Positions 1 to 64,000 of a DNA stretch of 64,000 nt are shown here, piece by piece. Location: IMG/VR virus record IMGVR_UViG_3300037502_002304, positions 1 to 64,000 of that record; one strand, given 5' to 3'. Each line of letters begins with the position of its first letter. Position 1 is the first letter of the stretch. Source of the DNA: a virus. The position numbers and the translations under genes are program-made. The notes under the pieces were generated by a model, which was given only the letters and a program-made list of their open reading frames with translations, searched no databases and had not been told where the DNA came from.

Positions 1-1
1 C

Positions 2-292
2 GCTCCAAATGGGAAAATCTATGGAATCCCACGTGATTCAACTCAAGTATTAGAGATAGACCCCAACACACAGACAACCACGTTGTTTGGTTCTTTAAGT
101 GGGACTAATAAGTGGATTGGCGGTGTGTTAGCACCAAATGGAAAGATTTATGGGATTCCGTTCAATCAAACTCAAGTATTAGAGATTGACAAATCCACCA
201 TAACAAAACAACCAGTCATAGATAATTTAATCCCAGATGACTTATCAACACTGCCAACATCGAATTACAATAAGTATCACAATAAATTTTAA
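2..292 (+). CDS. 3' end of a repeat-containing (beta-propeller-like) tail/fibre protein; 5' truncated by the window edge
   Basis: The frame is open from nt 2: APNGKIYGIPRDSTQVLEIDP...GGVLAPNGKIYGIPFNQTQVLEID, a repeat with a 43-aa period. The track ORF start at 83 is internal. Confidence 0.6.
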   Translation, partial: APNGKIYGIPRDSTQVLEIDPNTQTTTLFGSLSGTNKWIGGVLAPNGKIYGIPFNQTQVLEIDKSTITKQPVIDNLIPDDLSTLPTSNYNKYHNKF

Positions 293-295
293 CGC

Positions 296-613
296 ATGCA
301 ATACATAGAATTAACACAAGACGATATAAATTACATAAATAATAGAGCTGTAATATGTTATTATAACAATAGCTTTGTATTATACGAACCTATCCCAGAA
401 GCTCTACAAGATTACTTTGCGGATAGAGAGAGAAAAGAGGTAAAAGAAGTTGACACAACAATAAAATCAGTGCGGTATGATTGGGATAATAACAAAGCTT
501 ATATATTAATAGCAGATGAAGATTATCCAGATGAAATTGAATTCGACTGCACTACCGACTGGACAACGCAGGATTGCCAAAATGCTATTAACTCAAAATT
601 TAATAAATTATAA
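296..613 (+). CDS. hypothetical protein next to the tail/fibre gene; paralog of 30363..30689
   Basis: 105-aa ORF 3 nt after the repeat protein. Gapless hand alignment gives about 52/105 identities with 30363..30689. Confidence 0.75.
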   Translation: MQYIELTQDDINYINNRAVICYYNNSFVLYEPIPEALQDYFADRERKEVKEVDTTIKSVRYDWDNNKAYILIADEDYPDEIEFDCTTDWTTQDCQNAINSKFNKL

Positions 614-624
614 ACGTTACAGGC

Positions 625-744
625 ATGATTCTACTACTAACAATTAAACTTTTAACCGTGCTTGCCATATACGGCAAAGCCTATAATGATGCGAAAGGAA
701 CTAACACACCATTAGAGAACATAATTCAAATGGAGTTGAATTAG
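625..744 (+). CDS. short hydrophobic ORF (39 aa), possibly a truncated relic
   Basis: MILLLTIKLLTVLAIYGKAYNDAKGTNTPLENIIQMELN*, translated by hand; starts 11 nt after the previous stop. Confidence 0.3.
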   Translation: MILLLTIKLLTVLAIYGKAYNDAKGTNTPLENIIQMELN

Positions 745-781
745 TTGACAAAAAACCAGAAATAGAAATTCTATAAATATA

Positions 782-813
782 ATTGTAAAAACAATAAAAA
801 AATCTTATATTTG
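782..813 (+). promoter_or_regulatory. Bacteroidetes-type sigma70 promoter
   Basis: ATTG(782-785)-N20-TATATTTG(806-813); the consensus is TTTG-N19-21-TAnnTTTG. Confidence 0.55.
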
Positions 814-840
814 TCCGATATATAATAATATCGGATTTTT

Positions 841-1028
841 ATAACAGTAATAAATTGTATAAAATATGGTCAAAAAGATAAATTTTTATTAAAATTTCAA
901 TATGAACCAACACTTATTGAACAGATAAAGAGATATCTAAGGATGGTAAAGAATATGATCTAGATAATAAACTTTGGATATTGAAGACATATGCTTTGTA
1001 TAAATTAATGAAATTAAAGGGTTACTAA
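841..1028 (+). pseudogene. frameshifted gene fragment resembling the N-terminal (HARP-like) part of phage SNF2-type helicases
   Basis: ITVINCIKYGQKDKFLLKFQYEPTLIEQIK, then a -1 shift near 930, then EISKDGKEYDLDNKLWILKTYALYKLMKLKGY*. No start codon. The F-x-Y...IK...YD...K-x-W pattern was recognised by eye. Confidence 0.35.
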
Positions 1029-1029
1029 T

Positions 1030-1338
1030 ATGAAAGAATTTATAAGTAGTTTTCCAAATCTAGTGGCTGGAGTAATCACTATTCTAGCCACAGGGTTATC
1101 AAGCATTTTGATATATTACGTTAGAGAAAATATATCAGTTATTAAAAAATTAGACTCTACAGTAAGTAGTATATTAGCTAGATTTGCTGCACATGAAATG
1201 AAGACTGATGCTCTTACTAAAGATGTTGCCAAATTAGAGCAAAGAGTTGATACTCATGATTCTGATTTAAAAAATCTTAAAATTGATGTTGTAGAATTAA
1301 AAAGTAAAATAGAGATTCATGATAAGTCACAACGTTAA
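1030..1338 (+). CDS. membrane protein with one N-terminal TM helix and a coiled coil (holin/lysis-associated candidate)
   Basis: Hydrophobic LVAGVITILATGLSSILIYYV followed by a heptad-rich tail. Confidence 0.5.
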   Translation: MKEFISSFPNLVAGVITILATGLSSILIYYVRENISVIKKLDSTVSSILARFAAHEMKTDALTKDVAKLEQRVDTHDSDLKNLKIDVVELKSKIEIHDKSQR

Positions 1339-1849
1339 ACAAGGAACATTAGGTAATTCTATTATAGTATACGATACTACTACATTAGATGAATACTCTG
1401 ATTTGGGTATAGATATTAATAATGATATAGTATCTATTACTTTTAGAATTACCATTAATGATGTAGAATATTCTAAAGATATAACTACAGAGTTATCTTC
1501 TTTAAGAGATGGTAATGGGTTAGTTATAGATTCTTTAGAATTGACAGGTGTTAGCAGTATTGGAGATGGAGTATACGACACAGTTCTAGAAATAGTAGAA
1601 AATTCTACTGGTTCTGATGTAACATATACTTCAGAAAAAACGGTGGTGTTCTATGAACTAATTAAATATAAGATACTTTCTAAGCTTAAAGATACAGATT
1701 GGAAAGAATTCTTTGGATGTTATACTGATAGACTAAGAACACCATTAAGGTATTATAATTGGTTACTGAATTTGGAATATACTTCTGAATTAGGTCTTTA
1801 CGATGATGCGGAACAAATTTTAACTTCATTACAGGAAATATGTCAGTAA
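1319..1849 (+). CDS. putative virion structural protein
   Basis: 176-aa ORF in the late module, overlapping its neighbours; beta-rich N-terminal half and helical C-terminal half. Confidence 0.45.
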   Translation: MISHNVKQGTLGNSIIVYDTTTLDEYSDLGIDINNDIVSITFRITINDVEYSKDITTELSSLRDGNGLVIDSLELTGVSSIGDGVYDTVLEIVENSTGSDVTYTSEKTVVFYELIKYKILSKLKDTDWKEFFGCYTDRLRTPLRYYNWLLNLEYTSELGLYDDAEQILTSLQEICQ

Positions 1850-2145
1850 CAAAAAGTGATTTAGAAGATATTATAAGTAAGCTAAAGAAGCATTCTGCTA
1901 AAGATAATGTAGTAGAAATTACTTTCTGGAAAGCCTATAATGTATCTGAAGCTTATAATAGCTTCTGGGCTAGACAGTATTTGGACTTATATATCTATAT
2001 GTTAGAAGCTATCCTTAATTTATATGATGGTGATGACCTAAGTAGTAATCCTTATTTTAAGGATGAAGATGTAGATAATATTTTTAGTAAATCAAAAGAA
2101 TTGTTGTTTTATTTAACTAAATTGCCTTATGAATTTCTCTCTTAA
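1840..2145 (+). CDS. hypothetical protein (late module)
   Basis: 101-aa ORF overlapping both neighbours. Confidence 0.55.
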   Translation: MSVTKSDLEDIISKLKKHSAKDNVVEITFWKAYNVSEAYNSFWARQYLDLYIYMLEAILNLYDGDDLSSNPYFKDEDVDNIFSKSKELLFYLTKLPYEFLS

Positions 2146-2323
2146 CTTTACAGCAAGTAAATTATTATCATTTATTATAGCTATATGTAGTGCTGCTTAT
2201 GGTTTTATCTTTAAAGATGGTGATAACATGGTAATAGGTTTTGGTATAGCAGCTAGTTTGTATGCTAATAAACAGTATCAAGATCGTAAGAAAACTTTAA
2301 ATATTGATGGCAATGAAAAGTAA
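2129..2323 (+). CDS. small two-TM protein, holin candidate
   Basis: Two hydrophobic segments (LLSFIIAICSAAYGFIF; MVIGFGIAASLYA) and a charged C-terminus. Confidence 0.5.
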   Translation: MNFSLNFTASKLLSFIIAICSAAYGFIFKDGDNMVIGFGIAASLYANKQYQDRKKTLNIDGNEK

Positions 2324-2876
2324 AATTATAATGTGGGTAGTAGTAGCTTTTGTAGTGCTACTAAGTATAGTAACTTTGCAATTCTCCATGATTAGTAAAG
2401 CTTACGATAAGATAGATAGATTATCTGGTAACTTTACTGAATTAATGCAGGAGAACAAGCAATTAAGGTTTACTGTAGAAGAATTTGAAGAGTATTCTAC
2501 TAATAGAATGGATTCTATATTAAAAGTGGCTAATGTTAAACCTAAATGGGTTAAAGAATATACAGTTATAAATCATAATTATTATGATACTACTATTGTA
2601 GAAGTTCCAGTAGAAAAAGTAGATACTTTTACTTATTCTTTCTTAGACAGCAGAGATTGTTTTACTGTGGGAGGAACTGTAAGTATAAAAGATACAGTTC
2701 CCATTATAAGTATAGATTATAGAGAATTTTCAGATACTTTAAATATTATTAAGTATCTATATCCAAAAAAATTTCTGTTCTTTAGAAGTTACTTATTCGG
2801 TAAAACTGAGGGACTAGAAATAGTTGGTAATTGTGGTACTTACAATTATGAACACATACAAATAGTTAAAAATTAA
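2304..2876 (+). CDS. spanin-like (Rz-like) membrane-anchored protein
   Basis: N-terminal TM helix, coiled coil, KKFLFF motif and Cys near the C-terminus; adjacent to the holin candidate. Confidence 0.45.
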   Translation: MMAMKSKIIMWVVVAFVVLLSIVTLQFSMISKAYDKIDRLSGNFTELMQENKQLRFTVEEFEEYSTNRMDSILKVANVKPKWVKEYTVINHNYYDTTIVEVPVEKVDTFTYSFLDSRDCFTVGGTVSIKDTVPIISIDYREFSDTLNIIKYLYPKKFLFFRSYLFGKTEGLEIVGNCGTYNYEHIQIVKN

Positions 2877-2882
2877 TAAATA

Positions 2883-2914
2883 TTTGTAATCCTCATAAAT
2901 TATTTGTAAATTTG
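2883..2914 (+). promoter_or_regulatory. Bacteroidetes-type sigma70 promoter
   Basis: TTTG(2883-2886)-N20-TAAATTTG(2907-2914), an exact consensus match 16 nt before the ATG at 2931. Confidence 0.7.
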
Positions 2915-2930
2915 AAAAAATTTTATATAG

Positions 2931-3569
2931 ATGACCTTACAAGAAATATCATATTCTGTTCTGGAACTATTAAGACAGGGACATATAGTAGATGATGAAA
3001 GATTAGATATAAGGCTTATAGAAGACTTTGTTGTTACTAAAAGAGCTGAATATCTAAGAGATTCCTTAGATAAAGGAGTAATAGTATCAGAAAATTCTAA
3101 GCAGTTCCTAAATTTTGCTGTAGAATCATTTGATGATGGTAACTCTACTATATTAAAAACTGTTGATACTGTTCCTACCTTTTTAAATACTCGCAGTGGT
3201 TTAAAAATTACTGATATTACTGGTACTGATACTACTTCCTACATGTTTTCATATGTAAATTATAATCATTTTAAATTTGTAGGAAATGGTAGATATAATC
3301 AGAGTATAATCTTTGTAACATATAAAGATGGTTATTTATACTTAAAGAGCCAGAATAATGACTTTAAATTACTAGATGAGATAAATGTATCAGGTATATT
3401 AGAAGACCCAAGAAAAGCCCCTGACTTCTCATCTACTGAAGATGATTTCCCTATTGACTATGATGGAATAGAGTATATTAAAAATTCTATAGTTAGAGGA
3501 GATTTTAGAATGTTCCTTGCTGGTGTAGAAGATGAAGTATCCGATTCTAGTGGACAGATATTAACTTAA
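2931..3569 (+). CDS. crAss-like tail ring/adaptor structural protein
   Basis: MTLQEI...DD.RLD..I start and ..GILEDP...DDFPID end, typical of crAss-like ring proteins; lies before the tail genes. Confidence 0.55.
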   Translation: MTLQEISYSVLELLRQGHIVDDERLDIRLIEDFVVTKRAEYLRDSLDKGVIVSENSKQFLNFAVESFDDGNSTILKTVDTVPTFLNTRSGLKITDITGTDTTSYMFSYVNYNHFKFVGNGRYNQSIIFVTYKDGYLYLKSQNNDFKLLDEINVSGILEDPRKAPDFSSTEDDFPIDYDGIEYIKNSIVRGDFRMFLAGVEDEVSDSSGQILT

Positions 3570-3580
3570 AATAATTTATA

Positions 3581-4126
3581 ATGGAGCGTAAGAGAAAGGT
3601 AACAGCAGGACTATATGATGCTTTCAAATTTTATAAGAATAAGGCAGGTAGGAACAAGGTGGACGTAGTACTGTATTCAAAAGTTTGTCAAGAATTTAAT
3701 AAACGAATATCTGATAAAATCATTAGAAAATCTTTTGAATTTAAACTACCATATAGATTAGGATTTTTAAGAATTAAAGCTATTAAACAGAAGGTAGTTA
3801 TTAAAGATGGCAAGATTGATACTGCTAGAATGCCTATAGATTGGCCTTCTACTAGGAAATATTGGGAAGAACTTTATCCAGATAAGACATGGGAAGAGAT
3901 TAAAAAGATTCCTAATAAGAAACTTATCATTCATACTAATGAACATACAGATGGGTATTTACTTAAATGGTACTGGGATAGGAGGCAAAGTAATGTAAAG
4001 AATCAAACAGCTTATGTATTTAGGGCTGTAAAAGGAGGTAAGAGTGAAGATGGGTATTATTATGGAAGAAGAGGGTTGTCTAAATGGGCTTCTTCTTATG
4101 AACGAGATAACTATTATTATGAATAA
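3581..4126 (+). CDS. crAss-like IHF/HU-related basic protein
   Basis: Highly basic; FKLPYRLGFLRI and IDWPST...HTNEHTDGY motifs; conserved position among crAss-like tail genes. Confidence 0.5.
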   Translation: MERKRKVTAGLYDAFKFYKNKAGRNKVDVVLYSKVCQEFNKRISDKIIRKSFEFKLPYRLGFLRIKAIKQKVVIKDGKIDTARMPIDWPSTRKYWEELYPDKTWEEIKKIPNKKLIIHTNEHTDGYLLKWYWDRRQSNVKNQTAYVFRAVKGGKSEDGYYYGRRGLSKWASSYERDNYYYE

Positions 4127-4144
4127 TTTTAAAACTATATAGTC

Positions 4145-4408
4145 ATGAAAGACATGATGGAACATAAAGAGTATAAAAGATGGAGTAAATCTACTGAAGA
4201 AAATGGTTATTGTAAGAAAATTAAGGTAGAGGAATTAGAGAATGGATTTTTAGTTTGTTTAGAAGAATACGGAGAAAAAGGTGGTAAATACATTGATAGG
4301 ATGAAGAAATTCTATTCTACTACTAATCCATTGGATGGAATGACTCCTGAAAATGTTTCAGGTGAAGAAGAACTTAAGAAGGCTATTAAAAACTTTTTAA
4401 ACGAATAA
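4145..4408 (+). CDS. hypothetical protein
   Basis: 87-aa ORF within the operon. Confidence 0.55.
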   Translation: MKDMMEHKEYKRWSKSTEENGYCKKIKVEELENGFLVCLEEYGEKGGKYIDRMKKFYSTTNPLDGMTPENVSGEEELKKAIKNFLNE

Positions 4409-4409
4409 T

Positions 4410-5294
4410 ATGGCTTATAATGGTAGATATATTAGTATACAAAGAGTTGTAGAGGATGTATTTAGGGATGCTGGGTTTGACACAGTAGACTGGGAAAGTG
4501 CTGTAGCATGGACTGCTCAGTTGATGGGTTTAATAGGCATCCCTGGGCAATATATTACATTAAATACTAATGGAAAGGGTGATAATTTACCTCCTATAGA
4601 AATAAAGGATTACAGAGGTAAGTTACCCTCTACAATGGTTAATCTTATATCATGTAGAAGGTTAATAATATCTCCTGATAATAAGATAGTACATTACTAC
4701 GAAATGGTAGACTCTACAGATGTATATCATTTTACTCCTGAAGATAAAAAACCTCTACCAAATTCTCCTGTTTCAGGAATAGCTAACGTAGTAGAGTTTG
4801 AGTTAGATGAAGATGATGATTTATCTATAGAGCATAAAACACATTCTTATTCTCCTGAAAAACGTGAAGATAGAGTTTTTACTTATAAAATACAAGGAGA
4901 TTATATATTTACTAATTTTGAGGAAGGATACGTAGAAATAGCTTATAAAAGCTATCCTATAGATAAGAATGGATTTCCAATGATTCCAGATGATGAAAAA
5001 TATATAGCTGCTTTACAACATTATATTATTTATAAATTAGACTGGAAGAAATGGAGGTCTAACCCAGCTAGTCCAGGGCTTAGAGCTCTTGTAAATGATA
5101 GTGAACAAAAAGCTGACTGGTATATAGCAGCAGCTAAAACTAAATATCATATACCTACTCCTGATAAAATGGAAGCTCTTAAAAGAATGTGGCTTAGGAG
5201 TATTCCTAAACCAAATGAGCATAATACTGGTTTTAAAACTCTTAATAATCAGGAAAGGAGATTTAATCAATATTTAGGTAATAAAAGGTTATAA
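4410..5294 (+). CDS. tail tubular/ring protein (P22 gp4-like, crAss-type)
   Basis: YKIQGDYIFTNFEEGYVEIAYK..P.D..GFPMIPDDE motif; immediately upstream of the large stabilisation protein. Confidence 0.65.
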   Translation: MAYNGRYISIQRVVEDVFRDAGFDTVDWESAVAWTAQLMGLIGIPGQYITLNTNGKGDNLPPIEIKDYRGKLPSTMVNLISCRRLIISPDNKIVHYYEMVDSTDVYHFTPEDKKPLPNSPVSGIANVVEFELDEDDDLSIEHKTHSYSPEKREDRVFTYKIQGDYIFTNFEEGYVEIAYKSYPIDKNGFPMIPDDEKYIAALQHYIIYKLDWKKWRSNPASPGLRALVNDSEQKADWYIAAAKTKYHIPTPDKMEALKRMWLRSIPKPNEHNTGFKTLNNQERRFNQYLGNKRL

Positions 5295-5297
5295 TAT

Positions 5298-8200
5298 ATG
5301 GCTAAGCGTTTTGTAAATACTTTTAATGGTGGTATAGACAAGGATACATCAGTAAACAAATATGATAATCAGCACTACTATGATGCAGAAAATATTAGAA
5401 TAATTTCTAATGATACATTTTCAAGTGGTGCTGTTACTAATATGAACGGTCTATATGAAAGTTTAAGATTTGAGACTGCTAATTATACTAACGAAAATTT
5501 ACCTGGTAGCTTTTCTTTAAGTAGAGGAACTATCTATGGAATTGCTACTATTAGGGATAGAGTAGTATTTTTAGGAACTTTTTCTGCACAAGCCTATAGT
5601 CCATATCTAGAAGATACTACTACCGTTTTAGATGTAGATATGATCTTATCTACTACAGTAGATGAAGATGGTAATTTTGGCAGTGTAACTATACATTATG
5701 CTTATAAAGATGATGAAGACGGGATAGGACTTCATTTTAATAGGGACATGGCTGTAGTAGGTAGATATGAATCTGAAGATATACAAAAAGTATATTGGGT
5801 AAATGGAATAGACCCATTAAGATTTTATAATCTATCAGAAGACAACATAAATATTAATTATTTATTAGATGCTCTGGATTTAGAACAAGGTTTAACTATT
5901 AAATACCCTTCGTCTTTAGATCATGTTCCTGATGTTAATTTTAGTAGAATAAATATAGATGATATTTTAGAGGGAGGTAACTATACTGCAGGGGTAGTAC
6001 AATATGCTTATCAATTATATAATAAAAATGGTAATGTTAGTACTATATCTCCTGTTACTAATCCTGTATATTTAGCTTCTTCTAATAGATATGAAATTGG
6101 AGGTAATGATATAGGAGAAGAAGTAAGTAAATCTGTTAAAATATCTATAGAAGATATAGATGATAGATTTAATAGAATTAAAGTATTTGCTTTATTTAGT
6201 GATACTATTGATGGTAATCCTACAGTAAACGTTATCTATGAGGGAGAAAATAAAGGTAGTTTAGACTTAATAGATACTAACACTCCTGTAGATACTCTTA
6301 CTTATGAAGAATTTTTAGTATTTAATAATACTACTTATATACCTAATTCTATAGAATCTAAAAATAACATTTTATTCTTGGGTAATGTAAAAGAAGCTAC
6401 TTTCCAATCAGAAGCTATAGATAATTGGGATAGTAGGGCTTACATGTTCCCTGAAAATAGTGATAGTACACATATAAAAATATATAGAAGCCCTACAGGG
6501 GACTTTTACAATGATTATTTAGAGTATAATACTAGTAATTGGGATCAAATACCAATGGATGCAGAAGCTGTGGTATTAGGAGTCCCTGGGTATAGTTCTA
6601 AAAATTTAACAGCAGCTGATCTAACAGATTATCCATTATATAGAAGATTTAAACCCAATTCTAGCATATGTGGGGGTGAAGGTCCTAATATAGAATTTGA
6701 ATATGTTCTTACTGAGAATGTTATAGATACTTACTACAAAAGGGTATCTTCATCTCCAATAGAATACAAACCTGAAAGAACTGATAAAAATAGTAGAACT
6801 CTTTCTGGATTACAACCTAATGAAGTTTATAGGTTTGGCATAGTTTTTTATAACAAGAAAGGTCAAGCTAGTTATGTAAAATGGATTCAAGATATTAGAA
6901 TACCATATGTAGAACTTATAGATTCTGGTAAATCTACTATAGAATACGATGATGAGTCTCTTTCTTATAGAGGAAGAGAAATAATAGCTAATAATATTAA
7001 TATTAAATTTACTATAAAAAATTTTCCAGATGATGATAATATAGCAGCTTGGCAAATAGTAAGAGTTAAGCGTAATGCTCAAGACAGAGAAATCTTATAT
7101 AATGGTTTATTATTAGCTACTCATATAAGAGGAAGTGATGCTTTTACTAGGATTTATTTAGATTTTAATTCTGAAAGTGGTAAATATTATTCTGGAAAAC
7201 CCTTAGATAGAAATGATTATGATTATGCTAGTTCTGAAGATAGGCCATTAACTTGGGAATTTTTATGTCCAGAAATTAATTTTAATAAAGAAGTAGTAGA
7301 TTTATTAAATTGTAATATATTAGTGAATTATTATCAATTATATGATTCATATACTAAATCACTTAGTAGACATGACATATGTCAGTCTATATATTATAAA
7401 ACAGAACCTTGGCCTAGATACCATTCAGCTAGAGAAATTCAAAACTATGTAATAGCTAAACCTCCTACATTTACAGGAAATGGCGATTCTGGTATTGTTT
7501 ATAAATTAGGAGATTCTACTCAAGAGAAATTAATAAATACAGCTCTCCCAGAATATAGTGGGCATGGTGATAATATAGGAATAGGAGGAACTAAACTAAT
7601 AATAAGTAGTAAAGTTTTTGATTCTTTAGGGCCATCTTCTTTAAATAATAATAATTTTCCTGATAATACTGATTGGGATGAAGGTGATTATTATATTAGT
7701 AATGGTGAATATTATTATAGGACTTTATATGCTCAGATAACTAAAAACGTTATTTATTCTAGATACGGAGGCTTTACTTTTAAGGCTAGACAAAATAATG
7801 TATATATTCCATATGGAGAAATTAATAGAATAGAAGAGTCTACAGATACTACTACTAATTTCAACGGTGATACTTTTTTACAAATGTTTGATTATGTGAG
7901 AAGTCTTGCCCAAGAAGATTATCCAAAAGAATGGGGGGAGTACGATGGTTTACAAGAAATAATTAGTTTTCCTGTACATACCTCAATTAATCTTAATTTT
8001 AGAAATGATAATATATTTAAATATATTACTTTAAATCCTTCTGGAGAAACTGATGGCGATGGTAACTTAAAAGATATGTGGATCCAAGAAACGGTAGAAA
8101 CTGGAATAGCATATCAACCTATATACTATAATGAAAAAATAGGAGATTTGTATAGTTATAATTCTGTATATAGTAAACAGAATGAAGCTAAAAAGTTCTA

Positions 8201-9248
8201 TCCTAAGCCTGTTGATTTTGAAGAAAATAAATTTATAGATACTAAAGTAGTTGCTAGTGAAGAGAAAATTAATGGAGAGTACACAGATAGTTGGTTATTG
8301 TATAAAACAGCTAATTTTATAGAAGTAGAATCTAATTATGGAAGTATTACTACATTAAAACAATTCATGAATAACTTATATTGTTTTCAAGAAAATGCAG
8401 TCTCTATACTCTCTGTAAATGAACGTAGTCTTGTCCAAGATTCTTCTGGGTTACAATTAGCTTTAGGTACAGGAGGAGTACTTACTAGATATGATTATAT
8501 ATCTACTAATGCAGGACTTCAATCTCCTACTGCTATAGTTACATCTAAAAGAGCTCTCTATTTTATAGATGAATACAGTAAGGAGATATGGATAGTTCAA
8601 GGACCTAATTTGCAAGAATTAACCCGAATAAAAGGTTTTTCTAGTGAGCTTAATAGATTATTACCTAAAGAAAAAATTACGTTAGGATTTGACCCTAAAT
8701 TTAATGATATTTATTTTACTTTTGGATTTACTACTAATTGGATTTATAATGAAATTATAGGTTCTTTTATAAGTAAATTTACAGGAATAGTTCAAAATTA
8801 TTTTAATTTAAAAGGTGAATTTTATTCATTTAATTCTGTTAATACTTCATCTATCTTCAGACATAATGATCCTAATTCTAAATTAGGTAGTAAAGCTTAT
8901 ATTACTGTTCTTATCAATCCTAATGGTAATATAGTTAATCAATTTGATAATTTAGACCTTAGAACACAAGTTCTAGATGAATTAGGAGCTGAAGTAGATA
9001 GAACTGTTAGTAGGATAACTTATTCTAATAGTTATATTAGTCCTATTACTAGAGAGACTATTTTAAGTGGTACTGATAAAAACATGTCTTATTTAACTAG
9101 AATGTTTAGAACTCAAGTTCCTTTAACAAGTAGTGGTAAAAGAATGGCAGATACTTATTTATTAGTTACATTAGAATTTGATAATGAAGGTAATAATACA
9201 TTTAAGTTACATGATATAATAACTTATTATAGAGAAGCTCAGATGTAA
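5298..9248 (+). CDS. tail stabilisation/muzzle protein (P22 gp10-like, crAss-type)
   Basis: 1316 aa; NTFNGGIDKD...YYDAENIRI N-terminus, EVYRFGIVFYN, GDTF and NGEYTDSW...YGSIT motifs. Confidence 0.7.
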   Translation: MAKRFVNTFNGGIDKDTSVNKYDNQHYYDAENIRIISNDTFSSGAVTNMNGLYESLRFETANYTNENLPGSFSLSRGTIYGIATIRDRVVFLGTFSAQAYSPYLEDTTTVLDVDMILSTTVDEDGNFGSVTIHYAYKDDEDGIGLHFNRDMAVVGRYESEDIQKVYWVNGIDPLRFYNLSEDNININYLLDALDLEQGLTIKYPSSLDHVPDVNFSRINIDDILEGGNYTAGVVQYAYQLYNKNGNVSTISPVTNPVYLASSNRYEIGGNDIGEEVSKSVKISIEDIDDRFNRIKVFALFSDTIDGNPTVNVIYEGENKGSLDLIDTNTPVDTLTYEEFLVFNNTTYIPNSIESKNNILFLGNVKEATFQSEAIDNWDSRAYMFPENSDSTHIKIYRSPTGDFYNDYLEYNTSNWDQIPMDAEAVVLGVPGYSSKNLTAADLTDYPLYRRFKPNSSICGGEGPNIEFEYVLTENVIDTYYKRVSSSPIEYKPERTDKNSRTLSGLQPNEVYRFGIVFYNKKGQASYVKWIQDIRIPYVELIDSGKSTIEYDDESLSYRGREIIANNINIKFTIKNFPDDDNIAAWQIVRVKRNAQDREILYNGLLLATHIRGSDAFTRIYLDFNSESGKYYSGKPLDRNDYDYASSEDRPLTWEFLCPEINFNKEVVDLLNCNILVNYYQLYDSYTKSLSRHDICQSIYYKTEPWPRYHSAREIQNYVIAKPPTFTGNGDSGIVYKLGDSTQEKLINTALPEYSGHGDNIGIGGTKLIISSKVFDSLGPSSLNNNNFPDNTDWDEGDYYISNGEYYYRTLYAQITKNVIYSRYGGFTFKARQNNVYIPYGEINRIEESTDTTTNFNGDTFLQMFDYVRSLAQEDYPKEWGEYDGLQEIISFPVHTSINLNFRNDNIFKYITLNPSGETDGDGNLKDMWIQETVETGIAYQPIYYNEKIGDLYSYNSVYSKQNEAKKFYPKPVDFEENKFIDTKVVASEEKINGEYTDSWLLYKTANFIEVESNYGSITTLKQFMNNLYCFQENAVSILSVNERSLVQDSSGLQLALGTGGVLTRYDYISTNAGLQSPTAIVTSKRALYFIDEYSKEIWIVQGPNLQELTRIKGFSSELNRLLPKEKITLGFDPKFNDIYFTFGFTTNWIYNEIIGSFISKFTGIVQNYFNLKGEFYSFNSVNTSSIFRHNDPNSKLGSKAYITVLINPNGNIVNQFDNLDLRTQVLDELGAEVDRTVSRITYSNSYISPITRETILSGTDKNMSYLTRMFRTQVPLTSSGKRMADTYLLVTLEFDNEGNNTFKLHDIITYYREAQM

Positions 9249-9316
9249 TATTATGTAATTAATAAATTTTAATATAAAGTCAATAAGAATTTAAATTTAT
9301 TTTGTATTATAAAAAT

Positions 9317-9340
9317 AAAGCCTCTATATTTAGGGGCTTT
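9317..9340 (+). terminator. hairpin overlapping a promoter-like element
   Basis: AAAGCCTCT-ATATTT-AGGGGCTTT stem-loop; TTTG(9301-9304)-N20-TATATTTA(9325-9332) overlaps it. Confidence 0.4.
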
Positions 9341-9357
9341 AATAATATTAGATAGTT

Positions 9358-10674
9358 ATGTATGAACTAAATATGTTACCTTTACAGTCACTAGGGGTTC
9401 CCACTTTAAATGTTGGAGGTATAAATAGTAGTGCATTACAATTACAACCAATGAAAACAGCTGCTGCTTCTGGAGCTGCAGGTATTAATCCATTAGCAAT
9501 GGCTGGTAGTTTTTTAGGAAATACTATTCAATCTTTTGGGGATCCTAATAGTCCTAATTATGGTACTAATATAGGGGGTGGGGCTTTAAGTGGTGCAGCG
9601 CAAGGAGCAGCTATTGGTAGTACAGTCCCTGGGATAGGAACAGCTATAGGGGCTGTAGCTGGTGGTCTACTAGGGGGAATTAAAGGACTTTTCGGTTCTA
9701 AACAAAGAGAAAAGCAGTTAGAGGCTAAGAAAAAGGCCAAATTAAAAGCTATGAATACCGCTATTGGTAAGCAAAGATTACAAGAATATGCAGCTAATAA
9801 TACTACATATAATTATGCTCCAACATTTAAATATGGAGGTATGATTCCTTCTTATCCAAATGGTGGGGTTATTAGAGATATTAATCCATCAAGTCCTTTA
9901 GCAATTCAAGCTATGTATTCAGGGTTAAAAGCACCTCTAGACTCTGCATTAGAAGCTAAATTTCCTAATCTAATAGAAATTAGAGCAAATGCCCCACGTA
10001 ATTTTAAAGAAAGAATGGCTTATGCAGATTCTATTATGAAGGCTAATCCTAATATCTATATAGAAGATATTTCAGAATATTTAAACCCTGAACAAATAGA
10101 ACTATTTAAAAAGGCTAGGAAAAATATTTCGGAGAAACAAGATGCAAACTTTTCAGGAACTGGACCTAAATCTGATGCTTATGGTGTAAGAAATTATATA
10201 TTTACTCCTACTCCTACAAGTTCACGTATACAAAAAGAAACTGGTAGAGTACTTGATAAGTATGGTATAGGATATAATAAAGATACTGGAGATTTTTATA
10301 AAATACCTATAAATAATTCAAGTTATAAAAATGGAGGTAGTATTAAGATAAAGCCTTCTAAAAGAGGTACTTTTAAGGCACAAGCTTCTAAAATGGGTAT
10401 GAGTGTACAAGAAGCTGCTACTAAAATTCTTAATGCTCCTAAAGGTAAATATAGTCCTGCCATGAGAAAGAAAGCAAATTTTGCAAAGAATTTTGCTAAA
10501 GCTAATGGAGGGTATTTGGAAGAGACTAGGTATAATCCTGATGTTACCACTTATGCTTCTGGAGGTTCTACTCATGAAACTTCTCCTTATGGAGGTATTC
10601 CAATTGGTAATAAAGGATTAGTTGAAGATGGTGAAGTTAGATATAAAAACTATGTATTCTCTAACAGATTTTAA
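9358..10674 (+). CDS. virion cargo/ejection protein with a Gly/Ala-rich membrane segment
   Basis: Glycine-zipper GGALSGAAQGAAIGS..GTAIGAVAGGLLGG, repeated (F/Y)xxGG motifs and an IKIKP...RKKANFAKN block seen in crAss-like cargo proteins. Confidence 0.6.
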   Translation: MYELNMLPLQSLGVPTLNVGGINSSALQLQPMKTAAASGAAGINPLAMAGSFLGNTIQSFGDPNSPNYGTNIGGGALSGAAQGAAIGSTVPGIGTAIGAVAGGLLGGIKGLFGSKQREKQLEAKKKAKLKAMNTAIGKQRLQEYAANNTTYNYAPTFKYGGMIPSYPNGGVIRDINPSSPLAIQAMYSGLKAPLDSALEAKFPNLIEIRANAPRNFKERMAYADSIMKANPNIYIEDISEYLNPEQIELFKKARKNISEKQDANFSGTGPKSDAYGVRNYIFTPTPTSSRIQKETGRVLDKYGIGYNKDTGDFYKIPINNSSYKNGGSIKIKPSKRGTFKAQASKMGMSVQEAATKILNAPKGKYSPAMRKKANFAKNFAKANGGYLEETRYNPDVTTYASGGSTHETSPYGGIPIGNKGLVEDGEVRYKNYVFSNRF

Positions 10675-10685
10675 TATTATTTATC

Positions 10686-11651
10686 ATGAATAAATCTAAA
10701 AAACATATTACTTTTGCAGAAAGAGCTCGTAAGATTATATCTAAATATAAAAGAGCTGATTTTGACAGCATTGAAAGAGAGCAAATGGAGAGAGAACTAG
10801 ATGCTCTAGCTGCAGAGCAAGAAGAGTATAAAAGACAGCATGGCATAGAAGATAATACACAAACTATGCAACATGCTAATGGAATTGACTTTAATTATTT
10901 GAATGCAGATTATGATGAAACTCCAGTAGCTATTACTTCTGATATGTTAAATCCTAACAATTATACAGCAACTGCCAGTAATAATCTAGTATCAACTAGC
11001 AGAGGAATGCTGCCTACAGATTCTATTAGTCCATATAAAACATCTATTATTCCCAGTATAGCTTCTGGAGCTATATCTACATTAGGTAATTTATGGATGG
11101 CTAATAGAGCTACTAAAGACTTACCTACTGTTAATTTAGGTAGAGTGTCTCCCTCTACAATCTCTTTAGCTAGAGAGAGAAGTAGAATTCGTAAAGATTC
11201 TAGAGATGCAGCTAGAATAGCTAGAACAAATGCTGCTAAAAATGCTAGAACTAGAGGAGAATACCTTTCTTTAGCTGCTGCTCAAGATGCTGCTATTAAT
11301 GAGGGTACAGCTAAGTCTTTATCAGATTTATATTCTAGAGAAGCTCAATATAATGCTGCAGAGAGGGCTAGAGCCTCTTCTGTTAATGCTGAATTAGCAT
11401 CTAAAGAAGCTTTAGCTAATTATCAGTCTAGATTACAGGCTCAAGCTAATAGAGATGCTTATTTAAGTGCAGCTTTACAATCTGTACCTCAAATGGTGCA
11501 AAATATAGCTGGAATTAGACAGCAAGATGCTTTAATTAATAGCTTAGGACAAGATTATTCTATAGGAATGTATAGAGATCCTAACTTAAATTTCTGGCAA
11601 AGATTAACTACACCTAAACAAATAGTTAGAGTATTTAATTCAAGAGGATAA
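10686..11651 (+). CDS. virion cargo/ejection protein, Ala-rich helical
   Basis: 321 aa, rich in Ala/Arg/Gln; lies between cargo genes. Confidence 0.55.
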   Translation: MNKSKKHITFAERARKIISKYKRADFDSIEREQMERELDALAAEQEEYKRQHGIEDNTQTMQHANGIDFNYLNADYDETPVAITSDMLNPNNYTATASNNLVSTSRGMLPTDSISPYKTSIIPSIASGAISTLGNLWMANRATKDLPTVNLGRVSPSTISLARERSRIRKDSRDAARIARTNAAKNARTRGEYLSLAAAQDAAINEGTAKSLSDLYSREAQYNAAERARASSVNAELASKEALANYQSRLQAQANRDAYLSAALQSVPQMVQNIAGIRQQDALINSLGQDYSIGMYRDPNLNFWQRLTTPKQIVRVFNSRG

Positions 11652-11653
11652 CT

Positions 11654-13681
11654 ATGGCAACACCTATTCAATACATACCACAGCCTATATTTAATAATGT
11701 AGGAGTATTACAACAACAATTAGCACAAGATCAACAGAGGTATGCCCAAGCCATGGCTAATCAATTAGCTATGGAAGATGCTTTTGCACAGTTACAAACT
11801 CATGTAGCTGATATACCTTTAAAGAACGAAATACTCAGTGAGTTTCAACAAAAGGTAAAAGAAACTGTTGATCGTTATGGGGGAGATTATGGAGCAGCCT
11901 CTAGAGATTTAGCTAGGTTAGTATCTCAAACTAGACAGAATCCTTTCTTTCAGTTAGCTCCTGAACGTCGTAGATTAGCAGAAGAACAACGTAAACTAAT
12001 GTTGCAACTAGGACCTAATGCTATCTTAGCTAAAGATGTTACATCTGTTCCTTTAAGAGACCCTGAAACTGGAGAGTGGATTAGTCCTGAAGATTTGAAT
12101 TATTCTGTATTAGATCAACGTCAGTATGAAGAATTCTTAAATAGACGATATGGTGTTCTTAGAAATAGAACCACTCCTGGAGAATGGACTAGAAATAGTC
12201 AATACCCATGGATGTTAGAACGTTCTGTATATAAAGGTATACTTCCTGAAGAAGTAGAAGATTACAAAGCTCAGATGAGTGCAGATTTAGCAGCTCAACA
12301 TCCTGAACTTCCAGAAGAATACAGAGAGATGATTGCTGATAGTTATGCTAATCAATTAATGATGGGGTCTGCTAGTGAAAGAATAACTGATCCATTATAT
12401 GCTGCAAGAGCTAAATCTGGAAGCAGTGGTAGTAGTAATATAGGATATATTACTAGAACTATGCCTGGGGAAGTTTACCCAGAAACTAAAGAGGAGATTA
12501 ATAAAAAATGGGCTGATACTGCTAGAACTGTAAGCTTCTATCAAGATTTAAGACAATCTACGGGTACTGATAATATTTCAGATGCTTATAGAACCAAATT
12601 AAAGTCTTTAGGAATAGAGCTTTCTACTGATAAATTAAGAGAGAAAGATAAAAGGGCTCTAAATTCTTTATTACTTTCTGGTATATATGGTGACAAAAAT
12701 TCTGAAAAATATAAATTAGCACAAGAGTTAATGAAATTATATTATACTATTGATCCTGATGGTGGTGTAGCTAAAAGAGAAGATGGTACTTATGGTAGGT
12801 ATGTAGATATCTATTCAACAGGATTAATAGATACAGGTAATTTTGACCCTAAAATTATTAAAACTATATATAAAGTTCTGAATTCTAATGAACAATTAGA
12901 AAAGTTATTAAGGATAAATGAAAATCCTATATTTAATAATTTAGTTGGGCCTAAAGAAGAAGGTAAGCTAAGTCCTGATGAAGCTTCTTTAGTAATGGCA
13001 GATTTTGAAGGTAATAAATATATTACTAATAATAGAACATGGGAAATTCCCGCAGGCTCTACTAACGAAATAACTAATAGTATAGTTAGAAATATACAAG
13101 GGTCATTTAATAAACAAGACAAATATCAGTATTTAGATGAAGATAATAAGTTAAAGAAAGGTAAAGGTAATTTATCAGCATTACTTTCAGATTCTGATAC
13201 TAAAGTAACAAATGCACAAATTCTTCCTCCTAAAGGGCAAATAATCATAAATGCTATAGTAGATGGTGATCCTAGAAAGATTTTAGTAGATTCTACTCAA
13301 TTTAGTGAGCAAACTAAAGAATGGTTAGATACAGCTAAAATATTATCAGATGCTTACTATGATACAGAATCTTTAGGTGATTTAATAACATTTGATAATT
13401 ATATAGTTGATAGTAAAGGTAATAGAATGGCTGTAATAGTTACTAAACAATTTATACCTTCTGATCCTAATCAACCATTTGTAGACGAAAATGGCAACGC
13501 TTTGCCAGGAAAGATAGTTCCTGTAGTATATCAAACTATAGTAGATAGAAATGGTAAAGAAGTTGGGGATAGAGTTCCTACTAGTATAGAAGCTATAAAT
13601 AAACTTATATTAGATCAAATAACTACTAGTTTATTATATTCTGTTGATCCTAAGTCACAAACTTTAGATTTTAATAATTAA
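11654..13681 (+). CDS. putative virion (ejected) protein
   Basis: 675 aa with a helical Q-rich N-terminus; directly upstream of the RNAP polyprotein. Confidence 0.55.
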   Translation: MATPIQYIPQPIFNNVGVLQQQLAQDQQRYAQAMANQLAMEDAFAQLQTHVADIPLKNEILSEFQQKVKETVDRYGGDYGAASRDLARLVSQTRQNPFFQLAPERRRLAEEQRKLMLQLGPNAILAKDVTSVPLRDPETGEWISPEDLNYSVLDQRQYEEFLNRRYGVLRNRTTPGEWTRNSQYPWMLERSVYKGILPEEVEDYKAQMSADLAAQHPELPEEYREMIADSYANQLMMGSASERITDPLYAARAKSGSSGSSNIGYITRTMPGEVYPETKEEINKKWADTARTVSFYQDLRQSTGTDNISDAYRTKLKSLGIELSTDKLREKDKRALNSLLLSGIYGDKNSEKYKLAQELMKLYYTIDPDGGVAKREDGTYGRYVDIYSTGLIDTGNFDPKIIKTIYKVLNSNEQLEKLLRINENPIFNNLVGPKEEGKLSPDEASLVMADFEGNKYITNNRTWEIPAGSTNEITNSIVRNIQGSFNKQDKYQYLDEDNKLKKGKGNLSALLSDSDTKVTNAQILPPKGQIIINAIVDGDPRKILVDSTQFSEQTKEWLDTAKILSDAYYDTESLGDLITFDNYIVDSKGNRMAVIVTKQFIPSDPNQPFVDENGNALPGKIVPVVYQTIVDRNGKEVGDRVPTSIEAINKLILDQITTSLLYSVDPKSQTLDFNN

Positions 13682-13687
13682 TTTATT

Positions 13688-16600
13688 ATGGCAAAGAGAT
13701 ACAAACTTAAAGATTACACTTTACAGAATATTGACCCTAATACAGGTCTGACAGAAAATATAAATGAATCTTTTAGTAACCCTAATTTAAATTTAGCAAA
13801 TTTTAAATTATCTTCTTATGCTAAGTCTCCTGTAGAAGAAGTAGGAAGGTATTTTCAAGATAGTTCTATATATGATGAAGGTATTTCTTACGATATGGCT
13901 ACCTCTCCTATGGGAATAGCTATGCACCGTCATGAAGAGCAACCTTGGTATGCTTCTCTTGGAAGTGCTTTAAATCAAGGTATAGTTGGTGAAGTTGTAG
14001 GAGGTACTTTAGAAGGTGTAGGGTATCTATTAGATATAGAACAATGGCTTAATTTACTTAGGGGAGAAGAACAAGAGTTTGGTAATTGGCTATCTGATAT
14101 AGGTAAAGATATAAGAGAATGGACTCAAGAGACTACACCAGTTTATACTGATCCTACTAAAGAAGGAGAATTTAGTCCAGAAGATTGGACATGGTGGATG
14201 AGTAGTGTATTGCCTTCTACATTTAGTACATTATCATTAATGATCCCTTCGGGGGCAGCTGTAAAAGGATTATCTACATTAGCTAAAACTGCTGGTGTAG
14301 CATCTAATCTAGGTAAAACAGCTAGATGGGCTACTAAAGGCGTAGCACAAGCTTTAATATCTAGACCATTAGAGTCTATGATGGAAGCCTCTCAGGTTAA
14401 AGATGAATTAATGAATACTTTACCTGGAACAGAAATAGGTACTGAAGAAGCTGATAAAATATATAAGAATTATGGTATACAGTTAAATCCTACAAGATTT
14501 GATACTGATGGTAATCCTGTCTATGAAATAGATAATGATACCGCTAATATAATAGCTGCTAAAGCTGCTGCTAATACTTTTAAGGCTAACTTACCAATGG
14601 TAATACAAGATATTCCACAGTATTTATTGTTAAATGCTCCGTTTGGTAAGGCTACTAAAAAACTTACTATAGATTTAGCTAAGAAAACTGGTCAAGATAT
14701 AACTCCTTTAGTAATAGAAAAAGGAGCAGCTATAGCTAAAGATATATTAGGAGAAGGTTTAGAAGAAGGCTATCAATTTATAGTTAGTGAAAGAGCCAGA
14801 GATATGGCCTTAGCTAGAGCTGGATTAGCAGAATATGAAGATTTAGATGAAGCTATTGGTAGATATTTTAAAAATGGTGAGTTCTGGACTTCAGTAGTAG
14901 CAGGAGCAGCTGGTGCTGGTCTTATGCAGACTGTTGGTAGAACAATTAATAACTCTCTAGTTCGTGCAAGAGGTTTAGAATCTGAAGATGAAGCTCGTGC
15001 TAAAGATATAGATTCTTGGGGAGCACAGATGAAATTTATTAGAGAGTTGATGCAAGCTGCTGAAGCTAACAATAATGAAGAATTATTTAGTCATGTATCT
15101 AAATTAGGTATAGCTGATTTGGGAATTAAATTATCTTCTGTAGGTAATCTAGGACATTTTATTGATGCTATAGATAATTTATCTAATGCTTCTGAAGAAG
15201 ATTTACAAAGACTTGGAATATCTGCAGAAGAAGCAGAATATATGGCTAATAATGCTCCTAATATTATAAAAGATTTACAATCTATAGGAGAACTTTATGA
15301 AAAGAATGTAGATAAATATGATGAACCTTTTGCTCAATTGATTACTAGAGAAGAATTCATGAAAAATTATCTCAATGATAAGGATATTGAGTTAGGTTCT
15401 GCATATGAAGAAACTTTTCAAACTATTCCAAATATTTTAAATCTTTCTGAAACAGGTAGAAAATTATTTGAAAATAAACGAATTATTATACCTGCTTTAA
15501 AGAATGCTATAGAAGAAACTAATAATTTTCTGCAAAAAAAGAATACTTCTGACAATGAGCAATTATTTAAAACTCGTTTAGAAGAGTTAAATGCTCTTTT
15601 AGAAGAAGTCACACAAGAAACTAATGAGTTAGAACAAAGTTACACAGAAGGAGAACGTAAGAATGATAGTTCTTATAATCATGATTCTGTTGATTTAACT
15701 GCGGCTCAAAGTCTTTATCTTAAAAAAGCATATAATCAATTACAACTTAAAAACGCATCTGAAATGGTAGAAAAGATGCGTACTACTGAATGGCAACAGG
15801 AAGCTCTTAAAAAGGCTAAGAAGGCTCAAGAAAAAAATGCTAAGAAGGTTGTCGACGCTGCTGAAACTATTGAAGAAGTTAAAGAAGTTAAGAAGAGAGC
15901 TAAAGGTACTGATGTAGAAAAAGCTGTAAATAAGGCTGTTAAAGAGAAAGCTGCAGAACAAGCTGAAACTTCTAATGTAGATGAGACTCCCACTGTAGAA
16001 TCTACTCCACAGAAAGAAGAAGGTGAAGTAGTATTTTCTTCTGAATATGAAGGAGAACCTACTACTGAAACTAAGCAAACTACTTCATTAGATGAAATTA
16101 TAAAATCAGGTAAGCCTGTTACTGCAGAAGAAGCATCTAATATGGAGCAACCTACTGAACAAGAGGAAGCAGAGCCTACTCCTGCTCAAGAAGTAGAACC
16201 TACTCTTCAAGCTACTCCTACTCAACCTACAGAAGAATCTGAGGAAGAAGGAGAAGTTGTGTTTTCTTCTGAATATACACCTACTCAAGAAGAACCTTCT
16301 GAAGAGCAGACAGAACCTACACAAGAAGAAACTACAGCTCCTTCTGTAGAAGAACTTCAAGCTTCTGCTAGACCTAGATCTACTTTTGCTCAGCGTAGGT
16401 ATGAAGGTAAACCTCATTTATTTTCAGATGAATTAGAAGGACTTACAAACGAATTAGATAAATTTGTTCGTAAAAACTCTCCACAAACTATTACTAATGA
16501 AGAATTAAATTTAATTAATGCTTTTGAAGTAACAACTCCTGAAGAGTTAGATTCATGGTTTGATAGTGTAGCAGATTCTGAAAATGCTGCTAATTTAGCT

Positions 16601-19600
16601 AATACAGTCAGAAATTTTTATAGTAATAGGAATAGTATTACTAAGGCTAAAAAGACAGCTAATCAGCCTCAAAATAGCATTAATTACAAGAAAAATGATT
16701 TAGACCAATCTAATAAACCTGGGGCAACTGACCCAATACCTTCTAGTGATAAAAATGTTAATAAAGGAGCTGATATTGTAGTATCTACTACTGAACAAGT
16801 TACAGGAGTTAAAAGTCCTAGGAGGATAAAAGATTATTATATAGATTCTAATGGTAACTTTAGAGAGAGTAAAAAAGAAGAGACTTTCCTTGCTGTAAAT
16901 GCTTATAATTTCATAGATAGATTTGGATTAGATCGTGGAGATTATAAAGCACAGAGTACTGTTTACTTTGAATTAGATACTAATGATCCTTATAGTAATA
17001 AGGGCATAGAAGATACTGGTATTCAAATAGTAGTATATAAGGATGGTAATCCAGATAATACAAGTACTTCTAATAGAAAAATAATAGGTTTAGTTCCTAG
17101 TACTAGAGGTTATTATAAAGATTTGTATGAGTTTAGAAAAATTCTCTTAGAAGATTTACGTTCTAAACAAGATGGTAAGTCTAGGTATGTAAGAAGTAAA
17201 TACACTTCTAAAATTGAAGGATTTCATACTCAATATATCCAGACTAAAGAGGAAAATTCTCCTCTAACTGTTATTAGAGAAGAACATCAAAAAGATCCTA
17301 GATTTGCTAAGCATGGTGGATATATAATAGGAATTACCAAAACTTCTACTAGAGGAATGACTCTGGAAGTTCCTAAAGCTAATGTTAGTATTAATGGTAC
17401 TTTAGAAACTGAATATCAAGGTCAAGTTATAATAATTACTAAGAATCCATTTATTAACGACGCATTATTAATGCGTGGGTTTGTTCGTAGTTTAAAATCT
17501 TATGAGAGTCTTGGTAAGAAACAGGCAGAAAATGGTTATAAGATACGTCAAAGAATTATAGATTTATTCAGAGCATTACCAGATAATCCTACTAAAAATC
17601 AGATTATAGAGCTAAATAATCAAATTAGACAATATCTAATAGGTAATGTTAGATATGAATCTGGAATTTTAATCTTAGATGATTATTTTAAAGTTAGTAT
17701 ACCAGAAATAAGATATGATAGTTTCGACCAGATAAATGCTTGGTTAGATGGTCTTATTTTTAATATTGATAAAAATAAGATTAATTCTCCAATGCCTGCA
17801 CAATATGACTTTGGATTTGGAGCTCAATCTGGTAAATATAATGAATTAATAAGCGACTTCTTAGTACTAACAATGCCTAAAAATAGGTATTTTGAAAATA
17901 CAGCAGCTATTATTTCTAGGAATTTAGTAGATACTACTGATAATAGTCAAGTAAAAGTTTTAAAGAAAGCTGCTTCTAATATAGTATCTAATATTAAGAA
18001 GTCTAATGATATTAAAGAATTGTCCAAAGATACTAATGTTACTGAAGAAACTCCTGTAGTTACTGCAGAACAATTAGAAGTTGGACAATATGTAGAATAT
18101 CAAGGTACTACTTATATAGTAACTAAATTTAATAAGAATGGCACTATTCAACTATTAAATCCTTTAGATGATAGTGAGAAAGGAAAAGTATCTGTCGCTG
18201 CTAAAAACATTAAGCCTACTAAATTTAAAGGTACTATAGTAGAGTATAGAAATATTAAGTATATAGTAACTAGTAAAGGTCAGATTATTTCTTTGTCTTC
18301 TAATAGAGCAATGAAATGGCCTGAAAATCATGGTACTAGAAGACACATTCTAAGTCTAGCTAATGATGCTGAGTCAGGTAGAGTAGAGCCCCTAGCTTCA
18401 AATAAAGTAGACATTAATCCTACTAGTATTAAAACTACTAAGGCAGTTCCTACTAGTACTAAAGATGCAGCTAGACCTACTAAACCTGTTGAAGCTAAAC
18501 CAACTAGTAAAGTTAGGATTGAACGTAAGAAAGACCCATTTGGTAATGCGGGTAAAAATGCTTTGTTAGGTATGTTTAGGAACAGTCAGAACAAACCTAA
18601 AACTAGACTGGCTGATTCTAGCAAACCTTATACTAAGTGGAATAAAGCACAAGAACTTGCTTGGTTTAAAAAGAACTTCCCTCAAGTACCTATTACAGTG
18701 CTAGATAATTTAAAGAATATAGTAGGTAATGGTAGAGAAGCTTGGGGAGCTTTTCATAATGCTTCTGTATATATAGCAGAAAATGCTGCTTCTGGTACAA
18801 CTTATCATGAAGCTTTCCACGTAGTATTTAACTTATTTTTGAATGAAGAACAACGTAATAATATATTAAAAGAATCTAAATTAACTGAAGAAGAATTAGC
18901 TGATAAATTCTCTGATTATGTAGCGTATAAGGATTTAGATAAATCTTTACCTACTAAAGTAAAAGATTTTTTTAGAAAGTTATGGTTAACTATTAAATCA
19001 TTCTTTACTAATAGTATTTCAGGAGTAGACGAATTATTCTTTAGAATAAATACTGGTTTCTACAAGAATGCTACTATAGATTATGGTGCTTTTGGTTCTA
19101 AAGTACTAAGAACTAAAATTGCAGGTTGGTCTTCTGCTTATACTAAAGATATAGTAGAAAGTATCAACATGCACATATTAACTCAGATACTTCCTGATAT
19201 TAGAGAAGCTAATCCAGAATTATCTAATTTAAGTGATGTTGAATTATTAAATGCTATTAACAACAATCCAGAATATGCTCAATATGGTGGTGGAGTATAT
19301 GCAATTTATAATAAAGTATATAATAACTTAGCAGACTTAGCTGAATCAGAATTTGTTCCTGATGATATACGTGAAAATATATTAGATGCTTTACGGTACT
19401 TTTATAATGAAGATGGTAGTCCTGGTAGTTTGATATTAGAAAGTATCAGAGCTTTAGATTATAATAATGGTATTTCTGTAAAAATAGAAGTAGTAGAAAA
19501 TACTATTGAGGATGAATCTGAAGAAACTACTATAGAAGGTGAAGAAGGTTCTCAATTAGAGAACTGGCAGACTACCTATACTGAAAGAAGTCGTAAAAAT

Positions 19601-22600
19601 AATGCTTCTTATAACATTAAGAAATTCCTACGGTATATAAGACTAGAAGACCAAATAAATGCTATAGGATTACCTAAATTTGTAGATTTTAATGAATTAT
19701 ATGATACACTTCTGAATGATTTAGCAGATTCTACAGATTTACAATCTATGGTTACTTATTTAAAGGATTCTCTTCCTTTCCATCCTGAATATCAACAAAT
19801 CATTGATGAGATTGAAAGAAATCCTCAATTTGGTGCAGAATTCTTCAATGCTTTCCATAATACCCATGCTAAGTATGTTAGCATACTTAAAAGAAATAAT
19901 AACTATGTATTAATGGAATCTAACCGTAAGGGAGTTGTTAATAACATTATTTCTAATTGGAGAAATAGTGTATTAGCAAAAGGTTCAGTACTAGTAGATA
20001 AAGGTAAAGGTAATTATGAAGTTAATACTAATAAAGCTGTAGAGATTAAAAAATCTTTTGATGATATTTTAAGAAAGACTGCAATTACCGATGAAGACTT
20101 AATTAAAGTATCTAATTTATTAAAAGAATTAGGTATTGAATTAGACGTTAGAGTTCTTCAATATGCTAAAAATAATAACTATATTAGAAAGATTTTAGAG
20201 GGAGATAAATCTATTTCTAAGATTATTAATAAGTTTGCAGAAGGTAAAAATCCTTTTGATGAAGAAGCTGGGTTAGATTCAGAAATGGCTTCTATTAGAA
20301 CTTTGGCAACATTAGCTAAGAAGGCTACTCCTTCTTTGTATGAGTCTGCATTTAGAAACGTATCGGGTAAAACTGTATATTCACACTTAGTACCTAACTT
20401 TTTGTCTAAGTTAGTAGCTAAATTGACAGATTCTAATAAGCTGATGTCAGTCATAGAGTTTTATGCTCAAGACCCATTATATCTAAATAATCCTATACTA
20501 ATTACTTTAGGTAACTTAGAATCTGATCCTCTAGAATTAAAAAATGCTTTCGAGGTAGCTATAGTTGATGGTATTATAGAAAATGGTAGTAAGGATTATG
20601 CAAGTATGGATGAGACTGACTATAAGGTGTTTACCTTAAATTCTTTCTTTAACAATGGTAATAAAGATTATTCTTACTATCGAGCTAACGTACTATCAGA
20701 TGCTCCTAATATGGTATTATTTAAATTTAAGAGGTTTAAAGAGGATGAAATAGTCAATTACTTATTATCTTTAGCTTCTGCTGAATATAAGCGTATTCAG
20801 GATGTAAAAGAGTATAAAGGAGAGGGTTATAAGAACTATAGTACAGATGCTAATGGTAACACAGAATCTGGCTATCATATAATGCCTATGTTCAATGGTT
20901 TCAAGGGTGACCCTGCTTCTAAACCTGAACAAGCTAAGAAACTTATTAGAGAGTATCTAGATAATAAGATTGAAGATTATAAAAAAGCTCTGATAAATTC
21001 TGGTGTAGTAACTCTTACTGAAGAAGGAACTGTTGACTTTGAGAATTCTAGATTAGATGGAAGAATTTCAAGAGTTAATTTTGATTCTTTCCTGAAAAAC
21101 TTCTATTATAATGACTACCTTATGAGGGCTTCATTCGGGGTATTAACTGTAGGAGATCCAGCTTATTATAAAGCAGATAAAGGCAGTAATAATAAGATGG
21201 TAGATTATACTAAAAGAGCTAAAGAGATTTACTCACCTAAATATGTACCAGATGTAAGTGCCTCTTATACTGATCCTAAAACTGGGGAAGTAATAAAAGT
21301 TGGTGATAGATACAATACTATTTACCTTAAAGATAAAGAAGCTATAGCTCCTTCTTATGACGATATAGAAGCTGCTTTAAATTCTGCAGTTAAATCTGGG
21401 TTTATTACAGAAAATCAGAAGAAAGCTATAGCTACTATGTATAAAGAGGTTAATTATACTGATGCTCAAGCATATACTACTCTTCCATTCTACAGAAAAA
21501 CTATGATTAGTTTAGGTAGATGGACTGATAGACATCAAGAAGCTTATAAGAGATTGATGGAAGAAAAGGGTACTGCTAATGATATTGCATTAGTTATGCA
21601 ACCTCTAAAACCCTTTATGTTTACTCATATATATGATGATAATTTAGGTAGAATAGTACCTGTACAACATAAGAACAGTGAATTTTTGTTACTACCTCAA
21701 TTAGTTAAGAATAATCCAGAGTTGAAAAAACTACATGACTTTATGATTGAAAATAATGTAGGCACGGCCAACTTTGAATCAGCTGTTAAGACTGGCTTAA
21801 CTAAAGTAATGACTCTGGATAACCTTAATGCTGACAATATTATTGAAGTATTTACAGAAGACAGAGGTATACAGCAAGAAGTTCCTGAACACTTTATAGA
21901 TGAAGAAAACTTATTTGGTACTCAGATAAGAAAGCTTATAATGGCTGACTTAGTTGAAGGAGTAGATTATGTAATAACTCCTCATGGTGAAGAAGCTATC
22001 AGTAAAAAGGCTAACGATCTTCGTAGAATGTATGAAGATATTATCACTCAAGACTTGGCTGAAGCTTTCCAAGAAGCTTATTCTGAGCTTACTACTGAAG
22101 ATGGAGACGTAGACTGGTCTAAGATTCATAATATTTTATTAGATGAAGCTAGGAAGCGTGGTAAAGGTGAACAATTTGAAAAAGCTATTACTTATGATCC
22201 AGTTAAGAATAGATTAAATTTACCTTTATTCCATCCTTTATATGCAAATACTACACAGCAACTTCTCACTTCTATATTTAAGAATAGAGTCACTAAACAA
22301 AAGATTGCTGGTGGGTCATTTGTACAAGCTTCTTCTTATGGATTATCTAGAGAATTAAAATTAGTATTTGATAAAGATAATGAAGGTAATTCTAATAGAC
22401 TTCTTTACGCAGAAGTTATGTTACCTGCATGGACTAAGCAGTTCTTTAAAGACTTTGCTAATCCTGATGGTACTATTGATTTTGAAGATGTTAAACAAGC
22501 TGCTCCTGGATTATTAGATATGGTAGGTTATCGTATTCCTACTGAAGATAAATACTCTATGTTACCTCTTAAAGTAGTAGGATTCTTACCTCCTGAATCT

Positions 22601-25045
22601 GGTGGAACTATTATGTTACCTGCTGAAATTACTACTATAGCTGGTTCTGACTTTGATATTGATAAGATGTATGTTATGATGAAAGCTTTTAGAAGAACTG
22701 CTATAGATCGTAATGCTTTCAGAAAAGACCTTAAAGAATATGCTAAAGCTCATAAGGAAGAATTTAAAGATACAGATTTATCTTATGATAACATAAATAT
22801 AGTATTAGACCAAATTATAAATGATGAACAGGTTCTTAATGATGAAGACTTACCTATATATGATTTTTACGTAGAAAATCGTAGGAAATATATCAAATAT
22901 AGTCCAGTTAAATATGATGTAAATAAGTCTTGGAGTGAACAATCTAAAGCTGCTAGAGATAATGCTAAAATTGATATAATTCTCAGTGTTCTACGTAATC
23001 AAGCTACAGTAGGTAGAATACTTAAACCTGGTGGTTTTGAACATCTTAAAAGTCTTGCAGGACTTATGAGATCTAAAACTGGTGCATCTAAAGAAGCATT
23101 AGATGTATATGATGTTTTATCTAATGATGTAATGGCCATTAGAAATATGGTAGGTAAGCAGTTGGTAGGTATAGCTGCTAACCATAATGCTCACCATGCT
23201 TTAAGACAACATACTAAATTAAGTTTTAAAGATCAGATGCAATTCGATGGTATAGTAGCTAGTAGTCTACATAATAAGTCAGCTTTAACTCAATTTGAAG
23301 TTAAAGGTAATAAATTAGTAAAAGTAGATAGTCCTAATAGATTAGTTACTGACAACTTATCAGAATTCTTAGCTGCTGTAGTAGATAATGCTAAAGACCC
23401 TGTATCAGATGCTATAGGATATACACTAGAAACAGCTGACTTAGTATCAACTATAGTAGCTTTAGGATATGACCCTGCTACTGCTTCTGTATTTGTTAAT
23501 CAGCCTATTATTAAGCATATACAGAAAGAAATGTCTAAGAATCCTAATAAATCTGAAAATACTATTATTAATGAAGTAGCTGAATCTGTTGGAGTAGACT
23601 TAGATGCAGTACAAGATGCTCCTAATATTAATACATTAGAAATGTTTAATGCTGTCGGCACTTCTGAAATAAATAATGACCTGCAGAAAAGAGTGTTAAT
23701 GGCTTATTCTAAATATAGAGAAATGGCTAATGCCATGAATAAGTTAGTACAAGCTACTAAAGCAGATACTACTCCTGTAGGGCCTACATTAGCTGATTCA
23801 GAAGTAATGATGGATTCACGTCAAGATATTACTAGTAAGGCTTTCCCAATAGAAGGAGTATCAGATTTTATTAGTGAATCTGAATTCTCTACTAACTTAG
23901 AGGTAGCCTTCTATAAGTATGGTATTTTAGAGCCAACACGATTAGTTTTGAATAGTTTATTCCCATATTATAATAGGCTATTCTCTGAGGTTAAATATGC
24001 TATTAAAAGTAATACTAAGTATAATAGACTATCAGCTAAGCAGATAAATGAAATCAATAATAAGGTATTGACTTTTGTAATGTCAGGGTTTGACTTCTTT
24101 GATATAGAAGAGGGTAGAAAATTAGTTACTAAGTTACCATTAGCTTTGTTCAAATATATTGAAAGTCATCCTGACCTTAAACAAAATGCTTTGTTAAAAC
24201 GATTAAGATATGAAGCTTCTACTGATAGGATTCCAGTAGATAGATTAGTATTTGATAATACTGGTAGTTTTACAGCAGAACAAAGAGAAGATGTTCAGAA
24301 TGCTTGGGAAGATTTATTAAATAGTACTAATGATGAGTACAGAAGATTAGGATTAGCATTAATTAAATATAGCTTCTTTACTTCTGGATTATCATTTAGT
24401 CCTAATGGATTTTCACAATTAATTCCTACAGATGCTTTCTTAACACATGTTAAGGACTCTAAAGGTATGTCACTTAGTGATTATCTATATAATTCTATGG
24501 ATGGAGATTTGTTTAATTCAGAACAATTTAATAGTTTTGTAGAACAGTTTTATCGTAATAATTATAATAATAGAGCATACGTACCTAGAGTAAATGAAGA
24601 TATGTCTAATGTAGACACTGCAGTAAGAGATAATACTACTGGTAAAACAGTAGGTTTTACTGTTAATATGAATGGTAAAAATGATGATTTTATAGTAAGG
24701 ATTAATAATTTCAAAAGAGCAGTTCCTTATATAGCTCATGAAGATTCTAAAGGTAATATAAATTTATATAGGTTAAAACAAGTTAAAGAAGGTATTGCTG
24801 AATATAGATTAGTAAGTAAATTAGGTATTCCTAATCATGTTCAGGAATATAACTTAAATATGAATGTTCCAGAATCTATGTTTGAGTTTAATAATGTAAC
24901 TATTAAGAGTGAGACTAATGTTAAGGTAGAAGAGAGTAATGTTAAAGAACCTGTACAAGGTCAAAATGTAGATGATTTCCTTAAAAGAGAGGGTATTACT
25001 GATAAAGATATAGATAACTTACCAGATTGTATTGGAAAAAAATAA
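13688..25045 (+). CDS. giant virion-packaged DNA-dependent RNA polymerase polyprotein (crAss-type)
   Basis: 3785 aa; GYRIPTEDKYS, AGSDFDIDKMY (catalytic DxDxD, ~22641-22666) and VDNAK motifs; zincin-like HEAFH (~18806-18820); acidic low-complexity linker. Confidence 0.85.
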   Translation: MAKRYKLKDYTLQNIDPNTGLTENINESFSNPNLNLANFKLSSYAKSPVEEVGRYFQDSSIYDEGISYDMATSPMGIAMHRHEEQPWYASLGSALNQGIVGEVVGGTLEGVGYLLDIEQWLNLLRGEEQEFGNWLSDIGKDIREWTQETTPVYTDPTKEGEFSPEDWTWWMSSVLPSTFSTLSLMIPSGAAVKGLSTLAKTAGVASNLGKTARWATKGVAQALISRPLESMMEASQVKDELMNTLPGTEIGTEEADKIYKNYGIQLNPTRFDTDGNPVYEIDNDTANIIAAKAAANTFKANLPMVIQDIPQYLLLNAPFGKATKKLTIDLAKKTGQDITPLVIEKGAAIAKDILGEGLEEGYQFIVSERARDMALARAGLAEYEDLDEAIGRYFKNGEFWTSVVAGAAGAGLMQTVGRTINNSLVRARGLESEDEARAKDIDSWGAQMKFIRELMQAAEANNNEELFSHVSKLGIADLGIKLSSVGNLGHFIDAIDNLSNASEEDLQRLGISAEEAEYMANNAPNIIKDLQSIGELYEKNVDKYDEPFAQLITREEFMKNYLNDKDIELGSAYEETFQTIPNILNLSETGRKLFENKRIIIPALKNAIEETNNFLQKKNTSDNEQLFKTRLEELNALLEEVTQETNELEQSYTEGERKNDSSYNHDSVDLTAAQSLYLKKAYNQLQLKNASEMVEKMRTTEWQQEALKKAKKAQEKNAKKVVDAAETIEEVKEVKKRAKGTDVEKAVNKAVKEKAAEQAETSNVDETPTVESTPQKEEGEVVFSSEYEGEPTTETKQTTSLDEIIKSGKPVTAEEASNMEQPTEQEEAEPTPAQEVEPTLQATPTQPTEESEEEGEVVFSSEYTPTQEEPSEEQTEPTQEETTAPSVEELQASARPRSTFAQRRYEGKPHLFSDELEGLTNELDKFVRKNSPQTITNEELNLINAFEVTTPEELDSWFDSVADSENAANLANTVRNFYSNRNSITKAKKTANQPQNSINYKKNDLDQSNKPGATDPIPSSDKNVNKGADIVVSTTEQVTGVKSPRRIKDYYIDSNGNFRESKKEETFLAVNAYNFIDRFGLDRGDYKAQSTVYFELDTNDPYSNKGIEDTGIQIVVYKDGNPDNTSTSNRKIIGLVPSTRGYYKDLYEFRKILLEDLRSKQDGKSRYVRSKYTSKIEGFHTQYIQTKEENSPLTVIREEHQKDPRFAKHGGYIIGITKTSTRGMTLEVPKANVSINGTLETEYQGQVIIITKNPFINDALLMRGFVRSLKSYESLGKKQAENGYKIRQRIIDLFRALPDNPTKNQIIELNNQIRQYLIGNVRYESGILILDDYFKVSIPEIRYDSFDQINAWLDGLIFNIDKNKINSPMPAQYDFGFGAQSGKYNELISDFLVLTMPKNRYFENTAAIISRNLVDTTDNSQVKVLKKAASNIVSNIKKSNDIKELSKDTNVTEETPVVTAEQLEVGQYVEYQGTTYIVTKFNKNGTIQLLNPLDDSEKGKVSVAAKNIKPTKFKGTIVEYRNIKYIVTSKGQIISLSSNRAMKWPENHGTRRHILSLANDAESGRVEPLASNKVDINPTSIKTTKAVPTSTKDAARPTKPVEAKPTSKVRIERKKDPFGNAGKNALLGMFRNSQNKPKTRLADSSKPYTKWNKAQELAWFKKNFPQVPITVLDNLKNIVGNGREAWGAFHNASVYIAENAASGTTYHEAFHVVFNLFLNEEQRNNILKESKLTEEELADKFSDYVAYKDLDKSLPTKVKDFFRKLWLTIKSFFTNSISGVDELFFRINTGFYKNATIDYGAFGSKVLRTKIAGWSSAYTKDIVESINMHILTQILPDIREANPELSNLSDVELLNAINNNPEYAQYGGGVYAIYNKVYNNLADLAESEFVPDDIRENILDALRYFYNEDGSPGSLILESIRALDYNNGISVKIEVVENTIEDESEETTIEGEEGSQLENWQTTYTERSRKNNASYNIKKFLRYIRLEDQINAIGLPKFVDFNELYDTLLNDLADSTDLQSMVTYLKDSLPFHPEYQQIIDEIERNPQFGAEFFNAFHNTHAKYVSILKRNNNYVLMESNRKGVVNNIISNWRNSVLAKGSVLVDKGKGNYEVNTNKAVEIKKSFDDILRKTAITDEDLIKVSNLLKELGIELDVRVLQYAKNNNYIRKILEGDKSISKIINKFAEGKNPFDEEAGLDSEMASIRTLATLAKKATPSLYESAFRNVSGKTVYSHLVPNFLSKLVAKLTDSNKLMSVIEFYAQDPLYLNNPILITLGNLESDPLELKNAFEVAIVDGIIENGSKDYASMDETDYKVFTLNSFFNNGNKDYSYYRANVLSDAPNMVLFKFKRFKEDEIVNYLLSLASAEYKRIQDVKEYKGEGYKNYSTDANGNTESGYHIMPMFNGFKGDPASKPEQAKKLIREYLDNKIEDYKKALINSGVVTLTEEGTVDFENSRLDGRISRVNFDSFLKNFYYNDYLMRASFGVLTVGDPAYYKADKGSNNKMVDYTKRAKEIYSPKYVPDVSASYTDPKTGEVIKVGDRYNTIYLKDKEAIAPSYDDIEAALNSAVKSGFITENQKKAIATMYKEVNYTDAQAYTTLPFYRKTMISLGRWTDRHQEAYKRLMEEKGTANDIALVMQPLKPFMFTHIYDDNLGRIVPVQHKNSEFLLLPQLVKNNPELKKLHDFMIENNVGTANFESAVKTGLTKVMTLDNLNADNIIEVFTEDRGIQQEVPEHFIDEENLFGTQIRKLIMADLVEGVDYVITPHGEEAISKKANDLRRMYEDIITQDLAEAFQEAYSELTTEDGDVDWSKIHNILLDEARKRGKGEQFEKAITYDPVKNRLNLPLFHPLYANTTQQLLTSIFKNRVTKQKIAGGSFVQASSYGLSRELKLVFDKDNEGNSNRLLYAEVMLPAWTKQFFKDFANPDGTIDFEDVKQAAPGLLDMVGYRIPTEDKYSMLPLKVVGFLPPESGGTIMLPAEITTIAGSDFDIDKMYVMMKAFRRTAIDRNAFRKDLKEYAKAHKEEFKDTDLSYDNINIVLDQIINDEQVLNDEDLPIYDFYVENRRKYIKYSPVKYDVNKSWSEQSKAARDNAKIDIILSVLRNQATVGRILKPGGFEHLKSLAGLMRSKTGASKEALDVYDVLSNDVMAIRNMVGKQLVGIAANHNAHHALRQHTKLSFKDQMQFDGIVASSLHNKSALTQFEVKGNKLVKVDSPNRLVTDNLSEFLAAVVDNAKDPVSDAIGYTLETADLVSTIVALGYDPATASVFVNQPIIKHIQKEMSKNPNKSENTIINEVAESVGVDLDAVQDAPNINTLEMFNAVGTSEINNDLQKRVLMAYSKYREMANAMNKLVQATKADTTPVGPTLADSEVMMDSRQDITSKAFPIEGVSDFISESEFSTNLEVAFYKYGILEPTRLVLNSLFPYYNRLFSEVKYAIKSNTKYNRLSAKQINEINNKVLTFVMSGFDFFDIEEGRKLVTKLPLALFKYIESHPDLKQNALLKRLRYEASTDRIPVDRLVFDNTGSFTAEQREDVQNAWEDLLNSTNDEYRRLGLALIKYSFFTSGLSFSPNGFSQLIPTDAFLTHVKDSKGMSLSDYLYNSMDGDLFNSEQFNSFVEQFYRNNYNNRAYVPRVNEDMSNVDTAVRDNTTGKTVGFTVNMNGKNDDFIVRINNFKRAVPYIAHEDSKGNINLYRLKQVKEGIAEYRLVSKLGIPNHVQEYNLNMNVPESMFEFNNVTIKSETNVKVEESNVKEPVQGQNVDDFLKREGITDKDIDNLPDCIGKK
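16016..16276 (+). repeat. internal peptide repeat EEGEVVFSSEY x2 in an acidic E/P/T/Q linker
   Basis: Copies at 16016-16048 and 16244-16276 have an identical peptide and different synonymous codons. Confidence 0.8.
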
Positions 25046-25051
25046 AGAGAC

Positions 25052-28000
25052 ATGAGTTGTACATATTCTGATGTAATTAGTGATTTAGAAATTCTCGTAA
25101 GACATGAATTTAGGGGAAATGCCAAGTCTGTTAGATTTGAAGGCATGAAGGCTATAATTAGTTATGGCCCTCAATATCAAGTTAAAAAACGAGATGAGGC
25201 TTATAGAATGGCTCAGAGAAAGTTACAAAAAGTATATGACTTTATAGAAGATAAATTAGGTCCAGCTTTTACAAAAGGGTGGGGCTCTATAGATTCTTCT
25301 AAAACTGATGCCATAGAAGTATATTTAGAAGTTCCTTATTATGTTAGAGAAGCTTATGCTAGGAAAAAAGCTAAGACTTTTCAGAGAGATATAAATTATT
25401 TCATGGGAGACAGAGCCTTAATGGAACAAGAACAAGGCTTAGATGATGAATTATATCAATTATTTACTTCTTCTGGAGAAGCACCTGATGCTAAATTAGA
25501 AAGAGTTCTTATAGAGTTTCTTAAAGAAAATGATATTAATGTTGAGTATGTTAATGACTTAAGAGATCGTAAAGGTATTAGTGCTGCTGGAATATCTTTC
25601 TTAGCAGACAGAGTTATTAAAATAGCTAAGAATAAGGCAGATATTACTACTCTTCCTGAAGAAGCTGCTCACTTTATAGTAGAAATGCTTCGTAGTAATG
25701 AGACTCTTTATAGAGCAATGTATAATTTAGCTAAAAGGTCAGATACTTTTACTAAAGTTTATGAAGAGTATAGTGAAGTTTATAATAATAACGAAGAGAA
25801 GATTGTTAAGGAAACTATGGGTAAAATTCTTGCAGATTATATCATTAAAAGACATAAAAACATGCAGGATTTACCTACCAATAGAAGAAATCTTTTACAA
25901 AGGATTTTAAGGTGGATATATTCATTTTTTGGTAAGACTAAGAGTGAAAAACTTCAGGAGGCTATAGATGATGTTTATGGTGAAATAGCTAATAAGATAT
26001 TTAATAAAACTTTAGAAACTGACCCTACACAGTTAGGGGCTGAAAGAATCGATCATAAAAAGAGTGACCCTTTAGTAGCTGAATTAATGAGTGGCATCAA
26101 TAGGATGTTTAAAAGGGCTGACATATTAGAAGCTAAGAGTGCTGAAGAACAGGATGAAAATAAAGCAGAATCTCTTAGAAGAGCTGCAGCTATGATACGA
26201 TATAATTTGTATACTAAAAGGGAGCCAGAAGCAGCCATTGCTCTCTACTTAGATTATATAGATAATGAAGAATTAAGTATTATTATTAATCAGATTCGTA
26301 AGTTTAGAGAAGACCCTAAGAAAAATAAACTTACTAGTTTTCAAATAAACCGTATTCAAGATATTATAGATGCTAACGAAGCCAGTATATCAGATATTAA
26401 TAGAATACTTAAATGGACTCCAGAGTTTAAGGATATTTATAATAAAGTAGAAGAAAGGCTTAAATCTGCTTTAAATCACTTATCAGAAGCTAAAGAATTT
26501 GTAGATATTCTCAATAGAAATAGGACTCAAGAGATTATTTTAGAAAACAGAGTAGAGGGTAGTAAGTTATCTGTAGAAGATATAGTAAATTCAAGTATAG
26601 GAGATATAGGTTATTTATCTAGATGGTTTGGGCCTTTAAGGACTTCTAGTAATGAAGTCCTTAGAATGGTCTATAATATGGTTGCCAATGTATACAATGA
26701 AACTCATAGAGAAGTTATTTCAGAAGGAAATGAAATGCTTCTCCTTCAAGAAGATTTTGAGAAAGCAGGTTTCAGTGGTAAAGACCTACATGAATTAGAT
26801 GAGAATGGTAAGAAAACTGGTTTCCTTATAGCTGAAAGAAAATGGGGTGAATATTATAAGGCTAGAGAAAAAGTCAGACAAGACTTAATGAAACATTTTA
26901 ATAAAGAAGTATATTCTGATATTATCCCAGAAGAATTAGATGAAGAGGAATTAAAATATTATAATAAGAAGTGGTCTGAATTTTTTAAGAAATATCATAA
27001 GTATGTAGATGGACAATCTATACCTAATCCTCCTATAAATGAAGAGTTTCAGAAGCGAATGAAAAATAAAGCATTTGCTGCTTATTATAATAAAGTTTTA
27101 GAGATTCATAGGAGGTCTAAAGAAATGCTTCCTAGAAAGTATAAAACTGGTATATATGAATGGATGTTACCTCAGATAAGAAAAGATATTATGCAGACTA
27201 TTAAAGACTCTGAAAACCCTCTGTTTAAAGAGTTAAAGTCTCGTATAAAAGAAAACTTTACTATTACTGAAGATGACATCGACTACGGTAGTCAAGACGT
27301 ATTATTAGATATTAACGGTAAGGTAGTTAAAAAAGTACCTGTTCATTACACTAAAAGATTAGAAGATCCTAATCAATTATCTAATGATATTACATCTATG
27401 TATGCTCTCTATTATGAAATGGCTTTAAATTTTAGAAGCCTATCTTCTAGATTAGAAGATATTATGGTTATAAAGAGAGTTATGGGTAGTTCTGTAATAC
27501 GTCCTCAAAATAAGACTGATAATGAAGGTAATAAGCTTGGTTATGAAACAAATGCTTATCAAGCTCTAGAAGACTTTATTAACGCTTATATTTATGGTGA
27601 AGAGAAGAATAAATCTTATATTACTTTACCTAATGGTAAAAGAGTAGAAATTAGTAAACTTGTAGATAAATTTAGGTCATTAGTAAGAAGTAGTAACTTG
27701 TTCTTTAATATCCCTACTATAATAAGTGGACATGTTAAAGGTAGTATAGATTCTAAATTAGAAGATGTTATGGGTTTATATACTACCCAAGAATCTAAAC
27801 TATTTGCAGAAGCTGAATTTGATAGGAATCTGCCTAAAGTTCTCTTAAATGCTGGTAAAAGATATAAAGAAACTAAGATGGAGCATCTATTCATGAGATT
27901 TGGTGTTTCTAAAGATACCAGAGAAATATTTAAGAGACTGGATATGCAAGATAGACTTTCTAGAACTACTTCTGATGACTTATTATATGGTATATATGAA

Positions 28001-28921
28001 GCTTCAGACTTTAGAGTTAAAGGTAAGTTTGCATTAGCTGTAATGGACAATTTTAGGCTTGTAGACGGCAAATTTATCACTAAAGCACAGTTTGATAGAC
28101 TAATCCATAAAAAGGGTCGTAAATGGTCTGATTTTAAAGATAAAACCTTATATAATGCTTATGATTTTAAGAATAATAGATTGATAGTTAAGCCTGAATT
28201 TAAGAAGTATGTTACTAAAGATATAGAAAATAGAGTAGCTAATATCATAGCAGATAGAACAGCCTCATTAGAAGGAGTTCCAGGAAGGTTAGACAGAGCA
28301 CAAATATATAGAGGAATGTGGGGTAGGATGTTAATGCTTCACAGAGGTTGGATGATTACTGGTGCTGCAGATAGGTTTAAAAAGGGTGGAATTAACTATC
28401 AAACAGGTGAATTTGAAGAAGGTTATTATCGTACTGTAGGTAGAGTTATAGCTAAACTGATTAATGATAAAAATGTAATTAAGTATAAATTATCAGTATG
28501 GGAAACTCTTAGTGAATATGAAAAGCGTAATGTTCGTAAATTCATGACTGATATGCTTGTTACAGCAGGATTTATGATATTAGCTAGAATAATTCAAGGA
28601 ATAGCAGATGATGATGACGATGATTGGGAATTGCAATATCTAGCATATCAATTTAATAGAATTGAGTTAGAACAAGCTGCATTCTTTAATCCACAAGAAA
28701 TTCCTAATATTTTGAATTCTCCGTCTGCAGCTGTTAGTACTTTTGAAGACTTACAGAACTTATTTTTTGCTATATGGGATAATGATGAGATTGAATATGG
28801 AGCTTATGAAGGAATGACCCAACGTGAGAAATTTCTCATCAAAAGAACTATATTAAAGAATATTTGGGAACTTCCTTATATTAAGGATAAAAATAAGTAC
28901 ATTAAGACTCAGATTCTATAA
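25052..28921 (+). CDS. large virion (ejected) protein with a degenerate zincin-like motif
   Basis: 1289 aa; TLPEEAAHFIVE motif; C-terminal EEGYYRT...NVRK block as in crAss-like large virion proteins. Confidence 0.6.
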   Translation: MSCTYSDVISDLEILVRHEFRGNAKSVRFEGMKAIISYGPQYQVKKRDEAYRMAQRKLQKVYDFIEDKLGPAFTKGWGSIDSSKTDAIEVYLEVPYYVREAYARKKAKTFQRDINYFMGDRALMEQEQGLDDELYQLFTSSGEAPDAKLERVLIEFLKENDINVEYVNDLRDRKGISAAGISFLADRVIKIAKNKADITTLPEEAAHFIVEMLRSNETLYRAMYNLAKRSDTFTKVYEEYSEVYNNNEEKIVKETMGKILADYIIKRHKNMQDLPTNRRNLLQRILRWIYSFFGKTKSEKLQEAIDDVYGEIANKIFNKTLETDPTQLGAERIDHKKSDPLVAELMSGINRMFKRADILEAKSAEEQDENKAESLRRAAAMIRYNLYTKREPEAAIALYLDYIDNEELSIIINQIRKFREDPKKNKLTSFQINRIQDIIDANEASISDINRILKWTPEFKDIYNKVEERLKSALNHLSEAKEFVDILNRNRTQEIILENRVEGSKLSVEDIVNSSIGDIGYLSRWFGPLRTSSNEVLRMVYNMVANVYNETHREVISEGNEMLLLQEDFEKAGFSGKDLHELDENGKKTGFLIAERKWGEYYKAREKVRQDLMKHFNKEVYSDIIPEELDEEELKYYNKKWSEFFKKYHKYVDGQSIPNPPINEEFQKRMKNKAFAAYYNKVLEIHRRSKEMLPRKYKTGIYEWMLPQIRKDIMQTIKDSENPLFKELKSRIKENFTITEDDIDYGSQDVLLDINGKVVKKVPVHYTKRLEDPNQLSNDITSMYALYYEMALNFRSLSSRLEDIMVIKRVMGSSVIRPQNKTDNEGNKLGYETNAYQALEDFINAYIYGEEKNKSYITLPNGKRVEISKLVDKFRSLVRSSNLFFNIPTIISGHVKGSIDSKLEDVMGLYTTQESKLFAEAEFDRNLPKVLLNAGKRYKETKMEHLFMRFGVSKDTREIFKRLDMQDRLSRTTSDDLLYGIYEASDFRVKGKFALAVMDNFRLVDGKFITKAQFDRLIHKKGRKWSDFKDKTLYNAYDFKNNRLIVKPEFKKYVTKDIENRVANIIADRTASLEGVPGRLDRAQIYRGMWGRMLMLHRGWMITGAADRFKKGGINYQTGEFEEGYYRTVGRVIAKLINDKNVIKYKLSVWETLSEYEKRNVRKFMTDMLVTAGFMILARIIQGIADDDDDDWELQYLAYQFNRIELEQAAFFNPQEIPNILNSPSAAVSTFEDLQNLFFAIWDNDEIEYGAYEGMTQREKFLIKRTILKNIWELPYIKDKNKYIKTQIL

Positions 28922-28976
28922 AAAATCGATTATTCTGACAATCAGGTTTCGGAAAAATAGTTATAAATCCAATAGT

Positions 28977-29001
28977 AAGGGGGGTAATAAATACTCCCCT
29001 T
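28977..29001. terminator. likely bidirectional terminator at the convergent module junction
   Basis: AAGGGGGGTA-ATAAA-TACTCCCCTT stem-loop between the converging stops at 28921 and 29000. Confidence 0.65.
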
Positions 29002-29494
29002 ATTCTATTGAATTCTTCTTTAATATCTCTGATAATAATTGTGGTTTATAATTAATAGCTTCACAGGATACATTTATATACCTACTATCGTTTATTTTTT
29101 CTTCATGAATATGACCATGGATATTAATACATCCACGTAATTCTGAAGGATGAATAGGTATATGAGATAAAATGAATCCATCATGTTTACTAATTATATA
29201 ACCACCTATACAATTTACGTAGTTGAGTAACTCTGTATTATGAGCTCTTCTACATAATTCATGGTTTCCAAGTAATACTTTTTTATACCCTTTTAATAAC
29301 TTTAACTTAGAGTACTCTTTAGATTTTTCAAGACTTATATCTCCTAAAATCCATATAGTATCTCTTTTAGTAACAGTATTATTCCAAGTATTAATTATGT
29401 AATTATCATGCTCTTCTACAGAGTTGAATCCTCTACGTAAGGCCATATTAGTATGACCTAAATGTAAATCTGATATTACATATACATCTCTCAT
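29000..29494 (-). CDS. calcineurin-like metallophosphoesterase
   Basis: SDLHLGH, LGD, GNHE, SHIP and HGHIH motifs. Confidence 0.85.
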   Translation of the reverse strand: MRDVYVISDLHLGHTNMALRRGFNSVEEHDNYIINTWNNTVTKRDTIWILGDISLEKSKEYSKLKLLKGYKKVLLGNHELCRRAHNTELLNYVNCIGGYIISKHDGFILSHIPIHPSELRGCINIHGHIHEEKINDSRYINVSCEAINYKPQLLSEILKKNSIE

Positions 29495-29709
29495 TACTGT
29501 AAATTACTATAATAAAGATAAGGACTTCCAGCATCTGGAATTTCTTCAGTCTCTGGAAATTTAATCTTATAGTCAGGTTCAAATTTTATGTAATATTCTA
29601 CCAATTCTTCTTCACGTATGACCTTTTTAAGCTCTTTATTCAGTTCTTCTAATTTTACCATGTTGTGTATGGTAATTACTTTATTATCAGTATCTATTGT
29701 GAAATTCAT
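29494..29709 (-). CDS. hypothetical protein
   Basis: 71-aa ORF whose stop overlaps the next start. Confidence 0.55.
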   Translation of the reverse strand: MNFTIDTDNKVITIHNMVKLEELNKELKKVIREEELVEYYIKFEPDYKIKFPETEEIPDAGSPYLYYSNLQ

Positions 29710-29733
29710 AGCAATTTATTTTAATTAGTTATA

Positions 29734-29964
29734 TCAAATTAATTTAGAAAATCCTCTAACCACTTCAAGTTCTATAAGTTCATGACTATTATCTTTAACA
29801 TAGTTATAAACAGTTTCAGCCTCTTCATCAGTTTTAAAATAAAATCCAACCCTATCTCCTGATGTTTTTACTATAATAAGATAAGGTTTATTTCCTAGAT
29901 TGAATCCATCTGCAGGATAATATACAATCTCTTCAATATTTTTTACTTTAATTAAGTGTTTCAT
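29734..29964 (-). CDS. hypothetical protein
   Basis: 76-aa ORF with an ATGA overlap to the upstream gene. Confidence 0.55.
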   Translation of the reverse strand: MKHLIKVKNIEEIVYYPADGFNLGNKPYLIIVKTSGDRVGFYFKTDEEAETVYNYVKDNSHELIELEVVRGFSKLI

Positions 29965-30305
29965 AATGCTACAATATTATCAATTCTTTTTAAAACTTTT
30001 TTCATCCATTTTCTAGAAGGACGACATAAGAATCTACCTAAAAAACTTATAAGATCTACTCTAATACGATTTATTTCAGATAAAATTTTATAATAATTAC
30101 TTTGAAATTCTTCATCACTATATCTAATCATATAAAAATGAAATTTTTCATTAGTACCGTATATTTGAAATATAGTAGGGGATATTACTTTTTTAATAGT
30201 AACTGCTTTTTGTGAATATTTAGCATGTGTATCATTTGCTATAATATCCCCAAATCTATATCCTTTAGATATTTTATTTAAATAAACAATATCATATTTT
30301 TTCAT
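29961..30305 (-). CDS. hypothetical protein
   Basis: 114-aa ORF in the operon. Confidence 0.55.
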   Translation of the reverse strand: MKKYDIVYLNKISKGYRFGDIIANDTHAKYSQKAVTIKKVISPTIFQIYGTNEKFHFYMIRYSDEEFQSNYYKILSEINRIRVDLISFLGRFLCRPSRKWMKKVLKRIDNIVAL

Positions 30306-30362
30306 AACTATAATTTTTAAATTGTTTTAAATACTTACTTAATATTATAAAGGTTTATTCTA

Positions 30363-30689
30363 TTACTCAGGAAGTACTAACAAACTAACTGCATTTATAC
30401 AATCATCAGTATTCCAATCTTTATCACAATCAAACTCATAAGGTCCAGGATAATTAGGATCTACTAAAGTAATATATACTTTATTTTCCACCCAATCATA
30501 AGTTACTGTCTTTATAGACTTATCAACCTTCCTAGTCTTTTTCCTCATTCTGTCTTTAAAATAATCTTGTAGATATTCTGGAATAGGTTCAAATAGAACT
30601 TTATTATTTGAGTAACGAGATATTATAGTTTTATCTCTAATATATTCTATATCTTCTTCAGACAATGTTATATATTTTCGCCCCTTCAT
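30363..30689 (-). CDS. hypothetical protein; paralog of 296..613
   Basis: Shares EPIPE.LQDYF.DR, YDW..NK.YI and YP...EFDC..DW.T.DC.NA with 296..613. Confidence 0.75.
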   Translation of the reverse strand: MKGRKYITLSEEDIEYIRDKTIISRYSNNKVLFEPIPEYLQDYFKDRMRKKTRKVDKSIKTVTYDWVENKVYITLVDPNYPGPYEFDCDKDWNTDDCINAVSLLVLPE

Positions 30690-30740
30690 GATTTTAAGTT
30701 TTTTCTAAGTTCTAAGAAATTCAATTAATTCATCCGAACC

Positions 30741-31025
30741 TTACTTTTTACTCTTTACAATTTTCTTTACTTCATCTACTGGCATACTTAACCAATCGAA
30801 AGGAATACTAAATATTACTTCTCCATTCCATTCTTCAAGGCTATCATCTATAATATAACATTCTTTAAAATCATCACTAAATGTTAAATAACAAGGATAA
30901 CCGTCACTTAACATTGGATATTCTTTTGGTCGTATTTCATGTAATTGTTTTCCTAGAGATAATACCTCATTATAAATTTGTTTATGAAATTCAATATGTT
31001 TTTTAAAATCTTCCTTTGCTATCAT
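30741..31025 (-). CDS. hypothetical protein
   Basis: 94-aa ORF. Confidence 0.55.
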   Translation of the reverse strand: MIAKEDFKKHIEFHKQIYNEVLSLGKQLHEIRPKEYPMLSDGYPCYLTFSDDFKECYIIDDSLEEWNGEVIFSIPFDWLSMPVDEVKKIVKSKK

Positions 31026-31042
31026 CTTTAATTTATTTTATA

Positions 31043-32164
31043 TTATAATGCTTCCCAATTATTCTCAACCATATACCTATATTGAATAAATCCTCTAAAG
31101 TTATTACACCATCCTGGAATTCGTTTTACAGTTCTACCATCTTCAGAAAGAACAAATTTAATAAAAGATTTATACTCATCGTCAGTCATTGCTCTAGCAC
31201 AGTGCTCAAATGGACTCATATGTTTAGATTTCAACAATCTATCATGTAATTCAATATCTTTCTGATAATCAATTTTACCATCGAAAGTCATGTATGATAA
31301 ACGAGCACATCTAGCTGTAGCTATTTTAACTTTATTCTGTTCGTCATAGTCTTTAAAACCAGTATTATCAATTTTTTCAACTTCAATACGATTTCCTACA
31401 AAATCAATCATATCTCCAAATGGGATATGCCATTCCCCAGGTTCAAGAACTTTAGGTTTAGATTCATTCACTGCATCCCATAAAGATTCTGCTAATGCTT
31501 GGATATGTATTTCTGCAGGTGATTTAGATATTTTCCACCATTCTTCTTCAGTAAAATTTTGTTTACCATAGTAAGCTTCATAATCTTTCCTACTCCTAAA
31601 AACTATATTATCAGTATCAGATAATTTTTCATTTGGATTAATATATTGTGGGCATCTAAGTTCGAAGAAATTATCTAATTCAGTAGTAGTAACTAATACA
31701 GTATGCCACATAAATGGTTCAAGAAGACGATTACAGAGTTGCTTTGTTACATCTAATAATAAATGTTTATTTTCTGGTTCTATCCAGTTATCTCCATGCA
31801 ATTCACAAGCTCTTTCCACAGCATTGTCTTTTGCATGTAACCAACCTTCTTTACACCTATTAATAAGTTTCTCATCAGTAATATACGCACTTCCTTGCAT
31901 TCCTTTATGGTCTTTTTGCCATGCTATAGGAATAAAAGGGCATTCTTCAATCTGTTTAACCATTTTATTAAATGGAATAGCACGACTACTAGCTGAATTC
32001 CTACTAAACATTCTATGAGTCATTAACTCTGAATGAATAAATCTAGGATATGTAGCTAAAAATGATATAATTCTATCTCCTTGTTTATTTATACTATCTT
32101 GTACTATCTCTACTCCAATCTTTTTCATATAATCTATTTTAATTAAATTAAAGGGAAGTCCCAT
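31043..32164 (-). CDS. thyX: FAD-dependent thymidylate synthase (real start may be ~32128, MKKIG)
   Basis: ELMTHRMFSRNSASSRAIP, KQLCNRLLEPF, ARCARLSY and HMSPFEH motifs. Confidence 0.85.
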   Translation of the reverse strand: MGLPFNLIKIDYMKKIGVEIVQDSINKQGDRIISFLATYPRFIHSELMTHRMFSRNSASSRAIPFNKMVKQIEECPFIPIAWQKDHKGMQGSAYITDEKLINRCKEGWLHAKDNAVERACELHGDNWIEPENKHLLLDVTKQLCNRLLEPFMWHTVLVTTTELDNFFELRCPQYINPNEKLSDTDNIVFRSRKDYEAYYGKQNFTEEEWWKISKSPAEIHIQALAESLWDAVNESKPKVLEPGEWHIPFGDMIDFVGNRIEVEKIDNTGFKDYDEQNKVKIATARCARLSYMTFDGKIDYQKDIELHDRLLKSKHMSPFEHCARAMTDDEYKSFIKFVLSEDGRTVKRIPGWCNNFRGFIQYRYMVENNWEAL

Positions 32165-32178
32165 TAAGAGACCTCCCT
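32152..32178 (-). terminator. stem-loop after the lysozyme-like gene
   Basis: Imperfect inverted repeat AGGGAAGTC...GACCTCCCT followed by a T-rich run on the - strand. Confidence 0.4.
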
Positions 32179-32190
32179 ATAAATTTAACG

Positions 32191-32799
32191 CTATGGATTT
32201 AACAGGATAAATTCATGTTTTGAGAATTCCAGTAGGTAATCACTTAATCTAGTACCATAACTATCTGCCGGATTATATCTACCATTAGTTCTTAAGAATC
32301 TTTTTACTCCTGAAGCTCCTGCTAAATGTGCAGCAGCTAATAATCCAGCTTCTGTTATCTTTATACCTGCTATGTATTTACCTTCATATTTCTCAATAGT
32401 ACTTTCCAAGCGTTTTCTGTTAATTTTTAGAAGCATTATTATTGCTTTATCTTGAGCTTCTTCTGGAAAAATACTTGGATTTTTTCTAAATTCAGAAACT
32501 CTAAGTGACCCATATCCTACCTCTTTAAGTGCAGCCCTACCAAATTGGTATTTTCCAATATACCCTAATGTATTTACTACATTTGGATTATTAGAAGATT
32601 CTTTGTATGCTAAATGATTTAGAAAATTTTCTAATCCTAATGAATTTAATTTATGAAACTTTTCAGTTTCAACTTTAACTTTAAATCTCTCTAAATCATA
32701 TTCCATATTCTCTTCTAACATCTCTACAGGTAAAGTAGAGGTACTAGTAAATGTAGCAAAAGCTACACTTAAAATTAATAGAATAATTACTCTTTTCAT
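32191..32799 (-). CDS. secreted lysozyme-fold/lytic transglycosylase-like protein
   Basis: Signal peptide MKRVIILLILSVAFA; catalytic-type KESSNN, GYIGKYQFG and LLAAAHLAG motifs. Confidence 0.7.
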   Translation of the reverse strand: MKRVIILLILSVAFATFTSTSTLPVEMLEENMEYDLERFKVKVETEKFHKLNSLGLENFLNHLAYKESSNNPNVVNTLGYIGKYQFGRAALKEVGYGSLRVSEFRKNPSIFPEEAQDKAIIMLLKINRKRLESTIEKYEGKYIAGIKITEAGLLAAAHLAGASGVKRFLRTNGRYNPADSYGTRLSDYLLEFSKHEFILLNP

Positions 32800-32810
32800 A
32801 TAATATAAAT

Positions 32811-33047
32811 TTACTGTTTACTTCGTCGCTTTATTCTAAATAAAGTCTTATCTCCAAAGATTTCTAGACATAAATTTACAACTAAAAATGCTGGCCATAA
32901 TAAGATTATTAGTAAAAATATACATAAATCCATTAAAGTTATTTCAACTTCTTCTCTAAGATAAAATCTTTCTTTAACTTCAATGAAAGCCATAATTGAA
33001 GCTACAATAAGTCCTACTAATAAATACAATAAAACAAGTGTGTTCAT
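32811..33047 (-). CDS. small membrane protein
   Basis: Two hydrophobic segments with an LLWP motif. Confidence 0.55.
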   Translation of the reverse strand: MNTLVLLYLLVGLIVASIMAFIEVKERFYLREEVEITLMDLCIFLLIILLWPAFLVVNLCLEIFGDKTLFRIKRRSKQ

Positions 33048-33074
33048 AATATAAATAATTTAAATAGTTAATAA

Positions 33075-33626
33075 TTAGTCAATTAAATCTTCAAAATTTG
33101 TCCATCCTTTATCTTTACAAATAAGAACTAATCCTCCAATAATATCTGCTACATCATTTTTACGTAGTTCTTTAGAATTCTTAACTCTAGCTAATTTTTC
33201 GTCAAGTCTTGACCCATAAGGATGGTGTTTAGCAAATATATCTAGAGGTTTTAATGCAGAGTTACCATAAGCTTTATCCTTAGCTTTCTGCATTTTTAAC
33301 AAACTACTATAAATCTTTTCAAAGTCATCACCTTCTACAAAATTTGGTATCTTTAATTTATTTACTGAATCAGTTTTAATGTAAAGATCATTCTCCTGTT
33401 TTTTCATAAAATCAGAATATACTTTCATTGAAACTTCATCATTATAACATGTTCCTACAAATTCCCAATCTTCTGGAATCAATTCTGCTAATGTCCCTAC
33501 TGTATCAGAACTAATACTGTATTTGTGATGTTCTGAATAATTTTTACCTTTTTTAAAAAATTCGTTACTTTCCCCCACAAATTTATAAATATTCTCCATA
33601 TTATTATATTTTAATGATTCCACCAA
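33075..33626 (-). CDS. protein with a C-terminal DUF1599/nucleotide-modification-associated (MazG-like) domain
   Basis: KDKAYGNSA...RLDEKLARVKN...DVADIIG pattern; start may be at ~33599. Confidence 0.5.
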   Translation of the reverse strand: MVESLKYNNMENIYKFVGESNEFFKKGKNYSEHHKYSISSDTVGTLAELIPEDWEFVGTCYNDEVSMKVYSDFMKKQENDLYIKTDSVNKLKIPNFVEGDDFEKIYSSLLKMQKAKDKAYGNSALKPLDIFAKHHPYGSRLDEKLARVKNSKELRKNDVADIIGGLVLICKDKGWTNFEDLID

Positions 33627-35641
33627 TCTACTACTTTAGGGTCAGCTTTTAAAGGTACTCTTGTATAAAATTTAGCTCCAGCTCTTTCCATACAATCTTG
33701 TACTATAACAGCCACTTCATCTGCTAAATCTTCTTCAGCTTCTAATAATACTTCATCATGTACAATATTAGTAAACAGTACTTTAAAAAGCCATCCTCTT
33801 TTTTGCAATTCATTAAATATATAAACACCTGCTAATTTAGTTATTTCTGCCGAAGTACCTTGAATAGGATAATTATAGGATTTACGTTCTATTATCCCCT
33901 GCATTTTAAAGAATTTACGTACTTTTGGCTTATAATAACTATAAAATTTATCAGTTTTAGCATATTTATGATGTCTATATTCTTCCCAAAATTTAGAATC
34001 AATTTCTTTTTCTAATTGCTTATATTCATCAAAAAAATCTATAAAAGATTTTCTTCTACTAATGTCATTAAATTGCACATAACCATATTTAAGAGCATCT
34101 TCTTTACACTTTTTAAAATAATTTTTTACCCCTTTAAAACTATTAAAATAAGCTTCATAAATAGCATTTCCTTCTTCTATAGGAATTGATAAATTTTGAG
34201 CTATAGTAATACCTTGCCCTCCATATTGAATAGCAAATCCAGCACTTTTAGCTTTTTGTCTAAGATCTGGACGCTCCTTTTTAACTTTCTCTAATGGAAT
34301 ATCTTTTAAATCTTCATGGAAACATAATTTAGCAATATAGCTGTGCATATCTCCTAATTTTCTGTCGTAAAATTCCAACAGAGCAGGGTCTAAAGTCTTA
34401 TTAGCAAATACTACAGCTTCTTGACCACTATAGTCACAATTCACTAATTTATAACCTTTAGGTGCAGTAAAGCATCCTCTAGTTTCTCCATCAGCTGGGA
34501 TATTTTGTAAATTAATATGATCTATTCCTGTAGTACTATCTTTACCACCACAGGACATTCTTCCAGTTGCTTTAATTTGTGTAAAATTACTATGAAGCCT
34601 ACCAGATACTTTATTTATCTGGTCTAAAAAAGTTTGTCCATAAGTAGTTACAACCTTTTCTGCTTTCTTATACTCTAAATATAAAGGAATTATTTCAAAC
34701 TTATCTTTTTGAGGTATTAGTATCTTAGCTTCTACTGAATCTTTAGGCAATCCAGTTTTATCATCTATAGTAGTGATATCAATTCCTAATTCTTTAAATA
34801 AAGGTATCACTTGCTTTTGTGATGACCAATTTATAGAACATTTTCTTTCAGGATTAAACAGGTCTAATTGTCTATCAATATATTTAAATAAATTATGAGA
34901 AATGACCCAATTATCTAATTTAATTTTACACTCCTGAAATCTCTTATAATCCTTTTCCATCTTTGCAGCCCATTTATCTCTATCAAGATAAATACCGCAA
35001 TATTCTATATAAGCAAGTACTTTTACAAAAAGATTATCTAAAGCTAGAGCTCTTCTTAAATCCCATTTATCAATCTCTTTAAGCTGTTTGTTCATAATGG
35101 GTTTTAGGTATTTTACATCATCTGCTCCATATATAATGACTTTTTCCGATAATCCTTCTGTAATAATTTTACCTCTAATTTCCTTATCTAATTCTACCCC
35201 CCAATATTTATAAGCAATATATTTTAAAGATTTCCTAGCTCCTTCTATACCAGTATTTAGTACCATCTCTGCCAACATAGTATCATATATATTTGATGGT
35301 ACTATCCTTTGATGGTATAGAAACTTTAGATCAAATTTAGCATTTTGAAATATAAATGTTTTATCAGGATCTTCTAATAGTTTTTTATATTTCTGTAAAT
35401 TTACAGTAGAAGCATCTATAACAAACTGATCATTATAAGTACCTAACTGTAAGGAAAGGATCCTTTTAGTGTAAGGATCCAAACCTTCAGTTTCGGTATC
35501 AACTCCAATATACTTAAATTTATTAAGATATTTTAAACTATCTTCTACTGTGCAGTGCTTAATATTATTGCTTTCAAATATTATTGGTTGATTAGTTATA
35601 TAATATATCATAACTACTTCCCTCCTTATCCAACTGCACAA
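33611..35641 (-). CDS. polA: family A DNA polymerase with 3'-5' exonuclease (likely start 35611, MIYYIT)
   Basis: GVDTET, QNAKFDL, TGRMSC, NLQNIP, DYSGQE, RQKAKSAGFAIQYG, NYPIQGT and VHDE motifs. Confidence 0.92.
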   Translation of the reverse strand: MCSWIRREVVMIYYITNQPIIFESNNIKHCTVEDSLKYLNKFKYIGVDTETEGLDPYTKRILSLQLGTYNDQFVIDASTVNLQKYKKLLEDPDKTFIFQNAKFDLKFLYHQRIVPSNIYDTMLAEMVLNTGIEGARKSLKYIAYKYWGVELDKEIRGKIITEGLSEKVIIYGADDVKYLKPIMNKQLKEIDKWDLRRALALDNLFVKVLAYIEYCGIYLDRDKWAAKMEKDYKRFQECKIKLDNWVISHNLFKYIDRQLDLFNPERKCSINWSSQKQVIPLFKELGIDITTIDDKTGLPKDSVEAKILIPQKDKFEIIPLYLEYKKAEKVVTTYGQTFLDQINKVSGRLHSNFTQIKATGRMSCGGKDSTTGIDHINLQNIPADGETRGCFTAPKGYKLVNCDYSGQEAVVFANKTLDPALLEFYDRKLGDMHSYIAKLCFHEDLKDIPLEKVKKERPDLRQKAKSAGFAIQYGGQGITIAQNLSIPIEEGNAIYEAYFNSFKGVKNYFKKCKEDALKYGYVQFNDISRRKSFIDFFDEYKQLEKEIDSKFWEEYRHHKYAKTDKFYSYYKPKVRKFFKMQGIIERKSYNYPIQGTSAEITKLAGVYIFNELQKRGWLFKVLFTNIVHDEVLLEAEEDLADEVAVIVQDCMERAGAKFYTRVPLKADPKVVDWWNH

Positions 35642-35649
35642 AATTACAA

Positions 35650-36093
35650 TTATTTTCCTGTATGACCAAACCCTCCTCCACCTCTTTTAGTATCTGATAG
35701 AGAATTTACTGTATTCCATTCTACTGGAATTACTTTTTCAAAAAATATTTGAGCTACCCTATCACCTACTTTATAAGGAAAAGGACAATATTCATTACAT
35801 TCAAACATTATTTTCCATTCCCCTCTATAATCACTATCTATCTGTCCTGGACTATTCTTAATTGATAATTTTTCATCAAAGAATTTAGTAATACTACTTC
35901 TAGGAACAATTACTCCTTTATATCCTTTAGGAATTTCAGTAGCAAATCCTAGATTAACTAGATAATGACTAGGGAAAACTTTAGTTATTTCAGCAGCAAA
36001 TACATCAAAACAAGCAGCTTCTTCAGTTGCTTTTACTGGAAGTTTTGCATCAGGATGTACTAATTTAATTTTTACATCAATAGGTTCTGTCAT
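35650..36093 (-). CDS. dut: trimeric dUTPase
   Basis: AACFDV, PRSS, GQIDSDYRGE, GDRVAQ and RGGGGFGHTG motifs. Confidence 0.92.
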   Translation of the reverse strand: MTEPIDVKIKLVHPDAKLPVKATEEAACFDVFAAEITKVFPSHYLVNLGFATEIPKGYKGVIVPRSSITKFFDEKLSIKNSPGQIDSDYRGEWKIMFECNEYCPFPYKVGDRVAQIFFEKVIPVEWNTVNSLSDTKRGGGGFGHTGK

Positions 36094-36104
36094 GCTAATA
36101 ACTT

Positions 36105-37024
36105 TTAAACAATTTCACAATTACCTCCACCACAAGCGACTTCTCCTCGTAAGTCTGTATTATCAAATGTTTCTACTACTTTAGACAAATCAATATCTTT
36201 TAAGCTTTTATAAGCCTCCTCATACTCTTCTTTAGTACAAGATTCAAATGGGGCTTGCTTATAAGTATGTTCAACATAAGGAAGTACAGATATTCCACTA
36301 TATAAATCCCTATTTATCCACATCCAATTAGCAACTTCATCCCATTCATGTTCTTTAATAGATACAGTACAGCTTACATTATGAGAATTATAACCTTTAA
36401 TAAATCCAGGTTTAATCCACTTATCTGTAATTGCATGTACTCTATTCAATAAATCTATAGCTGATTCATCTCTAGTAACTGCTCCTTCTGGTGCTTTTTG
36501 CGGAACTTTGATAATAGCAGTAGTATCAGGATTAAAGTAATCATCTTCTAAAAGTTCTGGATGATGTATTGTTAGATAAGTATATAAAGCTTCTGTTTTA
36601 TTAAGCCTAATACGTCTCCAATAATATTTATCATGCCAAGCATGTATTCCAGAAGATGTTCCTAATACCAAACTAGTAGTCCCTGCAGGTTTTACAGTAG
36701 TAACCCTAGCAGCAGGATTAATACCTATTTTAGCTGCATATTCTCTATTAACTTGTACAGCTAAATTAGCAGCTTCTTCTATATTATAGTCAAATACCTT
36801 CATTGAAGCAATACCTGTTTGAGAAACCCCCAATAATGCCTCTTTTTCACAATTTCTACGCCAACTATCTCTTAGATAGTGGAAATCTGTATAACTTGCT
36901 TGAAGAGTACCAATAATAGTAGCAGCTTTAACTCTATCATTAAAGTCTTGCTGTGATACTAAATTAGAAACATTTACTTCAGTAAGATTACACATTTGTT
37001 CAGAATGTAGTGATACCTCATGAC
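36105..37024 (-). CDS. nrdJ: class II (AdoCbl) ribonucleotide reductase, exon 2
   Basis: Starts (T)GT CAT GAG GTA = C-H-E-V; contains CNLTEVN, TVKPAGTTS, YKQAPFE and C-terminal ACGGGNCEIV. Confidence 0.88.
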
Positions 37025-37862
37025 CTTTATTGTTAACACTCTATAAAGAGTGTGCCTAGTCATTTCTGCTAGGCTCTGCATATTACTATGCAGAACAGAC
37101 TATATCATCACCCATTACTGGGGCCTTTCGTCCAATAATTTGTATTTAAAAGAATCTGTTATGTATGGTCTAATACCTTTCATAAATTTATTAATATCTT
37201 TTGTTCTTAAAGTTAGATAATAATACTTACCGTTCTTATTTATATTCCACTCCAAATTTAATTTATCTTTTAAAGCCTTCTTTAAGATGAATAAATCTCC
37301 ATAAGAAAGTCTTTTAAGATTTAGAGTTACTTTATATGAAGGATTGACCATACCTATATTAGGTCTAAAATCTTTATAAATAGACCCATCACTCATATAT
37401 AAAAAGGATAAGGCTTCATAATCTAATAATTTTAAGGCGTGTACATCAATACTTTTATAGTTACCTACATATATTCTATCTCTTAATTTAGTAAAGAATG
37501 GGTGTGTTTTTGTTTCTAACCTATATTGAGGTTGTCTGCCTTCTCCTTTATCTACAGAATATATTTTAGTACTGGTAATGTTTTCTAAAATATCTCTACA
37601 TAAAAGAACATAATCTTTATTTTTTTGTATCATATTCATTATAAACTTGGCATTTTTCTTATACTTATACACGCCTCCGTCTCCCATTACCATAAAAGAG
37701 ACTAACTTAACCAATTCCTTTTTATCAGTGATTTTTCTCATAACAAATTATTATAGTCGTTACACAATTCATATCGAATTAGCACGGTATTGTCCTAGTA
37801 GGAGTTCTACCGTTTTTAGAAAGGTTTTCATAGTAGATTACTCTATTATGCCGCTATCATTA
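37025..37862 (-). ncRNA. group I self-splicing intron (838 nt) in nrdJ
   Basis: P1 CCGU/GCGG with a U.G pair at the 5' splice site; P3 CCUUUUC/GAAAGG; P7 GACUAU/AUAGUC; terminal G at 37025. Splicing restores NPCHE and a 623-aa frame (952+920 nt). Confidence 0.88.
37115..37741 (-). mobile_element. intron-encoded double-motif LAGLIDADG homing endonuclease
   Basis: LVSFMVMGDGG and LSFLYMSDGS motifs; lies inside the intron. Confidence 0.85.
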
Positions 37863-38814
37863 ACGGATTAAATCCCATTTCTGGATTATTAGTCCAAGAA
37901 ATACCAGGCTCACCACTTCCTGAAGCTTTAATGTATTCCCACAAATCAAAGAATGTTTCTTTAGTAGCTCTTGACCTTACTAAAACTACACTATTATTAG
38001 CTCTACCTCTTTGTGGATTTAATTCCCACCAGTTACCTGTTTTACAAGATAACATTTCTTTATCATCCACAGAGAATAATGATATTAGTGCTGCTCTTCT
38101 AATACCTCCAGATAGTACAGAATCAGCTATATGACACATAATATCATGTACTTCTATAGGCCTTAACTTACTATTATCAGGTTTATTATCTAATATACCA
38201 CGTACTTTGGTAATACATTCTTTTAATGGTTGAGGACCAGGTGCTTTACCTCCAGAAGTAATTAATAAACTACCCTTAGGTCTAATTTCCCTATAATCGA
38301 ATTCTATTGTAGAAGAAATCATACCAAAGTAGGATTTCATCAACATTTTAATAGCATCAGCCCACCCAACTATACTATCTTCTATTACATATCTCCTAAC
38401 TCTATTAGGATTAGGTTTTCTGATATAAGGTAACTGTTCAACATGATGTTTTTGAACGGAATATCCTACACCAGAACCACTTAGTAATAGAAACATAGCT
38501 TCTTGGAAGGCTCTATAATCATTCATAGCCATGAAGCTACAATTATAAAGTCTAGCAGGGTTAACATCTGCTGCAGGCCCTGCAAACTGCATACTCCTCA
38601 TTGAAGGAAGTACCTTTTTGTTTAAAACAAATGAATATGCCCATTCAATATCATCCTTTAATTTAGGAAATTTCTTCAGGTGCATATTCTTATTCCTATC
38701 TACAATCTCCTGCCAAGTTTCCCTACGATTTAAATCATAAAGATACCTAGCATACTTGTTAAAAATAGTAATCTCACTCAAAATCTCTCTACTTCTATCC
38801 ATATTACTATTCAT
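37863..38814 (-). CDS. nrdJ: class II ribonucleotide reductase, exon 1
   Basis: RRETW, LPSMRSMQFAG, YNCSF, GSGVGYS, GGIRRAALIS, RGRANNS and GEPG...GFNP motifs. Confidence 0.88.
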
Positions 38815-38831
38815 ATTAAAATATTTAGTTA

Positions 38832-39485
38832 TTAATAATTTTTAAGTAATTCATCAATTATTGGATGTCTCCAATTAGTCTTAAGACTATAATATCCTAC
38901 TCCTTCTACAATTTGGCTTAATTCACATAATCTTTTAAATCCAGATTCTTCTTTATTAATTAAAGCTTGATCTATATCACCACAGAAAATCATTTGAGAA
39001 CTACGACCTAATCTAGTAAAGAAAGCAATAGTGTCTTCTTTATTAAGATTCTGTGCTTCATCTACTATTACTATTGAATTATTAAAAGTTCTACCTTGTA
39101 CAAACATAGTAGGTACTATCTTCAATACTTTATCTTTAACTAGTTTATCGTAATTTTCACATCCTTCTATATCTGTGATAATTTCGATTATAGGGGCAAG
39201 CCAAGGGTCAAGTTTTTGTACAATATCTCCAGGAAGAAATCCAATATTATGTTCTTTTTTAAAAACTGGGGGTCTAGTAATTATAATATTTTTAATTCCT
39301 GAATTCTTACGCCCTAGAGCATACTGCTCTAGAGCATAAGTTGAAGCTAATCTAGTCTTCCCAGTTCCTGCTCTTCCTGCTAGACAAGTAATTACATTAC
39401 TTTTTATGACCTTTTTAGCTTCTAATTGATCTTTACTAAGACTTTCATTATACTTCTGGATTGGTGCTTTTGGTACTCTTCCCAT
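38832..39485 (-). CDS. phoH: PhoH-like ATPase
   Basis: GRAGTGKT, IGFLPGD, QGRTF, VDEAQN, TRLG and GDIDQ motifs. Confidence 0.88.
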   Translation of the reverse strand: MGRVPKAPIQKYNESLSKDQLEAKKVIKSNVITCLAGRAGTGKTRLASTYALEQYALGRKNSGIKNIIITRPPVFKKEHNIGFLPGDIVQKLDPWLAPIIEIITDIEGCENYDKLVKDKVLKIVPTMFVQGRTFNNSIVIVDEAQNLNKEDTIAFFTRLGRSSQMIFCGDIDQALINKEESGFKRLCELSQIVEGVGYYSLKTNWRHPIIDELLKNY

Positions 39486-39501
39486 AGATTATCTTTTAAA
39501 A

Positions 39502-40008
39502 TTAATCATCATAATAGGTTTCCTTAATTATATCAATTTTACTACTTAAATCTACATCTTCTGGAAATTCTTCTAAGTTAAGATAGTCTATCCATTGCTG
39601 AATCAATTCTGGATCTCTGTATACTACTTTACTGATTAAATCATATACATGCAGCGGATAATACTCAAAAGTAAATTTAATAATCTTAGCTTTACTTTCT
39701 TCACTAATCTTACTGTATTTACCGTTAATAAATTTAATATAATCTTCTAAATACTCATCTTTAATTTTTAAGATTAAAATATACTCATTAGTATTTTCTT
39801 TGTGAAAAAGGGCGTCAAAGATAGGAATATTTTTATAATAATCAAAAAAATCTTCGGAAATATTTTCACCGTCGATTAATAAGACTAATACTTTATCCTT
39901 ATCTCGATACCTTATAAAAGTATTTTTAAGATTATCTAATAATGTCTGAACATTTTTTTGATAATCAGATAGTACTAACGGTAAAATGTAATTTTTTGAC
40001 TTATTCAT
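39502..40008 (-). CDS. hypothetical protein (crAss-like conserved)
   Basis: 168-aa ORF; F..GKYSKIS motif. Confidence 0.55.
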   Translation of the reverse strand: MNKSKNYILPLVLSDYQKNVQTLLDNLKNTFIRYRDKDKVLVLLIDGENISEDFFDYYKNIPIFDALFHKENTNEYILILKIKDEYLEDYIKFINGKYSKISEESKAKIIKFTFEYYPLHVYDLISKVVYRDPELIQQWIDYLNLEEFPEDVDLSSKIDIIKETYYDD

Positions 40009-40041
40009 ACGCCTCTACCAACTTCACGATTAAACTTACTA

Positions 40042-41253
40042 TTAAGATGCTTTAAAATTATAAATAGGTTTTAAAATATCTATAACTTCTACAGTACCTT
40101 TAATATTATTTATAATTTCATCTATAGGCTTATAAGCCATAGGTGACTCATCTAAGGTATCTTTAGTTACAGAACTACTATAAATACCTGACATACTCTT
40201 AACATATTCATCATAATTAAGAGTTTCAAAAGCTTTTTTACGACTCATTAACCTTCCTGCGCCATGCGGTGCAGAACAATTCCATTCAACATTTCCTAAT
40301 CCTCTACATAATAATGTCCCCTCCTTCATATTAATAGGTATAACAACTAATTTATTTAATAGGGCACTTATTGCTCCTTTTCTTACAATATAAGTGTCAT
40401 CATCTATACTTTTTGCTATAAAATTATGAATAGTATTAATAGTTTTCACCCTAAAATTTAGATTCATATTTCTTAAAATAATATAAGCTATATAAGTTCT
40501 ATTTAATAAAGCATAAAGGGTTACTTTTTGTACATCTTCAATATAATTATCAAAGTTTTTTCCTATTAAAACAGCATTTTCTTCATTAATAGATCTTTGC
40601 TTAATCTTATTAATAGCACTCTGTATTTCCTTTTGTCTACCAGCAGCTTTAAGCCTATTAATAGTACGCTGTATTTTCTTCCTTTTAGAATCTTTTAAGA
40701 AATCTATAGCTACTTTCTCATAATATTTAGCTACTTGATAACCTAAACTTCTACTACCAGAATGAATTATAAGATATAAATTACCTTCTTTATCTTTATC
40801 TACTTCTATAAAATGATTTCCTCCTCCTAGAGTTCCTATAGACTGTTTAGCTCTTTCAATATCTACATGATCTTTACATTTTAAACTATTTAAAAGTTTA
40901 GTGATAAGTATATTATCATTGTAATTTTTATGAACATTTTTACCACTGGGTACAGTATATTTAATAATAGCATCTAATTTTTTAAGATCAATATCTTTTT
41001 CTTGAAGCTTAAAAGCAGTGACCCCACAGCCAATATCCACACCTATTAATTTAGGTGAAATCTTATCTTTAACAGTCATAGTAGTACCTATAGTACATCC
41101 TTTTCCAGAATGTACATCAGGCATAATTCTAATTTTAGAATCTTTATAAAAGGGATTATTAGCTAGATTTTTTATCTGCTTTAAAGCCTCATCTTCAATG
41201 TTATCAGTAAAAATTTTTACTTCTGATCCAAATTTAGTTTTAAAAGTCTTCAT
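40042..41253 (-). CDS. rtcB: RtcB-family RNA ligase
   Basis: MPDVHSG, GVDIGCG, GTLGGGNHFIE, IHSGSR, HN, SAPHGAGR and DESPMAYK motifs. Confidence 0.92.
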   Translation of the reverse strand: MKTFKTKFGSEVKIFTDNIEDEALKQIKNLANNPFYKDSKIRIMPDVHSGKGCTIGTTMTVKDKISPKLIGVDIGCGVTAFKLQEKDIDLKKLDAIIKYTVPSGKNVHKNYNDNILITKLLNSLKCKDHVDIERAKQSIGTLGGGNHFIEVDKDKEGNLYLIIHSGSRSLGYQVAKYYEKVAIDFLKDSKRKKIQRTINRLKAAGRQKEIQSAINKIKQRSINEENAVLIGKNFDNYIEDVQKVTLYALLNRTYIAYIILRNMNLNFRVKTINTIHNFIAKSIDDDTYIVRKGAISALLNKLVVIPINMKEGTLLCRGLGNVEWNCSAPHGAGRLMSRKKAFETLNYDEYVKSMSGIYSSSVTKDTLDESPMAYKPIDEIINNIKGTVEVIDILKPIYNFKAS

Positions 41254-42272
41254 GTTAAAGGTGTTTGAATTTCAATCACTCCATTATTTTCTGCAATATG
41301 CCTAGGAAGAATAAATTCTTCATTTTCTAGATACCATTTATAATCATCTACTATTTCTAGGATACCTTTATATTCTTTTCCAGTTCTGGTAATCCAGCCT
41401 TCAGCAGCCATTTCAATGAATTTATTAGGCATCTTATAAATTAAAGGTAATTCTGGATTTTCTCTAGAAATGTAAATGAATTCAAATGGTGCTACTTCAA
41501 AGTCTTTGAAATAAGGAACTGTTTCTCTAATATAGTATACTGCTATAGTATACATAGCAGCTTGTAGATAATATTTATATTTATAAAAGTTTTCCATAAA
41601 ATTAAAGAAAGTTCCTGTCTTTAAATCTTTAGGGTAAATAACCTTATTTTTATGATCTACTATTACAATATCAAGCATTCCCTTTACTTCTACTCCTCTT
41701 ATAGTAAAGAAAATAATTGCTTGTTTTACAATCTCTATATTTTCATCATAACTTTCTCTAAATATATCCCTAGTATATTCATGAGATTTTAAAGTAGCAA
41801 CCATTGTTTGTGCCAACTCTAATTCATCAGGACTTATATATTTTTTGCCCCTTAACATAGCTTTCACCATATTAAGTTGCACCTCAAAGAACTTATCCTT
41901 TAAATTAGGGGACTTCTTAAAGTTTAATTTCTTACAAATATCCTTTAAATCAGAGTCTTGTATATTAATTAAGTTATTATCAAATATATACTTTAATATT
42001 TTACTATGGTGAGTCCTTCCTGATAAATCAGGTGATACATTACTAATAGTGTATTCTTCATTTACATCATAATCCTCACCTGTTAAATATTTATCAACTA
42101 TACTTCCAAGTGTAAGACTTGGACTTCTTTTTTCAGGGATACCCTCCATTATTACGGAGGGTCCCTTTTCTTCTAATTCCTTAAAGAATGAATAAGAAGG
42201 TCTAGGATCTGCTCTATATTCTTTTTCTGGAATGTCTTGACAACAACTTTTAAATTCTACCATATCTTTCAT
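41250..42272 (-). CDS. PD-(D/E)XK exonuclease (RecE/ExoVIII-like)
   Basis: LGSIVD, KGMLDIV...DLKTG and YYLQAAMY motifs. Confidence 0.7.
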   Translation of the reverse strand: MKDMVEFKSCCQDIPEKEYRADPRPSYSFFKELEEKGPSVIMEGIPEKRSPSLTLGSIVDKYLTGEDYDVNEEYTISNVSPDLSGRTHHSKILKYIFDNNLINIQDSDLKDICKKLNFKKSPNLKDKFFEVQLNMVKAMLRGKKYISPDELELAQTMVATLKSHEYTRDIFRESYDENIEIVKQAIIFFTIRGVEVKGMLDIVIVDHKNKVIYPKDLKTGTFFNFMENFYKYKYYLQAAMYTIAVYYIRETVPYFKDFEVAPFEFIYISRENPELPLIYKMPNKFIEMAAEGWITRTGKEYKGILEIVDDYKWYLENEEFILPRHIAENNGVIEIQTPLT

Positions 42273-42275
42273 ATT

Positions 42276-42482
42276 TTAACCAAAATAATATTCTGTAACC
42301 ATTGTATCCAATTCAGATAATTTCTTACTTCTAGGATGTCTCTCACAAAGAGATTCTGTAATAATTCTAGCTACATGACCTTCAGATTGGTCAGTATTTA
42401 CTGCTTCTATAAATGCTTTCTTTACTTGTCTATCCCTTATATATTTTTTAGCATGCTTAATAATATCTTCTTTATTATACAT
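42276..42482 (-). CDS. hypothetical protein
   Basis: 68-aa ORF. Confidence 0.5.
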   Translation of the reverse strand: MYNKEDIIKHAKKYIRDRQVKKAFIEAVNTDQSEGHVARIITESLCERHPRSKKLSELDTMVTEYYFG

Positions 42483-42485
42483 ACA

Positions 42486-43127
42486 TTATTTCTTTAAGTT
42501 AAACAAAAATTCATTTAAAGTTTTTACATCATAATTTAACTTACTTTCTCCAATTCTATTTTTAGAAGTATTTCTCCTATATACTTCTAGATTAATTACT
42601 TTTCTAGGAGTAAAAGTTAAATTAAATAATGTATCAGCTCTTTTACTTTTTTTAGGGGAAAAAGGTTTTATCTTTTGGATATAAATTCCAGCCTTATCAT
42701 ATAACCATTTTTGTTTGTATGGAAATGAAATACTACTACTAGTATTCTTTTCATAATAAGCTTTTATTTCTACATAAGAAATAAATTTTCTTTCTCCATC
42801 TTCTTCTACTGTAGTATTTACTCTAAATGGAATATCTCTTACATTACCTTTTATAGGCACTTCAGTATTTAAATAAAATATATTTTCAGCCTTTTTATTC
42901 CATAAAATAGAGAAGTCAGCAGTAATACTGGCTTCCCTTAATAAATGTTCTGATTTTACAACTGTCTTACCTCTGACATTTTTATAATAATAATTTACTA
43001 CTGGCTCACTAAGAGGAAAAGTATTTACTTCATATCCCCAATCTTTTACAAATCCAGCTTGTTTTAATTCTTCTAAATAATAAGAAAAATACTCTTCTTC
43101 CCTAGACTTAAAATCATAATCAATCAT
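42486..43127 (-). CDS. putative PD-(D/E)XK endonuclease (DUF1064-like)
   Basis: FKSREE, YE, TADF, VEIK and K.K pattern. Confidence 0.5.
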   Translation of the reverse strand: MIDYDFKSREEEYFSYYLEELKQAGFVKDWGYEVNTFPLSEPVVNYYYKNVRGKTVVKSEHLLREASITADFSILWNKKAENIFYLNTEVPIKGNVRDIPFRVNTTVEEDGERKFISYVEIKAYYEKNTSSSISFPYKQKWLYDKAGIYIQKIKPFSPKKSKRADTLFNLTFTPRKVINLEVYRRNTSKNRIGESKLNYDVKTLNEFLFNLKK

Positions 43128-43998
43128 CTGAATCCTCCTCTTCTAAATAATTCTCTGCATTACTATTATATCTCTTATTATATTCATCTACAGAAAAAGC
43201 AATTCCTAAATATTTAGAAATAGCTCTTACATACCTTAAATGAGTTGTAGTACCTCTTTTCATTCCTGGTGCAGTATTAATTTCTAATACACGAGCTTCT
43301 CCTGTATTTGAATTATATGCAATATCTACTGCACCAAATACTAATCCAAGAGCAGGAATAGCAGCTAATGCTACCTCTTTTACTATATCTGGAACTTCTA
43401 TTCCCTTCCTACAAAATGACCAACCTTTTTTAAAGTTTCTAATATATTTAGATTCTTCAGTAATAACTATATTCTTTTCTGCACGTCTACTGCTAGACAT
43501 TTTCTTTTTCTGTACAGCATCTATTACTTCTCCATTAAATACATGAATCCTATACTCAGCATCATTTTCAAAATATTCTGTATATAATTTAGCATCTACT
43601 AACTCATCTTCAGTAGTAGCTAATACAATACCTTTACCTTCTTTACTAGATACTAAAGTTCTACAATAAATTATTTTACCATTTCTAATAGCTTTGGCTG
43701 CATCTTTCTTTTTTAGATAAAAAGTTACATGAGGTACATCACTTAACTCTAAGTTAATAAGAGTCTTAATTTTATTAGAAGCTAATGCTACATTTTCAGG
43801 TCTATTTATAATAATTATATCAGCATTACCACGTCTTAAAGCAGGGGCATCTCCTGCATACCCCCAATTTAATACAACATGTCCAGTTCTTGGGATATAA
43901 TTTCTATTTGGATATATTCTTTTACATTTAAAATGTCTTGAAATAGCCTTAGAAGATAGACTATTCATTTTGTAAGGAAGAACTTTTAAATTTCTCAT
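43120..43998 (-). CDS. ATP-grasp peptide ligase
   Basis: NWG, ASNK, GKGIV, EYRIHVF, IRN, FGAVDI and LEINTAPG motifs. Confidence 0.85.
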   Translation of the reverse strand: MRNLKVLPYKMNSLSSKAISRHFKCKRIYPNRNYIPRTGHVVLNWGYAGDAPALRRGNADIIIINRPENVALASNKIKTLINLELSDVPHVTFYLKKKDAAKAIRNGKIIYCRTLVSSKEGKGIVLATTEDELVDAKLYTEYFENDAEYRIHVFNGEVIDAVQKKKMSSSRRAEKNIVITEESKYIRNFKKGWSFCRKGIEVPDIVKEVALAAIPALGLVFGAVDIAYNSNTGEARVLEINTAPGMKRGTTTHLRYVRAISKYLGIAFSVDEYNKRYNSNAENYLEEEDSDD

Positions 43999-44023
43999 AG
44001 TAGTTTATTTAAAAAGATTTAAC

Positions 44024-44437
44024 TTATTTATATATATTTAAATATACTAAACAAATTGCCATTCGAGATTTATTAGTGCTAGTATACTTTTTAACTTCAA
44101 CCTTGTCATAATAAGGTTTAAGTTTTTCTAATATAGTATCTAAATATTTTTCTCTAACATCAATTGCCATTATTTGTTTACCTACATACTCTTTGAGTAA
44201 TGACATAATTTTGTCAATATACTCTTGTTTCCTGAGATTAACAAGTGATTCAATATTTCCTACAGTAAATAATTGACAATTTAATGTTGGATCTACTGTG
44301 ACTAATATACTAACATAATTAGCATTTAAAAATATTATTTCTCCAATATAAGGAAAATATTTATGTTTCCATTCAAATACTATTTCTACATCTTGTGTCA
44401 TTTTAGTAATATTTAAATTATATAAGTTTTTCGTCAC
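44024..44437 (-). CDS. hypothetical protein, tandem paralog A1
   Basis: Shares PT.NCQL...G, GK.I..ID.R..YLD, .PY..K...KKYTSTN.S.M..CL.YL with 44418..44810; start may be internal (MTQD). Confidence 0.7.
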   Translation of the reverse strand: MTKNLYNLNITKMTQDVEIVFEWKHKYFPYIGEIIFLNANYVSILVTVDPTLNCQLFTVGNIESLVNLRKQEYIDKIMSLLKEYVGKQIMAIDVREKYLDTILEKLKPYYDKVEVKKYTSTNKSRMAICLVYLNIYK

Positions 44438-44810
44438 TTAAGTATAATAAACATAAAACCATTTCAGACCCATTAGTACTTGTATATTTCTTAATGTTTA
44501 TTTTATTACAATATGGCTGTACTAATTTCTCCATTTTATCTAAATAGAATTGTCTAATATCTATTAATACAATATTTTTACCAATATGATATTTAATTTT
44601 TTTAAAAATCTGTCTAACTATATCTGGAAATTCTTTTAATTCTAAAAGTTCTTCACTTCCTCCTAAAGAACATAATTGACAATTAAAAGTAGGAGAACTA
44701 TATACTGTTAGAATAATATCGAAAAAAGGATCATGTTCTATAGTTATTTTTCCTGCACTAATTGGGCCAGTAACCCATTCAAATTTTACATTATTAATAG
44801 AATCTCTCAT
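44418..44810 (-). CDS. hypothetical protein, tandem paralog A2
   Basis: See 44024..44437. Confidence 0.7.
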   Translation of the reverse strand: MRDSINNVKFEWVTGPISAGKITIEHDPFFDIILTVYSSPTFNCQLCSLGGSEELLELKEFPDIVRQIFKKIKYHIGKNIVLIDIRQFYLDKMEKLVQPYCNKINIKKYTSTNGSEMVLCLLYLSDEKLI

Positions 44811-44811
44811 A

Positions 44812-45495
44812 TTACAATAATTTTAATTCTTGATCATAATATTTTTTAACTAATCCTACTAAATTTTTAAAATCAAATTCCCATAATCTACCTTTTCTAG
44901 CAGCATATGAAGGATGTTCTGCTTCTAGAATGATATGAGCATTTGAGTTTATATATTGTTTATAATCCTGTGCATTCTTACCCCACAAACAGAATATTAA
45001 TCCACTGTTATATTCTGATAGTCTTTTAAGCACTTCAATAGTAAACCATTTCCAATACTTAAAATGACTTTCTGGCTCACCTTTTTTCACAGTTAAAGCA
45101 GTATTATATAAAAATATACCTTGGTTAGCCCAATGTATTAAATCCTTTTTAAACTCTCCTTCATAATTAAAATCGTATTCTACACGTTCTTTTATTTTTC
45201 TGAGAGAAGGACTTAATCCATTAGAAGATAAATCATTAGAGAAAGCTAATCCATTAGCTCTATTATTTGGATAAGGGTCTTGGCCTAATATAACTACTTT
45301 TAAATCATCATAATTTGTTAATTTAAAGGCATTAAATACCTTATTTTTCTCTGGAAATATTAATCCTTTATTTACTTTATACTCTTTACTCAAAGAGTCT
45401 AAAATCTTATAAAAATCAGTAGATAGTAATATAGGACTTAACATCCTATACCAACTACCTACTAATTTTTGTGCAAATTCTTTACTAACTTTCAT
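44812..45495 (-). CDS. ung: family 1 uracil-DNA glycosylase
   Basis: KVVILGQDPYP, GLAFS, PSL, WANQG, LWG and HPS motifs. Confidence 0.92.
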   Translation of the reverse strand: MKVSKEFAQKLVGSWYRMLSPILLSTDFYKILDSLSKEYKVNKGLIFPEKNKVFNAFKLTNYDDLKVVILGQDPYPNNRANGLAFSNDLSSNGLSPSLRKIKERVEYDFNYEGEFKKDLIHWANQGIFLYNTALTVKKGEPESHFKYWKWFTIEVLKRLSEYNSGLIFCLWGKNAQDYKQYINSNAHIILEAEHPSYAARKGRLWEFDFKNLVGLVKKYYDQELKLL

Positions 45496-46920
45496 TCATA
45501 CTATTTCTTTTATTGGAAAATTAAAATTATTTAAATTGTCGCATTTAACATCTAATACTCCTATAAAATCATGATATTTACTTTGATACATATTCATAAG
45601 ATCTTTTCTATACTTTATATAAGCTTTTAAGAACTTATTAAGCATTTTATCTTTATAAATAGTATCTATAATAGAGTTAAGAGTAATATTTTTATTAAAA
45701 GGATTTTCATCTTTAACTCTAAAAGCATATTCTACAATAGCACTGGTAATAAATATCCAAGCAGCTATCTTATCTTTATTAAAAGTACTGTTATGAATTC
45801 TAAATTCTACAGTACCACTACCAGCAAAAGCATAATGATTTAAATTACATATATAATATCTAGAATTAACAGCCCATTTATGCTCATTATATGCATCTAT
45901 AGGATGGCTCATTCCTATATGAAAAGAATCTAAATCTACATTATCAGATGATAGAAATAAAACTATATTTTCTAGATCATGTTCAAAATCATCATAAGTT
46001 ATTAGATTTTTATTTAATGGTTGACAATAATTCTTACCAGTACTTTTAAATAAAGCTGTCCTTTTTAATAATAAAGGAAACATTTTATATATTTCATCCT
46101 GAACTGTACATACTGTTCTATAAAGAGATACTAACATTTCATCAGAGCGGGAATAACCTCCTATATGGACATGTAAACTTTCATCTACACTTCTAGAACA
46201 GTACTTATTCAATAGTTCAGAATGAGTTTTAATAGCTGGAAATACAACATTTTTGTCTAGAATTACAGTAGCATATTCAAAAGAAATACCTCTAGACTTT
46301 CTGAGACTACCATCTTTTACTGGTATTAATCCATTAATTAAACATTTATTTTCAGGGATTTTACCTGCATATGTTTCATATTCTAACCCCACAGTAACAT
46401 TATCTGGTAAAAATTTCCAGAAATGCTTTACTTTAGGTGGATTAAAGTGTTTATTAAAACTGTTGGTAAAACCTTGCAATAATCTATCTGCACTATAATC
46501 AAAGGGGAAATTATAACTTCCCCCTAAAGTTGGTCTATAGAACTTTTTATTTGCTTTATTTTTACGAACAAATATACCAGTTCTTATATCTTCTACATAT
46601 TTACCACTTTTTAATAAAACACTTTCATCATAAAAAATTCCTTCTGAAGGTATAGCAACACTTTTTATAGGATCAAATTTAAAATGAGCATAAACAGGTT
46701 TATCCTTCTTGTAATCAACTATACCTTTTACATGTGCTGCACTCTTTAATACATAATTCTTTACATCATAATCATACACTACTAAATTACTATCAATTCG
46801 ATAATATCGGCCGTTAGGCATTTTAAAGCACTGACGACCGATTTCATAATACTTACCATTATATTTTCTACAATTATCTTTAGGTGCAAGTGTACCATCA
46901 AAAGTTTCTACCATTTCCAT
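45496..46920 (-). CDS. putative amidoligase (GCS-fold COOH-NH2 ligase)
   Basis: VGLEYET, KDGSL, FEYAT, SLHVHIG, RY..N and GTVEFRIHNST motifs. Confidence 0.8.
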   Translation of the reverse strand: MEMVETFDGTLAPKDNCRKYNGKYYEIGRQCFKMPNGRYYRIDSNLVVYDYDVKNYVLKSAAHVKGIVDYKKDKPVYAHFKFDPIKSVAIPSEGIFYDESVLLKSGKYVEDIRTGIFVRKNKANKKFYRPTLGGSYNFPFDYSADRLLQGFTNSFNKHFNPPKVKHFWKFLPDNVTVGLEYETYAGKIPENKCLINGLIPVKDGSLRKSRGISFEYATVILDKNVVFPAIKTHSELLNKYCSRSVDESLHVHIGGYSRSDEMLVSLYRTVCTVQDEIYKMFPLLLKRTALFKSTGKNYCQPLNKNLITYDDFEHDLENIVLFLSSDNVDLDSFHIGMSHPIDAYNEHKWAVNSRYYICNLNHYAFAGSGTVEFRIHNSTFNKDKIAAWIFITSAIVEYAFRVKDENPFNKNITLNSIIDTIYKDKMLNKFLKAYIKYRKDLMNMYQSKYHDFIGVLDVKCDNLNNFNFPIKEIV

Positions 46921-46922
46921 AG

Positions 46923-48752
46923 TTATCCTATTTCTGAAAGTTGTTCTTTAAAATTATTTAACAATTCAATAGTATCTTCAGCTAATTTAACTCCTGGATA
47001 AACATATAAATCATCTATAGTATCATCTATAAAAGACACTACATTAACTATTTCTTTAGCAATTTCTTTCCTAGTCAATTCATCTTCCATACTATCTAAA
47101 TAGTCATTATTATCCTTTTCAGTAGAATAATCTGATCCTAATATAGCTTCTTTCTTTTCTTCATCGGAACTATTGAAAACCTCTTCATAATATTTTTCTG
47201 CAACATCTTCATCTCTACTACAATCATATTCTAAAGCTTTATTAAAATCATCAAAATCTTCAGGATAATATTGTCCTTCATTTTCAGTAACAGTTCTATA
47301 ATCTGCTACTGTAGCTACTGATTCTCTACCACCCCTAATAAGTTTAGAGACTTTACTAAATACAGGATATAACATTCCATTATAAACTATTCTTTCACCA
47401 ATAATTGGATTCCATTCATAATATTTATTGTCTCTAAGATCTAATACAGGATGTAAAGCTATTTTAATTACTTTTTCTGCAAGAAATCTATTCTTCACTT
47501 CATCAGTATAAAACTTTTTATACTTCTTATTATATTTACGAAAACTTTTATGGTCTTTAACCATAATCCCATCTATAAAGTAATATACTTTATGATATGA
47601 AGAATTAGCTAAATCATTAGGTACAATATATCCTAAAGAATTTACGTGATAAATACCATGAACTATTTTATCTTTAATTTTATACCTACCATTTACAAAT
47701 ACTATTCTATTGTCTTCTAAACTAATTTTATCATCAGCAGAAGGTAAAGCTTTATTAGTAGAATTACTTTGAATTGTAGTACTCTGAGTGTTTTTACTCT
47801 TATACCTCATATTCCAGTTAGAATATCCACCATAATTATTATACCAATAGTCATCATAGTCATAACTATGGTTATAATTAAGAAAGCCATTGCCTTGGAT
47901 ATTCTTTCTAGTTATATGAAAATCATCTACTAACTTACCTTCTTTAAAAGTTAATACAGTATTAGCTTCTATTTCTTCAATATTTGGCTCAGCTTCTTCT
48001 GAAATTACATATAATGAATTTTCTACTGAAGAAAACCAAATATTATTTCTTCCTTCATAAATATATAATGGCCGCTCTTCTTCATTATCGTTAGAATATT
48101 TATTCATAGGACTTTCACCTCTAAATAATTTCAAAGTACTGTCCCTGAAATCATACCAAGCTAATGCAGCCCCTCCTTGATATTCTTCTAAAATAGAATA
48201 ATCTTTCTTTACAAGTAACGTCCATAATAATACTTGAGAATCATTAGGGGCATGTTCAATTTTCTTACCCTTATCGTAATAAACTAATTTTTCAGGAACA
48301 TTATATTTCTTCATAAGTTCCTCTTTATTATAAAGAGTACCATTATGAAGTCCCATTCCTATGATATTATCATTCTCATCCCTAATAGCAAAGGGTTGAG
48401 TATATTCAATACCCATAGTTAATTTAGCATTTGCAGAAGTTTTTCTAGTATGACCAAATATAGTTGTCTCATTTTCAATATCAGGGTTTAATCTATAAAC
48501 AACTATATCAGTATATTTTTTGATAGGGCTAGAATTAAAATGTTCATAATATTTTCCTATCATTCTTCCTGCAGCATCACCACCTCTGGGATCATTCATA
48601 ATACCAAGGATATTAAACTTATCCCATTTAAATTTTTTATTAGTCTTACCATGAAATCCCCAGATACCACAATTAAGAGTATCATAATTAGGTTTGAAGA
48701 AATAAGTTATAATCAAATGAACTAACAATGCTACTAAAATAATATTTACCAT
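46923..48752 (-). CDS. class II (Ntn) glutamine amidotransferase with a hydrophobic N-terminal leader
   Basis: CGIWG at residue 28; RGGDAAG, GHTRK, QPF, HNGTL, DSQ and ERPL motifs. Confidence 0.85.
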   Translation of the reverse strand: MVNIILVALLVHLIITYFFKPNYDTLNCGIWGFHGKTNKKFKWDKFNILGIMNDPRGGDAAGRMIGKYYEHFNSSPIKKYTDIVVYRLNPDIENETTIFGHTRKTSANAKLTMGIEYTQPFAIRDENDNIIGMGLHNGTLYNKEELMKKYNVPEKLVYYDKGKKIEHAPNDSQVLLWTLLVKKDYSILEEYQGGAALAWYDFRDSTLKLFRGESPMNKYSNDNEEERPLYIYEGRNNIWFSSVENSLYVISEEAEPNIEEIEANTVLTFKEGKLVDDFHITRKNIQGNGFLNYNHSYDYDDYWYNNYGGYSNWNMRYKSKNTQSTTIQSNSTNKALPSADDKISLEDNRIVFVNGRYKIKDKIVHGIYHVNSLGYIVPNDLANSSYHKVYYFIDGIMVKDHKSFRKYNKKYKKFYTDEVKNRFLAEKVIKIALHPVLDLRDNKYYEWNPIIGERIVYNGMLYPVFSKVSKLIRGGRESVATVADYRTVTENEGQYYPEDFDDFNKALEYDCSRDEDVAEKYYEEVFNSSDEEKKEAILGSDYSTEKDNNDYLDSMEDELTRKEIAKEIVNVVSFIDDTIDDLYVYPGVKLAEDTIELLNNFKEQLSEIG

Positions 48753-48764
48753 AATTTAAAGATT

Positions 48765-49613
48765 TTAATAATTTACACTTTTTAATTTCCTATAAACATG
48801 AGTATTTCTAAGACTACCTGAAAATCCATTAGAAGGTGGTATTTGTTCTACTAAATCTATACCTAGAAAATCATAATCTTCATAAGAAGGTTTCTTAAGA
48901 GACTCTAGTTTTTCACAATTTTCAGCAGAAGAACAATATTCTACTACTTTTTGTACTTGGTTATAAATCCAGAAAGTATATGCTGGATTTCCAAAATATC
49001 CACCTAAAGTACGGAATTCAATTCCATAAGGTGTAGGTCTAAATGCTCCATATGCACCATAATTTTCTCTACGTTGTTTAGTATATGATACTATATCTGA
49101 AGGTAAACTAACAAAATAATCATATGCTCTTGCTAGATACAGATTCATAATCATAGGGTCTACATTATCATCTAATACATCATAACCTAGATGAATATGA
49201 GTTCCTACAGGTCTGTAAAGAGAATCTCCTAATTTAGGTGATTGCTTAGAACATTTTTCCCAAGCATCTATATAACTGCTACATCCAAATTCTTGACCAT
49301 CTTTTGTATAAATAAACCTTTTATCAAATTTAGCTATATCTACAAAATCTATATGAGCTCCAGGTTTTTTAGTTTCAAGCAAAAGATTAATCATAGTAAT
49401 TAAGTAGCTCATATTACTGTAAAATGAGTCTTCAGTACTAGATGGTGGGATATTTCCTTCTATTAAGAGATTATCTTTTAATACAGCAAAACCATTTCCT
49501 TTATCTTCTGGATTTTGTTTAGTACCTTCAATAAACATAAAAGAAGGTAAATATTTATTTTTATATCTGATTACAAATTCAGGATCTGCACCGATAGTTT
49601 TAAATTCTAACAT
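48765..49613 (-). CDS. phiEco32-like COOH-NH2 ligase (type 2)
   Basis: IGADPEF, DNLLIEGNIPP, FGC, GTHIHLG, RRENYG..GAFR and YGIEFRTL motifs. Confidence 0.82.
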   Translation of the reverse strand: MLEFKTIGADPEFVIRYKNKYLPSFMFIEGTKQNPEDKGNGFAVLKDNLLIEGNIPPSSTEDSFYSNMSYLITMINLLLETKKPGAHIDFVDIAKFDKRFIYTKDGQEFGCSSYIDAWEKCSKQSPKLGDSLYRPVGTHIHLGYDVLDDNVDPMIMNLYLARAYDYFVSLPSDIVSYTKQRRENYGAYGAFRPTPYGIEFRTLGGYFGNPAYTFWIYNQVQKVVEYCSSAENCEKLESLKKPSYEDYDFLGIDLVEQIPPSNGFSGSLRNTHVYRKLKSVNY

Positions 49614-49644
49614 AGTTATATATTTTAAAGGTTATTTAAAATTA

Positions 49645-49998
49645 TTAGTCAAAATTAGGTTCTTCCCAAATACCAGTTTCAACTAGTAAATCATAGTTAG
49701 GATTAAGTTCCATGTTATATACATAAATAATAGCTTTACCATATTTAGTATCTACTATCTGTTTATCATATAACTGAGGATAACCTTCTAATCTATCTAA
49801 AGCATCCAGACCCTCTTGGTTATCTACATCATAGACTTCGATAGATATACTACCATCTCCTGGTTTAATTCCAGGAAAGGCTCCTAAATTATACATATCA
49901 AAGCCTTTAATTCTATCTGTACCTAGATATTTATAAGGCCTAATCAATTCGTGATTGTAGAATCCCCTTTTTAATGAACCATAAACTGCTACTAACAT
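49645..49998 (-). CDS. gamma-glutamylcyclotransferase (AIG2-like)
   Basis: VAVYGSLKRG..NH, EVY and LDRLEGYP motifs. Confidence 0.88.
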   Translation of the reverse strand: MLVAVYGSLKRGFYNHELIRPYKYLGTDRIKGFDMYNLGAFPGIKPGDGSISIEVYDVDNQEGLDALDRLEGYPQLYDKQIVDTKYGKAIIYVYNMELNPNYDLLVETGIWEEPNFD

Positions 49999-50016
49999 AA
50001 TTATAAATTTTAATTA

Positions 50017-50511
50017 TTAACTATTAAAAACAATTCTTCTTGTGAAAAAATTTTCATTTAAAGGAATATCATTTAAAGTAAACTTCTTACTTTTTAAAGC
50101 TAATTTTACTATTTGACCAAAGCTAGGACCATGTTTTAAATAATCTTTATTTAAATATACACTACTATAGTCGCCAGAATTTATAAAACTTGTTATACCA
50201 CTATATCCGTATGGATCATGTGTGATTGTTAATTTTTTAATTTCATCACAATAATATATACGAATATTAGAATTCCTTTTATCTAATAACATTCTAGCTA
50301 ATTCTCCTTTGGTAATAGTTTTAAATTTAGACTTCATTAACCAATAAATATCCATAAAACTCCTACCTTTTGTAGGATAACATTGAATACGATCATTATC
50401 TACATAATAAGTAGCTTTAAAATATCTGTCTGATTCATTAGGAAAAAAACTAAATAAATATTCTTTTTTAGTTTTAATATCTTTACCTTCCTTATAATAT
50501 ATTTTTCTCAT
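50017..50511 (-). CDS. hypothetical protein, tandem paralog B1
   Basis: Shares KKE, TYY...R.QCY....RSF, FKT.T..ELA..LLDKR.SNIR.YYCD and SFIN with 50524..51012. Confidence 0.7.
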   Translation of the reverse strand: MRKIYYKEGKDIKTKKEYLFSFFPNESDRYFKATYYVDNDRIQCYPTKGRSFMDIYWLMKSKFKTITKGELARMLLDKRNSNIRIYYCDEIKKLTITHDPYGYSGITSFINSGDYSSVYLNKDYLKHGPSFGQIVKLALKSKKFTLNDIPLNENFFTRRIVFNS

Positions 50512-50523
50512 GATTATTAAATA

Positions 50524-51012
50524 TTAAAATACATCTGGATTCAAATTAATATCATCATAAGTAAAATCTTTATTTTGTAATGCCAATTGTAACACATCTT
50601 CAAAAGTTTCTCCATATTCATGAAAATACTCATCTAAATGCATAGAATATTCATGTCCTTCTGCATTTATAAAACTCGGAATAGCTGAATACCCATGATT
50701 AGTAGTTACCATTAACATTTCAACATCATCACAATAATACATTCTTATATTAGAATGTCTTTTATCTAGTAAAATTTTAGCTAATTCTTTTCTAGTAGCT
50801 GTTTTAAATCTGGTTTTAAATAGCCAGAATAATTCCCTAAAACTTCTTGCTGCTTTTCGGTAGCATTGTAACCTATTTGTATCTGAATAATAAGTTTCAG
50901 GAAAAAAACCTCTATTTTCATTTGGCAGAAGTTTTAAAATAAACTCTTTTTTTGAACGAGCCTTTATATTTTTGCAATAAATCCTTTCTATTGGATAATC
51001 TTTTTCACTCAT
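50524..51012 (-). CDS. hypothetical protein, tandem paralog B2
   Basis: See 50017..50511. Confidence 0.7.
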   Translation of the reverse strand: MSEKDYPIERIYCKNIKARSKKEFILKLLPNENRGFFPETYYSDTNRLQCYRKAARSFRELFWLFKTRFKTATRKELAKILLDKRHSNIRMYYCDDVEMLMVTTNHGYSAIPSFINAEGHEYSMHLDEYFHEYGETFEDVLQLALQNKDFTYDDINLNPDVF

Positions 51013-52028
51013 AATCCTATTTCTTTTAATTGTTCTTTAATTAATTTTAAAGACTCCTCTTTACCGTTAAAATAATAATAATCAGAAATATCCTTTAGCA
51101 TACTTCCAGTATTAATATAAGGAATATTAAATTTTTCCTCTAATTTTTTAGAGAATTTTATACCAGCATCATCAAAATCATAGAATGTAACTATATGATT
51201 AAATCTACTTTTAAATTCTTTAATCAAAGAATCTTTAAACTCATAGTTTTCTGATTGAGGTGCAACAAAATTATAACCTAAATCATGCAAGCACATTCCA
51301 TCTTTTAATGATGAGGCTATGAATAATAATTCTCCTTTTTCTGGAAGTTGTTCGTAACCACTTAATGTATTCGGTAAAAAGCCACTAATCCATTTTAAAA
51401 CTTTACTTTCTGGTTGATAAACTTTAAATCTAATTACATTGTTTTTATTCTCTACATAAGCATATGCTAAAGGATCTGCTTTAATTACATCATCATTAAT
51501 AAATATATATAGTAGAGGTCTAACCCGATACTTTTTTAAAGTATCTAGGCTTACTCCATATGATTTCCAATACTCCACATCTCTCCTACGCCACTCTCTA
51601 CTTTTAATATTTAAAGAAAAGTGCTTCTCTAATTTTTTATAATCAATATTTTTATGAACTTTAGGATTTTTACTAGAACTTCTAGTTCTTATAGTATCTA
51701 TATAAAATTTATCTTGTAGGTTAAAATCTACTATTATTTGTTCAAGAGCTTCTCTATAATTTAAATGAAATAAGTTCTTTACAAAATGAATAGAATCCCC
51801 TTTATCTCCTGTAGCTAAATCATGATAAAGTATCTTATTTGAATATTTTCTAGAAGTATAAACAGAAAATGAAGGGTGGTTGTCTTTTCTTAATGGTGAA
51901 TGATTTACACCATTTATAGTTACTTCAGGAAAGTAATATTTAAATATATCATAATCACTTATGAACTTATAAATATTTTCTTCACTAACTTGTAATTTAG
52001 GATTAAATCTTTCATCTCTTAAATCCAT
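51009..52028 (-). CDS. DNA primase (crAss-type, TOPRIM)
   Basis: SPLRKDNHPSF, KVYQP, SSLKD, APQSE, YDFDDAG and KDISDY motifs. Confidence 0.8.
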   Translation of the reverse strand: MDLRDERFNPKLQVSEENIYKFISDYDIFKYYFPEVTINGVNHSPLRKDNHPSFSVYTSRKYSNKILYHDLATGDKGDSIHFVKNLFHLNYREALEQIIVDFNLQDKFYIDTIRTRSSSKNPKVHKNIDYKKLEKHFSLNIKSREWRRRDVEYWKSYGVSLDTLKKYRVRPLLYIFINDDVIKADPLAYAYVENKNNVIRFKVYQPESKVLKWISGFLPNTLSGYEQLPEKGELLFIASSLKDGMCLHDLGYNFVAPQSENYEFKDSLIKEFKSRFNHIVTFYDFDDAGIKFSKKLEEKFNIPYINTGSMLKDISDYYYFNGKEESLKLIKEQLKEIGL

Positions 52029-52041
52029 AGTTATAGTAAAT

Positions 52042-52071
52042 AAAAAAGGGCAGCCATTATGGCCACCCTTT
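52042..52071 (-). terminator. intrinsic terminator
   Basis: - strand AAAGGGTGGCCATAATGGCTGCCC followed by TTTTTT. Confidence 0.7.
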
Positions 52072-52094
52072 AATTTTAACTAACTTAACTTCTA

Positions 52095-52694
52095 TTAAAG
52101 CCATCCATCAGTCGCTGGTCCATCGGAAGTAAAACCTTCAGTATCTTCACTACCACCTGAAGCTCGCATGTTCATGCCTTCCTCAGGATCGGGCTCTGGA
52201 CGTGTAGTAAGGGCTTTACTACTAAGTCGAGGCAACCCATCTTCTACATTCTTAATACCCCAAAACCCATCAATTTCTAAGAAACGACGAGGACGGGTAG
52301 TTGTACCATAACATACTGCAACATTAACTTTAATGTTATCTTGATTATCATGGCAGCATTTAAGTACACCATCCAAAGCTTCAGTAGGTGATTTATATGC
52401 TTTAACAGCTTTATCTTCTACTCGAAATACTTTAGCCAAATGTTTCAATTCACGACCAAACATTTCTTCACGAGTACCTTCAATATCATCTAGACCTCGT
52501 TTAAAATAAGCACGGTTAACTTCACCTCCATTTTCATCAGTTACAATTAATCTATAATCAGGTGCATTTTCAGATTCATCTGCTGATTTCTTTTCAATCC
52601 TTACAGAACAGTTCTTTACTACTCCTGCTTCTCCATTGTTGAATACTTTTACTTCTTTGTCATCGAATCTTTTTTCACTTAAATCAAATGCCAT
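52095..52694 (-). CDS. putative single-stranded DNA-binding protein
   Basis: Acidic flexible C-terminal tail ending ..DGWL; lies between an AAA ATPase and the primase, with its own promoter and terminator. Confidence 0.5.
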   Translation of the reverse strand: MAFDLSEKRFDDKEVKVFNNGEAGVVKNCSVRIEKKSADESENAPDYRLIVTDENGGEVNRAYFKRGLDDIEGTREEMFGRELKHLAKVFRVEDKAVKAYKSPTEALDGVLKCCHDNQDNIKVNVAVCYGTTTRPRRFLEIDGFWGIKNVEDGLPRLSSKALTTRPEPDPEEGMNMRASGGSEDTEGFTSDGPATDGWL

Positions 52695-52747
52695 AGTTGT
52701 TAGTTTTTATAAAGTTAGACAATAAATTATTTTTCTAAATAGGGTTA

Positions 52748-52755
52748 CAAAGATA
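52748..52755 (-). promoter_or_regulatory. Bacteroidetes -7 promoter element
   Basis: TATCTTTG on the - strand, ~55 nt upstream of the 52694 start. Confidence 0.55.
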
Positions 52756-52788
52756 ATAATTTTATTTATAAATACTAGTTAAAGAATA

Positions 52789-53544
52789 TTAATCATTGTT
52801 TTTAATAAAGATCCTGTCCCAATAAGCAGTAATATTGTTATTTTCATCAGATTCTGCTATAACAATTTCTTTACCTCGAAGATGAGGCGGTCTTGCTTCT
52901 ACAATAGAATCTTCACCTCCATTAAAATTAATAATAGTTTTATTTTTATCTCTATAAATATAACCAAGAGCATCAGATTCTGCTGCTACTAATCGTTCTA
53001 ATTTTCCAGACAAATCAATTGTATTTTCAAATAATTCCTTACCTTGTCTGTTAATATTCTTATCTTTAGTATGCGCTAATAGAATCAAGTGAGGTGTTAG
53101 TTTTCTAAAAGTATTAATAACTTTAAAGAAAGCTTCCCTTAGATATAAGTAACCTGCACCATTAGGAAGACTACGAACATCCTCAAAGCGATATTTACCT
53201 GTTTTTGGATCTAAACCAAAGTTCTTACCCATAGGTGTCTTTTGATATAAATTCTGAGCTAAAGGTAGAACCATTTCTTCCAAATCAGTAGCAGTATCAA
53301 TAGTAATGTATTCATAAGGACAATTTGCTTCTTTAATTGCCTTACTTACTTCCATTAACTCATTTAAATCAGAGGCTTTTATGATTAGGCCACTGACATA
53401 ATCTGATCCATCATTAATGTCAACAATTAGGTTATTGTCCAGCATGGAAGCTATAGTAGTTTTACCACTCTTAGGCTTTCCAAATAATACCAAAAATCTT
53501 GGATTAACTGTCTTAGGCTTGCTTTTCTGCGTTGGTAACTTCAT
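52789..53544 (-). CDS. AAA_24/Sak4-like ATPase (recombination)
   Basis: GKPKSGKTT, ITIDT, GAGY..LR, LAH and D..GY motifs. Confidence 0.75.
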   Translation of the reverse strand: MKLPTQKSKPKTVNPRFLVLFGKPKSGKTTIASMLDNNLIVDINDGSDYVSGLIIKASDLNELMEVSKAIKEANCPYEYITIDTATDLEEMVLPLAQNLYQKTPMGKNFGLDPKTGKYRFEDVRSLPNGAGYLYLREAFFKVINTFRKLTPHLILLAHTKDKNINRQGKELFENTIDLSGKLERLVAAESDALGYIYRDKNKTIINFNGGEDSIVEARPPHLRGKEIVIAESDENNNITAYWDRIFIKNND

Positions 53545-53612
53545 AATTAATACTATTTTATTATATTATTAAATTTATATTTATAAATCTTATTATATTT
53601 TTACTCATACGA

Positions 53613-54743
53613 CTAAGTTATAGCGTAACTTTCTTCTTTTTCTCTCATATTACTAACAAATTTATAAACTTCATTAATAGGTTCTCTTGGCAATTCTTTA
53701 AAAAAGTTTACCGCCCCATTAAAATAAGTTTGAATAGTAGCATTAGCTTTACCATTTCTGTTAAGTATTATGCTAATTTCTCTGTGATAATCTCTTAGTC
53801 TTGTTAAGTCCCAATTTTCATACGATGTTTCTTTATATTTATAAGGTGAAAATATCCCCAACATCAAAGTAGCATCCATTGCTGTATCTTTACAGTTAGC
53901 TAGTCCCTCTCTATCAGGTCTTACTTTATCTAATATTACACTACCATTATTACTAAACTGTTGTCTAGTAGAATCACTTGACTGCTGTTGTACTAATACC
54001 GGTGAATATTTGTATCTAGTTACAAATCTAATTAGATATTCACTAGATAAATTTTTTATACATTCATAAACAGTCTTACCTCTTTCTGATAAAAGAGAAG
54101 CATGGTCAATAATGGGTACTACTATTTGATTAGGATTATTAGGGGTATAATAGTCAAATACCTTTCTTTTTCTACCAGGATTTTCCCAATCATCTACTTC
54201 TATATAATGAGATTCACCATGTTCTTTGGCGTAATTCTCTATTTTTACTGAAATTCCAGTAGGATGCCTAATATTATCTATAATTTCTACTTTAGACTCA
54301 AAGAATTCCATCCATTCTTTAAATTCTTGACTGTCCAAAATAGATAATATTTGGTCGTCTACTGTATAACTTTCAAATACAGATTGTAAATGGTCAGGAT
54401 TTATAAGTATACCATATTTAGTAAATAACCTATAACAGATTGCTTGTAATATCTTAAATTCTTTAGATAATTCTAAAGAAAAATATATTACTTTATAATC
54501 TATATCTATATCTGGATGTTCTAATAAGAAGTCCAGTGGTTGATATACAAATAAAAAATCTGTTAACTGAGTTTTACTCTCTTTAGGACCACTTGTTATA
54601 ATGGTATACATACCTTTTCTAACTCCTGGTAAGACTTTAGACAGTCTAGGAAAGTGTTTAGACCAAGGTATTGCTATTATACCCCCTGATTCTTTAATAC
54701 GCTTATTTTCCTTAATATTATCTAAGACCCTCTCATAAATCAT
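53613..54743 (-). CDS. dnaB: DnaB-like replicative helicase
   Basis: SGPKESKT (atypical Walker A), YFSLE, IIDH, VQQQ and NRNG motifs. Confidence 0.7.
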   Translation of the reverse strand: MIYERVLDNIKENKRIKESGGIIAIPWSKHFPRLSKVLPGVRKGMYTIITSGPKESKTQLTDFLFVYQPLDFLLEHPDIDIDYKVIYFSLELSKEFKILQAICYRLFTKYGILINPDHLQSVFESYTVDDQILSILDSQEFKEWMEFFESKVEIIDNIRHPTGISVKIENYAKEHGESHYIEVDDWENPGRKRKVFDYYTPNNPNQIVVPIIDHASLLSERGKTVYECIKNLSSEYLIRFVTRYKYSPVLVQQQSSDSTRQQFSNNGSVILDKVRPDREGLANCKDTAMDATLMLGIFSPYKYKETSYENWDLTRLRDYHREISIILNRNGKANATIQTYFNGAVNFFKELPREPINEVYKFVSNMREKEESYAIT

Positions 54744-54755
54744 AAATGTTTTAAT

Positions 54756-55376
54756 TTATTTTACAATTACTCTATAATCTTCTCCTATATACCCCCCAGA
54801 TAATCTAAATTTTACTTCTGAAGGCAGATATTGTTTTCTTAACTGCCTTATCATAGCTTTTATCGTTCTAGGATGAGAGACATTAGTATGAGTTGGATAA
54901 TACATTGAAGTATGTACCCATCTTCTTGTTTTCTTATTATATTCCCAATCATAAGACTCTGGACTTAACCACCATTCTTTAAATGGTGAATAGGGTTTGT
55001 TATGAAGTGGGAACTCTGTTATTTTAGGAATTTTACGAATAATGATTTTCCTGTTTTGTCTATAGTCTTCTGGAAGTTTCACAGGAAACTCTTTATTTTT
55101 AAATTCATTATAAGTTTTCTGACTGTATACATCTTTCATCCGTTTTTGAACAAATTCAAATGGACAGTTTTGGATGAGGTAAATATCCACCCAATTAGGT
55201 GTGTTCATAATCGGACGTTCTTGCGTAAAATCTTCCTCTCCCCACCAGTCAAACACATAGTCCCCTATACATTTCTTAAAACCATCAAAGAAGACTACAA
55301 CTTGTTCACTGGCCCAGCTCTTGAATTTAATATATTCTTCATATGAATCTGTATATGTTTTGTCAATTCCTGCCAT
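54756..55376 (-). CDS. hypothetical protein
   Basis: 206-aa Trp-rich ORF. Confidence 0.6.
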   Translation of the reverse strand: MAGIDKTYTDSYEEYIKFKSWASEQVVVFFDGFKKCIGDYVFDWWGEEDFTQERPIMNTPNWVDIYLIQNCPFEFVQKRMKDVYSQKTYNEFKNKEFPVKLPEDYRQNRKIIIRKIPKITEFPLHNKPYSPFKEWWLSPESYDWEYNKKTRRWVHTSMYYPTHTNVSHPRTIKAMIRQLRKQYLPSEVKFRLSGGYIGEDYRVIVK

Positions 55377-55381
55377 ATATA

Positions 55382-55582
55382 CTAACTATTTTTACTTTTA
55401 AACCCTCTAAATAATATACTTATTAAGATATTTAAAGCTAAAGCCTTCCAAAAATTTATTTCTGGTAAATTAAATAGATAGGGCATTACATAATTCCATA
55501 ATATCATTACTACCCAAGTAGTAAAATATTCTATTGATATTATGATTAATATTGCTAATAAATATAATAATAAATTTTTCAT
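55382..55582 (-). CDS. small membrane protein
   Basis: LWNYVMPYLFNLPEINFWKAL motif with hydrophobic flanks. Confidence 0.6.
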   Translation of the reverse strand: MKNLLLYLLAILIIISIEYFTTWVVMILWNYVMPYLFNLPEINFWKALALNILISILFRGFKSKNS

Positions 55583-55588
55583 ACACTA

Positions 55589-56272
55589 TTATTTTTTAAT
55601 TTTAAGATGTTTAACATCTACTCCAGCTAATTTAGCTACTTCTTCCATAGTTAAAACTACCTCCTTCTCTTTAAGATCCTCTTTATATTCTTCTAATGCC
55701 TTTTTACATGAATTATATGTTTTATATAACTCGGAAGTTTCACCACCTCCACTATAATATTCTGGCTTAATAAAAAATAGTTCTGTTTTCTTAATCTCAA
55801 AAGTTCTTTTATTAAAATAATAAGCTATTTCTTCTAGATCTACAAATATCTCTCCAATAGAATTAGTAAATATAGAGTCTGTACATAATCTTAATCCAAA
55901 ATATTTTTCAAAATTATTTAATTCTTCTTGAGTTAAAATCCTACCAAATCTTTCAAGATTATTTAAATCAGATAAGTAGTATTGGTCTCCAAATATCTTT
56001 AAAATTTTACGTTTATTCCCTTCATCACTTATTAAAACATCTCCTTCTTTATACTTCATAGTTGATGAATTTTTAGAGTCATTAGAAGTAGATTCCTTAT
56101 ATAATTCATATCCATACTTATCTAACTCATGCTGAGTATAGGATACCCTTGATCTTTCATAATTATCTACCTCAGATAAAAGATATACTTCACCACATAT
56201 ACCTAAGATTTTACGTTTACTACGATGTTTACTTATTAAAATGTCTCCTACTTTATATTTCATAATTGACAA
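55589..56272 (-). CDS. hypothetical protein with an internal tandem duplication of an SH3/KOW-like unit
   Basis: MKYKVGDILIS...KRKIL..GE.Y.LS and MKYKEGDVLIS...KRKIL..GD.Y.LS. Confidence 0.65.
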   Translation of the reverse strand: MSIMKYKVGDILISKHRSKRKILGICGEVYLLSEVDNYERSRVSYTQHELDKYGYELYKESTSNDSKNSSTMKYKEGDVLISDEGNKRKILKIFGDQYYLSDLNNLERFGRILTQEELNNFEKYFGLRLCTDSIFTNSIGEIFVDLEEIAYYFNKRTFEIKKTELFFIKPEYYSGGGETSELYKTYNSCKKALEEYKEDLKEKEVVLTMEEVAKLAGVDVKHLKIKK

Positions 56273-56285
56273 ATTTTAAATTTAT

Positions 56286-56855
56286 TTATAATCGTTCTAC
56301 ATTTTCACCAGAATTTAGATCAAAATCTTGATGGGTACCTTCTTTTCTTTCTAAAATAGCATCTATATAAGGTTCCCAACCAGATTGATTAATATAAGTT
56401 TCTAGCTTCTTTAAGTAATCTAAGGCACCTCTTTTCTTATAAGAAGCCAACATAATTTTAGTTGCTTGAATAACTAAATCATGAACTTCTTTCTTAGTTA
56501 CCTTTCTAAGATATTTTTCTGATAATAACTTATAATCTCTAGTGATTTTACCTAATTGTTCTTTATTTTTAGCTCTAAGAACTCTTCCTGATGGTGTTTT
56601 ATGAGGATATAATTCAAATAATTCGTCAAAATTTATAGCATTTTTACTGAATATTTTATTAGCTTTTTCAGTAAATATTATTCTATCCTCTATCAGAATT
56701 AAATATCCTTTTTCTACTAAAGAATTTATAACTGACTCACTAGATTCAAATGGAACATCAAATTCACATGTACCACTTATTTTTAATAATGTTAGATACT
56801 CATTGATATTGAGTCCCCACTTTATCAACTGCACTAAATCAATCTCAATTATCAT
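56286..56855 (-). CDS. putative replication initiator/helicase loader (wHTH plus FDELFELYP domain)
   Basis: LVEKGYL wHTH-like part, F..LFELYP and LETYINQ..W; lies upstream of the helicase. Confidence 0.45.
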   Translation of the reverse strand: MIIEIDLVQLIKWGLNINEYLTLLKISGTCEFDVPFESSESVINSLVEKGYLILIEDRIIFTEKANKIFSKNAINFDELFELYPHKTPSGRVLRAKNKEQLGKITRDYKLLSEKYLRKVTKKEVHDLVIQATKIMLASYKKRGALDYLKKLETYINQSGWEPYIDAILERKEGTHQDFDLNSGENVERL

Positions 56856-56867
56856 CTCCCCTCAAAT

Positions 56868-57116
56868 TTAATTCAACTCCACTCTTTCTAAATTAATAAT
56901 ACTATCATATAATTCTTTTCTTGGATTAGCTTCATAAGCTTTCTTAAACTCATTTTTTACTGTCTCTAACATCTTAATTAACTCTTCATCTGGTAAATGT
57001 TTTATTACCTTTTTTTCAACCTGTTCTGGTGGGTTCCTACGCTTAATCCTGTCCTTTTCATCTAAATACCCACCCATGTCTTTTGCCCAACTAATATTGC
57101 TACTCATAACATACAA
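56868..57116 (-). CDS. hypothetical protein
   Basis: 82-aa ORF. Confidence 0.45.
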   Translation of the reverse strand: MYVMSSNISWAKDMGGYLDEKDRIKRRNPPEQVEKKVIKHLPDEELIKMLETVKNEFKKAYEANPRKELYDSIINLERVELN

Positions 57117-57119
57117 GAT

Positions 57120-57371
57120 TTAATTATTATCTTCAATTAATACTCCAAATGTAGCATTTTCTTCAAAATCTTTTAATGATGTTATTGGAACATCAGTTCC
57201 ATAAAGCTCATATATCATATAAACTTCCTTACCATGTTTAAATCTATTTATGGCTTCTTTCTTGGTAATAACTTTATACTTACCCCCATACCTACAATTA
57301 ATAATTAATTCCTTATAATTTTCTTTATTATTACCCATAACAATATTTATTATTCCTGAAGATATTATCAT
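57120..57371 (-). CDS. hypothetical protein (likely start ~57338, MGNN)
   Basis: ORF track. Confidence 0.45.
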   Translation of the reverse strand: MIISSGIINIVMGNNKENYKELIINCRYGGKYKVITKKEAINRFKHGKEVYMIYELYGTDVPITSLKDFEENATFGVLIEDNN

Positions 57372-57534
57372 ATTCTAGAATAGAAATAGGTAATCCTTCT
57401 TCTGCCATATCTACAATAGCCTCTTTTTTAGCTAAGTCATGTAAGTTTTTTACCTCATCATGTGAATTATCTTTAATATCTTTATATTGAAAAGTATATT
57501 TAATTTTTCGGATTAAAGTACTGATAATTCTCAT
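57331..57534 (-). CDS. hypothetical protein
   Basis: 67-aa ORF. Confidence 0.45.
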   Translation of the reverse strand: MRIISTLIRKIKYTFQYKDIKDNSHDEVKNLHDLAKKEAIVDMAEEGLPISILEYDNIFRNNKYCYG

Positions 57535-57556
57535 AGTTATTAAATTTTAAAGTTAA

Positions 57557-57675
57557 AAGGCTTCCGCAGGGTTACTGGTTTGTTACTTTATAGTCTACTA
57601 CTAACCCTTTTTCGACTTTAAACATGTAACCTAACAGCTCTCCTTACCTTATGGCTAGTGGGTTTTGGAAGCCTT
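57557..57675 (-). ncRNA. candidate structured intergenic RNA
   Basis: Closed by a 9-bp stem AAGGCTTCC/GGAAGCCTT, with an internal hairpin AGGGTTAGTAGT/ACCAGTAACCCT; fills a 148-nt gap. Confidence 0.4.
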
Positions 57676-57682
57676 AATTATT

Positions 57683-57955
57683 TTAAATATCTTCCAATAC
57701 ATCATCATCAGTAGCTACTATTGCTCCTGTAAGTCCTTTAATTGTTAAAAGTCCTATTTCTCTATCATCTTCCAGTAAAGGAAATATAGCAGCAGGTTCA
57801 TTAATTTCTAGAAATTCTTCTTCAGAAATTTTCTCATTCTTAGGATCATTCATTAATTTAATGAACTTATTAATAAAGTCCTCATTTTCTTCGGTAAGTT
57901 CAACTTTAAAAAACAAACTACGTTCCTTGTCTTTATAATAAAAGGGACCAATCAT
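57683..57955 (-). CDS. hypothetical protein
   Basis: 90-aa acidic ORF. Confidence 0.5.
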   Translation of the reverse strand: MIGPFYYKDKERSLFFKVELTEENEDFINKFIKLMNDPKNEKISEEEFLEINEPAAIFPLLEDDREIGLLTIKGLTGAIVATDDDVLEDI

Positions 57956-57960
57956 ATCAT

Positions 57961-58359
57961 TTAATTTATATTTCCTCCAGGATCTTTTATACTAAATATT
58001 GTAATATAAGATAAATTCTCATTTTCTTCATATTGAATAGTAAAAACTACCCCTTCATAAGAAAACCAATAGTCTATAAAATCTTCTCTTACTTTCCAAT
58101 AACTTAGTACCCTATAGTTTAATTTCTCTTTAAGTCTATCTGTAAGACTTGCTATAATATTAAAAGCATTGGAACCTACATATACTTGTACTCCTGTTAT
58201 AGCTTTACCATTATAAATAAAACTTTTTTCATCTACTTCTACTGAAGTAGGGATAGAAGATTTATAAAATATTGATATAGCTTGGGCTTCAGAGATTTCT
58301 TGAGCTTCAAGAAATTCTACAATGAATAATATTGCAAATATAGCTAATAATTTTTTCAT
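57961..58359 (-). CDS. secreted hypothetical protein
   Basis: Signal peptide MKKLLAIFAILFIVEFLEA|Q; an N-terminal Gln after cleavage is typical of Bacteroidetes. Confidence 0.6.
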   Translation of the reverse strand: MKKLLAIFAILFIVEFLEAQEISEAQAISIFYKSSIPTSVEVDEKSFIYNGKAITGVQVYVGSNAFNIIASLTDRLKEKLNYRVLSYWKVREDFIDYWFSYEGVVFTIQYEENENLSYITIFSIKDPGGNIN

Positions 58360-58371
58360 AACAAATAATTT

Positions 58372-59283
58372 TTAAGATTCAGTTTCAAATTCAGAATATG
58401 AATAAGAATTATTATTGCCAGTACTTACGCTACGAGTAGCTCTTTTTAATAGACTAAGATAAGATTTTTCTGGAAGAACATATCCTTTATTATACCAATG
58501 ATACATTCTTGCTAAAGCATTAATAGCAACAGCTTTATGTCTAAAAGAATAGTTAGTAGGAATAAGTATTTTAGTATCAAAACTTACCTTATCTATATAA
58601 AAGTTAGGACTTGAGTTAGAAAAAGTTATTTTACCTTGTTCTATAGTATAACAGAAGTAGTCTGGACCATTTGTTAAAATTTGTACTACTAAATCATCCT
58701 TTTTAAAAGTCATAGCAGTTTTAGTTCCTGAAACAAATGTCCATCCTGTTTCATGGAATACATTCATAAGGTCTTGACCACCTTCTCTTTTATAGAATAA
58801 GTCATAATCTTTAGGTTTCCTATCTTCTAAAATATCTACAATAGCTCCTCCTGTTAATATTATATATCTAGGGTCTACAATAGGTTTTCTATTTTCTCTT
58901 GCTATTCTGAGATACTCTTTAATAGAAGCATCAATTGCTTCAAATCCATTATCTTTTTTAATTTTTTCCACTAAATGGTTCATAGATGTATCAGTTTTAA
59001 TGTTAAAAGGTATGTTTAAAAAATTTGCTAATTTTTCTACATATTCAGCACTTCTATTTAGATTTTCTTCTATAAGTTTATTGTAATATATAGAAAAAGC
59101 TTCTGATCCTATGTTTCTATAATTTATCAATACTTCAAACAAGATAAGTCTAGAGAATGCACTAGTAATATTTTCTTTTTTAATAAAAGTATATAATTTT
59201 GATAATAAATCTTGGAATTCTTCTGTATCCATAATAATTACATTAATAATAAAGGGGTTGAGACTATCATAGCGGGTTACCAT
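58372..59283 (-). CDS. nucleotidyltransferase (CCA/poly(A) polymerase head-like); likely start ~59232 (MDTEEF)
   Basis: ILTGGAIVDILEDRKPKDYDLF (GG...DxD motif). Confidence 0.65.
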   Translation of the reverse strand: MVTRYDSLNPFIINVIIMDTEEFQDLLSKLYTFIKKENITSAFSRLILFEVLINYRNIGSEAFSIYYNKLIEENLNRSAEYVEKLANFLNIPFNIKTDTSMNHLVEKIKKDNGFEAIDASIKEYLRIARENRKPIVDPRYIILTGGAIVDILEDRKPKDYDLFYKREGGQDLMNVFHETGWTFVSGTKTAMTFKKDDLVVQILTNGPDYFCYTIEQGKITFSNSSPNFYIDKVSFDTKILIPTNYSFRHKAVAINALARMYHWYNKGYVLPEKSYLSLLKRATRSVSTGNNNSYSYSEFETES

Positions 59284-59302
59284 TACTACGGTCTCTTCCC
59301 CT
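59253..59302 (-). promoter_or_regulatory. GC-rich extended hairpin in the leader of the nucleotidyltransferase gene
   Basis: Stacked stems AGGGG/CCCCT, GAGAC/GTCTC and CGTAG/CTATG. Confidence 0.4.
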
Positions 59303-59423
59303 CTCTTTGCCTTACTTTGATAAATCCCTTGTTATTCATCATCTAAGGATAAATATAAAGTTAAAGCTACTATAATTATAACAAGTGCCATATAAATTAT
59401 TTTAAGTGTCATCATTTTATCAA

Positions 59424-59717
59424 TTAATAAAAGAAATTAGTGATTTTATCGATCCATTTAGATATATTTGTAATATTTGGGAAAACAGTTTTTAACTTTT
59501 TGTATATATATCTAAGTACTAAGATCAATAATTTATATATTACATGGATTATAAGATACATAAAAGTAGCTGGCCAAAATGTTAGAAGAATCATAAGCCC
59601 CATTATATCTGAATTATCTGCTTTCCAATTATTTTCTTCTGATTGAACGACATATATTAACAAACCTGCTAAAAGTATCGGTAATAATCCTATTAAATAT
59701 ATCTTTATAAATATCAT
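59424..59717 (-). CDS. membrane protein
   Basis: IYLIG...TFWP, hydrophobic; resembles 59714..59998 and 32811..33047. Confidence 0.55.
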   Translation of the reverse strand: MIFIKIYLIGLLPILLAGLLIYVVQSEENNWKADNSDIMGLMILLTFWPATFMYLIIHVIYKLLILVLRYIYKKLKTVFPNITNISKWIDKITNFFY

Positions 59718-59998
59718 TTTGGTATAATTTTAGTTAAACAACTTTTTAATTTTCTAATTAAAAATATAATATTCTTTACTATATAGTAAGATAAATAATA
59801 AATTAGTACCGTTAATACAACTATTACTACTGCACTTAATATAAAGGGCCATGTTAATACAAAGAAAAATCCTAGAGCTATATCTTCAAAGTCTCTTTCT
59901 TTTAGTTTATCTAAATTATCAAGTGTAGCAATTAATATCAAATATAATACTGTGAGAATTATAAATCCTATGAAATAAATTGATCCCATAAGTTCCAT
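59714..59998 (-). CDS. membrane protein
   Basis: IYFIG...LTWP, hydrophobic. Confidence 0.55.
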   Translation of the reverse strand: MELMGSIYFIGFIILTVLYLILIATLDNLDKLKERDFEDIALGFFFVLTWPFILSAVVIVVLTVLIYYLSYYIVKNIIFLIRKLKSCLTKIIPK

Positions 59999-60054
59999 TA
60001 GAATGTTCTTTTAATATTTTAGTTAGTAACATGATTTTATAGATTTAACTGTTC

Positions 60055-60402
60055 CTAACATACTTCTATAAAATTCTTTATTAATATCTCTAATACTTTA
60101 GGTTGTATAACACATTCACCATATTCATTAGCGATTATATAGTTTTCTACTTCTTCCGCTAATTCTTTATAACTTTTAGGCACTGTCTTATATAACCTAT
60201 CTATTTTCTTTTTAGCAGCTTCAATAGCTTCTTCTTCTGTAGGAAATCCTAATGTATAATTATCTAAATTACTACGATAACCAAGAAGAGCTTTTCCACA
60301 TATTGAATCTGCATGAAAACTATTATCTTCAGTACTTTGATATACTGTAATCTCAATATTCCTATATTGTATATCTTTAATCTTTTTTAATTCACTTGTC
60401 AT
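60055..60402 (-). CDS. hypothetical protein
   Basis: 115-aa ORF. Confidence 0.55.
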   Translation of the reverse strand: MTSELKKIKDIQYRNIEITVYQSTEDNSFHADSICGKALLGYRSNLDNYTLGFPTEEEAIEAAKKKIDRLYKTVPKSYKELAEEVENYIIANEYGECVIQPKVLEILIKNFIEVC

Positions 60403-60417
60403 AACTTATAATTTTAA

Positions 60418-60747
60418 TTATCTCTTTATATAATCTTCGGTTAAACCAGCTTCACTAACTTGATTTCCATATTTATCTGCTACAAAAAAACCATAGCAAG
60501 TAAATATTTCTGCATCAAATTTTCCAAAGGCCACATAACCTTCTTTAAGAATTATTTCTTCTTCTGTACCTATATTTACACCAAATACTACATGATCTCA
60601 TACTTTGTATGTAGTATCTCCTATTGTTACGAATGTTGCATCAGAATGTATTTTTGAGTCTTTATGCACATCTTTTTCAGAGGATTCATTTGTTAAAATC
60701 GAAACAAATTTTCTATATGATTGTTCCAATTCTTCTGAAGTTTTCAT
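60418..60747 (-). pseudogene. 109-codon gene broken by one in-frame TGA (60598-60600)
   Basis: MKTSEELEQS...GDTTYKV*DHVVFGVNIG...EDYIKR*; fills the intergenic gap exactly. YKV*D suggests GGA>TGA in a YKVGD motif. Confidence 0.6.
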
Positions 60748-60773
60748 AGTTATAATTTTAATTATATTATAAT

Positions 60774-60805
60774 AAAAAGTGCCAGTCTCTCCTGGCAGTC
60801 ACACC
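60774..60805 (-). terminator. stem-loop plus T-run (terminator or small RNA element)
   Basis: - strand GGTGTGAC-TGCCAG-GAGAGA-CTGGCA-CTTTTT. Confidence 0.5.
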
Positions 60806-60852
60806 TATAGAGTTTTTAAACGATAATCATTTTATTATAGAAATATAAATTA

Positions 60853-61053
60853 TTATTCGTTTAAATATTCATCAATTTCATGTGATTCTACATAACCTTC
60901 TGAAATTTCTTTTAATCTGTGTTCAGGTACAAAATAAGCTGAAGAGCCTACTTTAGATAATAGAGGTTCATCATTAATGAGAATACACTCATCAAACCAT
61001 TCTTTATCCATTAATATCTGAGAAAATGGCCATTCTACAATTACATATTTCAT
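60853..61053 (-). CDS. hypothetical protein
   Basis: 66 aa; YVIVEWP.SQ.LM..EWF and SAYFVP. Confidence 0.6.
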   Translation of the reverse strand: MKYVIVEWPFSQILMDKEWFDECILINDEPLLSKVGSSAYFVPEHRLKEISEGYVESHEIDEYLNE

Positions 61054-61070
61054 AATAATTTCATTATTTA

Positions 61071-61367
61071 TTATTGTTGAGGTTGAATATACTTTTTATA
61101 AATAGTATTTGCTATTTCATCACAATCAAGTTCTCTATCTTGGGGATAGTAATTTTCTAATATTATATCTTGTATGTCTTTGATAATTGCATATTTATCT
61201 AAAAACTTAAAGTTTTGATTATGTTCTTTTACTAAATTTTCAGCACTTTCTATATTAGTACATGTACCAATTACCTTTCCTTCTGCAGTTCTAATTTCAT
61301 GTCTAAGTTTGTCTAAAGGACATACAAACCATTTTTTAGCATAAACGTTTATATTATTTGCTTCCAT
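61071..61367 (-). CDS. hypothetical protein
   Basis: 98-aa ORF. Confidence 0.55.
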   Translation of the reverse strand: MEANNINVYAKKWFVCPLDKLRHEIRTAEGKVIGTCTNIESAENLVKEHNQNFKFLDKYAIIKDIQDIILENYYPQDRELDCDEIANTIYKKYIQPQQ

Positions 61368-61444
61368 TGTTATAAAGTTTTATTTAGATATGGTTAATAA
61401 ATTAAATAGTAGCAGTACTATAATAGTACCACTACTAAAGATAA

Positions 61445-61831
61445 TTAAATTATTTCCCAACTCTTCACTTTGCCCCCTAAATGTTCGGCAATCTCTTGAA
61501 GATGTGGTTCAATCTTTTCTTTGAATGAAGCATGTTTCCAATTCTGAGCAAGTTTACCCATCGGTGATCTTAACCACCTATGTAATCCTTCCTCAGGTGG
61601 AACAGGTCTTTCTAAAGCATGTTTAATGAAATGATAACTTAAAGTAATGACCTGAGTAGCTTCTTTATACTCTGGTCTTACTACTGCCTTCATTGGTTCA
61701 GTAATAGTCATCTTCTCTTCTTTAGAGAAAGAATTTTTGACATTAATTTTGGCTTCTTTATAAACACCCTGGCGTACCAAGTACTTGCCTCTGCTAACAG
61801 TCAGCAAGATTTTTGAAGTAGAATCAATCAT
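61445..61831 (-). CDS. hypothetical protein
   Basis: 128-aa ORF. Confidence 0.6.
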   Translation of the reverse strand: MIDSTSKILLTVSRGKYLVRQGVYKEAKINVKNSFSKEEKMTITEPMKAVVRPEYKEATQVITLSYHFIKHALERPVPPEEGLHRWLRSPMGKLAQNWKHASFKEKIEPHLQEIAEHLGGKVKSWEII

Positions 61832-61866
61832 TATAATAATATAGGTTATATAATAATATAAATTTA

Positions 61867-62310
61867 TTATTTGTTTTGGTTTATAGCTAAATTCTTAGGA
61901 TTCCAGTAGGTAATACATACTGGATAATATAACATACTCATATCTGTACCAATCTCAGCAACTACTTTATTAGTAACTGCATCAGTTATCTCAAGTATAT
62001 CATAACAAGCTTGTATACTGAAAGCATCTAATATGCTTGGTTTCATTTGGCATATTACTTTCTGTGGTGGAAATGTATTAGACACCTTCTCTTCTGTTAT
62101 CTCTAGCTCTCCTAAGAATGACCTTTGTCCATCATCAGGGTTTTCTACTGCTTCATAAGTAATGCCATCTAATATAAACCTGACAACATTTACTTCAACA
62201 GTTTTATCACGAGTATCTTTTATAGTCTTTTTAGAAATATCAAACCCTGACAACATATGCTCCCCTACTAAGTCTTTCAAAGTAATATTATCTCTTATCG
62301 GGTATTCCAT
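61867..62310 (-). CDS. hypothetical phage protein
   Basis: 147 aa; FILDGITYEAVENPDDG.RS motif. Confidence 0.6.
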   Translation of the reverse strand: MEYPIRDNITLKDLVGEHMLSGFDISKKTIKDTRDKTVEVNVVRFILDGITYEAVENPDDGQRSFLGELEITEEKVSNTFPPQKVICQMKPSILDAFSIQACYDILEITDAVTNKVVAEIGTDMSMLYYPVCITYWNPKNLAINQNK

Positions 62311-62340
62311 AGTTACAAATGATTATTTTGGTTAATGAAT

Positions 62341-62377
62341 AAAAGACTCCTTACCCTAATGGTTAGAGTAAGAAGTC
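62341..62377 (-). terminator. intrinsic terminator after 62392..62946
   Basis: - strand GACTTCTTACTCTAACC...GGGTAAGGAGTC then TTTT. Confidence 0.55.
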
Positions 62378-62391
62378 CATATTATATTATC

Positions 62392-62946
62392 CTATGCTTC
62401 TCCAGAGATGAGGGTTTCAAGGCTTGCAGATGGGGTGGATTGTTTAGCAGCCTCTGCAGCTTCTTTCTTCACATCCACTCTCTCAGTTACTTCAAGAGTA
62501 TCGTGTCCTTTCTTCTGGAACTCATCGTGGCTACAAATTTGGGTAGTCCTATAGATAGGTTTACCATTATTCAGAAGGATATTACCATTTCTATCAACTC
62601 TTGGTTGTTGTCCATCAAACCAAGCTTTAAGGCTATCCTTCACCCTAATAGTTCCAGGAATAGTAGCTCCTTTTGGAAGGTCTTGAGCCACTTTTGCAGA
62701 AGCATTCTGTATAGCTCTCATATATACTTCTGTAGAGCTCCATCCTAACAACTGAGCACCCAAATCAGATACTTCAGTATTAGAGCTAGGAAGTCCTGTT
62801 ACTTTAGCCATGAAGTACAGATTTACATACTCTTCATTAGAGGTCTGTACTTTATCAATAAGCACTAATTTACCTTCATCCAGAGCTTTTTTAATCTCTG
62901 CATTGGCTAACAGTTCTTCATTGGTTAAATTCCTGTTCAAATCCAT
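62392..62946 (-). CDS. crAss-like early protein, putative ssDNA-binding protein
   Basis: C-terminal G.ILLNNGKPIYRTT...D motif, as I recall from crAss-type proteins annotated as SSB; own promoter-like motif and terminator. Confidence 0.45.
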   Translation of the reverse strand: MDLNRNLTNEELLANAEIKKALDEGKLVLIDKVQTSNEEYVNLYFMAKVTGLPSSNTEVSDLGAQLLGWSSTEVYMRAIQNASAKVAQDLPKGATIPGTIRVKDSLKAWFDGQQPRVDRNGNILLNNGKPIYRTTQICSHDEFQKKGHDTLEVTERVDVKKEAAEAAKQSTPSASLETLISGEA

Positions 62947-63010
62947 AATTTATGATTTTAAAGTTAGACAATATATTAATTTAATTTAAGCACTGTGCAG
63001 TGCCATAGTT

Positions 63011-63048
63011 TCGAAAGGGATGCAACGCAGCGAGTCCCATTTTACTAT
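63011..63048 (-). promoter_or_regulatory. 38-nt conserved motif, copy 1 (candidate phage-RNAP promoter)
   Basis: + strand TCGAAAGGGATGCAACGCAGCGAGTCCCATTTTACTAT; 30/38 identical to 63785..63822. Confidence 0.55.
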
Positions 63049-63093
63049 AGATTATAGGTTATAGGATTATTGATTAAGGGACTATTGAGTTTT

Positions 63094-63130
63094 GGGCTAT
63101 GGGCTCTGGGCTTGGGGGGTTGCGGGGCGG
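63094..63130 (+). other. G-quadruplex-forming motif
   Basis: GGG-CTAT-GGG-CTCT-GGG-CTT-GGGGGG-TTGC-GGGG-C-GG. Confidence 0.55.
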
Positions 63131-63148
63131 CGTAGTAGTGGAAATAAA

Positions 63149-63175
63149 GAGCAGTTTAACCACATGCTCAGGTGG
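63149..63175 (-). ncRNA. compact H-type pseudoknot candidate
   Basis: - strand CCAC-CT-GAGCA-T-GTGG-TTAAAC-TGCTC: S1 CCAC/GTGG, S2 GAGCA/TGCTC. Confidence 0.5.
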
Positions 63176-63180
63176 GATGT

Positions 63181-63429
63181 TTAACCTTTAGGCCACACTC
63201 TACGTCTATGTGGCCTGTAATTACGATTAGTACAAGCATAATATTGCCCCTGTACTATCGATTCTTTAGCAGCCTGATTAATTTTTTCACAAACAATCAT
63301 AGCTGACCTACTGTAACCTACCCTCGTCCCTGAATATATCGGACTAGATAGGGTATTTTTTCTATCCCCAAGTTCACATAATATATTATGAACTTTAGGG
63401 TTTGTGGAATATATTAACTTACCCCTCAT
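63181..63429 (-). CDS. small basic hypothetical protein (start revised to MRGKLIY)
   Basis: The ATG at 63429 overlaps the end of an upstream 29-aa ORF. Confidence 0.5.
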   Translation of the reverse strand: MRGKLIYSTNPKVHNILCELGDRKNTLSSPIYSGTRVGYSRSAMIVCEKINQAAKESIVQGQYYACTNRNYRPHRRRVWPKG

Positions 63430-63508
63430 GATTCTTCCTTTTAACATTATTATACCATACAATAATAATTATACTCCATACTGCTAATGTTGCTAAGAAT
63501 GTTATCAT
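63419..63508 (-). CDS. 29-aa single-TM peptide
   Basis: MITFLATLAVWSIIIIVWYNNVKRKNHEG*, translated by hand. Confidence 0.45.
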   Translation of the reverse strand: MITFLATLAVWSIIIIVWYNNVKRKNHEG

Positions 63509-63519
63509 AGTACTATGTT

Positions 63520-63738
63520 TTAATGATTAATAAATCTCAATCGTACTCCAACTTTACCATTACCATAACGATACATCCCATCAGTTGGTATATTTAGGTC
63601 ATCGCATTTCTTCAGGAATAGATAGGCATCAGATTCATTATTAAAACCTTCTATAGTATCCCATACTGCCCTAAAGTTTAACTTTATATTAGGCTCTAAT
63701 TGTCTACCATACTCCATTAATTCCTCTATAATAGTCAT
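63520..63738 (-). CDS. hypothetical protein
   Basis: 72-aa ORF. Confidence 0.55.
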   Translation of the reverse strand: MTIIEELMEYGRQLEPNIKLNFRAVWDTIEGFNNESDAYLFLKKCDDLNIPTDGMYRYGNGKVGVRLRFINH

Positions 63739-63784
63739 GATAATATATTTTAATGGTTAATATTAAGAGGTACACATCAGGATT

Positions 63785-63822
63785 TAGAAAGGGAAGCGTA
63801 GCTACGAGTCGCATTTTACTAT
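63785..63822 (-). promoter_or_regulatory. 38-nt conserved motif, copy 2 (candidate phage-RNAP promoter)
   Basis: + strand TAGAAAGGGAAGCGTAGCTACGAGTCGCATTTTACTAT, ~47 nt upstream of the 63738 start. Confidence 0.55.
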
Positions 63823-63885
63823 TGAGTATAGATTATAGTATTCTAGGAAAGGAAAGGCAATAGCTAATAACTACTGCCTATTATC

Positions 63886-63999
63886 CTAATAAGTATCTAC
63901 TATAGAAGCATCCTCAGGGTCAAATTCTATGTAGTCATCAGGTATTTTAGGAACATCTAATCCCCTGCGTTTAGCCTCTTTTGATATCCTCTGTATCCA
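63886..63999 (-). CDS. 3' end of a hypothetical protein truncated by the window edge
   Basis: ...WIQRISKEAKRRGLDVPKIPDDYIEFDPEDASIVDTY*. Confidence 0.45.
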   Translation of the reverse strand, partial: WIQRISKEAKRRGLDVPKIPDDYIEFDPEDASIVDTY

Positions 64000-64000
64000 C

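Follow-up and report, generated by a model that had tools for sequence, protein, structure and literature searches.

Genes at the locus

The window is a 64,000-nt stretch of viral DNA, positions 1 to 64,000 of the IMG/VR record IMGVR_UViG_3300037502_002304. Its minus strand carries a string of eleven co-oriented genes separated by gaps of no more than 31 nt (Table 1). The string encodes a GGACT-family cyclotransferase, a phiEco32-type COOH-NH2 ligase, a class II amidotransferase, an Amidoligase_2 protein, a RimK-like ATP-grasp ligase, a family-1 uracil-DNA glycosylase (UDG) and two tandem pairs of small paralogs, here called families A and B. From the primase gene to the open reading frame past the ATP-grasp gene, the successive spacings are -4, 12, 18, 31, 12, 2, 0, 1, 16, 25 and -8 nt. 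The 16-nt spacing becomes a 20-nt overlap if the second family B gene is read from the GTG at 44437, which lies within its neighbour; the ATG at 44401 is most likely the start. All of the genes described in the original prediction are present in this interval on the minus strand, and each enzyme that it named is borne out by family or profile matches. Near-identical strains (mostly 95–99% at the nucleotide level) from four other studies are represented by contigs spanning nearly the whole region. One of these covers most of both B genes, and others cover parts of both A genes.

Table 1. Positions of the genes and other features in the window
Feature	Position	Strand	Basis or remark
213-aa gene	42486..43127	-	overlaps ATP-grasp stop by 8 nt; no family match found
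RimK-like ATP-grasp amide ligase, 292 aa	43120..43998	-	phrog_2599 2.1e-54
Family B paralog 2, 125 aa from ATG at 44401	44024..44401	-	25 nt upstream of ATP-grasp gene
Family B paralog 1, 130 aa	44418..44810	-	paralogy to 44024 gene
Family-1 uracil-DNA glycosylase	44812..45495	-	NF003592 178 bits (cut-off 162), 2e-52; TIGR00628 1.3e-50
Amidoligase_2 (glutamine-synthetase-fold carboxylate-amine ligase), 474 aa	45496..46920	-	PF12224 38.3 bits (cut-off 22), 1.8e-9; phrog_2443 5.4e-29
Class II (Ntn) glutamine amidotransferase, 609 aa	46923..48752	-	PF13522 28.1 bits (cut-off 27) / PF13537
27-codon hydrophobic leader ahead of Cys28, putative propeptide or membrane tether	48672..48752	-	hydropathy and homologue comparison
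phiEco32-type COOH-NH2 ligase (GCS2-like carboxylate-amine ligase), 282 aa	48765..49613	-	PF14395 38.3 bits (cut-off 25), 1.2e-9; phrog_3815 1.2e-41
GGACT/AIG2-family gamma-glutamylamine cyclotransferase-like enzyme, 117 aa	49645..49998	-	PF06094 76.5 bits (cut-off 22.8), 3.4e-21
Family A paralog 2, 164 aa	50017..50511	-	18 nt upstream of GGACT
Family A paralog 1, 162 aa	50524..51012	-	overlaps primase stop by 4 nt
DnaG-like primase, conserved upstream anchor of cassette	51009..52028	-	phrog_12622 4.3e-44
Terminator-like hairpin, 12 pairs and T tail	52045..52071	-	just upstream of primase start; consensus scan only, 8 sites vs 3.4 expected
206-aa gene outside the originally described interval	54756..55376	-	no match in Pfam or PHROG

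The hairpin beside the primase gene may bound the transcription unit containing the cassette. At the other end, the 213-aa gene has a homologue (~55% identical) in the same position in loci L005 and L006 and is kept in the nearest clade only, making it a possible lineage-specific cassette member. In the nearest relatives, the homologue of the 206-aa gene is located within the cassette and separates the COOH-NH2 ligase gene from that of the amidotransferase. A relationship of this gene to class I amidotransferases was considered and rejected (hhalign probability 0.1).

Ligases and cyclotransferase

Judged from alignments, residues of catalytic type are kept in all five enzymes. The GGACT protein matches YtfP (PDB 1xhs, 1.7e-14), and its Y6, G7, L9, E71 and Y77 are kept in at least 85% of 40 homologues. 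The COOH-NH2 ligase, whose Pfam family is titled 'Phage phiEco32-like COOH.NH2 ligase-type 2', has conserved E12, E52, N54, H139, E199 and R201 (55 homologues); sequence searches find no relative of solved structure. In the Amidoligase_2 protein E180, E182, D203, E215, H250, H252, E372 and R374 are conserved (48 homologues).

The ATP-grasp enzyme shows K76, E148, R150, K164, D225, E239 and N241 as invariant or nearly so in 46 homologues. It matches Pfam ATP-grasp models below their cut-offs only, and its best NCBIfam models, MptN (1.6e-10) and the RimK family (8.5e-9), are matched far under cut-off, with scores of 35–40 bits against cut-offs of 143–350 (35 against 143 for the RimK family). The top PDB matches of its profile are alpha-L-glutamate ligases and RimK (7qys, 1.1e-11; 4iwx, 3.6e-9), and LysX is a weaker match than the RimK-type ligases. 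The enzyme has its top NCBIfam and solved-structure matches among the RimK/LysX/MptN/CofF alpha-L-glutamate ligases, with which it shares the ATP- and Mg-binding residues. However, no S6-like or LysW-like substrate gene with an acidic tail is recognised at this locus.

The amidotransferase and its leader

The amidotransferase domain (approximately residues 28–290) is fused to a conserved C-terminal region of ~320 aa that has no match in PDB or Pfam and resembles no known synthase domain. The profile of the protein matches PurF (4e-19) and GlmS (7e-11), and the conserved Cys aligns with the mature N-terminal Cys of these enzymes. C28, R56, G57, H101, R103, N137, G138 and D171 are conserved, so that the N-terminal-nucleophile Cys and the R, N-G and D residues are shared with the PurF/GlmS class. 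Apart from its unmatched acceptor domain, the protein differs from this class in a leader of 27 residues that is hydrophobic enough for a membrane helix (Kyte-Doolittle 19-residue maximum 2.44, at residue 1). Inspection of the sequence shows no start codon beside the Cys codon. By hydropathy this is the sole TM-like N-terminus in the cluster, and the other proteins look soluble.

Some PurF enzymes carry a propeptide that is removed ahead of the Cys, and the residues before the Cys of the present protein would likewise need removal. Met stands immediately before the catalytic Cys in 34 of 54 homologues, which therefore need no leader. The remaining 20 lack this Met, and 18 of them have a hydrophobic leader of 22–31 aa.

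Paralog families A and B

Both paralog pairs are related far beyond chance, the A pair with 45% identity over 157 aa (E 2e-49) and the B pair with 38% over 117 aa (E 3e-26). Their bracketing of the enzymes, part of the original prediction, holds in this genome only; in relatives A and B lie elsewhere within or near the cassette.

Family B comprises 35 proteins at E<=0.01. Among 27 sequences N43, C44, Q45, D84, Y109, S111, T112, N113 and M117 are invariant, forming the signature NCQ...D...Y-x-STNGS-x-M. The ESM Atlas model of paralog 1, of modest confidence (pLDDT 0.63), resembles GNAT clusters (TM 0.59–0.68), and no Pfam GNAT model is matched. In 14 of the 18 B-bearing loci no more than 25 nt separate B from the ATP-grasp gene, and this junction is kept across two different gene orders. 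The distance from B to the ATP-grasp gene exceeds 5 kb in three B-bearing loci, and in one genome ~47 kb separate B from the COOH-NH2 ligase. All 13 contigs selected by B carry ligase genes (the COOH-NH2 ligase in 12, the amidoligase on the 13th, a 5-kb fragment). The slot of B is also filled by an unrelated family, h330; there are 18 B loci and 9 h330 loci, with none shared. The original prediction took the duplicated genes as possible substrate carriers or specificity factors. The many invariant polar residues of B suggest a pocket for catalysis or a ligand rather than a passive carrier, and the family most likely partners the ATP-grasp ligase in catalysis or ligand binding.

Family A paralog 1 has no match in Pfam, PHROG, NCBIfam or PADLOC. 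A profile search recovers 129 representatives at E<=1e-3, 126 of them confirmed with the family HMM, with T, QC, RSF-x-DL and C conserved throughout. A lies directly upstream of GGACT here and in 7 of 19 A-bearing loci, and in a single predicted protein (P0015) an A domain is fused to GGACT. Three A-A fusions and arrays of 4–5 copies also occur, and many A copies lie 2–5 kb upstream of the primase, apart from the ligases. The most likely role of family A is in the removal step, as its adaptor, regulator or protein substrate.

Distribution and insertion site

The likeness to the phiEco32 set claimed in the original prediction holds both in tblastn searches of GenBank phage records (314 for the COOH-NH2 ligase and 312 for the ATP-grasp enzyme, with a nearly equal split by organism) and in the annotated loci of cr108_1, Bas90 and CVT22. 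The same search finds neither A nor B in any of 50,697 GenBank phage records. Among 51 IMG/VR loci chosen by the COOH-NH2 ligase, the class II amidotransferase is present in 47, ATP-grasp in 45, Peptidase_C26 in 43, the primase (adjoining or near the cassette) in 42, the amidoligase in 39, GGACT in 38, A in 19 and B in 18. Peptidase_C26 is absent in the present lineage, whose pathway may consequently differ.

The cassette occurs in 11 of 43 evaluable loci selected by the primase, and the other 32 run from the primase directly to exonuclease and UDG genes. In crAss-like phages the cassette is an optional element, inserted where the primase gene is followed by the UDG/exonuclease genes. As raw locus counts that ignore kinship among phages whose cassette-bearing members may be one clade with A and B there for unrelated reasons, A is found in 8 of the 11 cassette-bearing and B in 4 of the 11, against 0 of 32 cassette-free loci for either. 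These counts speak for the original reading: in the loci and genomes covered, neither family is spread independently of the ligases, both having been found only where the cassette is present. The UDG has the GQDPY and HPS motifs. It does not belong to the system; it is a core replication gene that cassette-free primase-selected loci carry too.

Comparison with known systems

The phiEco32-type amidoligase cassette is reportedly to be attributed to Iyer, Abhiman, Burroughs and Aravind in 2009. The cassettes of Escherichia phage SkaterBoy_Bas90, Citrobacter phage CVT22 and uncultured crAss-like phage cr108_1 share with the present locus the same five enzyme families in a single co-oriented early block beside the primase. 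In contrast to these, the present cassette lacks the Peptidase_C26/class I amidotransferase, has the additional small-protein families A and B and a leader on the amidotransferase, and follows a different gene order with the UDG inside the block. The enzymes are only ~30% identical to their counterparts in proteobacterial phages.

The butirosin pathway provides a working analogy only. In the making of the butirosin side chain, BtrJ is an ATP-grasp gamma-glutamyl ligase, BtrI a carrier protein and BtrG a GGACT-like gamma-glutamyl cyclotransferase, and BtrJ and BtrG together are a worked precedent for a removable gamma-glutamyl protecting group. Here too small proteins are encoded alongside an ATP-grasp ligase and a member of the GGACT family. 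However, A and B have no detectable sequence relation to acyl carrier proteins, genes for a PLP decarboxylase, monooxygenase and acyltransferase are absent, and the locus belongs to a phage rather than an antibiotic cluster.

Proposed function and alternatives

The interval is the crAss-like-phage variant of the phiEco32-type amidoligase cassette, a block of early/replication-module genes, and its enzymes probably act in series, with A and B as cassette partners. From the chemistry of the families, the five enzymes would work one after another in the cytoplasm. The ligases would build a short glutamate- or glutamine-derived amide-linked chain on a non-DNA acceptor, a carboxylate would be amidated with ammonia from glutamine, and GGACT would take off gamma-glutamyl as 5-oxoproline. 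By analogy with butirosin, the gamma-glutamyl may be a removable protecting or activating group. The amidotransferase would be made as a proenzyme, possibly held at the membrane by its leader until this is cut off to free Cys28. B would assist the ATP-grasp ligase, A would serve the removal step and the UDG would play no part. The original interpretation is partly supported as a whole, and the building and removal of glutamyl or amide modifications that it predicted fits the family chemistry. In line with it, a literature search found no reported product, and the available text of PMC10580990, PMC6256558 and PMC10945688 offers proposals only.

Alternatively, the substrates of the ligases may be peptidoglycan or other envelope precursors in the cytoplasm, to which they would add amino acids or whose amino acids they would amidate, perhaps in superinfection exclusion or lysis tuning, with the leader tethering the amidotransferase near lipid-linked precursors. 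Peptidoglycan-precursor amidotransferases, ATP-grasp ligases and GNAT-fold Fem transferases are established enzymology, and the TM-like N-terminus on the amidotransferase alone is consistent with such a role. An envelope role is also an existing proposal, credited in the available text of PMC10580990 and PMC6256558 to Iyer et al. 2009 and Hardies et al. 2013. However, none of the genes has a Mur-ligase, Fem or envelope-enzyme signature, the remaining proteins look soluble, and most amidotransferase homologues (34 of 54) have no need of a leader. An envelope target is conceivable rather than probable.

It seems unlikely that the RimK-like ligase and its partners put glutamate-type tails on a host or phage protein, or build a product on A or B as a LysW- or BtrI-like carrier, with release by GGACT or the Ntn enzyme. 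The glutamate on which GGACT acts is gamma-linked rather than alpha-linked, the A and B alignments show no conserved acidic C-terminus of the LysW/S6 kind, and the ten invariant polar residues of B better suit a pocket than a passive carrier. The solved structures best matched by the ATP-grasp profile are nevertheless RimK-type protein glutamate ligases, with LysX matching less well. B adjoins the ATP-grasp gene, and A is a neighbour of GGACT and, in one protein, its fusion partner. Moreover, the arrays and A-A fusions of family A are common for substrates and precursors, and the available text of Burroughs et al. 2015 (PMC4431377) argues that related ATP-grasp enzymes of phages act on proteins.

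The cassette could also be an auxiliary metabolic module that acts on no macromolecule and instead produces or recycles a nitrogen metabolite such as a gamma-glutamyl peptide or polyamine. Each of the enzyme families has members in gamma-glutamyl pathways (glutathione, polyamine, ergothioneine). PMC10945688 proposes that this gene set serves nitrogen metabolism in a different phage; its available text presents no enzyme-level evidence. The cassette sequence is virus-specific and set among early and replication genes, and the co-distributed A and B are hard to fit into plain metabolism, so this explanation is doubtful.

The paralog pairs could instead be unrelated neighbours, for instance small early proteins for host takeover or anti-defence, that have a lineage and an insertion hot spot in common with the enzymes but not a function. 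Many A and some B copies do lie kilobases away from the ligases, searches gave neither family a sequence or profile link to any enzyme family, and the co-occurrence counts take no account of phylogeny. However, A and B are missing from all 32 cassette-free loci of otherwise syntenic phages, the B–ATP-grasp junction survives two gene orders, the A–GGACT fusion exists, and B and h330 share one slot without ever co-occurring, which makes mere adjacency improbable. Hypermodification of nucleotides or DNA with amino-acid groups is very unlikely: the cassette adjoins the primase in crAss-like, phiEco32-like and CVT22-like phages and is flanked here by UDG and exonuclease, but the cluster has no base-modifying, kinase or glycosylase-like transferase family, and cassette-free relatives have UDG and exonuclease equally, so that adjacency reflects the insertion site.

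The five-enzyme phiEco32-type phage amidoligase cassette, with its predicted making and removal of glutamate-type amide bonds, is already known. New here are its optional insertion site, the confinement of A and B to cassette loci, the B–ATP-grasp junction and signature, the link between A and GGACT, the missing Peptidase_C26, the 27-residue leader and the standing of the UDG as a bystander.

The cassette and its genomic setting

The core of the cluster at 43120-51012 (minus strand) is, judged by its predicted proteins, the already known phiEco32-type phage amidoligase cassette, which comprises a COOH-NH2 ligase, an Amidoligase_2 protein, a class II amidotransferase (GATII), a RimK-like ATP-grasp ligase and GGACT. 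The predicted gene content of the full virus record (90,011 bp, completeness estimate 82%) is that of a crAss-like phage, and the closest annotated relative for the cluster region is cr108_1, an uncultured crAss-like phage (Crassvirales). All genes from 52028 down to 42486 lie on the minus strand, and intergenic gaps range from -8 to 31 nt. The cluster is flanked by the primase on one side and by a PD-(D/E)XK exonuclease/RtcB on the other, with a helicase and a Sak4-like ATPase upstream. This placement in the early/replication region of a tailed phage genome is one of the features by which the cassette is recognized. The string from primase to exonuclease may be its own transcription unit. A promoter scan of the region returned 145 sites where 120 were expected, a count that is uninformative given DNA of 28% GC. 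A strong terminator-like hairpin at 52045-52071 (minus strand), with 12 pairs (6 G-C) and a T tail, occurs between a 199-aa gene and the primase start.

Genes of the string from primase to orf213 (a 213-aa gene), in order of transcription
Gene	Position	Strand	Remark
Primase	51009-52028	-	first in string; upstream of A1
A1 (family A)	50524-51012	-	
A2 (family A)	50017-50511	-	
GGACT	49645-49998	-	
COOH-NH2 ligase	48765-49613	-	
Class II amidotransferase	46923-48752	-	
Amidoligase_2	45496-46920	-	2-nt gap to amidotransferase
UDG	44812-45495	-	
B1 (family B)	44418-44810	-	
B2 (family B)	44024-44401	-	up to 44437 if GTG start
ATP-grasp ligase	43120-43998	-	
orf213	ends at 42486	-	213 aa; ends string; overlaps ATP-grasp stop

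The original prediction had assigned the enzymes to families and noted two tandem pairs of small duplicated genes. All of the enzyme assignments are borne out by matches to family models, and both pairs are real: the copies of family A, near the primase, share 45% identity (E 2e-49) and those of family B, near the ATP-grasp gene, 38% (E 3e-26). The whole record has no further copy of either family.

The likeness to a phiEco32-like set, also mentioned in the original prediction, is upheld by the locus of Bas90, a phiEco32-like coliphage, which shows the same enzyme set beside the primase. The annotated loci of Citrobacter phage CVT22 and crAss-like cr108_1 have this set beside the primase as well, and the ATP-grasp/GGACT part of the string has tblastn homology to Bas90 and CVT22 proteins. 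Among 50,697 GenBank phage records, tblastn gave 314 matching records for the COOH-NH2 ligase and 312 for the ATP-grasp enzyme, with a nearly equal split by organism for the two queries (Pseudomonas ~120, Escherichia ~93, Vibrio 22). The cassette also occurs in many uncultured phage contigs. A megablast search of GenBank phages with the 7.9-kb interval, an IMG/VR scan that used the COOH-NH2 ligase as its single protein query, and PADLOC on 10 proteins all returned no match.

Passages of PMC10580990 and PMC6256558 propose a role in cell-wall or peptidoglycan modification, which they attribute to Iyer et al. 2009 and Hardies et al. 2013, and a passage of PMC10945688 proposes a role in nitrogen metabolism without enzyme data. 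Literature searches, in which Iyer et al. 2009 and Hardies et al. 2013 were represented by the passages citing them, found no published report of the cassette product, and they found no paper on the cassette in crAss-like phages.

Conserved residues of the enzymes

Matches to family models clear their cut-offs for the COOH-NH2 ligase (PF14395, 38.3 bits, cut-off 25; phrog_3815 at 1.2e-41), Amidoligase_2 (PF12224, 38.3 bits, cut-off 22) and the amidotransferase (PF13522, 28.1 bits, cut-off 27). GGACT matches PF06094 at 76.5 bits and E. coli YtfP at 1.7e-14, with the YGSL and Glu positions kept. The Glu/His/Arg sets of Amidoligase_2 and the COOH-NH2 ligase, the two ligases of GS/GCS fold, are kept across 48 and 55 homologues, respectively; searches of the PDB by sequence and profile gave no solved relative of the COOH-NH2 ligase.

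The ATP-grasp ligase matches phrog_2599 at 2.1e-54. Its score against TIGR00768 (RimK family alpha-L-glutamate ligase) is 35.2 bits, far under the curated cut-off of 143.4, and by that rule the enzyme is a relative of the RimK family and not a member. As a single sequence it found no match in the PDB; only the profile search matched, and the best matches were RimK-type alpha-L-glutamate ligases (7qys, 1.1e-11; 4iwx, 3.6e-9). Residues K76, K164, D225, E239 and N241, aligned with the RimK structures, are invariant or nearly so across 46 homologues and supply the ATP-binding Lys and Mg-binding D...E-x-N of the superfamily.

In the amidotransferase profile the conserved Cys aligns to the mature N-terminal Cys of PurF (4e-19) and GlmS (7e-11), and the Arg, Asn-Gly and Asp positions are kept. 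From these residues the cassette enzymes look active. The UDG (NF003592, 178.2 bits, cut-off 162), with readable GQDPY and HPS motifs, is an ordinary family-1 enzyme.

The catalytic Cys of the amidotransferase is residue 28 and has no start codon adjoining its codon. Met directly precedes the Cys in 34 of 54 Cys-aligned homologues; in the other 20 a different residue stands there, and a hydrophobic leader of 22–31 residues with a shared pattern is present in 18 of them. Among the proteins of the cluster, the window amidotransferase alone has a TM-like N-terminus, namely its leader. Since the leader precedes Cys28 without an adjoining start codon, processing would be required for Ntn catalysis. 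Removal of the leader may be autocatalytic, and the leader may tether the proenzyme to the membrane.

The crAss-like version of the cassette

The crAss-like accessory set of the cassette is new. Family counts are based on 51 IMG/VR loci selected by the COOH-NH2 ligase. These contain GATII (47/51), ATP-grasp (45/51), Peptidase_C26 (C26; 43/51, identity confirmed by Pfam), primase (42/51), amidoligase (39/51), GGACT (38/51), family A (19/51), family B (18/51), UDG (16/51) and h330, an unrelated family (9/51). In crAss-like phages the genes usually run primase, GGACT, ATP-grasp, B(-B), C26, C26, ligase, amidotransferase, amidoligase, (UDG), exonuclease. Peptidase_C26 is common to most relatives but absent from the window record, and whether it counts as defining for the phiEco32-type cassette is our own judgement. 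The Peptidase_C26/class I amidotransferase models PF07722 and PF00117 match nothing in the record of 82% estimated completeness, while controls matched in 14/14 genomes.

The nearest IMG/VR relatives share 55–66% amino acid identity for most enzymes and ~41% for the amidotransferase. They preserve the entire order, which runs primase, A, A, GGACT, x125, ligase, x205 (a 205-aa family), amidotransferase, amidoligase, UDG, B, ATP-grasp, orf213, orf68, exonuclease. They have a single B copy and two extra small genes, whereas the window has two B copies. The window homologue of x205 sits outside the cassette, at 54756-55376. A class I amidotransferase identity for this 205-aa family was ruled out (hhalign probability 0.1).

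In some loci the position following the ATP-grasp gene, occupied by B in others, is taken by h330 (230–335 aa), seen in cr108_1 (L001 6424-8343) and in loci L032, L034-L036, L039, L045, L049, L051 and L065. It is tandemly duplicated in cr108_1 and L049, and a Pfam scan of one member (L034) gave no match. None of the 51 loci has both h330 and B. The amidoligase gene is present as two ORFs ~1 kb apart in several loci (L016 7174-9683, equal to L027 13210-15719; L015 80-2589; L060/L116; L043), a split that could represent an intron, a homing-endonuclease insertion or a frameshift. The COOH-NH2 ligase of one relative (L008 4871-6130, equal to L070) likewise consists of two ORFs, with a gap of ~420 nt.

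Families A and B travel with the cassette

The original prediction had named co-occurrence of the paralogs with the ligases as a check, and this was run on an independent sample of 80 loci, retained from at least 592 that were picked by primase. Of the 80, 43 with at least 4 kb downstream of the primase were evaluable and 37 with less were set aside. The cassette is present in 11/43 loci, and the remaining 32 run from primase to exonuclease/UDG without it. Both families were found only in cassette-bearing loci: A in 8/11 and 0/32 cassette-free loci (Fisher p 1e-6, kinship ignored), and B in 4/11 and 0/32 (p 0.003, kinship ignored). Contigs picked by B agree with this, as all 13 carry ligase genes. 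The COOH-NH2 ligase is present in 12, in three of which it was found by whole-record search (~47 kb away in one); the 13th is a 5-kb fragment bearing amidoligase.

In 14 of 18 B-bearing loci no more than 25 nt separate B from the ATP-grasp gene, with B downstream of that gene in the order seen most often and upstream in that of the window. Family B consists of 35 proteins at E<=0.01, none with a Pfam match, and 27 sequences share the invariants N-C-Q, D and Y-x-S-T-N-G-S-x-M. An ESM Atlas model of B1 (pLDDT 0.63) gave TM scores of 0.59–0.68 to GNAT clusters in 9/10 rows; the Pfam and NCBIfam models gave no GNAT match. Searches of the PDB by sequence and profile gave a single chance match (E 1), and tblastn of B1 against 50,697 phage records gave none at E<=1. 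A search for fused B forms among proteins of 337 aa or longer, above the range of 233–337 aa, found none, which is weak evidence against such fusions. In the family tree, from which contig-repeating loci and identical sequences were left out, the two window copies fall in a starred 6-row clade with single-copy relatives; the branches of the tree are long, and the two copies may or may not stem from a recent duplication. We read B as a probable partner of the ATP-grasp ligase.

Family A has 126 confirmed representatives of ~140 aa, with conserved T, Q-C, R-S-F-x-D-L and a second C. An A gene immediately precedes GGACT in the window and in 7 of the 19 loci that have the family. The representatives include three A-A fusions and one protein (P0015) in which A is followed by a linker and GGACT; an IMG/VR scan with P0015 gave no match. 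Elsewhere A copies form arrays a few kb upstream of the primase, the largest with five genes. In a complete 102,862-bp phage record (L076 7304-16534 and L153), five A genes lie in the 10 kb on the upstream side of the primase, and the full cassette, B included, lies downstream. A C-terminal extension of ~85 aa is common to the second A copy of the nearest relatives (L005 10467-11162) and the representatives P0004 and P0006, and does not occur in the window copies. A second A subfamily is found in one IMG/VR locus only. A word-indexed protein search with A1 returned A1 alone, tblastn of A1 against 50,697 phage records gave no match at E<=1, and sequence and profile searches of the PDB gave chance matches only (E above 1). 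Comparison by hhalign among A, B, x125, x205, orf213 and h330 showed no relation (probabilities <=0.5). We read A as a probable partner or substrate of the gamma-glutamyl removal step.

Related strains and their sources

Near-identical contigs (mostly 95–99% identity to the window) from four other studies, of landfill, fertilizer, compost and digester metagenomes, span nearly the whole region. A single contig covers most of both B genes, and contigs cover parts of both A genes. In a fertilizer-metagenome strain (run X4, 5,707-nt contig) there are 433 extra letters between UDG and B1 (window 44807-44816), enough for another small gene, possibly a third B copy. One subsurface metagenome, the probable source, and two landfill metagenomes each contain at least half of the sampled words of 43120-51012; smaller shares come from metagenomes of fertilizer, compost, anaerobic digesters and bioreactors. 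No RNA run is listed for the interval. To judge by these records, the crAss-like phage is environmental and not derived from a gut sample.

Possible function

With gene content, conservation, cassette identity and the co-distribution of A and B as observed, the pathway would involve serial ATP-dependent amide ligation of glutamate- or glutamine-type units onto an acceptor; the Ntn enzyme would carry out an amidation, and GGACT would take off gamma-glutamyl groups. A peptidoglycan precursor, a protein or a small molecule is each a plausible target, and DNA is the least likely.

A more specific proposal, which we consider improbable, is that the phage encodes a carrier-based assembly line for amides of which A and B are dedicated protein components, B acting with the ligase and A as scaffold or substrate. 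B, with its invariant Cys/Asp/Ser-Thr-Asn pocket, would then be a subunit that the RimK-like ligase cannot do without, or its partner in acyl transfer, and multi-copy A would carry the gamma-glutamyl-linked group during its construction, after which GGACT would release it. Such a role for A would explain its arrays, the A-A fusions and the fusion with GGACT. If true, this assembly line would represent a protein-templated chemistry of the LysW/BtrI type that has so far not been described for any virus, and would provide the first handle on the product of the cassette of 2009.

The cassette, with more than 300 GenBank phage records, is among the most widespread phage enzyme sets lacking a reported product. 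Its crAss-like version offers concrete handles in B, which is 'genetically welded' to the ATP-grasp ligase; in multi-copy A, linked to and once fused with the enzyme predicted to remove gamma-glutamyl groups; and, third, in an amidotransferase that would need processing from a hydrophobic leader. Since crAss-like genomes that are otherwise syntenic may have or lack the cassette at one fixed site, it appears to be a host-interaction accessory and not a replication function.

Follow-up and report, generated by a model that had tools for sequence, protein, structure and literature searches.

The window analysed here comprises the first 64,000 nt of the 90,011-nt record of an environmental crAss-like phage (G000 below); coordinates past 64000 continue the window numbering on the same record. 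Close to the window edge, two small - strand genes (62392-62946 and 63520-63738) each lie behind a repeated sequence, and a third - strand ORF crosses the edge itself. The repeat pattern GAAAGGGAWGCNNNGCWNCGAGTCSCATTTTACTAT has two exact matches in the window, both on the + strand, at 63013-63048 and 63787-63822 (36 nt each). The number stays at two with up to three mismatches allowed, none of 100 dinucleotide shuffles holds two or more matches (mean 0.00), and the whole 90,011-nt record yields no match beyond the same two. The two intergenic repeats of the original prediction are thus borne out, as is their position ahead of - strand genes: 64 and 46 nt separate their ends from the respective downstream ATGs, and both are followed on the + strand by the shared sequence TAGATTATAG. 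Their number, on the other hand, had to be revised. The two exact matches stand, but they are the best-matching pair among eight copies of an element of about 75 nt, the six further copies, looser and longer, lying at 64.48-66.40 kb. The eight copies, together with one decayed copy, all lie on the - strand between 62,975 and 66,400 of the 90-kb genome; all eight are intergenic and stand at the head of the early/replication arm (its first 3.4 kb), most of them beyond the window edge at 64000.

62975-63054, - strand: copy c1; core TCCCTTTCGAAACTATG at 63020-63004, invariant G at 63004; nhmmer E 1.3e-15; first repeat as originally delimited, 63011-63048
63753-63828, - strand: copy c2; core at 63794-63778, invariant G at 63778; nhmmer E 2.2e-15; second repeat as originally delimited, 63785-63822
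about 64140-64194, - strand: decayed copy, not found by nhmmer at E up to 10
64484-64561, - strand: copy c4, invariant G at 64514
64813-64888, - strand: copy c5, invariant G at 64839
65289-65365, - strand: copy c6b, invariant G at 65316
65523-65603, - strand: copy c6a, invariant G at 65552, the first base of a tRNA-like RNA
65998-66063, - strand: copy c7, short form, invariant G at 66021
66334-66400, - strand: copy c8, short form, first of the arm, invariant G at 66363

The copies were located by reading the intergenic regions, and an nhmmer profile was then built from those eight. It recovers its own copies at E 4.9e-12 to 8.5e-17 (c4, c5, c6b, c6a, c7 and c8 spanning that whole range), as expected by construction, and finds nothing further better than E 3.7 in all 90,011 nt. 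Among the read differences listed (40 of 503), none falls inside c1 or c2. No RNA run is among the data sets listed as containing this stretch.

Element, leader and cassettes

In the 5' to 3' direction of the - strand, box A is followed by an rACTC box, a spacer and a core. Box A is AT-rich (AATrrTAAAATG, of which TAAAATG is the kept part) and is the strongest box in this genome. The spacer measures 10-11 nt and is variable in sequence; the core reads TCC-n-T-...-TG (TCC-N12-TG), its last G always 17 nt from the T of TCC. Copies c7 and c8 are 8 nt shorter overall between box A and core than the long copies. Invariant columns of the eight-copy alignment include T-C-C and T-G at fixed spacing, and when three copies from the relative G001 are added, at least 10 of the 11 have TCC, T5, T16 and G17. 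Conservation continues for about 25 nt beyond the invariant G. In five copies, from G000 and G001, a 5' hairpin or a tRNA-like acceptor stem begins at this G or at most 1 nt from it. For instance, the hairpin GGCACTG..CAGTGCT of c1 begins at the G (6-bp stem, MFE -6.2 kcal/mol); MFE folds taken from the G pair base 1 in c1 and in the G001 copies G001a, G001b and G001c (the last with 9 bp, -10.1 kcal/mol); and in c6a the G at 65552 is base 1 of the acceptor-like stem of the tRNA-like RNA. Because the 5' ends of structured RNAs begin there, the invariant G is the likely start site, and with moderate confidence we place +1 at this base, although a structured RNA ending at the G could come from processing (e.g. 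by RNase P) rather than from initiation. In six copies the transcript would begin G-AUGUUUAAC...UUAAAU, a common A/U-rich leader, and the true start codon likely lies 25-58 nt from the candidate +1. Ahead of the 184-aa gene stands a repeat, D8, similar to TGTTTAACTTTAAAT, the leader box common to c5, c6b and c7; the box D region of c6b has the same sequence as in c5 and c7. Box D was rejected as a host -7 box, lying only 11-15 nt from start codons with no TTTG at 19-21 nt, and is unlikely to encode an N-terminus, the upstream ATG being out of frame or soon stopped in c2 and c6b. Similarly, the TGGCAC string of c1 and G001b was dismissed as a sigma-54 site, its GG-to-GC spacing being wrong as judged by hand.

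Each copy heads a small unrelated ORF or the tRNA-like RNA, and terminator-like hairpins on the - strand stand ahead of five of the eight copies (c2, c4, c5, c6a and c7) and of the decayed one. Across positions 300-5100 of the early-arm sequence L010, whose positions 378-344 are genome 62378-62344, 13 terminator-like sites were counted against 3.1 +/- 1.6 in shuffles.

62344-62378, - strand: terminator-like hairpin after the 184-aa gene, 16 pairs
62392-62946, - strand: 184-aa ORF downstream of c1; no PHROG family matched
62956-62982, + strand: repeat D8 (TTGTCTAACTTTAAAAT on the - strand), directly ahead of the ATG of the 184-aa gene; recurs at 43651 and 52707
63520-63738, - strand: 72-aa ORF downstream of c2
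63855-63879, - strand: terminator-like hairpin with T-rich tail (L010 1879-1855; 11 pairs, tail TTCCTTTCCT), ending the cassette upstream of c2
63886-64113, - strand: ORF across the window edge, its 3' part (63886-64000) in the window
64219-64200, 64598-64575, 64941-64920, 65675-65654 and 66124-66106, - strand: further terminator-like hairpins
65552-65367, - strand: tRNA-like RNA headed by c6a; Rfam tRNA at 26.7 bits, below the gathering score of 29

A gene that follows a terminator needs a promoter of its own, and the element is the sole conserved sequence between each terminator and the gene behind it; it is therefore a candidate promoter, and we consider it quite probable that it acts as a promoter of some kind. 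Each copy would head a self-contained cassette, usually made up of a terminator-like hairpin, the element and then a small ORF or the tRNA-like RNA. No two of the nine small array proteins are related (best pairwise E 1.1), so whole-cassette duplication does not account for the likeness of the elements. Among the nine array ORFs and seven neighbours searched against PHROGs, 12 have no family, three match unnamed families only and one has a marginal HNH match (E 0.0084); the first + strand gene, an amidase, is the sole clearly named one. The 184-aa protein has 16 matches in the protein collection, the top one, at 98% identity, possibly being its own record or a near-identical copy. In L010 1-5200 no Rfam hit attains the gathering score of its family, and the motif itself has none. 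ARAGORN gave no hit in L002, a stretch that ends at 65322 and so does not include the tRNA-like RNA gene.

Recurrence in relatives and public collections

In G001, the one close relative with a complete genome (96,668 nt), whose virion RNAP is 54% identical over the best segment of the catalytic part and 61% in alignment, TCCYTTYCKAAANNNTG matches three times, always on the + strand, at 77725, 78110 and 78740, where its early arm begins, against 0 matches for the reversed control. Two of these three copies precede counterparts of G000 genes; the counterpart of the 184-aa ORF (78815-79444), like that ORF itself, has a motif copy ahead of it. Between the two genomes the core agrees at 13/17 and 14/17 positions and the flanks at 17/40, 18/40, 17/40 and 10/40, while the pair of first copies (c8 and G001a) has 8/17 core positions in common. 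The core beside the G is kept in G001 and box A is not. The search of relatives proposed with the original prediction thus brought the core to light three times in G001, but not the hairpin. A further 34 relatives, whose virion RNAPs are at most 41% identical except in G002 (of the G001 lineage) and the 15.7-kb fragment G009 (55%), gave 11 scattered core matches against 12 for the reversed control, which is background level; G002 and G009 have no core match. Among these relatives the motif is seen in the G001 lineage only, and with a single positive lineage general divergence explains the pattern equally well. The cross-genome core (TCC-n-T...TG) is itself low in information and is carried by one related lineage in three copies. 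Inspected by eye only, the early-arm heads of G003 and G014 display neither the motif nor an obvious repeat; in the early region of phi14:2 there is no profile match (best E 0.14) and no shared motif visible. A blastn search of G001 gave no homologue of the tRNA-like RNA.

Public collections added little. The pattern TAAAATGGGN{5,18}ATCCYTN{10,14}CTGATG hits seven loci in viral contigs, three of them with one similar string that lies antisense inside an ORF of L009, and these were set aside as chance. The stricter ATCCYTN12CTGATGKTTAAC has 0 matches in viral contigs; its hits, 32 in metagenome contigs and 27 in genome contigs, are all single, with full-profile E of at least 0.029, and were likewise put down to chance. 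The 184-aa protein, as a single sequence or as a 16-sequence alignment, led to no locus in viral or genome contigs, searches with TerL and portal returned only contigs below 18 kb, none of which extends to the early arm, and blastn of 60000-64000 against the phages collection gave no hit.

Candidate readers of the element

The genome encodes a candidate reader of its own, a 3785-aa protein that was originally named as an RNAP; the match to a gp66-type virion RNAP agrees with that naming, and the protein is the only giant virion protein here. Late genes, on the other hand, carry host-type promoters.

9278-9331, + strand: tripartite host-type promoter AGTCWATWAGAA-N-TTTG-N20-TAnnWTT, ahead of the late gene at 9358
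13688-25045, + strand: 3785-aa ORF, gp66-type two-barrel virion RNAP; PDB 6VR4 chain A, E 2.5e-44, residues 2470-3715; DFDID at 2988

Bacteroidota sigma-A promoters have a -33 TTTG and a -7 TAnnTTTG, 19-21 nt apart; to our knowledge, TATAAT-type -10 boxes are not used by this sigma factor. All four sites of the tripartite pattern (AGTCWATWAGAA..TTTG-N20-TAnnWTT), the one listed and three more outside the window at 74367, 78309 and 84097, precede late + strand genes, with 0 in the reversed control. A relaxed regex of the TTTG / TAnnTTT type finds no match in the early array and near-consensus sites at late genes, and the absence of TAnnTTTG noted originally extends over the - strand of 59946-65985. 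The element is thus not of the Bacteroidota sigma-A type while late genes carry such promoters, from which we infer a non-host specificity; that it is not read as a sigma-A promoter we hold with high confidence. Overall, we suggest, with middling confidence, that the array consists of early promoter-and-leader elements of non-host type, probably serving the virion RNAP. That this enzyme in particular reads the element we regard as an evenly balanced proposition. The most likely reader would be the injected gp66-type virion RNAP, acting directly after DNA entry and recognizing the base sequence of the element, possibly that of the purine-rich template strand, with no N4-like extruded hairpin. 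The original proposal of an early promoter for this polymerase thus keeps its promoter-like behaviour (eight copies on one strand, intergenic, at the head of the early arm and not host-type) and loses its N4-like hairpin.

A more specific version, which we put forward tentatively, holds that the TCC-N12-TG core and the rACTC box 11 nt upstream would form the promoter of a crAss-type two-barrel virion RNAP and co-evolve with the polymerase in each lineage. The enzyme would read it as sequence where the DNA is locally melted, probably from the purine-rich template strand. Initiation could then be exact enough to yield mature 5' ends without processing, the tRNA-like RNA needing no RNase P step and the mRNAs bearing a 5'-terminal hairpin. 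Several observations sit uneasily with this preferred explanation. In c7 and c8 box A stands 8 nt closer to the core than in the other copies, which is awkward for one rigid protein contact, and box A, for all its strength in G000, is the box that G001 does not keep. The cassettes, moreover, end in terminators of the hairpin-plus-T kind; such terminators are used by host-type RNAP, and phage RNAPs also stop there. In phi14:2 the early genes are transcribed by gp66 and largely rifampicin-resistant, yet the sequences ahead of the early 5' ends are reported to have no motif in common, and gp66 in vitro transcribes single-stranded DNA well and double-stranded DNA poorly (10.1101/2020.03.07.982082).

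The low activity of gp66 on double-stranded DNA and the classical terminator closing each cassette would both fit a promoter read instead by the host RNAP, with an alternative sigma or with sigma-A and a host or virion-delivered factor on box A or the ACTC box. Box A also contains TGnTAAAAT-like strings, which we take to resemble the extended -10 element of sigma-70 type. We nonetheless consider host reading unlikely: the TTTG / TAnnTTTG pair, near-consensus at late genes, is missing from the array, sigma-70-type sites are not enriched (17 against 15.7 +/- 4.4 in shuffles), and what G001 retains is the core beside the G, not box A. Less probable still is a role that follows initiation or is independent of it, as a transcribed 5' leader or a processing site where a long early transcript is cut into units at the G, or as the operator of an early repressor on the inverted repeat AAAaTGGGA...TCCCtTT. 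Box A and core do form a partial inverted repeat, whose helix 18-21/36-39 is paired in 83.9% of cells. Sliding the whole two-helix structure gives 39-61%, but an advantage over the slid control is to be expected for any structure that was drawn from the sequences it is scored on. In addition, conservation runs about 25 nt past the G, and RNase P could release the tRNA-like RNA at that base. That helix, however, has no changes on both of its sides, RNAalifold finds 0 consensus pairs, and because terminator-like hairpins precede five of the eight copies, no upstream promoter is left for a long precursor.

Contig joints bear on a further reading, in which the repeats would be scars of recombination or units of a mobile repeat and would play no part in expression. 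Joints were taken from contigs of four metagenome runs in four studies, covering landfill, fertiliser, compost and digester, and called at 80% likeness, at which joints often stem from repeats or other organisms; with that limit, the eight 80-nt copies, which make up 640 of 3601 nt, take in 18 of the 38 joint ends seen in related contigs (binomial P 2.7e-5), and five of 19 joints of the same set link two copies. Scars alone would leave unexplained the strand bias (8/8), the intergenic placement before a gene or RNA, the invariant bases at fixed spacing and the retention of the core in G001 between flanks only 25-45% identical, and we hold this reading to be very improbable. In addition to their proposed promoter role, the repeats may act as breakpoints for the shuffling of cassettes among related phages.

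The original prediction had placed the recognition signal in a mini-hairpin that differs between the two repeats by a compensatory T-A to A-T exchange. Both strings and the exchange are present as described.

63021-63029, + strand: mini-hairpin TGC-AAC-GCA in c1, within the variable 10-11-nt spacer that separates rACTC box and TCC core
63795-63803, + strand: mini-hairpin AGC-GTA-GCT in c2, overlapping the 10-nt palindrome CGTAGCTACG, a competing register

The pairing is not conserved in the further copies, which the proposed scan of the rest of the genome did bring to light. A two-pair remnant, TG..CA (AG..CT in c2), is kept in the six long copies, but in the eight-copy alignment the third pair forms in two of the three copies with letters there, five copies being gapped, and in c7 and c8 the segment is wholly absent. 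The covariation sought comes down to one compensatory change, a score that 90 of 500 shuffles reach. The MFE DNA fold of c2 pairs CGT with ACG around a 4-nt loop and not the strings proposed; folds of the template strand as DNA have little stability and vary from copy to copy (MFE -0.7 to -5.6 kcal/mol, z +0.17 to -2.74); the absence of consensus pairs in the RNAalifold prediction speaks against the hairpin as well; and at the positional counterparts in G001, CGCTCCGCC and ACTGATAGC, no 3-bp hairpin forms. The mini-hairpin is thus, in our judgement, very probably irrelevant. An N4-like promoter, in which the virion RNAP would recognize an extruded template-strand DNA hairpin with a 3-bp stem and a 3-nt loop, is consistent with c1 and c2 taken as a pair but is the least probable of the readings and largely refuted by the extra copies that lack the pairing, in addition to which the enzyme here is two-barrel and the segment would be centred near -21 of the candidate start, against -11 for the N4 heptamer.

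Comparison with known systems

In N4, promoters have a stem of up to 7 bp, a 3-nt loop and a GC-rich heptamer centred at -11, with the start about 8 nt past the hairpin, which is extruded by gyrase-driven supercoiling, stabilized by SSB and read by a T7-like single-subunit RNAP (PMC4496689). The array resembles N4 P1-P3 in having few copies of a phage-specific, non-host signal before the first-expressed genes and a giant RNAP in the virion; unlike N4, it has no conserved hairpin, and its enzyme is of the two-barrel gp66 type, not T7-like. The hairpin model of N4 should therefore not be transferred to the two-barrel gp66-type polymerase family. The Thermus phage P23-45 is closer in kind: its AT-rich pre-early promoters are assigned to the two-barrel virion RNAP gp96, fused to the tape measure, and the motif occurs only in phages with this virion RNAP (PMC10770324). 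There, as here, the first genes are preceded by a sequence motif instead of a hairpin and the polymerase is two-barrel; the P23-45 sites rest on ONT-cappable-seq starts and ChIP-seq (PMC10770324) whereas those here are predicted from sequence, and the pre-early units of P23-45 end at a special 26-nt motif whereas the units here end at ordinary hairpin-plus-T sites. No sequence likeness is seen between our element and the P23-45 promoters.

In arrangement, the cassettes recall the promoter-early stem-loops (PeSL) of T4-type phages, where a repeated intergenic terminator stem-loop and an early promoter (the latter putative in our case) precede ORFans (Arbiol et al. 2010, PMC2839356). PeSL cassettes include the translation start region, sit in a plastic region and are sites of modular shuffling; their promoters match the host sigma-70 consensus (PMC2839356) whereas the element here matches no host-type promoter, and contig joints suggest that comparable shuffling may occur here. 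The array may be added to the examples of promoter-terminator cassettes as gene-shuffling units in phages. The late promoters of the non-virion two-barrel RNAP of phiKZ read (-3)-TATG-(+1) (PMC7618050), and like them the element would be a short signal across the start in which T precedes the G of +1; c1 and c6a even read TATG, its G being the candidate +1. Conversely, the six other G000 copies have CTG at -2 to +1, the three G001 copies TTG or CTG, and the element reaches at least 16 nt upstream; the TATG likeness may be chance.

The nearest named phage is phi14:2, with a portal 38.7% identical, the same genome plan, a gp66-transcribed early arm and tripartite host-type middle and late promoters (10.1101/2020.03.07.982082); no other crAss-like phage is known to have mapped early 5' ends. 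A full-text literature search gave no description of a signal recognized by an injected crAss-like RNAP later than the phi14:2 study. The array supplies a set of templates for testing, with eight natural variants (two of them short forms), a candidate +1 and three G001 copies that belong to a polymerase about 60% identical; with these, in vitro transcription by the RNAP domain and the effect of mutations could be studied. Early 5' ends of phi14:2 are reported without a common motif (10.1101/2020.03.07.982082), whereas the early arm described here carries a clear shared element.

The phage and its array of repeated elements

The window covers bases 1-64000 of an IMG/VR virus record that is linear, 90,011 nt long and 82% complete by CheckV estimate; the genes of the record fall into three blocks:
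296-28921, + strand: block including a 3785-aa ORF
29000-66362, - strand: second block
67065-89758, + strand: block with amidase, large terminase and portal

The portal has Cellulophaga phage phi14:2 as its best named match (38.7% identical) and is matched by 152 crAss-like phage records, and the 3785-aa ORF, with a DFDID motif at residue 2988, resembles the solved phi14:2 virion RNA polymerase (RNAP) gp66 (6VR4, E 2.5e-44). Judged from these two protein matches, the record is an environmental crAss-like phage. The large terminase ORF (71067-74366, + strand, beyond the window edge) encodes 1099 aa, of which the terminase profile spans residues 540-1091 only; the N-terminal half gives weak matches to other terminase and primase profiles and, since relatives align along the full length, the protein probably represents a fusion or an extended version.

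The original prediction described two intergenic repeats upstream of - strand genes, each followed by a shared sequence. Both are borne out: exact pattern matches occur at 63013-63048 and 63787-63822 (+), a pair that none of 100 shuffles reproduces, and TAGATTATAG follows each. When all - strand intergenic regions were read, the same boxes turned up ahead of almost all small genes between 62946 and 66362. We recognise eight copies, all on the - strand within 62,975-66,400 and all upstream of genes, as had been anticipated (c1 and c2, the two original repeats, then c4, c5, c6b, c6a, c7 and c8). The array occupies the first kilobases of the early/replication arm, read leftwards from a divergence point at ~66.4 kb. 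From 5' to 3' on the - strand, the aligned element comprises AATrrTAAAATG (box A), g-rACTC, a spacer of 10-11 nt, aCATCCyTTT and, further on, CTG; in six copies ATGTTTAAC(TTTAAAT or CAATTAAAT) comes next, then the start codon, and in c7 and c8 the distance from box A to the core is 8 nt shorter. Run on the whole genome, an eight-copy profile recovers its own copies (E 4.9e-12 to 8.5e-17), a necessary outcome; the informative part is that every other site scores E 3.7 or worse. At about 64.19 kb a ninth copy retains box A but not the core, and escapes the profile.

Conservation, candidate start and the hairpin segment

Pattern scans of viral, metagenome and genome collections gave chance matches only. 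The catalytic part of the virion RNAP led to one complete relative, G001 (96,668 nt; RNAP 54% identical in the best segment, 61% in the alignment), whose early arm begins at 77336 on the + strand and holds three copies:
77725, + strand: TCCyyTyCTAAAnnnTG, first copy (G001a)
78110, + strand: TCCyyTyCTAAAnnnTG, second copy
78740, + strand: TCCyyTyCTAAAnnnTG, third copy

In each, an ACTC or ACCTC box ends 11 nt before TCC, a register that in G001a requires ACTCC (a reading as TACTC makes the spacer 12), and a TGTTTAACCA leader box accompanies the first copy. Two copies stand before counterparts of our genes 63181-63447 and 62392-62946, with cores 13/17 and 14/17 identical versus 17/40, 18/40, 17/40 and 10/40 in the flanks; the first-copy pair shares just 8/17 core positions, and box A is not retained in G001. 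Across 35 related records, the core search found three matches in G001 and 11 in the other 34 together (12 in the reversed control), so the signal is specific to this lineage. This fits a lineage-specific signal matched to its polymerase; plain divergence fits as well.

Between the divergent arms lies a 702-nt gap (66363-67064, beyond the window edge) that matches the equivalent gap of G001 (77148-77567) at 74.7% identity over 427 nt and is far better kept than the flanking genes. Both gaps carry C runs (CCCCCCC...ATATATA...CCCCCCC); a structured RNA is one possibility, an origin or a packaging region another. Another IMG/VR relative, found via TerL, has at least four tandem iteron-like copies of GCACCCATATATCACA upstream of its late genes (L018 281-427).

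Within the core, a T and a G are invariant at fixed distance from TCC, the G being the 17th base from the T of TCC in 8/8 copies. In c6a this G (65552) opens the acceptor-like stem of a tRNA-like RNA, in c1 a 6-bp hairpin begins at it, and RNA of the three G001 copies, folded from that base, starts with hairpins of 3, 4 and 9 bp. Structured RNAs whose first base is fixed at one conserved position are to be expected of a transcription start, and 5'-terminal stem-loops are known to stabilise mRNAs; thus, we infer that the G is +1, although RNA processing at this base instead of initiation would give the same picture. Counted from this candidate start, TCC occupies -16 to -14 and ACTC roughly -32 to -28, while box A lies around -40, or around -32 in c7 and c8. 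Six copies have G-ATG here (e.g. 64514-64511, 66021-66018), and the predicted transcripts would begin G-AUG, with AUG at +2 to +4. In 4/6 this AUG shares the frame of the ORF and would give MFNFK or M(F/V)NQL N-termini; it might permit leaderless-type initiation. In c2 and c6b the frame differs or a stop codon soon follows, so translation probably begins at the next ATG of each copy, 25-58 nt from +1. A separate - strand repeat, TTGTCTAACTTTAwAA (window 43651-43677, 52707-52733, 62956-62982), precedes three - strand genes at 11-15 nt from the start codon, a distance read directly for two of them (52694, 62946). Its sequence is similar to the early element's leader box, and it may be a shared translation-start region.

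The predicted covarying hairpin (3-bp stem, 3-nt loop) falls in what proves a spacer of free sequence that separates the ACTC box from the core. In the eight-copy alignment, pair 27-35 has a single compensatory change, in c2, pair 28-34 is invariant, and pair 29-33 is present in two of the three copies with letters there, five being gapped; the observed covariation was reached in 90/500 shuffles. Folded as template-strand DNA, the copies give weak structures (-0.7 to -5.6 kcal/mol) that vary from one to the next, c2 adopting another register, and RNAalifold predicted zero consensus pairs in the element. The extra copies do not keep the pairing: those before the counterpart genes of G001 carry CGCTCCGCC and ACTGATAGC in this segment, and neither makes that hairpin. 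An N4-style reading is thus not supported.

Host-type promoters and the likely polymerase

The tripartite pattern AGTCWATWAGAA-N8-16-TTTG-N19-21-TAnnWTT has four matches and none in the reversed control:
before late gene 9358, + strand: tripartite host-type site
before late gene 74439 (portal), + strand: tripartite host-type site
before late gene 78383, + strand: tripartite host-type site
before late gene 84169, + strand: tripartite host-type site

More TTTG-N20-TAnnTTT sites precede genes 2931, 67615, 35611 and 49613. The phi14:2 study assigns a tripartite host-type promoter to middle and late genes and early genes to the gp66 RNAP (preprint 10.1101/2020.03.07.982082). A pattern scan of the early array found no TTTG-N20-TAnnTTT-type site, TAnnTTTG is absent from the - strand between 59946 and 65985, as predicted, and sigma-70-type hexamer pairs are not enriched (17 vs 15.7 +/- 4.4 in shuffles). 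On these sequence patterns, the early element does not appear to be a host promoter. That it is a promoter we consider probable, most likely a phage-specific early one that carries a shared leader and recurs ahead of every immediate-early cassette. The promoter part of the original claim is supported, without its hairpin, and the virion RNAP as reader is something we infer: the injected gp66-type enzyme is the most economical candidate, at roughly even odds, because the phage carries it, because the best-studied relative, phi14:2, uses gp66 for early genes, and because the phage keeps host-type promoters for later genes. A literature search found no published promoter description for this polymerase family.

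Cassette architecture and exchange

The nine small array proteins are mutually unrelated (best E 1.1). When these and seven neighbouring ORFs were scanned against PHROGs, 12 had no family, three fell in unnamed families only and one gave a marginal HNH match (E 0.0084); of the remaining genes in the scan, just three received a name: amidase, large terminase and portal. The c6a copy heads the tRNA-like RNA in place of an ORF, and Rfam gives a sub-threshold tRNA match there. Terminator-like hairpins are in excess (13 vs 3.1 +/- 1.6 expected), those on the - strand standing before c2, c4, c5, c6a, c7 and the decayed copy. With such hairpins before five of the eight copies and one gene per copy, the architecture is thus terminator, element, one cargo gene, repeated.

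Several local features accompany the cassettes. No terminator follows the tRNA-like RNA gene (65367-65552, - strand, beyond the window edge), and c6b begins right at its 3' end; the gene differs by just 2-3% in related contigs versus 7-13% for neighbouring genes, and blastn found no match in G001. Just upstream of c1, where other cassettes have a terminator hairpin, lies a C-rich tract, CCGCCCCGCAACCCCCCAAGCCCAGAGCCCATAGCCC (- strand, window 63078-63130; G-runs on the + strand), in contrast to the otherwise very AT-rich genome. Runs of a TCTATAAT unit (- strand; window 63049-63068, 63829-63842; genome 64115-64140, 65604-65640) occur upstream of c1, c2 and c6a as well as immediately ahead of the ATG of gene 63886-64113; a 35-nt slip is present at such runs in one related contig (joint 2152 to 2118), and none were seen in G001. 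They may serve as a binding site or be a repeat prone to slippage.

A search of sequencing runs found no RNA run containing the array stretch. At 80-99% likeness, most of it is covered by DNA contigs from four runs, each of a separate study. Among the 19 joints listed (15 + 4 of 25, with six more outside the count), 18/38 ends fall inside the eight 80-nt copies, which make up 640/3601 nt (P = 2.7e-5), and five joints link two copies, although joints at such likeness can come from repeats. In three runs, homology to our record stops at L010 981 (array-locus numbering), the 3' edge of c1, and gives way to another sequence that brings its own ATG. These breakpoints are suggestive of cassette exchange between related phages at the element, resembling the exchange described for PeSL units of T4-type phages (PMC2839356).
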